This document shows, in pieces, positions 1 through 23,582 of a stretch of 23,582 nt of DNA. The stretch comes from a virus (taxonomy: Duplodnaviria > Heunggongvirae > Uroviricota > Caudoviricetes): IMG/VR virus record IMGVR_UViG_2925908680_000008. One strand, 5' to 3'. Position 1 is the first letter of the stretch, and each line of letters opens with the position of its first letter. The notes under the pieces are model-generated. The model made no database searches. It saw only the letters and a program-made list of their open reading frames with translations, and was not told where the DNA came from. The position numbers were made by a program, and so were the translations under genes.

Positions 1-525
1 TTAATGGGATGATTTTTCCCACTCAGCCAGGGCGTTTAGTCCGGCTTCACTCCAGTTATCCAGCTCATCGGGACAATCACCTGCAACATAGCAGAGCTCA
101 CAACGCAGCATACGAATTGCCAGCCTGGCATTTTCCCGAAAATCATACTGCTCAAAGTAATATTGCCCAGCATAATCCTCAAGGCAGATAGCACCATCAT
201 CAAGAAATTGCACTTCACAGCATAGTTCCCCGGCTGCATCCTGCACACGCTGCTGTATGTCATCGTCCGTTACTGGTGCAGGGATTTTACCGTCTCTGGC
301 CTTAACTGCTTTCCAGAACTCGCCCCACGTCATTTCCAGCGTTCTCTCTGGCCACATTTCAGAAACGGTATCTTTTCCCTGTGCTGGTGGGCTGTTCCGC
401 TGCTCTGTCGCTTCCACATCGATTTTTTTACCGGACATGACCACTTCGCCTTTCTCGATCCAGTCGTAAACTGTCTGGCGGCTTACGCCTTTGTGTTTGG
501 CATATTCTGCCTTGCTCATAAACAT
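1..525 (-). CDS. HTH protein with small-terminase (Nu1/TerS-like) N-terminal domain; candidate packaging or packaging-redirection factor
   Basis: 174 aa; N-terminal MSKAEYAKHKGVSRQTVYDWIEKGEV resembles a TerS/Nu1-type winged HTH; GAGGGGAAG RBS upstream of ATG at 525; last gene of a minus-strand operon. Confidence 0.45.
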   Translation of the reverse strand: MFMSKAEYAKHKGVSRQTVYDWIEKGEVVMSGKKIDVEATEQRNSPPAQGKDTVSEMWPERTLEMTWGEFWKAVKARDGKIPAPVTDDDIQQRVQDAAGELCCEVQFLDDGAICLEDYAGQYYFEQYDFRENARLAIRMLRCELCYVAGDCPDELDNWSEAGLNALAEWEKSSH

Positions 526-695
526 GACACTTCCCCTCAGACTGTATTAATGCGCCGGAAAGCGCGTGTATTTAAATCATCCCAGGAACCGTTGAGCACC
601 AATTAGTTGCGCGAAGTAATCGGCACCAGCGTTCCGAACAATTTCCAACTTAACGTTCTGATCATTGTTTCCTGCTGCAGGGACAATCCCACGAT

Positions 696-1349
696 TCATA
701 GCCAGCGCCCGGATATTTCTTCCAGTTTTTCCAGAGCTGGCTTGCAGGCCGCATCAATAACTTCACGGACCATTCCGGCGAGCTGTTCTTCTTCTGTCGG
801 CGTTGTTACTTCCACACCTGATGGTTTCCCGCCCTTATCCCATACGCCCAACGGTACGAGCGCAACGTGATCGATAAGAAATGGCGTACCCTCAATGAAA
901 AAATTGTCCTCGCCCATTACATCAGGAACTTCTGCCCCACCGGACGCACCACAAAACACAACCGACGGGCTGGTGGATACCTCCCCCCGTGCTTTCTGGA
1001 TGTAATCGATGATTTCCTGCCCGTAAATCCGGCATACGCCCCACACCTCGTCACCGCGAATATACGGCAACATGACGGTGCCAATAATGCGCGACCGTTC
1101 GCCCACGTCTTCAAGGGTTTTGCTTTCGGGATGGTCGATAATGACGGGTACTCCGGCGCAACGTTCCAGGAACTGCGGATTGAGATAAGTTTGCGGTGAA
1201 CGCCAGACAAATTCTTTTTCTTCGGCGCGATAGGCCATTCCGGTTCCTGTGATACGCAGGTTAATCAGCCACATGTTGGAAAACTGATAAGGCGACGGTA
1301 GCTGACCGTCCCGAATCTGCTTTGCCGCCTCAATTTCTGTTAAAAGCAT
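696..1349 (-). CDS. hypothetical protein (217 aa), intact in this copy
   Basis: ATG at 1349 with GGGGGA RBS; protein-like C-terminus; family not recognised. Confidence 0.5.
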   Translation of the reverse strand: MLLTEIEAAKQIRDGQLPSPYQFSNMWLINLRITGTGMAYRAEEKEFVWRSPQTYLNPQFLERCAGVPVIIDHPESKTLEDVGERSRIIGTVMLPYIRGDEVWGVCRIYGQEIIDYIQKARGEVSTSPSVVFCGASGGAEVPDVMGEDNFFIEGTPFLIDHVALVPLGVWDKGGKPSGVEVTTPTEEEQLAGMVREVIDAACKPALEKLEEISGRWL

Positions 1350-1413
1350 AATGTCCCCCGGTTATAAGCAATAAGCCCCACCAAATCCGGCAGGGCTGAA
1401 ATCAGCACGTTTT

Positions 1414-1998
1414 TCATGCCCCCGCGAGGCTTGCAACGTTAATTTTAACCAGGCGACGGGGAGGGATTTTGAAAGCACTAAGCCAGTTATTCGGATCCCC
1501 CTGATATTCAGTAATCCGCCGTCCGGCTTCATCCATTCTTACGGTTTTACGCAAATAGCCCGGCGTATTTTCCACAGCCCACTGAACACTGTCTTTTGCA
1601 GCCTGGTAAATCTGATCTTCCAGCACCGCCAGCGTTGCAGAATCTGAAACGGAACGAATATCCACATCACTGAATTTTTTAGCCAGCTTCTGTGCACCAA
1701 TTAATGCACGCTTGCGGTAATCCATCGACTTTTCACCAGCAAACGGGGCTGGAGCGCGACGGCCCATATTGCTGTATGCGGAATCCGCTTTAGCCTGGGC
1801 TTCTGCCAGTGAGGATTCATCTTCGACTGACGCGACGATGTTTTTATTCGCGTCATCCTCGTCCGCTTTTGTGAAATCCTGTGCGGGGATCGCATTCAGA
1901 ATTTCGATAATCTCCTGCGGAGTGCTGCCCTGCGACTCTGACAGAGCGTTAACCACCTCCATCAGTTTTAATCGCAAATCTTCTTTGCTTGCTGGCAT
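1414..1998 (-). CDS. hypothetical acidic protein (194 aa)
   Basis: ATG at 1998 preceded by GAGGTGG RBS; ORF track start at 2007 is a GTG inside the RBS; family not recognised. Confidence 0.5.
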   Translation of the reverse strand: MPASKEDLRLKLMEVVNALSESQGSTPQEIIEILNAIPAQDFTKADEDDANKNIVASVEDESSLAEAQAKADSAYSNMGRRAPAPFAGEKSMDYRKRALIGAQKLAKKFSDVDIRSVSDSATLAVLEDQIYQAAKDSVQWAVENTPGYLRKTVRMDEAGRRITEYQGDPNNWLSAFKIPPRRLVKINVASLAGA

Positions 1999-2037
1999 TT
2001 TTACCACCTCTCTTTTTTCACCAAAAAATCACGACCA

Positions 2038-2217
2038 TCAGGCCGGACGTTCTACGGGATAAAGCGCCCGCTGCATTAAACGCCGGGCGACCTCATGAAT
2101 GCTCGGAGCAATCCCCAGCGGAGAATTGCGGCGTTCCTCGTCCTGGATGCGCTGTAATGCTTCAATCTGATCACGAGCGAGTAAAACGGGTTTCACGCTG
2201 GCTTTTCTCATAGTCAT
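2038..2217 (-). CDS. small hypothetical protein (59 aa), first gene of terminal operon
   Basis: ATG at 2217 (MTMRKASVK...) preceded by AGGAGA RBS; ORF track start further upstream lacks RBS. Confidence 0.4.
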   Translation of the reverse strand: MTMRKASVKPVLLARDQIEALQRIQDEERRNSPLGIAPSIHEVARRLMQRALYPVERPA

Positions 2218-2346
2218 ATCTCCTGAACAAAACAATGATTATGATTGCACAAACTGAAATAACGATCTACATCATTGCAATTTATGAAACAATAACGCAT
2301 GATGATCGCGTTCTTCCCATTGACTTCAATCACCTGAAAAACAAAG

Positions 2347-2375
2347 CCCGCAACACTTCTGGCTGCGGGTTTTTT
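2347..2375. terminator. hairpin (CCCGCA / TGCGGG, 11-nt loop) followed by T6; U-rich on both strands, possible bidirectional intrinsic terminator
   Basis: Stem-loop read directly from sequence; T-run 2370-2375 on plus, TTTGTTTTT on minus. Confidence 0.45.
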
Positions 2376-2379
2376 ACTG

Positions 2380-2407
2380 GCACAAAAAAGCCGGGAAAAA
2401 TCCCGGC
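2380..2407 (-). terminator. intrinsic terminator downstream of PerC-family gene
   Basis: Minus-strand hairpin GCCGGGA-UUUU-UCCCGGC followed by UUUUUUGUG, immediately after stop at 2413. Confidence 0.6.
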
Positions 2408-2412
2408 CTCCG

Positions 2413-2700
2413 TCACTGACTGCAATTTTTCGATCCAGGGTATTTCCTGAATGCCTTACCATTGGGCTGATGTAATCCCATCCCGGCATGTGCCCGGCTG
2501 ATGGTTTCGCGCATTTCCCCGAAATTATCCTGCCTTGCTGGTGGGCGTGCTGCCTTGCGGATACATTCCGCGCGACGTTTTGCCGCCTGTTCCCGTGCCT
2601 TGTCATCATTCGCCAGCATGATGACCTCAGCCCACCGCGCCGCCGCTCTCCGGTACAGACCACGCGCTTCCAGTGCTTCCGCTTTGCTGTCGTGAATCAT
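2413..2700 (-). CDS. PerC-family transcriptional regulator (PerC homolog, Pch-like)
   Basis: 95 aa; motif KAEALEARGLYRRAAARWAEV matches my recollection of the PerC family signature; start ATG overlaps upstream stop as ATGA. Confidence 0.65.
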   Translation of the reverse strand: MIHDSKAEALEARGLYRRAAARWAEVIMLANDDKAREQAAKRRAECIRKAARPPARQDNFGEMRETISRAHAGMGLHQPNGKAFRKYPGSKNCSQ

Positions 2701-3227
2701 GCGCCTGTTTTCTCCTTTGCTGCCCGGCGCTGACGTTTGCGCTTCTCATTCAGCGCCACCAGCCGCGTTTCTGCGTCCTGTTGTTCCTGTGGTGTCACCT
2801 CGCCGCACGGCTGGCCTTTCAGGTCGTAGCGTACCCCACCAGCCATTAAGGCGCGGTAATAGCGCGGACACTGCGCATAAGATGCCAGCGTCGCACGCAA
2901 TGCCCCTGGACCGAATGCCAGCCCCCTGACGGCGAGATCCTGCATCAGGTCGTCGAATATCCCCACCTTAAGCGGCTTCGGTGCTTCCCGGCTGAATAAT
3001 TCAGGCCACAACTCAGTGAGGCGGTTAACGCGCCTGCGGTTTTTGCGCTGGCGTTTGGTCATATGCCGCCACGGTGTCGCCCCTGTGGGCTTCTGCTGCG
3101 CTTTCTGGTTACCGGGCATCACTTTATGCGCCGATGTGGTTTTATCCTGCTCCTGCGCCGCCTGCGTCGTTTTCTGCGGCGTGCCGTAAATGCCTTTCGG
3201 TTTTCTGTTAATGGTCAGCTTAGTCAT
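2697..3227 (-). CDS. ProQ/FinO-domain RNA-binding protein with basic N-terminal extension
   Basis: PLKVGIFDDL ... LRATLASYAQCPRYYRALMAGGVRYDLKGQPCGEVTPQE closely parallels the ProQ N-terminal FinO-like domain; start taken at ATG 3227 (GGAG RBS), alternative ATG at 3239. Confidence 0.8.
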   Translation of the reverse strand: MTKLTINRKPKGIYGTPQKTTQAAQEQDKTTSAHKVMPGNQKAQQKPTGATPWRHMTKRQRKNRRRVNRLTELWPELFSREAPKPLKVGIFDDLMQDLAVRGLAFGPGALRATLASYAQCPRYYRALMAGGVRYDLKGQPCGEVTPQEQQDAETRLVALNEKRKRQRRAAKEKTGA

Positions 3228-3239
3228 GCTTTGCTCCAT

Positions 3240-3611
3240 CGTTACAACTGTCTACCAACTGTCCACCGATATAATTTATTGATTTATTTGATATTATTTA
3301 CACATAACTAAAAAATAACCTATCAATTGTCTACCAACTGTCTACCGCATTAATACATTGATAATTAATGATTTTTTCAAAATGGTAGACAGAGTAGACA
3401 GTTAAAAGAGAAATTTTAAAAATGAACCCTTAACTATCTGTTTTTTTATATACCCCCCGTGGTTTAGGAATATAGAAACAACTGTCCACTCTCTACCACA
3501 TTTAAAAATATCTATACAATTCAATGCATTAATTGGTAGATGGTTGGTAGAGGATTAAGTATTACTGTCTACCAACCGTCTACCTTTACGTTTCAGCTCA
3601 TAAATTTCGTA
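3240..3611. repeat. iteron-type replication origin with AT-rich unwinding region
   Basis: At least 10 copies of CAACTGTCTACC-like motif in both orientations (e.g. 3245-3267, 3323-3346, 3384-3403, 3479-3497, 3533-3553, 3563-3584) interspersed with AT-rich tracts, directly 3' of the replication gene. Confidence 0.7.
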
Positions 3612-5417
3612 TTATGTTCTGTCGTTAATCCCTGTTGCTGCTGGCAACCAGCTATCAGCATCATCATCTAACAGAACATTTGTTATCACTCGCCCTTTAT
3701 CCTGGCCTTTAGTGCATTTAGCCCGCTTATACTCCTTTCCGTATTCCGCCATAGCACCAGGCATATCAGTGCCAAAGCGTTTCAGTGATACTGGTTTTCC
3801 CAGACCATGCGCTGACATATAGGCTAAATAAGCATGATACAGATATCGCCTCGGGCTAAATGGCACTATTCCCGCATTGCCCACCATCATTCCTTCACAT
3901 TTAACCAACGACATCAGATAGCCGCAAAAGTCCACCAGTGAATCACCCTCACGTTTTATCATCAGAGCCTCTTCTGATTTCTGCTGCTCATATAACAGAC
4001 GTCTGGCTTCATCCTGGTCAGAAAAACGAGTAAGCAGGTGGCGAATAACTACCGCCAGTTCGCCTTCTATTTTTTCCACCAGCATGGGATCGCGTTCGTT
4101 CTCCGGTACGACCTCAGAGAAATTAAATATCACCCTACGACGCGAGATCCCCCCGCTTCGGTCACTGAATGACATGGCGTTATTGTTTACTGCCAGCACT
4201 ACCGCCGGAATACGAGTGGAGTATGGGGCTTTATGTTTCGGGTCGATCGCCACCTTGTCACCACCAGTAATTGCCTTAATTCCTGCACCATCTCCAGCGT
4301 AGCGGGCCATATCCGGCATGATAATCAGCGAAAAGCCAACGACTAACGCGCGTTCCCTTGCGTCTTCCAGCGCCTTCATGCTTGCCGATACTGTATTGAC
4401 CTTACCCGCCAGCATGGTACAAATCTCCGCCATCACACTTTTACCGCTTCCGCCCGGCCCCGTTACCTCAAGGAATAACTGCCAGTCGTACCGGTTCGCC
4501 AGTACCATGAATAATGCCGCCAGTACGCGATCTGCTTTACGATCGTTATTTGCCACCGAACGACGCAGCCACTTCCAGAAATTCGGCGCATGTGTTGCCA
4601 GCGTTTCCCCCTCTGCTGGTGGGCTGAACGGTAATTCACTGGCATTTAACAACCAGTCATTTTTGTTATGCTCCCGAAAATTTCCTGTCCGGGTATCAAA
4701 TACCCCGTTACTGAATCCAATAAGATTCCTGTCTGCCCCGCCCATAACAGGCAGGCTCAATTTCATTGTGTCTACGGCAAATTTAATGGCGTTTTGCGAA
4801 TAACTGATTCCAGCATCAATAAAAATCTTCGCCATAGATCGCTGGAGTTCCTTATCAGATACAGGCTCCCAGACAATTCCGTTGTAATGGTGAACTACAT
4901 CAGAATCGTCATTTATAGCCAGTGCCCTTCCATAATATTCAAGCAATACTTCCCCTCTCTGGCTGGCTCCCATCTGATTTAGTGCTGGCCTGGGTAGGTC
5001 ACTATTTTTTGTGACTAATTTCATCGCTGAAACTTCCCCGCGCTCTGCCTGTTCGCGGATCCGTTGCAGGTAATCGCGCCAGTTCTCCGGCTCCCGGTCG
5101 GTGATGCCTTTGTATAATTTCGCCTCCTGTACGCCAGCCAGTGCCAGTTTTTCAGCGATAGTATTGATCTGGATTGGCTCTATCTCCCCCGCGAGATAGA
5201 CACGCGCAAAGCGGCGTTCATCGTCGACAATGCGGATATTCGCCAGGTCTGCCAGTTGCTTTGGCCCCAGATAAACAGGTGGCACGTTATCGCCGTGTTT
5301 TCGTCCTTCGCTTTCAATCCAGTGTTGAGCATGGGAGTAAGCGTCCGTCCCGGCAAAAATGATTACCTCAGTGAATTTATCCTTCGGCTGATATTTCAAA
5401 TTCGGTGCGTTTTTCAC
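3612..5417 (-). CDS. replication initiation primase/helicase-like protein (P4-family primase C-terminal-type P-loop NTPase)
   Basis: 601 aa; Walker A GPGGSGKS; GTG start at 5417 with GGGAGGT RBS, overlapping upstream stop (GTGA); adjacent iteron origin. Confidence 0.75.
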   Translation of the reverse strand: MKNAPNLKYQPKDKFTEVIIFAGTDAYSHAQHWIESEGRKHGDNVPPVYLGPKQLADLANIRIVDDERRFARVYLAGEIEPIQINTIAEKLALAGVQEAKLYKGITDREPENWRDYLQRIREQAERGEVSAMKLVTKNSDLPRPALNQMGASQRGEVLLEYYGRALAINDDSDVVHHYNGIVWEPVSDKELQRSMAKIFIDAGISYSQNAIKFAVDTMKLSLPVMGGADRNLIGFSNGVFDTRTGNFREHNKNDWLLNASELPFSPPAEGETLATHAPNFWKWLRRSVANNDRKADRVLAALFMVLANRYDWQLFLEVTGPGGSGKSVMAEICTMLAGKVNTVSASMKALEDARERALVVGFSLIIMPDMARYAGDGAGIKAITGGDKVAIDPKHKAPYSTRIPAVVLAVNNNAMSFSDRSGGISRRRVIFNFSEVVPENERDPMLVEKIEGELAVVIRHLLTRFSDQDEARRLLYEQQKSEEALMIKREGDSLVDFCGYLMSLVKCEGMMVGNAGIVPFSPRRYLYHAYLAYMSAHGLGKPVSLKRFGTDMPGAMAEYGKEYKRAKCTKGQDKGRVITNVLLDDDADSWLPAATGINDRT

Positions 5418-5704
5418 TTCTTACCTCCCGCAACCAACATTGCTCGGATTTTTTTAATATTCGTGGCTGCACGTCTCGCCACCGCCTGTTGTTTGTTTTC
5501 CATCAGAATAAAATCACGATCAAACTGACGGCGCGGCATTACGCAGTCATATTCGTAAGCCTCACGGCGGTAGGTGATATTGCCTGGCGTAACGTGACGA
5601 ATAACCACTCGTCCCCCGCGTCTGGTGTCGCGGTAAATATCGCCGTGTCTGATTTCAGGCCGAGCGGGGCCGCTGGCAGTAAAGCCAGAATTTTTCTGTT
5701 TCAT
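5414..5704 (-). CDS. hypothetical basic protein (96 aa), coupled to replication gene
   Basis: ATG at 5704 with AGGAAAA RBS; stop overlaps start of downstream gene. Confidence 0.5.
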   Translation of the reverse strand: MKQKNSGFTASGPARPEIRHGDIYRDTRRGGRVVIRHVTPGNITYRREAYEYDCVMPRRQFDRDFILMENKQQAVARRAATNIKKIRAMLVAGGKK

Positions 5705-5708
5705 GGTT

Positions 5709-5909
5709 TTATTTTCCTGTCAGCAGTTCCGGTTTTATTTCCGCACGAATACAGAGTTCAGAAAAAAATTCAGGAGAACCAACAATCTCATTACTTTTCA
5801 GTCGGCATTGTGATTTCACTTTTCCTTTATCCAGGTAAACCAGTATGCGTCCGGTGAAATCATCTGGCGCACTCAGGGTAATTGTCATTGTTGCTTGCTG
5901 ATTATCCAT
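5709..5909 (-). CDS. hypothetical protein (66 aa)
   Basis: ATG overlaps upstream stop (ATGGATAA); tight operon arrangement. Confidence 0.45.
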   Translation of the reverse strand: MDNQQATMTITLSAPDDFTGRILVYLDKGKVKSQCRLKSNEIVGSPEFFSELCIRAEIKPELLTGK

Positions 5910-6267
5910 AATTCACCCCCTGAATAACCTGATAACCGCAACTGGTCAGCAATTCGATAAATTCCGGCAGTGTTCCGAAACAGCAATCATCTCGCAGCCG
6001 TTCTCGGGATACTTCAACGCCGTTTTCGTAGTGACTCACCATGCGTCCGGTAAAATGCAAATCATCATCGTGATGGCACGTTGACGGTTTAATCAGTCGC
6101 GCACGCTCTGCCAGTTCCAGCAATGCTTCAACACTTCCGGCAATTGCACCATCCGGCAGGTGGTAATTACGCACTATGCGCCCGTTCTCCACATGGACCA
6201 GTAGCTGCCCGGTAAATATCTCGTCAAACTGAATGCTGTTAAGGTCAGAAATTGACAGGTTATGCAT
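5902..6267 (-). CDS. hypothetical protein (121 aa)
   Basis: ATG at 6267 overlaps upstream stop (ATGCATAA). Confidence 0.5.
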   Translation of the reverse strand: MHNLSISDLNSIQFDEIFTGQLLVHVENGRIVRNYHLPDGAIAGSVEALLELAERARLIKPSTCHHDDDLHFTGRMVSHYENGVEVSRERLRDDCCFGTLPEFIELLTSCGYQVIQGVNYG

Positions 6268-6625
6268 GGTGCACCTCCTGGCGAATACGGGCAGCGAATA
6301 CCATCACGCAGCCATCAGGAGATTGCTGGCGTGCTTCCTGTTCGCTGGTGGCCTCGATGTGAATTACACGCGGTTGTGCCGTACTCAGGGCGATAAAACG
6401 CCAGATAAAATTGTTCTCGCATTTCTGAATAAACAGCGTGTTTTCTTCGCGCCCTTTCCATGTTGCCGAGATATAGCCCATGTCATTGAGCATCTCGCAG
6501 GCATCAACCAGCGTATCGGCGGCTACGTGTACAGTGTTTTTACCGTCAGCTATGCAATCACGGTGCACCGCCAGGAAGGTGTATATAAATTTAGGGTGAG
6601 TTTGGGTATGCTGTGTTCCAGCCAT
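6260..6625 (-). CDS. hypothetical protein (121 aa), first gene of replication operon
   Basis: ATG at 6625 (MAGTQHT...) with GAGGT RBS; E. coli-like codon usage, unlike the antisense read-through upstream. Confidence 0.5.
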   Translation of the reverse strand: MAGTQHTQTHPKFIYTFLAVHRDCIADGKNTVHVAADTLVDACEMLNDMGYISATWKGREENTLFIQKCENNFIWRFIALSTAQPRVIHIEATSEQEARQQSPDGCVMVFAARIRQEVHHA

Positions 6626-6812
6626 AATCGTTACCTCGTTTAACGGTTTGGTTAGACGCCCCGCTACTGCCGCAAACAGTTCGGGGCGTTGTCGTTTACA
6701 TCCTCTTACTGAGGTGTGATTTAAATTAAATTCAACTGAATCACAGGTCAAGTATTTTTTGTGATTCTTTTTTGTGTATACTGAATCACATCTTTTGTTT
6801 AGGAGAATGCAC
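6626..6812. promoter_or_regulatory. divergent promoter/operator region between replication operon and small regulator gene
   Basis: CTGAATCACA direct repeats at 6737-6746 and 6781-6790 with inverted TGTGATTC between; TATACT -10-like hexamer at 6777-6782; AGGAGA RBS at 6801-6806; 8-bp stem hairpin around 6650-6690. Confidence 0.5.
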
Positions 6813-7118
6813 ATGGCAAAAAACACTATCAACGACAAATCAAAACAGATTTCAATTCGTATCCCACATGATGCTTTTGATGGCATGGAATCCGTAAAAC
6901 TGGACGGCGAAAGCAACGCCGGATTCATAGTAACCGCCATGCGCGGTGAGATCGCCCGCCGCCAGGCAGAAGGAAGAGGAGAAAACCCCCTGGTTTCTTC
7001 GCTCGATGCACTGGCGCAGGTGGAAAAAATCGGTGTCAAAGCTGCCGAGGAGATCGGGCAACTCGTCACCGTCGCGCGTGAAGAACTCCAGCGACGCAAG
7101 GTCAAAGAGCAGGAATAG
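6813..7118 (+). CDS. putative ribbon-helix-helix DNA-binding regulator (candidate island repressor)
   Basis: 101 aa from ATG 6813 with AGGAGA RBS; ISIRIPHDAFDGMESVKL...NAGFIVTAMRGEIARR has a strand-helix-helix pattern; family assignment is by eye only. Confidence 0.45.
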   Translation: MAKNTINDKSKQISIRIPHDAFDGMESVKLDGESNAGFIVTAMRGEIARRQAEGRGENPLVSSLDALAQVEKIGVKAAEEIGQLVTVAREELQRRKVKEQE

Positions 7119-7175
7119 CCACTATCAGCGCCATAGTTTGAGGAACGCAGGCGCATTGCTTTACAGGACAGCACC

Positions 7176-7355
7176 ATGAGCGACACAGAATCAACCAAAA
7201 CACCATCACCAACTCGTAAGAGACGACGCAAAAATATAGCGCATGAACATGAATCAGAAAGATTCGCACCTTGTTCGTTTGCTCTTGAGAAATTCCTTAA
7301 AGAGCACAGGAAAAAGCTCTCGTTGCAAACCTTGGAACGAACCAAATCTGACTGA
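7176..7355 (+). CDS. small basic hypothetical protein (59 aa)
   Basis: ATG 7176, stop TGA 7353-7355; below ORF-track cutoff; RKRRRK basic patch. Confidence 0.3.
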   Translation: MSDTESTKTPSPTRKRRRKNIAHEHESERFAPCSFALEKFLKEHRKKLSLQTLERTKSD

Positions 7356-7756
7356 TCACATTGCCCACCAGCCGCAAATGTGGCATTGTTGGTGATGCGT
7401 TCAAGTTTGATTTGCCGTAATACCCACTGGCGACCCTCTGCGGTCGCCTTTGTTTTATCCAGAACGAAATCAGACATCAGATTGATCAGCACCTGGCGAC
7501 CTGACAAAATCGTATCGGTCGCGCCACCAGCAAAATTTTTTGCTTTCCGGACGATGTGGCCAACGGTATTTTGCAGCAAAATATTCTGCATTTCTGGCGT
7601 GCTGTGGCGACGGTGATCAGCGCCTTCACATTGAACGAACTTGTCGCTAAAATTCACCCACATAGCAAACATCGCGGTGCTGTAGGTAATTCGTTCACAA
7701 AGGCGCTCCGGCAACGGGGCGCTTTCTCTTTTTGTAACGGTCAGAGCGTTACACAT
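7355..7756 (-). CDS. hypothetical protein coupled to ant; 3' end undefined (no in-frame stop)
   Basis: ATG 7756 overlaps ant stop (ATGTGTAA) with GGAGGAAAA RBS; good codon usage for ~134 codons, then frame continues stop-free to 6260. Confidence 0.4.
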
Positions 7757-8549
7757 GGCTGTTTTCCTCCATGCGACGGGCTAACCAACGCTGCGAAAGA
7801 CGAATTAATTCAGCTTTCCGCTGGTGGTAGTCCTGGCCTAACTCAATCAGCGTGATATTGCTCCGCTCAAGGTAAGAAAGGTGCTCAAGCTGCAACGTGC
7901 TCATGTGGTCGCGTGGTTCACCTGTGATGCCGTTCGCCTGCGCCCACTGTTTTGCAGTCATGCCACCCAGCACGATACGCGCCAGCATATTGGCTTCCGT
8001 GGTGTAGTGGTGCTGTAGAGTGTTTTTACCCAGTTCAGTCCGGTACGCCTCCAGCGCGGCGCACATCGGCTTAAAGTAGCTGGCAACGGTGATACGGGCT
8101 TTCAGTTCCCTGCGTAACGCTGCGGAACGCACTGGCGCTACCTTGTGTAGCTCCTCCTCGCATTTGATGAAGTACTGACGAACGGCACGGCCCTGTTCGG
8201 TGCGTTCGACCATCGCCAGTTCTTTTGCCATGTTCACGGTGATGATGTACTCAAGAGCGGTTTGCTGGCGAGATTTTGCGCTCACCGGATCGGGTCGGCT
8301 CAAATATTCAACAACTTCATAATCCACGCCTTCCGTGAAGCCGTATTCTTCAATGCGCCCCTTGATCCACGAACGGAAAACGCGCCCTACACCTAACGCC
8401 TTATGCAACGCTCTGGCGCTAACAATATTGGTTTCACGCCCGCCAATAACGCCGGAAATAACCGGGATAATTTCGCCAAAATTTTGCAGATTCTGGTTTT
8501 CAGGCCGAACGAAGCCCTGCCCCTGTACGGGCGTTTTTCGCAGTTTCAT
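7749..8549 (-). CDS. phage antirepressor-like protein (AntA/Rha-like domain)
   Basis: 266 aa; TNIVSARALHKALGVGRVFRSWIKGRIEEYGFTEGVDYEV resembles the AntA/Rha antirepressor domain; AGGAG RBS. Confidence 0.6.
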   Translation of the reverse strand: MKLRKTPVQGQGFVRPENQNLQNFGEIIPVISGVIGGRETNIVSARALHKALGVGRVFRSWIKGRIEEYGFTEGVDYEVVEYLSRPDPVSAKSRQQTALEYIITVNMAKELAMVERTEQGRAVRQYFIKCEEELHKVAPVRSAALRRELKARITVASYFKPMCAALEAYRTELGKNTLQHHYTTEANMLARIVLGGMTAKQWAQANGITGEPRDHMSTLQLEHLSYLERSNITLIELGQDYHQRKAELIRLSQRWLARRMEENSHV

Positions 8550-8627
8550 AAAAACTCCTGCTATCGAATTAAGTTACTTTTATTTGCTGGTGGATAGCTG
8601 GGGGCTTCTGGCCCCGTAGCCATTTAA

Positions 8628-8825
8628 TCAGGTAGCTGTTCCGCGTGATTCAGCAATACGCTGATTAATCCACTCGTCAATTTCACTCTCAACGAAAGCA
8701 ATAGCTCGCGAGCCAATTTTAACTGATGCAGGAAATTTACCTTGCCCCATAAGGCGATAAATCCATGCCTTGCTATATCCAGTTCTACGCTGAACTTCTG
8801 TTAAACGAATAAGCGTATTTGACAT
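8628..8825 (-). CDS. alpA: AlpA-family (Phage_AlpA/Vis-like) transcriptional regulator/excisionase-type HTH protein
   Basis: 65 aa; IRLTEVQRRTGYSKAWIYRLMGQGKFP...ESEIDEWINQR aligns with the AlpA pattern. Confidence 0.85.
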   Translation of the reverse strand: MSNTLIRLTEVQRRTGYSKAWIYRLMGQGKFPASVKIGSRAIAFVESEIDEWINQRIAESRGTAT

Positions 8826-8893
8826 ATATTTACCTCATAACGTCTACTCAATTTGACGAGGTAATCCTGGCACAGAAATAACGAATATTTTCA

Positions 8894-9070
8894 TACCCTC
8901 AGGCCTAATGGTTACCGGAAGGAAATTAACCCTAAGGGTGATGGTAATCGGAAGGAAATTAACCCTAAGGGTGATGGTAATCGGGAGGAAATCTACCCTA
9001 AGGGTGATGGTAAAATTGACGGGGAAGATAAAAAAATACCCTCAGGGTAACAGTAAATCACCCTCAGGGT
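8894..9070. promoter_or_regulatory. operator-like repeat array upstream of alpA: three tandem 33-bp repeats plus two extra palindromic sites
   Basis: 33-bp units at 8908-8940, 8941-8973, 8974-9006; motif ACCCT-N-AGGGT at 8929-8939, 8962-8972, 8995-9005, 9038-9048, 9060-9070. Confidence 0.55.
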
Positions 9071-9085
9071 ATGCGGTATGGTGCG

Positions 9086-9883
9086 TTAATCCGGCTTTGC
9101 GTTCTTTTGGCTGTTGTCTCGGTTAATAGGGCAGGCAGTCCTCTCTATGAGCGTTGCAAGTGCATTACTTGCCCCCCACTGCTTAAGCTCCCTGGTTATC
9201 GCTTCTTGATTTCCCCTGGTGGCAAAATCATTTTCTGGATCGTAATTGGCCCACTCTCTGTTTCTAATCTCAATAGCCTTAGCTAATGGGTCTTTATCCC
9301 AGTATTTATATAAGTGTATCGGGCGCTCTTGCTCTAACTGCTCTATCCTTGCCCTTAACTCTGCGTTTTCTTTTTCCAGCATTGCGATTTGGGATAATAA
9401 ATCATCCTCTGTACGCAACTCTTTCTTTTCAATATCGCGTCCTTGTGCCTCGTCATTTTCAGAAGAGTTAGCGCCTTCCAGCTTCGTTAACGCGTCAAGG
9501 ACATCGGGAAAAATTGCGAAAATTTCACCCCTTATAAATCCAATGTTCTCAAATTCGGGATCTTCCCAATAACCGGACACCAGAAAACCATTTTCATCCC
9601 TCTCACCAGGTAAACAACCACGTTTCCGAACCGCATTCAGATTTCTATAAAGAACATCATAATCAAATTCATCCCGATACGGGTTACAAAAAGATTCCAA
9701 CAGCTTAAATTCATTTACTGTGTACAGGCGGATATGTTCTCCGCTTATTCTCCTGAGTATCCAAGTTATGACATCTGAAACATCATAATCATCACCAGCG
9801 ACCTTAAGCACGACCTCAAGAAATTCACGTAAAGAAATAAAATCTTTTTTGTATTCGTTTAATTCGGCATGAATATCAATCAT
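9086..9883 (-). CDS. uncharacterised cargo protein (265 aa) with central coiled-coil segment
   Basis: ATG 9883 with GAGGTG RBS (ORF track start at 9889 is GTG); appears AT-richer than neighbours by eye; LEKENAELRARIEQLEQER heptad-like stretch; no recognised catalytic motif. Confidence 0.55.
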   Translation of the reverse strand: MIDIHAELNEYKKDFISLREFLEVVLKVAGDDYDVSDVITWILRRISGEHIRLYTVNEFKLLESFCNPYRDEFDYDVLYRNLNAVRKRGCLPGERDENGFLVSGYWEDPEFENIGFIRGEIFAIFPDVLDALTKLEGANSSENDEAQGRDIEKKELRTEDDLLSQIAMLEKENAELRARIEQLEQERPIHLYKYWDKDPLAKAIEIRNREWANYDPENDFATRGNQEAITRELKQWGASNALATLIERTACPINRDNSQKNAKPD

Positions 9884-10011
9884 ACGCACACCTCAGCGTC
9901 CTCTACTGTAGTGGCTGTACCAGTCCGTCGAGGTGTACGGATTTTCGGGAGCGACCCTAGACACAGCCTTTTCTTTCGTCGCTCAAAGTCTACTACTGTA
10001 TACGCAACCAG

Positions 10012-11226
10012 TCATCCACATTTTCCGAACTTGCCATGCACCACGTTACCGCCATGCTCGAGCGAATCCATATAGTCGGCATACCACTGGAGCATCTCCC
10101 GGCGACCATCCAGATATTGCGCATGGTTGTATGTGCCACGAATTGAGTTTTTATCGACGTGTGCGAGCTGCGTCTCTATCCACGCGGTGTTATAGCCCTG
10201 CTCATGCAAAATGGTGCTCATGGTGTGCCGGAATCCATGACCAGTAACGCGCCCGGCATAGCCGATACGACGAATGAGCACATTCATCGCCATTTCACTC
10301 ATTGGCTTACTGTGGTGAATACGACCGGGGAAAATAAACTGATACTGGCCTGTCATGTTTTTTAACTGCTCCAGTATTTTTATTGCCTGTTCTGGTAATG
10401 GCACGCAATGCGGACGGCGCATCTTCATTCGTTCTTTAGGCACTTCCCACAAACGATTATCAAAATCGATCTCCTGCCATTCTGCCTGCCGTAATTCCCC
10501 GGGTCTGACACCTGTCAGAATTAATAGCCGCATTGCCAGTTTGACGATCTGGCTTCCGGTGTACGTATTAAAAACGCGGAAAAATTCCGGCAGTTCGTCG
10601 GCCTTCAAATAGGCGTAATGCTCTTTTTTATGTGGAGCAAATGCGCTCACCAGATCAGGGGCTGGATTATATTCGGCGCGTCCGGTGATGATTGCGTACC
10701 GGAACACCTCGCCGCATCGCTGGCGAACCTTACGCAATTTTTCAGTCGCACCACGGTCATTAAGACGGGAAAGAACCGCCAGCAATTCCATCGGCTTAAT
10801 TTCTGCGATCGGCCTACCGCCAATGTACGGAAAAACATCTTTTTCAAACGTCTCGATCATTTCCTCGGCGTATGACGATGACCACCTGTCGATCCGCTTT
10901 TCGTACCATTCGCGAGCAATACCCTCAAAAGTATTGCCAAATTTGCTCGCCTGTTCTCGCTTTTGGGCTTTTCTGGCCTCACTTGGATTTATACCACCAG
11001 CAAGAAGCCTTTTAGCCTCATCCCTTGCCGCCCTGGCATCAGACAGGGACACATCAGGGTACACACCCAACGACAACATTTTGGGCTTTCCTGCAAACCT
11101 GTAGCGCAGTCGCCACCCTTTCGAACCGTTCGGCTCAATGAGCAACGAAAGCCCGTTACCGTCATTGAGTGTATAAGCCTTTTCTTTCGGCTTCGCGCGC
11201 CTGATGGCAAGGTCTGAAAGCAGCAT
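10012..11226 (-). CDS. int: P4-type tyrosine integrase (site-specific recombinase)
   Basis: 404 aa from ATG 11226 with GGAG RBS; N-terminal LSDLAIRRAKPKEKAYTLNDGNGLSLLI... typical of P4-family integrases; C-terminal HGFRHT and Y-containing catalytic region. Confidence 0.9.
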   Translation of the reverse strand: MLLSDLAIRRAKPKEKAYTLNDGNGLSLLIEPNGSKGWRLRYRFAGKPKMLSLGVYPDVSLSDARAARDEAKRLLAGGINPSEARKAQKREQASKFGNTFEGIAREWYEKRIDRWSSSYAEEMIETFEKDVFPYIGGRPIAEIKPMELLAVLSRLNDRGATEKLRKVRQRCGEVFRYAIITGRAEYNPAPDLVSAFAPHKKEHYAYLKADELPEFFRVFNTYTGSQIVKLAMRLLILTGVRPGELRQAEWQEIDFDNRLWEVPKERMKMRRPHCVPLPEQAIKILEQLKNMTGQYQFIFPGRIHHSKPMSEMAMNVLIRRIGYAGRVTGHGFRHTMSTILHEQGYNTAWIETQLAHVDKNSIRGTYNHAQYLDGRREMLQWYADYMDSLEHGGNVVHGKFGKCG

Positions 11227-11873
11227 GTGTATAGCTCCAAAAAATAAATTTTGTCCTATACGCATTACTATACACTTCTGTGTGTAGATTCTGGTAGTTG
11301 TGAGTAGACGTTAATGAACTATGAAAATGGCTGGAAGACTTGATATTCGTGGGTTTGATGGACTTTAGTAGACGTTGAGAAATGTTTGTTTGGAGCGGGC
11401 GAAGGGAACAATACAACAAGCCACAAGACCAGTAGTAAAGGCACATTCGCGAGTTCTAAAATAGATTCTATACACATTTCTATACACATTTATCACTCGC
11501 TTGGGAATTACACATCCCCTGTTATCCGTGATCAAGCTGGTGGATGATCACGGATAACCGATATGGGAATCCCCATATCGGCATCGCGTAGTTAATCGTA
11601 GTGGCTACCGTAGTAGTTGAGTAGCAGGATGTAACCTGCCAGGAAGGAAATGATCGGTCGTAACTCGCCACCACCAGCCACAGAACGCAAATTTGCGTCG
11701 TCGGATATATCAACAACTTAGCACAAAAATAAGTCAGGCAGATACAAACCTCAAATTTGAGGTTTGCTTGTTTATCAACGGGTAAGGATAATCATCTCCC
11801 CTTTAAAGTCCCTTCGAAGGGTTACCCGTAGGCTTAATGTAAGGCTTGGCTGTAGCCTTACCGAACGCTCCGC
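11227..11873. other. int-upstream / att-proximal region with direct repeats and perfect palindromes (att core not identified)
   Basis: CTATAC(A/G)C repeats at 11266-11290 and 11466-11492; AGTAGACGTT twice; 14-bp-arm inverted repeat 11521-11558; 10-bp-arm palindrome 11558-11581; 22-bp perfect palindrome 11745-11766. Confidence 0.4.
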
Positions 11874-12053
11874 TCACCGTCGCGGCCTGTCCGGTTTCTT
11901 CCACTGATACGGCCTCACATCATCCTGCTGGTGGCGTTCCTGTTGCAGCACAACGGAAACAGGCGCTGAACACCTGTTAATTTTGCTTGCAGGTTGTTTG
12001 ATTCCGGCAATGCTGCGGATCATCTCCAGCATATCGGCTTCGGTGATGGTCAT
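11874..12053 (-). CDS. small hypothetical protein (59 aa) in junction
   Basis: Hand-translated: ATG 12053 with AAGGTG RBS, stop TGA 11874-11876; MTITEADMLEMIRSIAGIKQ...; not in ORF track (under 60 aa). Confidence 0.35.
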   Translation of the reverse strand: MTITEADMLEMIRSIAGIKQPASKINRCSAPVSVVLQQERHQQDDVRPYQWKKPDRPRR

Positions 12054-12079
12054 GATTTACACCTTAGGAAATCTTAGGG

Positions 12080-12345
12080 GCTGGTTGACACTTTCCGGCT
12101 TAAGACCTTAACAAATCTTAACATCGCAGGTTGACACACTTGACACTTTTTCGCGAAAAACCTTATCAAACCTTAGCATTTCTAAGCATGGCAACTTGAC
12201 ACTTTTCGCGATTTTTTCGGCTTTTTGACGTGGTAAATCTGGCGCAAAGCCAGTAACGGCGGGGTTTACAGCGAGGTTGACACTTTTTCGCGTTCAGAGT
12301 GTAAAGTGTCAACCCGGCAGACGGCCTGACTTGACACTTTTCGCG
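12080..12345. repeat. array of TTGACAC(TTTTCGCG) repeats between small junction ORF and TerS-like gene 3' end
   Basis: TTGACAC at 12085, 12131, 12140, 12196, 12277, 12331 plus inverted GTGTCAA at 12306; four copies share TTGACACTTTT(T)CGCG. Confidence 0.6.
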
Positions 12346-12358
12346 AATTTTACGGTCA

Positions 12359-12883
12359 TTAATGGGATGATTTTTCCCACTCAGCCAGGGCGTTTAGTCC
12401 GGCTTCACTCCAGTTATCCAGCTCATCGGGACAATCACCTGCAACATAGCAGAGCTCACAACGCAGCATACGAATTGCCAGCCTGGCATTTTCCCGAAAA
12501 TCATACTGCTCAAAGTAATATTGCCCAGCATAATCCTCAAGGCAGATAGCACCATCATCAAGAAATTGCACTTCACAGCATAGTTCCCCGGCTGCATCCT
12601 GCACACGCTGCTGTATGTCATCGTCCGTTACTGGTGCAGGGATTTTACCGTCTCTGGCCTTAACTGCTTTCCAGAACTCGCCCCACGTCATTTCCAGCGT
12701 TCTCTCTGGCCACATTTCAGAAACGGTATCTTTTCCCTGTGCTGGTGGGCTGTTCCGCTGCTCTGTCGCTTCCACATCGATTTTTTTACCGGACATGACC
12801 ACTTCGCCTTTCTCGATCCAGTCGTAAACTGTCTGGCGGCTTACGCCTTTGTGTTTGGCATATTCTGCCTTGCTCATAAACAT
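12359..12883 (-). CDS. TerS-like HTH protein (copy 2)
   Basis: Identical 174-aa translation to 1-525. Confidence 0.45.
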   Translation of the reverse strand: MFMSKAEYAKHKGVSRQTVYDWIEKGEVVMSGKKIDVEATEQRNSPPAQGKDTVSEMWPERTLEMTWGEFWKAVKARDGKIPAPVTDDDIQQRVQDAAGELCCEVQFLDDGAICLEDYAGQYYFEQYDFRENARLAIRMLRCELCYVAGDCPDELDNWSEAGLNALAEWEKSSH

Positions 12884-13053
12884 GACACTTCCCCTCAGAC
12901 TGTATTAATGCGCCGGAAAGCGCGTGTATTTAAATCATCCCAGGAACCGTTGAGCACCAATTAGTTGCGCGAAGTAATCGGCACCAGCGTTCCGAACAAT
13001 TTCCAACTTAACGTTCTGATCATTGTTTCCTGCTGCAGGGACAATCCCACGAT

Positions 13054-13706
13054 TCATAGCCAGCGCCCGGATATTTCTTCCAGTTTTTCCAGAGCTGGCT
13101 TGCAGGCCGCATCAATAACTTCACGGACCATTCCGGCGAGCTGTTCTTCTTCTGTCGGCGTTGTTACTTCCACACCTGATGGTTTCCCGCCCTTATCCCA
13201 TACGCCCAACGGTACGAGCGCAACGTGATCGATAAGAAATGGCGTACCCTCAATGAAAAATTGTCCTCGCCCATTACATCAGGAACTTCTGCCCCACCGG
13301 ACGCACCACAAAACACAACCGACGGGCTGGTGGATACCTCCCCCCGTGCTTTCTGGATGTAATCGATGATTTCCTGCCCGTAAATCCGGCATACGCCCCA
13401 CACCTCGTCACCGCGAATATACGGCAACATGACGGTGCCAATAATGCGCGACCGTTCGCCCACGTCTTCAAGGGTTTTGCTTTCGGGATGGTCGATAATG
13501 ACGGGTACTCCGGCGCAACGTTCCAGGAACTGCGGATTGAGATAAGTTTGCGGTGAACGCCAGACAAATTCTTTTTCTTCGGCGCGATAGGCCATTCCGG
13601 TTCCTGTGATACGCAGGTTAATCAGCCACATGTTGGAAAACTGATAAGGCGACGGTAGCTGACCGTCCCGAATCTGCTTTGCCGCCTCAATTTCTGTTAA
13701 AAGCAT
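13054..13706 (-). pseudogene. frameshifted copy of the 217-aa hypothetical gene (A5 instead of A6 at 13256-13260)
   Basis: ORF track gives 180 aa (13164-13706) with divergent C-terminus after MGEDNF; copy 1 has A6 at 898-903. Confidence 0.5.
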
Positions 13707-13770
13707 AATGTCCCCCGGTTATAAGCAATAAGCCCCACCAAATCCGGCAGGGCTGAAATCAGCACGTTTT

Positions 13771-14355
13771 TCATGCCCCCGCGAGGCTTGCAACGTTAAT
13801 TTTAACCAGGCGACGGGGAGGGATTTTGAAAGCACTAAGCCAGTTATTCGGATCCCCCTGATATTCAGTAATCCGCCGTCCGGCTTCATCCATTCTTACG
13901 GTTTTACGCAAATAGCCCGGCGTATTTTCCACAGCCCACTGAACACTGTCTTTTGCAGCCTGGTAAATCTGATCTTCCAGCACCGCCAGCGTTGCAGAAT
14001 CTGAAACGGAACGAATATCCACATCACTGAATTTTTTAGCCAGCTTCTGTGCACCAATTAATGCACGCTTGCGGTAATCCATCGACTTTTCACCAGCAAA
14101 CGGGGCTGGAGCGCGACGGCCCATATTGCTGTATGCGGAATCCGCTTTAGCCTGGGCTTCTGCCAGTGAGGATTCATCTTCGACTGACGCGACGATGTTT
14201 TTATTCGCGTCATCCTCGTCCGCTTTTGTGAAATCCTGTGCGGGGATCGCATTCAGAATTTCGATAATCTCCTGCGGAGTGCTGCCCTGCGACTCTGACA
14301 GAGCGTTAACCACCTCCATCAGTTTTAATCGCAAATCTTCTTTGCTTGCTGGCAT
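13771..14355 (-). CDS. hypothetical acidic protein (194 aa), copy 2
   Basis: Identical to 1414-1998; upstream A-run difference is outside the CDS. Confidence 0.5.
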   Translation of the reverse strand: MPASKEDLRLKLMEVVNALSESQGSTPQEIIEILNAIPAQDFTKADEDDANKNIVASVEDESSLAEAQAKADSAYSNMGRRAPAPFAGEKSMDYRKRALIGAQKLAKKFSDVDIRSVSDSATLAVLEDQIYQAAKDSVQWAVENTPGYLRKTVRMDEAGRRITEYQGDPNNWLSAFKIPPRRLVKINVASLAGA

Positions 14356-14393
14356 TTTTACCACCTCTCTTTTTTCACCAAAAATCACGACCA

Positions 14394-14573
14394 TCAGGCC
14401 GGACGTTCTACGGGATAAAGCGCCCGCTGCATTAAACGCCGGGCGACCTCATGAATGCTCGGAGCAATCCCCAGCGGAGAATTGCGGCGTTCCTCGTCCT
14501 GGATGCGCTGTAATGCTTCAATCTGATCACGAGCGAGTAAAACGGGTTTCACGCTGGCTTTTCTCATAGTCAT
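14394..14573 (-). CDS. small hypothetical protein (59 aa), copy 2
   Basis: Duplicate of 2038-2217. Confidence 0.4.
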   Translation of the reverse strand: MTMRKASVKPVLLARDQIEALQRIQDEERRNSPLGIAPSIHEVARRLMQRALYPVERPA

Positions 14574-14735
14574 ATCTCCTGAACAAAACAATGATTATGA
14601 TTGCACAAACTGAAATAACGATCTACATCATTGCAATTTATGAAACAATAACGCATGATGATCGCGTTCTTCCCATTGACTTCAATCACCTGAAAAACAA
14701 AGCCCGCAACACTTCTGGCTGCGGGTTTTTTACTG

Positions 14736-14763
14736 GCACAAAAAAGCCGGGAAAAATCCCGGC
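14736..14763 (-). terminator. intrinsic terminator after PerC-family gene, copy 2
   Basis: Duplicate of 2380-2407. Confidence 0.6.
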
Positions 14764-14768
14764 CTCCG

Positions 14769-15056
14769 TCACTGACTGCAATTTTTCGATCCAGGGTATT
14801 TCCTGAATGCCTTACCATTGGGCTGATGTAATCCCATCCCGGCATGTGCCCGGCTGATGGTTTCGCGCATTTCCCCGAAATTATCCTGCCTTGCTGGTGG
14901 GCGTGCTGCCTTGCGGATACATTCCGCGCGACGTTTTGCCGCCTGTTCCCGTGCCTTGTCATCATTCGCCAGCATGATGACCTCAGCCCACCGCGCCGCC
15001 GCTCTCCGGTACAGACCACGCGCTTCCAGTGCTTCCGCTTTGCTGTCGTGAATCAT
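14769..15056 (-). CDS. PerC-family transcriptional regulator, copy 2
   Basis: Duplicate of 2413-2700. Confidence 0.65.
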   Translation of the reverse strand: MIHDSKAEALEARGLYRRAAARWAEVIMLANDDKAREQAAKRRAECIRKAARPPARQDNFGEMRETISRAHAGMGLHQPNGKAFRKYPGSKNCSQ

Positions 15057-15583
15057 GCGCCTGTTTTCTCCTTTGCTGCCCGGCGCTGACGTTTGCGCTT
15101 CTCATTCAGCGCCACCAGCCGCGTTTCTGCGTCCTGTTGTTCCTGTGGTGTCACCTCGCCGCACGGCTGGCCTTTCAGGTCGTAGCGTACCCCACCAGCC
15201 ATTAAGGCGCGGTAATAGCGCGGACACTGCGCATAAGATGCCAGCGTCGCACGCAATGCCCCTGGACCGAATGCCAGCCCCCTGACGGCGAGATCCTGCA
15301 TCAGGTCGTCGAATATCCCCACCTTAAGCGGCTTCGGTGCTTCCCGGCTGAATAATTCAGGCCACAACTCAGTGAGGCGGTTAACGCGCCTGCGGTTTTT
15401 GCGCTGGCGTTTGGTCATATGCCGCCACGGTGTCGCCCCTGTGGGCTTCTGCTGCGCTTTCTGGTTACCGGGCATCACTTTATGCGCCGATGTGGTTTTA
15501 TCCTGCTCCTGCGCCGCCTGCGTCGTTTTCTGCGGCGTGCCGTAAATGCCTTTCGGTTTTCTGTTAATGGTCAGCTTAGTCAT
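15053..15583 (-). CDS. ProQ/FinO-domain RNA-binding protein, copy 2
   Basis: Duplicate of 2697-3227. Confidence 0.8.
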   Translation of the reverse strand: MTKLTINRKPKGIYGTPQKTTQAAQEQDKTTSAHKVMPGNQKAQQKPTGATPWRHMTKRQRKNRRRVNRLTELWPELFSREAPKPLKVGIFDDLMQDLAVRGLAFGPGALRATLASYAQCPRYYRALMAGGVRYDLKGQPCGEVTPQEQQDAETRLVALNEKRKRQRRAAKEKTGA

Positions 15584-15595
15584 GCTTTGCTCCAT

Positions 15596-15967
15596 CGTTA
15601 CAACTGTCTACCAACTGTCCACCGATATAATTTATTGATTTATTTGATATTATTTACACATAACTAAAAAATAACCTATCAATTGTCTACCAACTGTCTA
15701 CCGCATTAATACATTGATAATTAATGATTTTTTCAAAATGGTAGACAGAGTAGACAGTTAAAAGAGAAATTTTAAAAATGAACCCTTAACTATCTGTTTT
15801 TTTATATACCCCCCGTGGTTTAGGAATATAGAAACAACTGTCCACTCTCTACCACATTTAAAAATATCTATACAATTCAATGCATTAATTGGTAGATGGT
15901 TGGTAGAGGATTAAGTATTACTGTCTACCAACCGTCTACCTTTACGTTTCAGCTCATAAATTTCGTA
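15596..15967. repeat. iteron-type replication origin, copy 2
   Basis: Duplicate of 3240-3611. Confidence 0.7.
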
Positions 15968-17773
15968 TTATGTTCTGTCGTTAATCCCTGTTGCTGCTGG
16001 CAACCAGCTATCAGCATCATCATCTAACAGAACATTTGTTATCACTCGCCCTTTATCCTGGCCTTTAGTGCATTTAGCCCGCTTATACTCCTTTCCGTAT
16101 TCCGCCATAGCACCAGGCATATCAGTGCCAAAGCGTTTCAGTGATACTGGTTTTCCCAGACCATGCGCTGACATATAGGCTAAATAAGCATGATACAGAT
16201 ATCGCCTCGGGCTAAATGGCACTATTCCCGCATTGCCCACCATCATTCCTTCACATTTAACCAACGACATCAGATAGCCGCAAAAGTCCACCAGTGAATC
16301 ACCCTCACGTTTTATCATCAGAGCCTCTTCTGATTTCTGCTGCTCATATAACAGACGTCTGGCTTCATCCTGGTCAGAAAAACGAGTAAGCAGGTGGCGA
16401 ATAACTACCGCCAGTTCGCCTTCTATTTTTTCCACCAGCATGGGATCGCGTTCGTTCTCCGGTACGACCTCAGAGAAATTAAATATCACCCTACGACGCG
16501 AGATCCCCCCGCTTCGGTCACTGAATGACATGGCGTTATTGTTTACTGCCAGCACTACCGCCGGAATACGAGTGGAGTATGGGGCTTTATGTTTCGGGTC
16601 GATCGCCACCTTGTCACCACCAGTAATTGCCTTAATTCCTGCACCATCTCCAGCGTAGCGGGCCATATCCGGCATGATAATCAGCGAAAAGCCAACGACT
16701 AACGCGCGTTCCCTTGCGTCTTCCAGCGCCTTCATGCTTGCCGATACTGTATTGACCTTACCCGCCAGCATGGTACAAATCTCCGCCATCACACTTTTAC
16801 CGCTTCCGCCCGGCCCCGTTACCTCAAGGAATAACTGCCAGTCGTACCGGTTCGCCAGTACCATGAATAATGCCGCCAGTACGCGATCTGCTTTACGATC
16901 GTTATTTGCCACCGAACGACGCAGCCACTTCCAGAAATTCGGCGCATGTGTTGCCAGCGTTTCCCCCTCTGCTGGTGGGCTGAACGGTAATTCACTGGCA
17001 TTTAACAACCAGTCATTTTTGTTATGCTCCCGAAAATTTCCTGTCCGGGTATCAAATACCCCGTTACTGAATCCAATAAGATTCCTGTCTGCCCCGCCCA
17101 TAACAGGCAGGCTCAATTTCATTGTGTCTACGGCAAATTTAATGGCGTTTTGCGAATAACTGATTCCAGCATCAATAAAAATCTTCGCCATAGATCGCTG
17201 GAGTTCCTTATCAGATACAGGCTCCCAGACAATTCCGTTGTAATGGTGAACTACATCAGAATCGTCATTTATAGCCAGTGCCCTTCCATAATATTCAAGC
17301 AATACTTCCCCTCTCTGGCTGGCTCCCATCTGATTTAGTGCTGGCCTGGGTAGGTCACTATTTTTTGTGACTAATTTCATCGCTGAAACTTCCCCGCGCT
17401 CTGCCTGTTCGCGGATCCGTTGCAGGTAATCGCGCCAGTTCTCCGGCTCCCGGTCGGTGATGCCTTTGTATAATTTCGCCTCCTGTACGCCAGCCAGTGC
17501 CAGTTTTTCAGCGATAGTATTGATCTGGATTGGCTCTATCTCCCCCGCGAGATAGACACGCGCAAAGCGGCGTTCATCGTCGACAATGCGGATATTCGCC
17601 AGGTCTGCCAGTTGCTTTGGCCCCAGATAAACAGGTGGCACGTTATCGCCGTGTTTTCGTCCTTCGCTTTCAATCCAGTGTTGAGCATGGGAGTAAGCGT
17701 CCGTCCCGGCAAAAATGATTACCTCAGTGAATTTATCCTTCGGCTGATATTTCAAATTCGGTGCGTTTTTCAC
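15968..17773 (-). CDS. replication initiation primase/helicase-like protein, copy 2
   Basis: Duplicate of 3612-5417. Confidence 0.75.
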   Translation of the reverse strand: MKNAPNLKYQPKDKFTEVIIFAGTDAYSHAQHWIESEGRKHGDNVPPVYLGPKQLADLANIRIVDDERRFARVYLAGEIEPIQINTIAEKLALAGVQEAKLYKGITDREPENWRDYLQRIREQAERGEVSAMKLVTKNSDLPRPALNQMGASQRGEVLLEYYGRALAINDDSDVVHHYNGIVWEPVSDKELQRSMAKIFIDAGISYSQNAIKFAVDTMKLSLPVMGGADRNLIGFSNGVFDTRTGNFREHNKNDWLLNASELPFSPPAEGETLATHAPNFWKWLRRSVANNDRKADRVLAALFMVLANRYDWQLFLEVTGPGGSGKSVMAEICTMLAGKVNTVSASMKALEDARERALVVGFSLIIMPDMARYAGDGAGIKAITGGDKVAIDPKHKAPYSTRIPAVVLAVNNNAMSFSDRSGGISRRRVIFNFSEVVPENERDPMLVEKIEGELAVVIRHLLTRFSDQDEARRLLYEQQKSEEALMIKREGDSLVDFCGYLMSLVKCEGMMVGNAGIVPFSPRRYLYHAYLAYMSAHGLGKPVSLKRFGTDMPGAMAEYGKEYKRAKCTKGQDKGRVITNVLLDDDADSWLPAATGINDRT

Positions 17774-18060
17774 TTCTTACCTCCCGCAACCAACATTGCT
17801 CGGATTTTTTTAATATTCGTGGCTGCACGTCTCGCCACCGCCTGTTGTTTGTTTTCCATCAGAATAAAATCACGATCAAACTGACGGCGCGGCATTACGC
17901 AGTCATATTCGTAAGCCTCACGGCGGTAGGTGATATTGCCTGGCGTAACGTGACGAATAACCACTCGTCCCCCGCGTCTGGTGTCGCGGTAAATATCGCC
18001 GTGTCTGATTTCAGGCCGAGCGGGGCCGCTGGCAGTAAAGCCAGAATTTTTCTGTTTCAT
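17770..18060 (-). CDS. hypothetical basic protein (96 aa), copy 2
   Basis: Duplicate of 5414-5704. Confidence 0.5.
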   Translation of the reverse strand: MKQKNSGFTASGPARPEIRHGDIYRDTRRGGRVVIRHVTPGNITYRREAYEYDCVMPRRQFDRDFILMENKQQAVARRAATNIKKIRAMLVAGGKK

Positions 18061-18064
18061 GGTT

Positions 18065-18265
18065 TTATTTTCCTGTCAGCAGTTCCGGTTTTATTTCCGC
18101 ACGAATACAGAGTTCAGAAAAAAATTCAGGAGAACCAACAATCTCATTACTTTTCAGTCGGCATTGTGATTTCACTTTTCCTTTATCCAGGTAAACCAGT
18201 ATGCGTCCGGTGAAATCATCTGGCGCACTCAGGGTAATTGTCATTGTTGCTTGCTGATTATCCAT
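18065..18265 (-). CDS. hypothetical protein (66 aa), copy 2
   Basis: Duplicate of 5709-5909. Confidence 0.45.
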   Translation of the reverse strand: MDNQQATMTITLSAPDDFTGRILVYLDKGKVKSQCRLKSNEIVGSPEFFSELCIRAEIKPELLTGK

Positions 18266-18623
18266 AATTCACCCCCTGAATAACCTGATAACCGCAACTG
18301 GTCAGCAATTCGATAAATTCCGGCAGTGTTCCGAAACAGCAATCATCTCGCAGCCGTTCTCGGGATACTTCAACGCCGTTTTCGTAGTGACTCACCATGC
18401 GTCCGGTAAAATGCAAATCATCATCGTGATGGCACGTTGACGGTTTAATCAGTCGCGCACGCTCTGCCAGTTCCAGCAATGCTTCAACACTTCCGGCAAT
18501 TGCACCATCCGGCAGGTGGTAATTACGCACTATGCGCCCGTTCTCCACATGGACCAGTAGCTGCCCGGTAAATATCTCGTCAAACTGAATGCTGTTAAGG
18601 TCAGAAATTGACAGGTTATGCAT
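18258..18623 (-). CDS. hypothetical protein (121 aa), copy 2
   Basis: Duplicate of 5902-6267. Confidence 0.5.
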   Translation of the reverse strand: MHNLSISDLNSIQFDEIFTGQLLVHVENGRIVRNYHLPDGAIAGSVEALLELAERARLIKPSTCHHDDDLHFTGRMVSHYENGVEVSRERLRDDCCFGTLPEFIELLTSCGYQVIQGVNYG

Positions 18624-18981
18624 GGTGCACCTCCTGGCGAATACGGGCAGCGAATACCATCACGCAGCCATCAGGAGATTGCTGGCGTGCTTCCTGTTCG
18701 CTGGTGGCCTCGATGTGAATTACACGCGGTTGTGCCGTACTCAGGGCGATAAAACGCCAGATAAAATTGTTCTCGCATTTCTGAATAAACAGCGTGTTTT
18801 CTTCGCGCCCTTTCCATGTTGCCGAGATATAGCCCATGTCATTGAGCATCTCGCAGGCATCAACCAGCGTATCGGCGGCTACGTGTACAGTGTTTTTACC
18901 GTCAGCTATGCAATCACGGTGCACCGCCAGGAAGGTGTATATAAATTTAGGGTGAGTTTGGGTATGCTGTGTTCCAGCCAT
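18616..18981 (-). CDS. hypothetical protein (121 aa), copy 2
   Basis: Duplicate of 6260-6625. Confidence 0.5.
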   Translation of the reverse strand: MAGTQHTQTHPKFIYTFLAVHRDCIADGKNTVHVAADTLVDACEMLNDMGYISATWKGREENTLFIQKCENNFIWRFIALSTAQPRVIHIEATSEQEARQQSPDGCVMVFAARIRQEVHHA

Positions 18982-19168
18982 AATCGTTACCTCGTTTAAC
19001 GGTTTGGTTAGACGCCCCGCTACTGCCGCAAACAGTTCGGGGCGTTGTCGTTTACATCCTCTTACTGAGGTGTGATTTAAATTAAATTCAACTGAATCAC
19101 AGGTCAAGTATTTTTTGTGATTCTTTTTTGTGTATACTGAATCACATCTTTTGTTTAGGAGAATGCAC

Positions 19169-19474
19169 ATGGCAAAAAACACTATCAACGACAAATCAAA
19201 ACAGATTTCAATTCGTATCCCACATGATGCTTTTGATGGCATGGAATCCGTAAAACTGGACGGCGAAAGCAACGCCGGATTCATAGTAACCGCCATGCGC
19301 GGTGAGATCGCCCGCCGCCAGGCAGAAGGAAGAGGAGAAAACCCCCTGGTTTCTTCGCTCGATGCACTGGCGCAGGTGGAAAAAATCGGTGTCAAAGCTG
19401 CCGAGGAGATCGGGCAACTCGTCACCGTCGCGCGTGAAGAACTCCAGCGACGCAAGGTCAAAGAGCAGGAATAG
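19169..19474 (+). CDS. putative ribbon-helix-helix regulator, copy 2
   Basis: Duplicate of 6813-7118. Confidence 0.45.
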   Translation: MAKNTINDKSKQISIRIPHDAFDGMESVKLDGESNAGFIVTAMRGEIARRQAEGRGENPLVSSLDALAQVEKIGVKAAEEIGQLVTVAREELQRRKVKEQE

Positions 19475-19531
19475 CCACTATCAGCGCCATAGTTTGAGGA
19501 ACGCAGGCGCATTGCTTTACAGGACAGCACC

Positions 19532-19711
19532 ATGAGCGACACAGAATCAACCAAAACACCATCACCAACTCGTAAGAGACGACGCAAAAATATAGCGCAT
19601 GAACATGAATCAGAAAGATTCGCACCTTGTTCGTTTGCTCTTGAGAAATTCCTTAAAGAGCACAGGAAAAAGCTCTCGTTGCAAACCTTGGAACGAACCA
19701 AATCTGACTGA
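19532..19711 (+). CDS. small basic hypothetical protein, copy 2
   Basis: Duplicate of 7176-7355. Confidence 0.3.
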   Translation: MSDTESTKTPSPTRKRRRKNIAHEHESERFAPCSFALEKFLKEHRKKLSLQTLERTKSD

Positions 19712-20112
19712 TCACATTGCCCACCAGCCGCAAATGTGGCATTGTTGGTGATGCGTTCAAGTTTGATTTGCCGTAATACCCACTGGCGACCCTCTGCGGT
19801 CGCCTTTGTTTTATCCAGAACGAAATCAGACATCAGATTGATCAGCACCTGGCGACCTGACAAAATCGTATCGGTCGCGCCACCAGCAAAATTTTTTGCT
19901 TTCCGGACGATGTGGCCAACGGTATTTTGCAGCAAAATATTCTGCATTTCTGGCGTGCTGTGGCGACGGTGATCAGCGCCTTCACATTGAACGAACTTGT
20001 CGCTAAAATTCACCCACATAGCAAACATCGCGGTGCTGTAGGTAATTCGTTCACAAAGGCGCTCCGGCAACGGGGCGCTTTCTCTTTTTGTAACGGTCAG
20101 AGCGTTACACAT
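19711..20112 (-). CDS. hypothetical protein coupled to ant, 3' end undefined, copy 2
   Basis: Duplicate of 7355-7756. Confidence 0.4.
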
Positions 20113-20905
20113 GGCTGTTTTCCTCCATGCGACGGGCTAACCAACGCTGCGAAAGACGAATTAATTCAGCTTTCCGCTGGTGGTAGTCCTGGCCTAACTC
20201 AATCAGCGTGATATTGCTCCGCTCAAGGTAAGAAAGGTGCTCAAGCTGCAACGTGCTCATGTGGTCGCGTGGTTCACCTGTGATGCCGTTCGCCTGCGCC
20301 CACTGTTTTGCAGTCATGCCACCCAGCACGATACGCGCCAGCATATTGGCTTCCGTGGTGTAGTGGTGCTGTAGAGTGTTTTTACCCAGTTCAGTCCGGT
20401 ACGCCTCCAGCGCGGCGCACATCGGCTTAAAGTAGCTGGCAACGGTGATACGGGCTTTCAGTTCCCTGCGTAACGCTGCGGAACGCACTGGCGCTACCTT
20501 GTGTAGCTCCTCCTCGCATTTGATGAAGTACTGACGAACGGCACGGCCCTGTTCGGTGCGTTCGACCATCGCCAGTTCTTTTGCCATGTTCACGGTGATG
20601 ATGTACTCAAGAGCGGTTTGCTGGCGAGATTTTGCGCTCACCGGATCGGGTCGGCTCAAATATTCAACAACTTCATAATCCACGCCTTCCGTGAAGCCGT
20701 ATTCTTCAATGCGCCCCTTGATCCACGAACGGAAAACGCGCCCTACACCTAACGCCTTATGCAACGCTCTGGCGCTAACAATATTGGTTTCACGCCCGCC
20801 AATAACGCCGGAAATAACCGGGATAATTTCGCCAAAATTTTGCAGATTCTGGTTTTCAGGCCGAACGAAGCCCTGCCCCTGTACGGGCGTTTTTCGCAGT
20901 TTCAT
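20105..20905 (-). CDS. phage antirepressor-like protein, copy 2
   Basis: Duplicate of 7749-8549. Confidence 0.6.
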   Translation of the reverse strand: MKLRKTPVQGQGFVRPENQNLQNFGEIIPVISGVIGGRETNIVSARALHKALGVGRVFRSWIKGRIEEYGFTEGVDYEVVEYLSRPDPVSAKSRQQTALEYIITVNMAKELAMVERTEQGRAVRQYFIKCEEELHKVAPVRSAALRRELKARITVASYFKPMCAALEAYRTELGKNTLQHHYTTEANMLARIVLGGMTAKQWAQANGITGEPRDHMSTLQLEHLSYLERSNITLIELGQDYHQRKAELIRLSQRWLARRMEENSHV

Positions 20906-20983
20906 AAAAACTCCTGCTATCGAATTAAGTTACTTTTATTTGCTGGTGGATAGCTGGGGGCTTCTGGCCCCGTAGCCATTTAA

Positions 20984-21181
20984 TCAGGTAGCTGTTCCGC
21001 GTGATTCAGCAATACGCTGATTAATCCACTCGTCAATTTCACTCTCAACGAAAGCAATAGCTCGCGAGCCAATTTTAACTGATGCAGGAAATTTACCTTG
21101 CCCCATAAGGCGATAAATCCATGCCTTGCTATATCCAGTTCTACGCTGAACTTCTGTTAAACGAATAAGCGTATTTGACAT
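20984..21181 (-). CDS. alpA: AlpA-family regulator, copy 2
   Basis: Duplicate of 8628-8825. Confidence 0.85.
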   Translation of the reverse strand: MSNTLIRLTEVQRRTGYSKAWIYRLMGQGKFPASVKIGSRAIAFVESEIDEWINQRIAESRGTAT

Positions 21182-21249
21182 ATATTTACCTCATAACGTC
21201 TACTCAATTTGACGAGGTAATCCTGGCACAGAAATAACGAATATTTTCA

Positions 21250-21426
21250 TACCCTCAGGCCTAATGGTTACCGGAAGGAAATTAACCCTAAGGGTGATGG
21301 TAATCGGAAGGAAATTAACCCTAAGGGTGATGGTAATCGGGAGGAAATCTACCCTAAGGGTGATGGTAAAATTGACGGGGAAGATAAAAAAATACCCTCA
21401 GGGTAACAGTAAATCACCCTCAGGGT
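21250..21426. promoter_or_regulatory. palindromic 33-bp repeat array upstream of alpA, copy 2
   Basis: Duplicate of 8894-9070. Confidence 0.55.
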
Positions 21427-21441
21427 ATGCGGTATGGTGCG

Positions 21442-22239
21442 TTAATCCGGCTTTGCGTTCTTTTGGCTGTTGTCTCGGTTAATAGGGCAGGCAGTCCTCT
21501 CTATGAGCGTTGCAAGTGCATTACTTGCCCCCCACTGCTTAAGCTCCCTGGTTATCGCTTCTTGATTTCCCCTGGTGGCAAAATCATTTTCTGGATCGTA
21601 ATTGGCCCACTCTCTGTTTCTAATCTCAATAGCCTTAGCTAATGGGTCTTTATCCCAGTATTTATATAAGTGTATCGGGCGCTCTTGCTCTAACTGCTCT
21701 ATCCTTGCCCTTAACTCTGCGTTTTCTTTTTCCAGCATTGCGATTTGGGATAATAAATCATCCTCTGTACGCAACTCTTTCTTTTCAATATCGCGTCCTT
21801 GTGCCTCGTCATTTTCAGAAGAGTTAGCGCCTTCCAGCTTCGTTAACGCGTCAAGGACATCGGGAAAAATTGCGAAAATTTCACCCCTTATAAATCCAAT
21901 GTTCTCAAATTCGGGATCTTCCCAATAACCGGACACCAGAAAACCATTTTCATCCCTCTCACCAGGTAAACAACCACGTTTCCGAACCGCATTCAGATTT
22001 CTATAAAGAACATCATAATCAAATTCATCCCGATACGGGTTACAAAAAGATTCCAACAGCTTAAATTCATTTACTGTGTACAGGCGGATATGTTCTCCGC
22101 TTATTCTCCTGAGTATCCAAGTTATGACATCTGAAACATCATAATCATCACCAGCGACCTTAAGCACGACCTCAAGAAATTCACGTAAAGAAATAAAATC
22201 TTTTTTGTATTCGTTTAATTCGGCATGAATATCAATCAT
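21442..22239 (-). CDS. uncharacterised cargo protein (265 aa), copy 2
   Basis: Duplicate of 9086-9883. Confidence 0.55.
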   Translation of the reverse strand: MIDIHAELNEYKKDFISLREFLEVVLKVAGDDYDVSDVITWILRRISGEHIRLYTVNEFKLLESFCNPYRDEFDYDVLYRNLNAVRKRGCLPGERDENGFLVSGYWEDPEFENIGFIRGEIFAIFPDVLDALTKLEGANSSENDEAQGRDIEKKELRTEDDLLSQIAMLEKENAELRARIEQLEQERPIHLYKYWDKDPLAKAIEIRNREWANYDPENDFATRGNQEAITRELKQWGASNALATLIERTACPINRDNSQKNAKPD

Positions 22240-22367
22240 ACGCACACCTCAGCGTCCTCTACTGTAGTGGCTGTACCAGTCCGTCGAGGTGTACGGATTT
22301 TCGGGAGCGACCCTAGACACAGCCTTTTCTTTCGTCGCTCAAAGTCTACTACTGTATACGCAACCAG

Positions 22368-23582
22368 TCATCCACATTTTCCGAACTTGCCATGCACCAC
22401 GTTACCGCCATGCTCGAGCGAATCCATATAGTCGGCATACCACTGGAGCATCTCCCGGCGACCATCCAGATATTGCGCATGGTTGTATGTGCCACGAATT
22501 GAGTTTTTATCGACGTGTGCGAGCTGCGTCTCTATCCACGCGGTGTTATAGCCCTGCTCATGCAAAATGGTGCTCATGGTGTGCCGGAATCCATGACCAG
22601 TAACGCGCCCGGCATAGCCGATACGACGAATGAGCACATTCATCGCCATTTCACTCATTGGCTTACTGTGGTGAATACGACCGGGGAAAATAAACTGATA
22701 CTGGCCTGTCATGTTTTTTAACTGCTCCAGTATTTTTATTGCCTGTTCTGGTAATGGCACGCAATGCGGACGGCGCATCTTCATTCGTTCTTTAGGCACT
22801 TCCCACAAACGATTATCAAAATCGATCTCCTGCCATTCTGCCTGCCGTAATTCCCCGGGTCTGACACCTGTCAGAATTAATAGCCGCATTGCCAGTTTGA
22901 CGATCTGGCTTCCGGTGTACGTATTAAAAACGCGGAAAAATTCCGGCAGTTCGTCGGCCTTCAAATAGGCGTAATGCTCTTTTTTATGTGGAGCAAATGC
23001 GCTCACCAGATCAGGGGCTGGATTATATTCGGCGCGTCCGGTGATGATTGCGTACCGGAACACCTCGCCGCATCGCTGGCGAACCTTACGCAATTTTTCA
23101 GTCGCACCACGGTCATTAAGACGGGAAAGAACCGCCAGCAATTCCATCGGCTTAATTTCTGCGATCGGCCTACCGCCAATGTACGGAAAAACATCTTTTT
23201 CAAACGTCTCGATCATTTCCTCGGCGTATGACGATGACCACCTGTCGATCCGCTTTTCGTACCATTCGCGAGCAATACCCTCAAAAGTATTGCCAAATTT
23301 GCTCGCCTGTTCTCGCTTTTGGGCTTTTCTGGCCTCACTTGGATTTATACCACCAGCAAGAAGCCTTTTAGCCTCATCCCTTGCCGCCCTGGCATCAGAC
23401 AGGGACACATCAGGGTACACACCCAACGACAACATTTTGGGCTTTCCTGCAAACCTGTAGCGCAGTCGCCACCCTTTCGAACCGTTCGGCTCAATGAGCA
23501 ACGAAAGCCCGTTACCGTCATTGAGTGTATAAGCCTTTTCTTTCGGCTTCGCGCGCCTGATGGCAAGGTCTGAAAGCAGCAT
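22368..23582 (-). CDS. int: P4-type tyrosine integrase, copy 2 (window ends at its start codon)
   Basis: Identical 404-aa translation to 10012-11226. Confidence 0.9.
   Translation of the reverse strand: MLLSDLAIRRAKPKEKAYTLNDGNGLSLLIEPNGSKGWRLRYRFAGKPKMLSLGVYPDVSLSDARAARDEAKRLLAGGINPSEARKAQKREQASKFGNTFEGIAREWYEKRIDRWSSSYAEEMIETFEKDVFPYIGGRPIAEIKPMELLAVLSRLNDRGATEKLRKVRQRCGEVFRYAIITGRAEYNPAPDLVSAFAPHKKEHYAYLKADELPEFFRVFNTYTGSQIVKLAMRLLILTGVRPGELRQAEWQEIDFDNRLWEVPKERMKMRRPHCVPLPEQAIKILEQLKNMTGQYQFIFPGRIHHSKPMSEMAMNVLIRRIGYAGRVTGHGFRHTMSTILHEQGYNTAWIETQLAHVDKNSIRGTYNHAQYLDGRREMLQWYADYMDSLEHGGNVVHGKFGKCG

What the first reader, a model, noticed from the sequence alone, without database searches (positions are those of the whole stretch)
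9086..9883. Uncharacterised cargo gene between int and alpA, a position where satellites carry accessory/defence genes
A 265-aa ORF with its own RBS sits alone between the integrase 3' end and the alpA operator repeats. It looks AT-richer than flanking genes (by eye, not computed), has a central coiled-coil-like segment (EKENAELRARIEQLEQER) between two globular regions, and matches no family I recognise. In P4-like and PICI-type satellites, variable slots near int often hold anti-phage or host-benefit cargo, so this is a candidate new interference or defence effector.
Basis: partly seen in the sequence, partly recalled or inferred. Interest (0 to 1): 0.6.

Follow-up and report, generated by a model that had tools for sequence, protein, structure and literature searches.

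The report
Modular regulator gene guarding satellite's alpA switch
The unannotated 265-aa gene is real and belongs to no known family, but it is not loose cargo: across more than 70 related phage satellites it travels with its own array of DNA palindromes placed in front of alpA, the satellite's master switch, so it most likely controls when the satellite wakes up.

Summary
A 265-aa ORF lies on the minus strand (9883..9086) and again, identical, at 22239..21442, because the window holds 1.9 tandem copies of a 12.36-kb E. coli PICI satellite. It is AT-richer than its neighbours, has a central coiled coil, and matches nothing in Pfam, PHROGs, PADLOC, NCBIfam, PDB or BFVD.

The "variable-slot defence cargo" reading is only partly supported.
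- The protein has a hypervariable acidic N-domain, a coiled coil and a conserved 70-aa four-helix C-domain (117 clusters in 1.8 billion proteins).
- In 74 of 75 related loci the gene sits directly upstream of an alpA-like gene, even when int lies at the far end of the island.
- It is absent from 50,697 phage and 72,556 plasmid records.
- The gene-to-alpA spacer always carries 3-7 helically phased 11-bp palindromes (ACCCTNAGGGT). They are about 800-fold enriched there. The proximal site sits 79-80 nt before the alpA ATG in the enterobacterial loci that have one.
- Two otherwise homologous islands with identical AlpA differ only in this gene plus the palindrome array.

Best reading (about 0.5): a dimeric, sequence-specific DNA-binding regulator that gates the alpA promoter, with a swappable sensor head. 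Direct anti-phage activity is not excluded. This is a new protein family in a known kind of circuit.

The parts
9086..9883 (-). Gene 'X', 265 aa (WP_000565286.1), copy 1
   Evidence: ORF; RefSeq CDS in E. coli cq9; homologues
21442..22239 (-). Gene X, copy 2 (identical) in the second tandem copy of the satellite
9479..9883 (-). Variable acidic N-domain, residues 1-135 (pI 4.6). It starts with a beta-helix-helix-beta-beta unit that resembles a winged helix or excisionase.
9326..9478 (-). Disordered acidic linker (residues 136-158) and coiled coil (159-186)
   Evidence: pLDDT below 50 for 140-157 and a single helix 159-186; coiled-coil-only matches
9110..9325 (-). Conserved C-domain, residues 187-258: a four-helix bundle with motifs DPLxxAIxxRNxxW and AxAIExVACPIxR. 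Proposed reader of the palindromes.
   Evidence: A2/A4 alignments; 117 clusters, always C-terminal; AF2 pLDDT 90.9; no PDB fold relative
8895..9070 (.). Array of six 11-bp palindromes. ACCCTNAGGGT at 8929, 8962, 8995, 9038 and 9060, plus a degenerate proximal site at 8895-8905. Three of them lie inside the 33-bp tandem repeats. Spacings are 34, 33, 33, 43 and 22 bp.
   Evidence: 10 exact hits in the window against 0.01 expected, all in this spacer; repeats; phasing and conserved layout
21251..21426 (.). The same palindrome array in copy 2
9030..9049 (-). Terminator-like element after X: one palindrome forms a short hairpin followed by T7
   Evidence: sequence
8628..8825 (-). alpA (65 aa, PF05930), the satellite's master activator and presumed target of regulation. 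Copy 2 is at 20984-21181.
   Evidence: role of AlpA from PMC6092414
10012..11265 (-). Tyrosine integrase upstream of X. No promoter consensus was found between int and X on this strand.

Best explanation
X is a modular regulator of the satellite's induction switch.

Shown by computation: X has a variable N-domain, a coiled coil and a conserved C-domain. The gene is always immediately upstream of alpA. The spacer always holds an array of helically phased CCCTNAGGG-type palindromes, and in most enterobacterial loci the array ends about 80 nt before the alpA start codon. The array is present only when an X-type C-domain is present, and it is exchanged together with X.

Inferred: X dimerises through the coiled coil, and the two C-domains read the two half-sites of each palindrome. 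Cooperative binding along one face of the DNA forms a nucleoprotein complex over and upstream of the weak alpA promoter. This complex sets whether AlpA, which activates its own promoter and the satellite cycle, can fire. It may also block read-through from int-X into alpA. The hypervariable N-domain is the input: it senses a helper-phage or host protein.

Whether X represses, in the manner of Stl, or activates, in the manner of a class II activator, is not resolved.
For: 1. Synteny. X is followed by an alpA-like gene in 74 of 75 loci; the one exception is a contig end. This holds when int is distal and on the opposite strand (L061-L076), and in distant members with unrelated AlpA.
2. Motif enrichment. 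The motif family is found 119 times in 9.9 kb of X-alpA spacers, against 9 times in 600 kb of the surrounding loci. In the window there are 10 exact hits against 0.01 expected.
3. Phasing. Site spacings cluster at 21-24, 31-34, 42-44 and 52-56 bp. The 32-23-42-34 layout is conserved, and the proximal site is fixed 79-80 nt from the ATG.
4. The motif follows the C-domain, not AlpA or the N-domain. CCCTNAGGG or related ATAGT half-sites are present with AlpA only 17-26% identical and with unrelated N-domains (L003, L005, L083, L085).
5. Cassette swap. L034 and L078 are homologous in int, alpA (identical protein) and the downstream genes (80-88% DNA identity). They differ in exactly X plus the spacer, up to 35 nt before alpA. 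L078 has a distant C-domain (E 8e-7) and a different significant array, GGTGGGTA x5.
6. Non-homologous occupants of the slot have no significant array.
7. X, the spacer and alpA form one low-GC block.
8. X is absent from phage and plasmid records, unlike typical hotspot defence genes.
9. The replication iterons are elsewhere (3244-3600).
10. Published gap: how helpers switch on alpA, and whether Gram-negative PICIs have a repressor, is unknown (PMC6092414).
Against: - The protein is very acidic (pI 4.7, net charge -19) and the C-domain is only neutral.
- Many PICIs, including the model EcCICFT073 where alpA is ORF2, lack X yet are helper-inducible. X therefore cannot be the universal switch.
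- The palindromes lie downstream of X and could belong to some other factor carried in, or recognising, the cassette.
- Binding, dimerisation and any effect on alpA are all untested.
Confidence: 0.5

Rival explanations
1. X is an anti-phage defence or helper-interference effector carried in the 5' accessory slot. The variable N-domain would recognise a phage protein, and the conserved C-domain would be an effector or adaptor.
For: PICIs are reported to carry immune systems at their 5' or 3' ends (PMC11364771). The slot shows turnover. The N-domain is hypervariable and mosaic. In split relatives the N-half ends in a perfect SSB C-terminal tip, which looks like bait for SSB-binding proteins. One relative has a weak hit to effector-associated domain EAD9.
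Against: There is no PADLOC hit and no enzymatic, pore or nuclease-like domain; the C-domain is a 70-aa helical bundle. X is never found outside the alpA-upstream position, nor in phages or plasmids. This view does not explain the co-swapped phased palindrome array.
Confidence: 0.2
2. X is unrelated cargo of unknown role. The palindromes would be bound by something else (AlpA, a host factor or another satellite protein), or would act only as RNA or terminator elements.
For: AlpA activates its own promoter in EcCICFT073, so AlpA sites must exist near it. One palindrome followed by T7 scores as a terminator-like site. X is acidic.
Against: Identical AlpA proteins sit behind entirely different arrays (L034 against L078). 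All other genes of those two islands are homologous. The motif persists with AlpA of under 26% identity. Stems of 5 bp with a 1-nt loop cannot fold alone, and most copies have no T-run. A host factor would not explain array types that differ with X type under an identical AlpA.
Confidence: 0.15
3. X with its array is a partition or replication module for the excised circular satellite, working like a centromere or iteron system.
For: Arrays of phased short repeats bound by small dimeric proteins resemble plasmid parC/ParR systems (own knowledge). The window shows the element as a concatemer.
Against: There is no ParA/ParM-type partner in the element. The iterons and AT-rich origin lie downstream of pri at 3244-3600, as described for Gram-negative PICIs (PMC6092414). 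The array has a fixed distance to the alpA start codon.
Confidence: 0.05

Closest known systems
Stl master repressors of SaPIs (Gram-positive PICIs)
   Same: Both are satellite-encoded regulators placed next to int at the head of the island. Both control the genes that start the satellite cycle. Both are highly divergent between islands, and in Stl each variant senses a different helper-phage protein (PMC6092414; PMC11846896 abstract).
   Different: There is no sequence or fold similarity. Stl has an N-terminal HTH and is transcribed divergently from its target. X is co-oriented with alpA, its conserved part is C-terminal, and its operator array lies upstream of an activator gene. Repression and anti-repression are not shown for X.
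Immunity cassettes of lambdoid phages (repressor plus operators exchanged as a unit)
   Same: The regulator gene and its cognate repeated sites are swapped together between otherwise homologous elements (L034 against L078). This yields specificity types.
   Different: X has no HTH_3/CI-like domain and no autocleavage domain. The sites are 5-N-5 palindromes spread over about 170 bp, not overlapping divergent promoters.
AlpR-AlpA and PrtR-PrtN circuits of Pseudomonas aeruginosa (own knowledge, not tested here)
   Same: An AlpA-family activator or antiterminator is kept off by a dedicated upstream-encoded regulator that responds to a signal.
   Different: AlpR and PrtR are LexA/CI-like repressors responding to DNA damage. 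X is unrelated, and alpA induction in PICIs is SOS-independent.
Immune genes in PICI 5' and 3' accessory regions, and Tai systems
   Same: The position is at the int-proximal end of a PICI. Neither is recognised by PADLOC or DefenseFinder.
   Different: Those genes also occur in phages, P4-like elements and defence islands. X is confined to the alpA-upstream position and comes with an operator-like array.
bZIP transcription factors (the RefSeq label on some homologues)
   Same: Both have a leucine-zipper-like coiled coil.
   Different: The segment before the zipper is acidic and disordered, not basic. The conserved domain follows the zipper. The label comes from coiled-coil noise.

Membership tests
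Gram-negative PICI (the element that carries X) | int, alpA and a primase-type replication gene, co-oriented, with an origin made of iterons downstream of pri | tested here: met
   Pfam and PHROG hits; iterons ACAACTGTCTAC x7 around an AT-rich stretch at 3244-3600
Gram-negative PICI (the element that carries X) | About 10-15 kb in size, with its own chromosomal att site and no phage tail or lysis genes | tested here: met
   12,356-bp unit; integrated at tRNA-Gly beside actS in E. coli cq9; no such genes annotated
Gram-negative PICI (the element that carries X) | Induced and packaged by a helper phage | not testable with these tools
   Only indirect: the window shows a head-to-tail concatemer of the excised form
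Known anti-phage defence systems | Match to a PADLOC model or a recognisable effector domain | tested here: not met
   No PADLOC hit at E<=0.1; no Pfam or NCBIfam domain
Known anti-phage defence systems | Protects against phage when expressed | not testable with these tools
   Needs a phage challenge experiment
Stl/Rpr-type satellite master repressor | HTH DNA-binding domain homologous to CI or Stl | tested here: not met
   No HTH family hit; no fold match
Stl/Rpr-type satellite master repressor | Cognate operator sites between the regulator gene and the genes it controls | tested here: inconclusive
   An array specific to X lies between X and alpA. Binding is not shown.
Stl/Rpr-type satellite master repressor | Relieved by binding of a helper-phage protein | not testable with these tools
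   Only the hypervariable N-domain points that way
bZIP transcription factor | Basic DNA-contact region immediately N-terminal to the zipper | tested here: not met
   Residues 136-158 have pI 4.5 and are predicted disordered
AlpA/excisionase (HTH_17, PF05930) | Profile match to the MerR-like winged helix | tested here: not met
   No hit for X. The N-terminal beta-helix-helix-beta-beta unit only resembles it.
Proteins bearing an SSB C-terminal tip | C-terminal D-D-D-I/V-P-F | tested here: not met
   Absent from the window's fused X. Present only on the separate N-half of split relatives.

The most novel reading that the evidence does not exclude
X-family proteins are the missing helper-sensing master regulators of a large subset of Gram-negative PICIs. 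They would represent a new DNA-binding fold that reads CCCTNAGGG palindromes, joined through a zipper to interchangeable sensor heads. Some of those heads display a perfect mimic of the SSB C-terminal tip as bait for phage or host SSB-binding proteins. Exchange of heads and of regulator-plus-operator cassettes would set which helper phage can wake which satellite.
Probability: 0.3. Interest if true: 0.8.

Novelty: new variant of a known kind. Interest (0 to 1): 0.6.

Why it matters
The founding paper on Gram-negative PICIs left open how helper phages turn on alpA and whether a repressor exists at all (PMC6092414). This gene is a conserved, satellite-specific protein with its own operator-like array placed on the alpA promoter. 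That makes the question directly testable with EMSA, a reporter and a deletion. If confirmed, it would add a new DNA-binding domain family and explain helper specificity through domain swapping. It would also caution against calling every gene between int and alpA a defence candidate. The gene is present in about 2.7% of complete E. coli genomes, including O104:H4 C227-11.

Tried and rejected
- Domain libraries (Pfam, PHROGs, PADLOC, NCBIfam) on X and on 95 family members gave only coiled-coil noise and one weak EAD9 hit.
- A PDB profile search found only coiled coils.
- Foldseek against BFVD found nothing. The afdb50 library was unavailable.
- A scan of genome contigs with the C-domain profile found no confirmed locus.
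- tblastn against phages and plasmids, and blastn of the spacer against phages, found no match.
- Literature searches for the accession and for a PICI regulator upstream of alpA found nothing. The Cell 2022 PICI immunity paper is not held.
- EcCICFT073 c1499 and c1500 turned out to be capsid-like genes, unrelated to X.
- I tested whether every alpA-upstream gene has a repeat array. Only X-type C-domains do. Occupants of types L079, L080, DUF6387 and L002 do not, so I dropped that generalisation.
- The consensus promoter scan found no sigma-70 promoter for X or alpA on the minus strand. The extended -10 I describe was read by eye.

Full report
**What the window is.** The 23,582 bases hold about 1.9 head-to-tail copies (period 12,356-12,358 bp) of one element. 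On the minus strand each copy reads as follows:
- int (11265..10012)
- the target ORF (9883..9086)
- repeats
- alpA (8825..8628)
- an AntA-like gene
- a YlcI/YnfO-like gene, on the plus strand
- a D5-type primase (5417..3612)
- iterons around an AT-rich stretch
- a ProQ/FinO-like gene
- four further ORFs of 149-217 aa (two of them annotated in RefSeq relatives as DUF2213 and NUDIX-like)
- an HTH / small-terminase-like gene

This is the layout of a Gram-negative phage-inducible chromosomal island (PICI), as described in PMC6092414. The same element is integrated once at tRNA-Gly beside actS in E. coli cq9, where the target is WP_000565286.1, 'hypothetical protein'.

**Checking the observation.**
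- The ORF, its GAGG ribosome-binding site and its isolated position are as described.
- Its GC is 0.415, against 0.498 for int and 0.536 for antA. The spacer (0.427) and alpA (0.424) are equally low, so the compositional unit is gene + spacer + alpA.
- AlphaFold2 with 28 homologues (mean pLDDT 75) gives a folded N-domain (residues 1-135, pLDDT 85-90), a disordered acidic linker (140-157), one long helix (159-186) and a small helical C-domain.
- Nothing matches in Pfam, PHROGs, PADLOC or NCBIfam beyond coiled-coil noise, nor in PDB by sequence.
- The gene is genuine. It is >=99% identical in 141 complete E. coli genomes (148 of 5,426 have a match, O104:H4 C227-11 among them). Homologues occur in Salmonella, Citrobacter and Yersinia.

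**Architecture of the family.** Aligning the homologues shows a conserved C-terminal module of about 70 aa, with motifs PIxL, DPLxxAIxxRNxxWxxYD and AxAIExVACPIxR. It follows the coiled coil, and everything upstream diverges. Identity to the window protein stays at 46-75% in the C-domain while the N-domain falls to 11-30%. Mosaics are evident: for example, P0015 is 96% identical in the C-domain and 62% in the N-domain.

A profile of the C-domain searched against 1.84 billion representatives finds only 117 clusters. The domain is always at the C-terminus of proteins of 150-500 aa with very diverse N-termini. None of 95 members has a Pfam domain.

**Genomic context.**
- Exact-protein look-ups of distant homologues all show the gene directly followed by a small AlpA-like gene, usually then by an AntA or Bro-N gene. 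These cover Salmonella, Yersinia, metagenomes and two high-GC members.
- A scan of IMG/VR returned 66 loci. A scripted ORF and HMM analysis shows X followed by an AlpA-like gene, 27-260 bp downstream on the same strand, in 73 of 75 loci.
- One of the two exceptions has an AlpA-like ORF that the threshold missed. The other is a contig end. That gives 74 of 75.
- The link holds in a group where int is at the far end of the island on the opposite strand (L061-L076). X is therefore tied to alpA, not to int.
- X has no tblastn match in 50,697 phage or 72,556 plasmid records.

**The palindrome array.**
- The 'alpA operator repeats' contain an 11-bp palindrome, ACCCTNAGGGT. It occurs 10 times in the window against 0.01 expected, always in the X-alpA spacer, plus a degenerate proximal copy at 8895-8905.
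- Across 52 non-redundant loci the motif family occurs 119 times in 9.9 kb of X-alpA spacer, against 9 times in 600 kb of the rest.
- Adjacent sites are 21-24, 31-34, 42-44 or 52-56 bp apart, which are multiples of about 10.8 bp. The 32-23-42-34 layout recurs in divergent spacers. Where a proximal degenerate site is detected, as in most enterobacterial loci, it lies 79-80 nt before the alpA ATG.
- By eye, a TG-extended -10 would put that proximal site near -44. This last point is my reading of the sequence, not a tool result. The consensus scan finds no strong promoter.

**Whose sites are they?** Five results point to X.
1. The motif, or variants built from AGGGT and ATAGT half-sites, accompanies the C-domain even when AlpA is only 17-26% identical and the N-domain is unrelated (L003, L005, L059-76). 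It also accompanies the most distant members found (L083, L085).
2. L034 and E. coli ET650 (L078) encode identical 65-aa AlpA proteins. L078 has no ACCCTNAGGGT. Its upstream protein has only a distant C-domain (E 8e-7) and a different significant array, GGTGGGTA x5 with 0 of 100 shuffles reaching that count.
3. Pairwise blastn shows that these two islands are homologous in int, alpA and the downstream genes (80-88% identity). The single non-homologous block is X plus the spacer, ending 35 nt before the alpA ATG.
4. Unrelated occupants of the slot have no significant array (L002, L079, L080 and the DUF6387 loci). In L002 the N-terminal half of AlpA was swapped as well.
5. The replication iterons are a different sequence at a different place (3244-3600).

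**Mechanism.** The best-supported model is that X dimerises through the zipper. Its C-domains then read the half-sites, and arrays of dimers on one DNA face gate the alpA promoter, perhaps also blocking read-through from int-X. The variable N-domain supplies the input.

Points against the model:
- X is very acidic (pI 4.7) and its C-domain is neutral.
- No known DNA-binding fold is recognised.
- Many PICIs, EcCICFT073 included, lack X.

I put this model at about 0.5. I cannot say whether X represses or activates.

**Rivals.**
- A defence or interference effector, about 0.2. The position, the turnover and the variable head fit. The strict alpA linkage, the absence from other mobile elements, the lack of an effector domain and the co-swapped array do not.
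- Cargo unrelated to the array, about 0.15. The L034/L078 comparison argues against it.
- A partition or replication module, about 0.05.

**Comparison with known systems.** Functionally the closest are SaPI Stl repressors and lambdoid immunity cassettes. X is a member of neither, because the defining HTH domains are absent. The RefSeq label 'bZIP transcription factor' on some homologues is a coiled-coil artefact: the pre-zipper segment is acidic and disordered.

**Side finding.** In many relatives X is split into two genes. The C-half (about 152 aa) keeps the zipper and the C-domain. The N-half (100-150 aa, homologous to the X N-domain) ends in ...EPPMDFDDDIPF, identical to the last 12 residues of E. 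coli SSB, or in DDDDVPF or PGDIPF. This suggests that the N-module deals with SSB-interacting proteins. It is absent from the window's fused protein.

**Verdict.** The most likely identity is a new family of regulator-plus-operator cassette controlling alpA. That is a new variant of a known kind of circuit, of moderate to high interest, and directly testable.

Noticed in passing
window 1-23582 (junctions 11266-12358; copy offset 12356-12358): The window is about 1.9 tandem copies of the whole satellite, joined through its att region, with no tRNA gene present. The copies differ by homopolymer-length indels, for example A6 against A5 near 898/13256. That indel changes the DUF2213-like ORF from 217 to 180 aa. 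It looks like a long-read concatemer of the excised or replicating element, or an over-assembled circle.
   Followed up: partly
window 8908-9013, and loci L012-L030: The number of 33-bp repeat units, each carrying one palindrome, varies among islands with identical X and alpA. Spacers of 260, 227, 205 and 194 bp correspond to 3, 2, 2 (with one upstream palindrome lost) and 1 units.
   Followed up: partly
L034 7651-7971, L037 1279-1728, L050 7920-8372, L009 7647-7985, L046 1529-1834 and others: Where X is split, the upstream N-half protein ends in a copy of the SSB C-terminal tip. EPPMDFDDDIPF equals the last 12 aa of E. coli SSB (PDB 1eqq); variants are DDDDVPF and PGDIPF. More than 12 distinct proteins show this, always 13-28 bp before, or overlapping, the C-half gene.
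   Followed up: partly
L002 12018-13225 (E. coli HNSQ2209): A sibling island at the same tRNA-Gly site replaces X with an unrelated 302-aa protein. It loses the palindromes (98-bp AT-rich spacer) and has a different N-terminal half of AlpA, while the C-terminal half is identical. The recombination joint lies inside alpA.
   Followed up: yes
L079 3340-3930, L080 3339-4094 (E. coli NDM2, FDAARGOS_448): Other alpA-upstream proteins share a third conserved C-terminal module (GKDTALKhIAGMAIAL...). Their N-termini resemble those of some X relatives (P0036-like, P0047-like). This suggests shuffling of heads among different tails. No significant repeat array was found there.
   Followed up: partly
window 3244-3600: Seven copies of the iteron ACAACTGTCTAC, in 11-bp pairs and in both orientations, flank a stretch of GC 0.32 just downstream of the primase gene. 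This is the likely replication origin.
   Followed up: partly
window 7749-8549 (minus strand): The C-terminal part of the AntA-like protein matches the PADLOC candidate defence protein PDC-S22 (E 7e-10).
   Followed up: no
window 2697-3239: The ProQ/FinO-family gene has a strikingly high GC (0.59, GC3 0.67) compared with the rest of the island (0.49).
   Followed up: no
window 6260-7756 (minus strand): A 498-aa ORF in the mechanical list overlaps the region that RefSeq annotates as several small genes (Icd-like, DUF4222 and others) plus a plus-strand YlcI/YnfO gene. It is probably not a real gene.
   Followed up: no

What the first reader, a model, noticed from the sequence alone, without database searches (positions are those of the whole stretch)
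12080..12345. Array of TTGACAC(TTTTCGCG) repeats next to the TerS-like gene
Six direct and one inverted copy of TTGACAC lie within about 270 bp between the small junction ORF and the 3' end of the TerS-like gene, four with the extended consensus TTGACACTTTT(T)CGCG. They do not resemble the origin iterons or the alpA operator. They could be a packaging recognition site (cosB/pac-like) for the adjacent terminase-like HTH protein, or stacked -35-like elements; function unknown.
Basis: seen in the sequence. Interest (0 to 1): 0.5.

Follow-up and report, generated by a model that had tools for sequence, protein, structure and literature searches.

The report
Repeat array beside satellite DNA-binding gene
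A conserved cluster of short DNA repeats beside a small DNA-binding-protein gene, at the far end of a phage-parasitic island of E. coli, is most likely that protein's docking array and the island's "package me" signal; this would be an undescribed variant of a known piracy trick, and it has not been tested experimentally.

Summary
Six direct copies and one inverted copy of TTGACAC lie in 12085-12337, four of them extended to TTGACACTTTT(T)CGCG. The window as a whole holds 9 copies against 2.9 expected.

The window is two tandem, near-identical copies of a ~12.36-kb PICI-type phage satellite related to EcCICFT073.

The real motif is (G/C)TT(G/T)ACACTTT. It sits in a composite array together with CTTAnCA doublets, a TTTTTCGCGAAAAA palindrome and a central box CCAGTAACGGCGGGGTTTACAGC.

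The adjacent 174-aa protein has a strongly conserved N-terminal winged helix-turn-helix of the lambda Nu1 / Rpp / excisionase fold. Its C-terminal domain is rare and variable. It is not a true small terminase.

In eight lineages chosen only by protein homology (36-63% identity), the same motif clusters just downstream of the gene, about 55-fold enriched. A second protein type that shares only the helix-turn-helix has the array just upstream of its gene.

In EcCICFT073 the syntenic place holds rppA and a cos site.

Best reading (confidence 0.5): this is the cognate binding array of the helix-turn-helix protein and serves as a cosB/pac-like packaging-specificity site. No lambda or P2 cleavage site and no helper phage were found. 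The stacked -35 reading is not supported, because there are no usable -10 elements. I rate it a new variant of a known kind.

The parts
12083..12094 (+). A box 1, GGTTGACACTTT. It lacks the CGCG tail and is the least conserved copy within the E. coli group.
12129..12137 (+). A box 2, a degenerate copy (GGTTGACAC followed by AC), 9 bp before A box 3.
12139..12155 (+). A box 3, CTTGACACTTTTTCGCG. It runs into the palindrome TTTTTCGCGAAAAA (12147-12160).
12195..12210 (+). A box 4, CTTGACACTTTTCGCG.
12275..12292 (+). A box 5, GGTTGACACTTTTTCGCG. It forms a perfect 12-bp inverted pair with A box 6 (16-bp spacer).
   Evidence: (I2)
12303..12314 (-). A box 6, the inverted copy (AAAGTGTCAACC on the + strand).
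12330..12345 (+). A box 7, CTTGACACTTTTCGCG, 14 bp from the stop codon of the HTH gene.
12061..12079 (+). B box 1, ACCTTAGGAAATCTTAGGG: two CTTAGG units 11 bp apart.
   Evidence: (D5)
12105..12124 (+). B box 2, ACCTTAACAAATCTTAACAT.
   Evidence: (D1, D2, D5)
12160..12189 (+). B box 3, ACCTTATCAAACCTTAGCATTTCTAAGCAT. The same CCTTAGCATTTCTTAGCAT box recurs in Enterobacter and other lineages.
12250..12272 (+). Central box CCAGTAACGGCGGGGTTTACAGC, in the 81-bp gap between A4 and A5. It is conserved as CCAGYAAY...GCAG in distant lineages. It is a candidate cleavage site or accessory-factor site (inference only).
12359..12883 (-). Gene for the 174-aa protein. Its N-terminal Nu1/Rpp/Xis-type winged HTH (residues ~1-45) is the presumed A-box binder. 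Its C-terminal alpha/beta domain has unknown function.
1..525 (-). The same gene in the other tandem copy. Its array lies beyond the left edge of the window.
11874..12053 (-). 59-aa ORF downstream of the array. It is a shortened homolog of the 93-aa ORF that follows cos2 in EcCICFT073. In relatives this side is replaced by variable defence-like cargo.

Best explanation
The array is the cognate multi-site docking region for the N-terminal winged helix-turn-helix of the adjacent 174-aa protein. Together they form the packaging-specificity module of this PICI-type satellite.

Proposed mechanism: after induction, the late operon makes the 174-aa protein. Its Nu1/Rpp-like domain occupies the A boxes. 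These are four copies to the left and a +/-/+ triplet to the right of an ~80-bp core that holds the conserved central box. This marks replicated satellite DNA. The variable C-terminal domain then recruits a helper phage's terminase, either directly or through the helper's small subunit as Rpp does. The helper's large terminase then cuts in or near the array and packages satellite DNA.

Shown here: the repeats; their conservation; their exclusive association with this HTH type; the fold; and the positional equivalence to rppA/cos in EcCICFT073.

Inferred: actual binding, terminase recruitment, the cleavage position and the helper's identity.
For: 1. Unbiased association. In eight lineages picked only by protein homology (Pantoea, Serratia x2, Enterobacter x3, Rouxiella, Raoultella; 36-63% identity), 28 A boxes lie in the 5.6 kb just downstream of the gene, against 5 in the other 54.8 kb. 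Three of those five are an array displaced by an inserted gene.

2. Co-conservation. Residues Y8, A9, S15, R16, Q17, Y20, W22, K34, I35 and D36 of the HTH are invariant while the C-terminus falls to ~20-35% identity. The DNA motif is likewise constant.

3. A second protein type (194-209 aa; L065, L098, L109, L111) shares only the HTH and has 7-8 A boxes immediately upstream of its start codon, an arrangement like lambda cosB-Nu1.

5. Context. The element shares int, alpA, the 498-aa protein, DUF4222, primase, PerC and the small ORF with EcCICFT073. There the equivalent slot is cos1-rppA-cos2-small ORF, and the cos sites and RppA have been shown experimentally to direct packaging (PMC6739421, PMC6092414).

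6. Mutual exclusivity. There is no lambda cosN (up to 1 mismatch) or P2 cos (up to 3 mismatches) in 759 kb of loci carrying the module, apart from one 1-mismatch lambda cosN match lying inside an HTH gene (L046). There are no A boxes in EcCICFT073.

7. The module moves as a unit. An identical copy sits on two PICIs with different int and primase genes in one strain.

8. The architecture is conserved across lineages: the B-A-B-A order, the central box, and a +/-/+ triplet with ~25-28 bp spacing next to the gene end.
Against: - No recognisable cleavage site was found. The window has no lambda cosN better than 3 mismatches, at chance frequency. The central box occurs only in the satellites themselves among 2.9 million viral contigs, and has no significant match in 50,697 phage genomes.
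- No helper was identified. Neither the array nor the protein matches any deposited phage.
- The protein lacks any terminase-like oligomerisation or TerL-binding domain, and its C-terminal domain has no phage relatives.
- Similarity to RppA is limited to 29 residues (hhalign probability 24%).
- In the window the array lies downstream of the gene, unlike lambda and cos1.
- Metagenomic contig ends do not pile up in the array.
- The same fold is equally typical of transcription regulators and excisionases.
Confidence: 0.5

Rival explanations
1. The array is a transcriptional operator array. The HTH protein would act as a Cox/BldC-like regulator that coats the array to repress or activate neighbouring genes: the small ORF and defence-like cargo in the window type, or its own gene in the L109 type. 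It could also act as a roadblock that insulates the cargo from late-operon read-through.
For: The fold matches P2 Cox, BldC and MerR-like regulators as well as it matches TerS domains. The array lies at the border between the conserved core and variable defence-like cargo: DUF4747, AAA+DUF4435, SIR2, SieB and Abi. In the second protein type the array is directly upstream of the gene, as expected for autoregulation. Some RefSeq records name the protein a MerR family regulator.
Against: No credible sigma-70 promoter lies in or beside the array on either strand. The gene on the far side of the array varies in identity and orientation, or is missing (SIR2 is convergent in L006; there is no small ORF in L004-L006), so there is no constant regulated target. 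Spacings of 9-81 bp over 260 bp, with extra conserved boxes, are atypical for a simple operator. A module kept at the end of the morphogenesis/late operon, where EcCICFT073 has its cos/rpp, fits packaging better.
Confidence: 0.25
2. The A boxes are bound by some other factor, from the helper phage or the host, and their adjacency to the HTH gene is only linkage. For example, they could be a recognition site for the helper's own small terminase, or for a late activator that the satellite copies.
For: Binding has not been shown. Unrelated phage contigs (L018, L036, L047, L056, L094; terminase + SU10-type portal) carry 15-16 copies of AAGTGTMAA between their late and early modules with no Nu1-like HTH nearby. 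A different protein therefore can apparently use this word.
Against: The array and the central box are absent from deposited phage genomes. Wherever this particular HTH type occurs, the array is next to it, in two different gene orders and on different backbones. The invariance of the recognition-helix residues parallels the invariance of the motif.
Confidence: 0.1
3. The array consists of recombination-directionality (excisionase) sites or replication iterons of the island.
Against: The array is ~700 bp from the att junction here (the element's end is at window 11390). In relatives it is separated from that end by cargo of variable size, so it cannot be a fixed part of an intasome. The origin is accounted for by iterons flanking an AT-rich stretch just after the primase gene (3245-3346). 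The module also occurs with different replication genes (D5-type, DUF927).
Confidence: 0.06
4. The array is a cluster of sigma-70 promoters (stacked -35 hexamers), or a chance or slippage repeat with no function.
For: TTGACA is the consensus -35 hexamer. One copy has TTGACA-19-TAAAGT.
Against: No copy has a -10 with the required A2/T6 at 16-18 bp. Transcription from the + strand would run antisense into a convergent gene. The motif, its order and its orientation pattern are conserved down to 36% protein identity, which rules out chance.
Confidence: 0.03

Closest known systems
Rpp / cosB system of E. coli PICI EcCICFT073 (Fillol-Salom et al. 2018, 2019; PMC6092414, PMC6739421)
   Same: Both are in the same class of island. 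Homologs of int, alpA, the 498-aa protein, DUF4222, primase, PerC and the small terminal ORF are shared. In both, a small protein with a Nu1-like N-terminal winged HTH is the last gene of the late operon, flanked by an island-specific recognition region and followed by the same small ORF. The HTH aligns with RppA residues 7-35, including the positions equivalent to R21/T22, which that paper showed to be needed for cos1 recognition.
   Different: Outside the HTH there is no detectable homology to Rpp; the C-terminal domain is a different alpha/beta fold. There is no lambda-type cosQ/cosN, so lambda and phi80 are unlikely helpers. The recognition region here is an explicit array of 7 repeats plus other boxes, whereas no repeat elements were defined in the EcCICFT073 cosB. 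Here the array lies downstream of the gene.
Lambda cosB (R3, R2, R1 elements bound by gpNu1, with IHF site I1)
   Different: The repeat sequence is different. There is no adjacent cosN, no large terminase gene, and the protein has no terminase C-terminal half. The position is at the 3' end rather than the 5' end of the gene (the second protein type, L109, does have the 5' arrangement).
P1 pac site (two clusters of hexamer repeats flanking the cleavage region) and SPP1 pacL/pacR (own knowledge)
   Same: Two repeat clusters (4 + 3 copies) bracket an ~80-bp core that contains a separately conserved box.
   Different: This is a resemblance of layout only. There are no GATC/Dam sites in the repeats, the proteins are unrelated, and cleavage has not been shown.
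Excisionase/Cox/BldC-type nucleoprotein filaments on tandem repeats
   Same: The DNA-binding fold is the same, and both bind multiple direct repeats, some abutting (9-bp spacing at 12131/12140).
   Different: The sites are not contiguous or helically phased, are not at a fixed distance from att, and are not at an identifiable promoter.

Membership tests
Rpp-type packaging redirection module of Gram-negative PICIs | Carried by a PICI with the int-alpA-primase backbone, at the distal end of the late operon. | tested here: met
   Pfam and tblastn show the backbone and synteny with EcCICFT073. The homologous small ORF follows the array.
Rpp-type packaging redirection module of Gram-negative PICIs | The protein is homologous to RppA/B/C over its whole length. 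| tested here: not met
Rpp-type packaging redirection module of Gram-negative PICIs | A lambda-like cosQ/cosN lies next to the island-specific cosB. | tested here: not met
   The window has no GGGCGGCGACCT match better than 3 mismatches, at chance frequency. In 759 kb of related loci the only match at up to 1 mismatch is one inside an HTH gene (L046). EcCICFT073 has two perfect copies.
Rpp-type packaging redirection module of Gram-negative PICIs | The protein heterodimerises with the helper's TerS and redirects packaging. | not testable with these tools
   This needs two-hybrid or pull-down assays and transfer assays. The helper is unknown.
Lambda-type cosB | Multiple R elements recognised by a Nu1-fold winged HTH encoded next to them. 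| tested here: inconclusive
   The repeats and the fold are present, and they co-occur in 12 lineages. Binding itself was not tested.
Lambda-type cosB | Adjacent nicking site (cosN) and terminase large-subunit gene. | tested here: not met
   No cosN. No terminase domain in any ORF of the element.
Terminase small subunit (TerS) proper | An oligomerisation or TerL-binding region beyond the DNA-binding domain, with terminase family matches. | tested here: not met
   Only residues 1-42 match phrog_57. The C-terminal domain resembles dsRBD-like alpha/beta folds. It has only 36 relatives, all of the same small architecture.
Excisionase (RDF) binding sites | Sites lie in an att arm at a short, fixed distance from the crossover core. 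| tested here: not met
   The distance is ~700 bp from the junction at 11390 here, and variable cargo is inserted between array and end in relatives.
Sigma-70 promoter cluster | A -35 hexamer paired with a -10 hexamer at 16-18 bp. | tested here: not met
   The scans found none within the array.
Replication-origin iterons | Iterons flank an AT-rich region next to the initiator gene and co-vary with it. | tested here: not met
   The origin-like iterons are at 3245-3346, after the primase gene. The array travels with the HTH gene across different replication modules.

The most novel reading that the evidence does not exclude
The HTH + A-box array may be a portable, helper-independent 'address label' cassette of Enterobacterales satellites. 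Under this reading, one conserved DNA-binding domain and one conserved DNA word mark the satellite genome. Interchangeable C-terminal adaptor domains (at least three types seen here) would plug that label into the terminases of quite different helpers, including non-lambda cos or headful phages. This would generalise the Rpp principle beyond lambda-like helpers. It would also explain how islands classed as lacking a packaging module are mobilised.
Probability: 0.3. Interest if true: 0.65.

Novelty: new variant of a known kind. Interest (0 to 1): 0.5.

Why it matters
Many Gram-negative PICIs are scored as incomplete because no packaging determinant can be recognised; this is discussed for EcCIMP1 in PMC11773190. 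If this module is a packaging label, three things follow. First, it gives a sequence signature, (G/C)TT(G/T)ACACTTT arrays next to an MLMSKAxYAKHxGVSRQTVYDW-type HTH, for finding such islands and their ends. Second, it points to helpers other than lambda and phi80. Third, it offers a compact cis/trans pair for engineering phage-mediated delivery of DNA. The array also marks the boundary of a hotspot that carries defence-like cargo, so it is a practical anchor for mining that cargo.

Tried and rejected
- Lambda cosN: searched in the window with up to 3 mismatches; chance-level matches only.
- Lambda cosN and P2 cos in 66 related loci: none relevant.
- BLAST of the array, the central box and both HTH proteins against 50,697 phage genomes: nothing significant.
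- IUPAC scan of 2.9 million viral contigs for the central box: only the satellites themselves.
- Rfam on the region: nothing.
- tRNA scan: none in the window.
- PDB sequence searches with the protein and with a family profile: no Nu1 or Rpp hit.
- BFVD fold search: only small HTH/excisionase matches, none significant.
- Profile search with the C-terminal domain against 1.84 billion representatives, to look for a helper TerS with the same domain: only 36 clusters, all the same small architecture.
- Extending locus L065 to see the whole contig: the same locus was returned.
- Looking for contig ends piling up in the array as a sign of cos termini, in IMG/VR and metagenome contigs: no consistent ends. 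Breaks fall in the variable cargo instead.
- Literature searches for this variant: none found.
- PHROG annotation of neighbours in L126, L124, L009, L008 and L109: uninformative.
- The phage contigs with 15-16 AAGTGTMAA copies (L018 group) were considered as possible helpers. They were set aside because their putative small terminase has no Nu1-like HTH and nothing else links them to the satellites.

Full report
THE OBSERVATION

TTGACAC occurs nine times in the window, and seven of those lie between 12085 and 12337: six on the + strand and one inverted at 12306-12312. The expectation from shuffles is 2.94 +/- 1.70, and none of 100 shuffles reached nine. Four copies carry the extension TTGACACTTTT(T)CGCG, at 12140, 12196, 12277 and 12331. 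The array fills the 305-bp gap between a 59-aa ORF (11874-12053, - strand) and the stop codon of a 174-aa ORF (12359-12883, - strand).

The repeat finder also showed that the region is built from a degenerate ~55-bp unit containing a second motif. I call this the B box: two CTTAnCA units about one helical turn apart, at 12061-12079, 12105-12124 and 12160-12189. It also found a 14-bp palindrome TTTTTCGCGAAAAA (12147-12160) and a perfect 12-bp inverted pair, GGTTGACACTTT-N16-AAAGTGTCAACC (12275-12314).

WHAT THE WINDOW IS

Positions 1-11226 repeat at 12359-23582 with 99.98% identity. The only differences are one A in each of two A-runs. The window is therefore two head-to-tail copies of a ~12.36-kb element, and the array appears once only because the window is cut.

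All genes are on the - strand. In order they are:
- integrase (10012-11265);
- a 267-aa ORF;
- AlpA (8628-8825);
- an AntA-like protein;
- a 498-aa protein with a repressor-like C-terminus;
- DUF4222;
- a D5-type primase/helicase (3612-5417), followed by origin-like iterons around an AT-rich stretch (3245-3346);
- ProQ/FinO;
- a PerC-like ORF;
- two ORFs matching one phage family (DUF2213, head-protease-like);
- the 174-aa HTH protein.

A single copy sits at a tRNA-Gly gene in E. coli cq9, which puts the element's far end at window 11390.

This is a phage-inducible chromosomal island (PICI). It shares homologs of int, alpA, the 498-aa protein, DUF4222, primase, PerC and the small terminal ORF with the experimentally studied EcCICFT073.

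THE MOTIF AND ITS PARTNER

The 174-aa protein has homologs only in Enterobacterales (70 clusters).

I fetched loci for eight lineages chosen purely by protein similarity (36-63% identity): Pantoea, Serratia x2, Enterobacter x3, Rouxiella and Raoultella. In seven of them the same word clusters within a few hundred bp downstream of the gene. In the eighth the array is displaced 1.6 kb by an inserted gene. Counting TT[GT]ACAC[AT]T on both strands gives 28 copies in the 5.6 kb immediately downstream, against 5 in the remaining 54.8 kb. Three of those 5 are the displaced array. The enrichment is about 55-fold.

Seventy instances from 12 lineages give the consensus (G)(G/C)TT(G/T)ACACTTT(T). The CGCG tail is partly lineage-specific.

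The larger architecture is conserved as well:
- the order B box - A box - B box - A box;
- a central box, CCAGTAACGGCGGGGTTTACAGC here (12250-12272), seen as CCAGYAAY...GCAG elsewhere, lying in the longest gap;
- a +/-/+ triplet of A boxes next to the gene end, with ~25-28 bp between the last two.

In the protein alignment, the first ~42 residues (MLMSKAxYAKHxGVSRQTVYDWIxKGEVVMSGxKIDVEATE) are nearly invariant, with S15, R16, Q17, Y20 and W22 absolute. The rest diverges strongly, and the cysteines of the E. coli protein are not conserved. An invariant DNA word therefore goes with an invariant recognition domain.

A scan of viral contigs for two A boxes 20-50 bp apart gave 106 loci.
- About 55 carry a 174-aa-type homolog with the array.
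- A second group (L020, L065, L098, L109, L111) encodes a different 194-209-aa protein that shares only the N-terminal HTH (48% identity over residues 2-39; phrog_57). It has 7-8 A boxes directly upstream of its start codon. L109 has a primase 76% identical to the window's, so this too is a PICI of the same class. In L065 and L111 the block abuts myophage tail genes or P2-like early genes, and the flanks differ between loci. This fits a satellite end lying next to prophages rather than a phage gene.

The pairing 'this HTH type plus an A-box array' thus holds in two gene orders and on several backbones. Within one strain, an identical HTH+array module sits on two PICIs with different integrase and primase genes.

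WHAT KIND OF PROTEIN IT IS

Sequence matches are confined to the N-terminus: HTH_17 (below Pfam's cut-off), and phrog_57 'terminase small subunit' at E = 4.8e-7 over residues 1-42.

A confident AlphaFold model (mean pLDDT 88.8) has two parts: a winged HTH, and after a disordered linker, an alpha/beta domain.

A profile of the C-terminal domain found just 36 clusters among 1.84 billion representatives. All are small proteins of the same build, and none is a terminase.

The gene is therefore 'TerS-like' only in its DNA-binding domain.

WHY PACKAGING IS THE BEST READING

In EcCICFT073 the corresponding end of the island reads: cos1 (perfect lambda cosN at L123 17559-17570) - rppA (144 aa) - cos2 (inverted cosN at 18298-18309) - a 93-aa ORF. 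The window's 59-aa ORF is a shortened homolog of that 93-aa ORF (E = 2e-6).

RppA has a Nu1-like DNA-binding domain. It pairs with the helper's TerS, and it makes terminase recognise the island's own cosB instead of the phage's. R21 and T22 in its recognition helix are required (PMC6739421). The window protein's HTH aligns to RppA residues 7-35 over just that stretch.

The window element thus has, in the same slot of the same kind of island, a different small protein with the same kind of DNA-binding domain, plus a dedicated repeat array.

The two solutions exclude one another in my sample. There is no lambda or P2 cos in 759 kb of loci with the module (apart from one 1-mismatch lambda cosN match inside an HTH gene, L046), and there are no A boxes in EcCICFT073.

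The layout also resembles other packaging sites, though these are analogies of layout and not homology. Lambda cosB has mixed-orientation R elements spread over 100-200 bp. The P1 pac site has repeat clusters on both sides of the cut region (my own knowledge).

WHAT IS MISSING

- I found no cleavage site. The central box is the obvious candidate, but it occurs only in the satellites and has no significant counterpart in deposited phages.
- No helper could be named.
- Contig ends in IMG/VR and metagenomes do not accumulate in the array. They fall in the variable cargo, as expected from strain heterogeneity.
- The fold is shared with regulators and excisionases, so a regulatory role is a serious rival.

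RIVAL READINGS

Regulatory operator array. In its favour, the array sits at the edge of a hotspot whose content changes between relatives: DUF4747, AAA+DUF4435, SIR2, SieB, Abi. Against it, there is no credible promoter on either strand, and the neighbouring gene is not constant in identity or orientation.

Excisionase sites. This is excluded by the variable, long distance to att.

Origin iterons. The origin is elsewhere, and the module travels with different replication genes.

Stacked -35 elements. These lack -10 partners.

A different binding protein. A separate group of phage contigs with 15-16 AAGTGTMAA copies and no such HTH shows the word can occur in another context. I could not connect those contigs to the satellites.

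VERDICT

The cis/trans pairing is strongly supported by comparative evidence (my estimate ~0.8). The packaging role is a reasoned inference (overall ~0.5).
- 'TerS-like' is an overstatement, and the promoter alternative is not supported.
- I found no description of this module in the searchable literature.
- I class it as a new variant of a known kind, namely Rpp/cosB-type packaging specificity of Gram-negative PICIs. It is of moderate interest and directly testable.

Noticed in passing
window 1-11226 vs 12359-23582; differences at 903 and 2028 (copy 1) = 13261 and 14385 (copy 2): The window is two tandem copies of the island that differ only by one A in two A6/A7 runs. In copy 2 this frameshifts the DUF2213 gene (13054-13706 versus the intact 696-1349) and alters the start of the next ORF. 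It could be homopolymer sequencing error or real slippage. The junction 11266-11505 is an attP-like joint, which a 14.5-kb metagenome contig (L132) also contains. The source may therefore be excised or concatemeric island DNA rather than a chromosomal tandem.
   Followed up: partly
window 3245-3346 and 8908-9013 (also 15601-15702, 21264-21369): Origin-like iterons (CAACTGTCCAC / CTACCAACTGT) flank an AT-rich ATTTATTTG run just after the primase gene. Three 33-bp tandem repeats lie upstream of alpA, overlapping a 72-aa + strand ORF. Neither is related to the A boxes.
   Followed up: no
L002-L006, left of the array (e.g. L004 176-1159, L006 1-1167); hits H15-H25: Immediately beyond the array, related E. 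coli islands carry different cargo: DUF4747, an RNA-binding-domain protein, AAA ATPase + DUF4435, SIR2, SieB, Abi. This is a defence-gene hotspot bounded by the array on one side and the att end on the other.
   Followed up: partly
L123 (E. coli CFT073, NC_004431.1) 18164, 18193, 18252: Between rppA and cos2 of EcCICFT073 there are three copies of ATGTCCGGTT (two direct, one inverted). They are possible R-like elements of cos2 that I have not seen described.
   Followed up: no
L018 11150-11950 (also L036, L047, L056, L094): Phage contigs with a large terminase and an SU10-type portal have 15-16 copies of AAGTGTMAA, interleaved with TTAAGGCAG...CTGCCTTAA hairpins and an AT-rich stretch, between the late and early gene blocks. 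No Nu1-like HTH is nearby. The function and any relation to the satellites' motif are unknown.
   Followed up: partly
L001 (cq9, tRNA-Gly) and L128 (cq9, abgR/smrA): One E. coli strain carries two PICIs with different integrase and primase genes but a 100% identical HTH + array + small-ORF end. This indicates modular exchange of that end.
   Followed up: partly
L065 7724-9300, L111 7443-10472, L124 5486-6234, L126 5401-6516: Satellites carrying the module often lie directly against prophage genes: myophage sheath/tube, P2-like cII and gpA, Exc/YdaT, Baseplate_J. They may share attachment sites with, or be embedded in, possible helpers.
   Followed up: partly
window 2697-3239 and 2413-2700: The island encodes a ProQ/FinO-domain protein (E = 8e-24) and a PerC-like regulator between the origin and the morphogenesis-like genes. 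Both are conserved in Serratia relatives (L009).
   Followed up: no

What the first reader, a model, noticed from the sequence alone, without database searches (positions are those of the whole stretch)
13054..13706. Copy-specific frameshift: A5 versus A6 truncates the 217-aa gene in copy 2
Copy 1 has A6 at 898-903 and an intact 217-aa ORF (696-1349). Copy 2 has A5 at 13256-13260, and the ORF track shows a 180-aa product whose C-terminus diverges after MGEDNF. Either one copy is decaying after duplication or this is a homopolymer sequencing error; the distinction bears on whether the duplication is real.
Basis: seen in the sequence. Interest (0 to 1): 0.4.

Follow-up and report, generated by a model that had tools for sequence, protein, structure and literature searches.

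The report
Homopolymer miscall in duplicated satellite island
The one-base difference that truncates a gene in the second copy of a duplicated 12.4-kb phage-satellite island is really in the sequence, but it is most likely a homopolymer consensus error of the genome assembly and not a decaying gene.

Summary
A6 at 898-903 gives an intact 217-aa ORF (696-1349, minus strand). A5 at 13256-13260 gives a 180-aa ORF (13164-13706) that diverges after MGEDNF.

The window is a head-to-tail dimer of a 12,358-bp phage-inducible chromosomal island (PICI) at tRNA-Gly, from E. coli CP024997.2. The two copies differ at only two positions in 11.2 kb. Both are A6->A5 deletions, both in copy 2, and there are no substitutions.

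Copy 1 and both chromosomal flanks are 100% identical to the single-copy relative cq9. The coding run is in frame (T6 or T7) in all 19 other gene copies examined. The 180-aa protein occurs on one contig among about 15 billion proteins; the intact protein is on 76.

A sister assembly, CP025036.2, has at least 3 tandem units with about 11 further indel events, eight within 2 kb and some outside homopolymers. A natural relative differs by substitutions only.

Best reading: a consensus error in a poorly resolved repeat (about 0.8). If real, it would be a null allele of a prohead-protease-fold gene, because invariant residues and the C-terminal helix are lost. Sequence alone cannot show whether the tandem duplication is physical. 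Interest is low.

The parts
1..11226 (.). Copy 1 of the duplicated segment. It belongs to the GH15-proximal unit of the tandem PICI dimer.
   Evidence: Self-BLAST. It is 100% identical over 11,408 nt to E. coli U90 and to cq9.
12359..23582 (.). Copy 2 of the duplicated segment. It belongs to the tRNA-Gly/actS-proximal unit.
   Evidence: it differs from copy 1 only by two 1-nt deletions. Flanks in L027 show actS and xdh beyond its int gene.
11390..11408 (.). attP-type junction core, TTGGAGCGGGCGAAGGGAA, which is the 3' end of tRNA-Gly. It joins the int end of unit 1 to the distal end of unit 2.
   Evidence: the 19-nt overlap of the two alignments to U90 equals the attL/attR direct repeat.
696..1349 (-). 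Intact 217-aa gene (DUF2213 / Pa193_gp24 family, prohead-protease fold).
898..903 (.). A6 run. On the sense strand it reads T6 within AAT TTT TTC (Asn-Phe-Phe).
   Evidence: The run is T6 or T7, in frame, in 19 other gene copies.
13164..13706 (-). Truncated 180-aa ORF of copy 2. The first 150 residues are identical to the intact protein; 30 out-of-frame residues follow.
   Evidence: The exact protein, WP_250145441.1, is on a single contig, CP024997.2.
13256..13260 (.). A5 run: the 1-nt deletion relative to copy 1.
13054..13255 (-). Out-of-frame remainder of the gene in copy 2. It still encodes, in the original frame, the conserved IEGxPxLxDHxA...GVWD motif and the C-terminal helix.
2023..2028 (.). 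Second A6 run (copy 1). It is intergenic, between the 57-aa gene and the 194-aa gene.
   Evidence: annotation.
14381..14385 (.). Second A5 run (copy 2). The haplotype T5+GGTGGTAA is seen nowhere else.
1414..1998 (-). 194-aa gene just upstream of the 217-aa gene in the same operon (copy 2: 13771-14355). It is related to the C-terminal part of phrog_6216 proteins.
1..525 (-). 174-aa protein with a TerS-like N-terminal HTH (copy 2: 12359-12883). It is a candidate packaging-redirection protein.
   Evidence: No sequence match to solved Rpp structures.
10012..11226 (-). Tyrosine integrase of unit 1 (unit 2: 22368-23582).

Best explanation
The A5 run at 13256-13260 is most likely an under-called homopolymer in the consensus of the assembly CP024997.2, not a biological mutation.

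The region is a head-to-tail dimer of a 12,358-bp phage-inducible chromosomal island at tRNA-Gly. A repeat of this length can only be resolved by long reads, and reads cannot be placed uniquely during polishing. Residual single-base deletions in A/T runs, the typical error of long-read consensus, therefore survive in one copy. The gene caller then reports a 180-aa product.

The true gene is the intact 217-aa prohead-protease-fold gene seen in copy 1 and in every relative.

What is shown:
- the differences are indels only;
- they lie in homopolymers;
- the allele is unique;
- the rest of the locus is identical to clonal relatives;
- the sister assembly has an indel-ridden array.

What is inferred: the sequencing technology, and the mechanism by which the error survived polishing.
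For: 1. The copies differ by two 1-nt deletions in A6 runs and by no substitution in 11.2 kb. The chance that both fall in runs of 6 or more by position alone is about 2e-4.
2. Both chromosomal flanks and copy 1 of CP024997.2 are 100.000% identical to strain cq9 (16,181 nt and 4,009 nt). Copy 2 carries the only changes apart from the att-core G.
3. The coding run is T6 or T7, always in frame, in 19 other gene copies from 14 records. T5 occurs only here.
4. The 180-aa protein is on 1 contig among about 15 billion proteins. The intact 217-aa protein is on 76.
5. The intergenic T5 is not the natural T5 haplotype, which is always linked to GGTGATAA. Here it sits with GGTGGTAA, so it was not imported by gene conversion.
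6. The sister assembly CP025036.2 has an adjacent accession series and is likewise a .2 version. It shows at least 3 tandem units with about 11 indel events and no isolated substitution relative to cq9. Eight events lie within 2 kb, several are outside homopolymers, and the same gene is broken at two other places.
7. A natural control, L038, differs from cq9 by about 85 substitutions in the flanks. Its only indel is the att-core G, and its island is otherwise identical.
8. Residues after the frameshift include invariant E153, D160 and W170 and near-invariant H161, so the family is under purifying selection there.
Against: - No reads, quality values or assembly method could be inspected, so the error is inferred and not seen.
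- Replication slippage in A/T runs is also the commonest natural frameshift mechanism, and a redundant copy is free to decay.
- Over about 20 kb of flanks and copy 1, CP024997.2 shows no error at all, so its consensus is good in general.
- With only two events, their concentration in copy 2 is weakly significant (about 0.13).
- The intergenic site does vary between T5 and T6 among natural islands, so run-length change there happens in nature.
Confidence: 0.82

Rival explanations
1. Real decay. The island is physically present as a tandem dimer in the chromosome. The tRNA-proximal copy has acquired two slippage deletions. One of them inactivates its now redundant protease-fold gene.
For: - The junction is an exact attP, as integrase-mediated tandem integration would give.
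- Slippage in A6 runs is a natural mutation type.
- The intergenic run is polymorphic in nature.
- The loss removes invariant residues, so it would be a clean null allele in a redundant copy.
Against: - There are two indels and no substitution, while about 20 kb of surrounding DNA shows no change relative to cq9.
- The allele is unique in public data.
- The sister assembly shows the same kind of array with eight indels in 2 kb, which is not biologically plausible.
- None of 5,426 complete RefSeq E. coli genomes carries the tandem junction.
Confidence: 0.13
2. Population heterogeneity. The extra copy was built from reads of excised, replicating concatemers of the island. A5 is a genuine minority variant among those molecules.
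For: - Induced E. coli PICIs form circular and concatemeric DNA (PMC6092414).
- The junction is attP.
- Copy number differs between the two sister assemblies.
Against: This needs the same improbable pair of slippage events as real decay, and nothing in the sequence requires it.
Confidence: 0.04
3. Functional run-length switching. The T-run is either a contingency (phase-variation) tract or a programmed ribosomal frameshift site, so both forms are meaningful.
For: On the sense strand, U_UUU_UUC is formally a -1 slippery heptamer, and the -1 frame stops after one codon (read from the sequence).
Against: - No run-length variation out of frame occurs in 19 other copies.
- The run is only 6 nt long.
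- There is no downstream structure (z = -0.03).
- A 1-nt DNA deletion gives the +1 frame, not the -1 product.
Confidence: 0.01

Closest known systems
Homopolymer indel errors in long-read genome assemblies that create false frameshifts and pseudogenes (general knowledge; no paper was read for this here)
   Same: - The changes are single-base deletions in A/T runs.
- There are no substitutions.
- They occur in a repeat that polishing reads cannot resolve.
- The truncated protein is unique to one assembly.
- A sister assembly carries many more indels.
   Different: The sequencing platform and the reads were not available, so the assignment rests on pattern and comparison only.
EcCICFT073-type phage-inducible chromosomal islands (PICIs) of E. 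coli (PMC6092414, PMC6739421)
   Same: - The size is 12.4 kb.
- An integrase sits at one end, next to a tRNA att site with a 19-bp direct repeat.
- It has an AlpA regulator and the int-alpA RNA.
- It has a D5-type primase.
- It has a TerS-like small protein.
- It has no capsid, tail or lysis genes.
- Such islands are known to excise and form concatemers.
   Different: - Here it is assembled as a head-to-tail dimer.
- The 174-aa TerS-like protein has no detectable sequence match to solved Rpp.
- It carries a prohead-protease-fold gene. EcCICFT073 is described as lacking capsid morphogenesis genes.
Tandem polylysogeny of temperate elements such as lambda polylysogens and CTX-phi arrays (from memory)
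   Same: Head-to-tail copies are separated by an attP-type junction at the normal attachment site.
   Different: The array is not verified as physical here. Clonal relatives cq9 and U90 carry one copy.
Prohead maturation proteases of the assemblin fold: T4 gp21 (PDB 5jbl) and herpesvirus assemblins
   Same: - An invariant His and a Thr-Ser-Pro motif are present, together with an acidic residue.
- A C-terminal helix is present.
   Different: - The gene is encoded by a satellite that has no capsid gene.
- Distant relatives are fused to a NUDIX domain.
- Catalytic activity and the mapping of catalytic residues were not tested.

Membership tests
Long-read homopolymer consensus error | The difference is a single-base insertion or deletion, not a substitution | tested here: met
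   two 1-nt deletions and 0 substitutions in 11.2 kb.
Long-read homopolymer consensus error | The difference lies in a homopolymer run | tested here: met
   Both lie in A6 runs. Runs of 6 or more are 1.5% of the unit.
Long-read homopolymer consensus error | The allele is absent from clonal and family relatives | tested here: met
   T5 occurs only in CP024997.2 copy 2 among 20 gene copies. The 180-aa protein is on 1 contig, against 76 for the intact one.
Long-read homopolymer consensus error | Other indel-only discrepancies occur in assemblies of the same project | tested here: met
   CP025036.2 has about 11 indel events and no isolated substitution over about 25 kb of array. That the two belong to one project is inferred from the accession series.
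Long-read homopolymer consensus error | Reads do not support the called run length | not testable with these tools
   No reads or quality values are available.
Phage-inducible chromosomal island (PICI) | A 10-15 kb island with an integrase at one end and att direct repeats at a conserved site | tested here: met
   The unit is 12,358 bp. The 19-bp core is the 3' end of tRNA-Gly. It is single-copy in U90 and cq9.
Phage-inducible chromosomal island (PICI) | AlpA-type regulator, own primase/replication module, no capsid, tail or lysis genes | tested here: met
   Annotation and Pfam hits. The int-alpA RNA is found.
Phage-inducible chromosomal island (PICI) | Induction and packaging by a helper phage | not testable with these tools
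   This needs an experiment.
Prohead (capsid maturation) serine protease, assemblin fold | Assemblin / T4 gp21 fold | tested here: met
   [not shown]
Prohead (capsid maturation) serine protease, assemblin fold | Conserved catalytic His and Ser plus a third residue | tested here: inconclusive
   H73, S127 and E153 are invariant. Their spacing resembles my recollection of T4 gp21, but no residue-level superposition was done.
Prohead (capsid maturation) serine protease, assemblin fold | Encoded next to portal and major capsid genes | tested here: not met
   No capsid or portal gene is in the island.
Programmed -1 ribosomal frameshift | A slippery heptamer plus a downstream stimulatory structure, giving the observed product | tested here: not met
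   The heptamer U_UUU_UUC is present. Folding downstream gives z = -0.03. The DNA deletion gives the +1 frame.
Phase-variable homopolymer tract | Out-of-frame run-length variants recur among strains | tested here: not met
   All 19 other copies are in frame, T6 or T7.

The most novel reading that the evidence does not exclude
The dimer is a real chromosomal tandem array of a phage satellite. The tRNA-proximal copy has truly lost its prohead-protease-fold gene by slippage. This would be the first step of divergence between freshly duplicated satellites, altering the dosage of a gene that presumably interferes with helper capsid maturation.
Probability: 0.1. Interest if true: 0.3.

Novelty: not a real feature. 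Interest (0 to 1): 0.08.

Why it matters
The result matters mainly as quality control. The 180-aa protein WP_250145441.1 is most likely a database artefact. The tandem array in CP024997.2, and the larger one in CP025036.2, should not be used as evidence for satellite duplication or pseudogenisation without read support.

If the frameshift were real, it would only show a redundant copy starting to decay.

The more interesting biology lies beside the finding. This widespread E. coli satellite family carries a gene with the prohead-protease fold. Its distant relatives are fused to NUDIX domains, and its role in hijacking helper phages is uncharacterised.

Tried and rejected
1. Viral-contig scan for the attP junction: no match. 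The window is not from a virome contig. It is chromosomal, from CP024997.2 at about 3644615-3668196.
2. Phage and plasmid collections: no phage match and only partial plasmid matches.
3. Fetching NZ_CP024997 and NZ_CP025036 from the RefSeq complete-genome set: neither is present. The reason is unknown, so I draw no conclusion from it.
4. Literature on CP024997 and CP025036: the only finding is that CP024997.2 is an Stx2e-carrying strain. No sequencing method was found.
5. Gene conversion from a paralogous island as the source of the intergenic T5: rejected, because natural T5 is always linked to a nearby G->A change that copy 2 lacks.
6. Programmed frameshifting or phase variation: rejected.
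7. Sequence match of the 217-aa and 174-aa proteins to solved structures: nothing significant. The fold search succeeded instead.
8. PADLOC defence models on the accessory proteins: nothing.

Full report
**Observation.** The window holds A6 at 898-903 inside a minus-strand ORF, 696-1349, that encodes 217 aa. It holds A5 at 13256-13260, with an ORF 13164-13706 of 180 aa. The two products are identical up to ...MGEDNF and then diverge (FIEGTPF... versus SLRVRHF...). On the sense strand the run reads AAT TTT TTC. Losing one T shifts the frame at codon 151.

**Extent of the repeat.** Self-comparison shows that 1-11226 equals 12359-23582, a period of 12,358 bp. A base-by-base walk finds exactly two differences and no substitution. 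One is the reported site. The other is a second A6 (2023-2028) against A5 (14381-14385). It is intergenic, 25 nt upstream of the annotated start of the neighbouring 194-aa gene. Both deletions are in copy 2. Runs of six or more bases cover 1.5% of the unit, so two randomly placed changes would both hit such runs with p of about 2e-4. The changes are run-length events.

**What the repeated unit is.**
- The unit matches a single-copy island in E. coli U90 and cq9 (both from pigs) at 100% identity.
- There it lies between a glycoside-hydrolase-15 gene and tRNA-Gly/actS.
- It has a tyrosine integrase next to the tRNA, an AlpA regulator, an AntA-like protein, an Icd-like protein, a D5-type primase, ProQ/FinO and PerC proteins, and a distal operon of 57-aa, 194-aa, 217-aa (DUF2213), 174-aa and 59-aa genes.
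- Rfam finds the int-alpA RNA at 9900-9967.
- This is the architecture of EcCICFT073-type phage-inducible chromosomal islands (PMC6092414, PMC6739421).
- In the window, the int end of one unit is joined to the distal end of the next through the 19-bp core TTGGAGCGGGCGAAGGGAA (11390-11408). This is the 3' end of tRNA-Gly, so the junction is an exact attP.

**Source of the window.**
- The truncated 180-aa protein exists once among about 15 billion proteins, as WP_250145441.1 on CP024997.2. The intact protein is on 76 contigs.
- Fetching that record places the window at about 3644615-3668196 of a 5.17-Mb chromosome.
- With flanks (L027 and L028) the array is exactly two units: GH15 - unit 1 (intact gene) - attP - unit 2 (frameshifted gene) - tRNA-Gly/actS.
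- The strain carries Stx2e.

**Error or mutation?**
- Outside the two deletions and one G in the att core, CP024997.2 is 100.000% identical to cq9 over unit 1 plus the GH15 flank (16,181 nt) and over the actS flank (4,009 nt). So the isolates are effectively clonal here, yet unit 2 would have suffered two frameshift-type events.
- The coding run is T6 or T7, always in frame, in 19 other gene copies from 14 records. T5 is seen only here.
- The intergenic run does vary in nature, but natural T5 is always linked to a G->A change 24 nt downstream (GGTGATAA). Copy 2 has T5 with GGTGGTAA, a combination found nowhere else. So it was not imported from a paralogous island.
- CP025036.2 has a neighbouring accession and is also a revised .2 record. 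It carries at least three tandem units of the same island.
  - Against cq9 they show about 11 indel events and no isolated substitution; the one mismatched base lies inside an indel cluster.
  - Eight events lie within 2 kb of one unit's int region, including deletions outside homopolymers and a 2-nt insertion.
  - The 217-aa gene is broken at two other positions.
  - That density cannot be biological. It shows that these arrays have poor consensus quality.
- As a natural control, L038 carries the identical island in a different chromosomal background. Its flanks differ from cq9 by about 85 substitutions, and its only indel is the att-core G. Real divergence here is substitutional.
- Together these make a consensus error the best explanation (about 0.8). 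It remains an inference, because no reads could be inspected.

**Is the duplication real?** Sequence alone does not tell.
- The junction is biologically made (attP). A true tandem integration gives that junction, and so do reads from excised, replicating islands, which are known to form circles and concatemers (PMC6092414).
- None of 5,426 complete RefSeq E. coli genomes carries this tandem junction.
- The clonal relatives have one copy.
- The two sister assemblies disagree in copy number.
- I regard it as open, roughly even odds.
- A real sequence difference would prove that two physical copies exist. An error is uninformative on that point.

**What the gene is, and what truncation would do.**
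- Pfam gives a weak DUF2213 (Pa193_gp24) hit.
- PHROGs gives phrog_6216 and a weak head-maturation-protease hit.
- In Pseudomonas phage Pa193 the family's namesake is a putative scaffolding protein (PMC11456595).
- The family alignment has invariant H73, T126-S127-P128, E153, D160 and W170 and near-invariant H161.
- The frameshift at residue 151 removes E153 onward, two core strands and the C-terminal helix 186-216. If real, it would be a null allele.
- Distant homologues are fused to NUDIX domains.
- I infer that the protein acts on helper-phage capsid assembly or maturation. This is not tested.

**Rejected readings.** Programmed -1 frameshifting is rejected. U_UUU_UUC is formally slippery, but there is no downstream structure (z = -0.03) and the DNA deletion gives the +1 frame. 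Phase variation is rejected because the run never varies out of frame elsewhere.

**Verdict.** The interpretation "homopolymer sequencing error" is favoured over "decay". The feature is most likely not biological. Interest is low.

Noticed in passing
[not shown]
   Followed up: partly
window 2023-2028 / 14381-14385: There is a second copy-specific A6/A5 difference, intergenic upstream of the 194-aa gene. Among related islands this run is naturally T5 or T6. In 9 of the 10 distinct haplotype occurrences seen, T5 is linked to GGTGATAA and T6 to GGTGGTAA; L020 has T6 with GGTGATAA. Copy 2 has a combination seen nowhere else.
   Followed up: yes
L030 and L037 (CP025036.2, about 4912752-4937689): The sister assembly holds at least 3 tandem units of the same island, with about 11 indel events relative to cq9. 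Eight lie in 2 kb of one int region. The array there looks like low-quality consensus.
   Followed up: partly
window 11390-11408; L001 18001-18019 and 30358-30376: The att core differs by one G. attL of U90 and cq9 has GCGGCG. attR, the middle attP junction and the attL of L038 have GCGGGCG. This places the crossover to the right of the G-run, or it is itself a run-length artefact.
   Followed up: partly
L038 (ABCGIK010000001.1) 7142-19508: The island is 100% identical to that of cq9, while the chromosomal flanks differ by about 85 substitutions. This points to recent horizontal transfer of the satellite between E. coli lineages.
   Followed up: no
window 8908-9013 (and 21264-21369): A 33-bp unit is repeated 3.2 times at 93% match, between the alpA gene and the 265-aa gene next to int. 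It may be a set of regulator or replication-protein binding sites.
   Followed up: no
window 9900-9967 (-): The Rfam int-alpA RNA (RF02996, 45.5 bits) lies between the int gene and the 265-aa gene.
   Followed up: no
window 6260-7756 (-): A 498-aa ORF with no family hit overlaps the region annotated elsewhere as an Icd-like protein (222 aa) and a YlcI/YnfO gene on the opposite strand. Gene calls differ between identical copies and between assemblies.
   Followed up: no
window 1-525 (-) / 12359-12883 (-): The 174-aa protein has an N-terminal HTH similar to terminase small subunits (phrog_57) but no sequence match to solved Rpp structures. It may be a further type of packaging-redirection protein.
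   Followed up: partly
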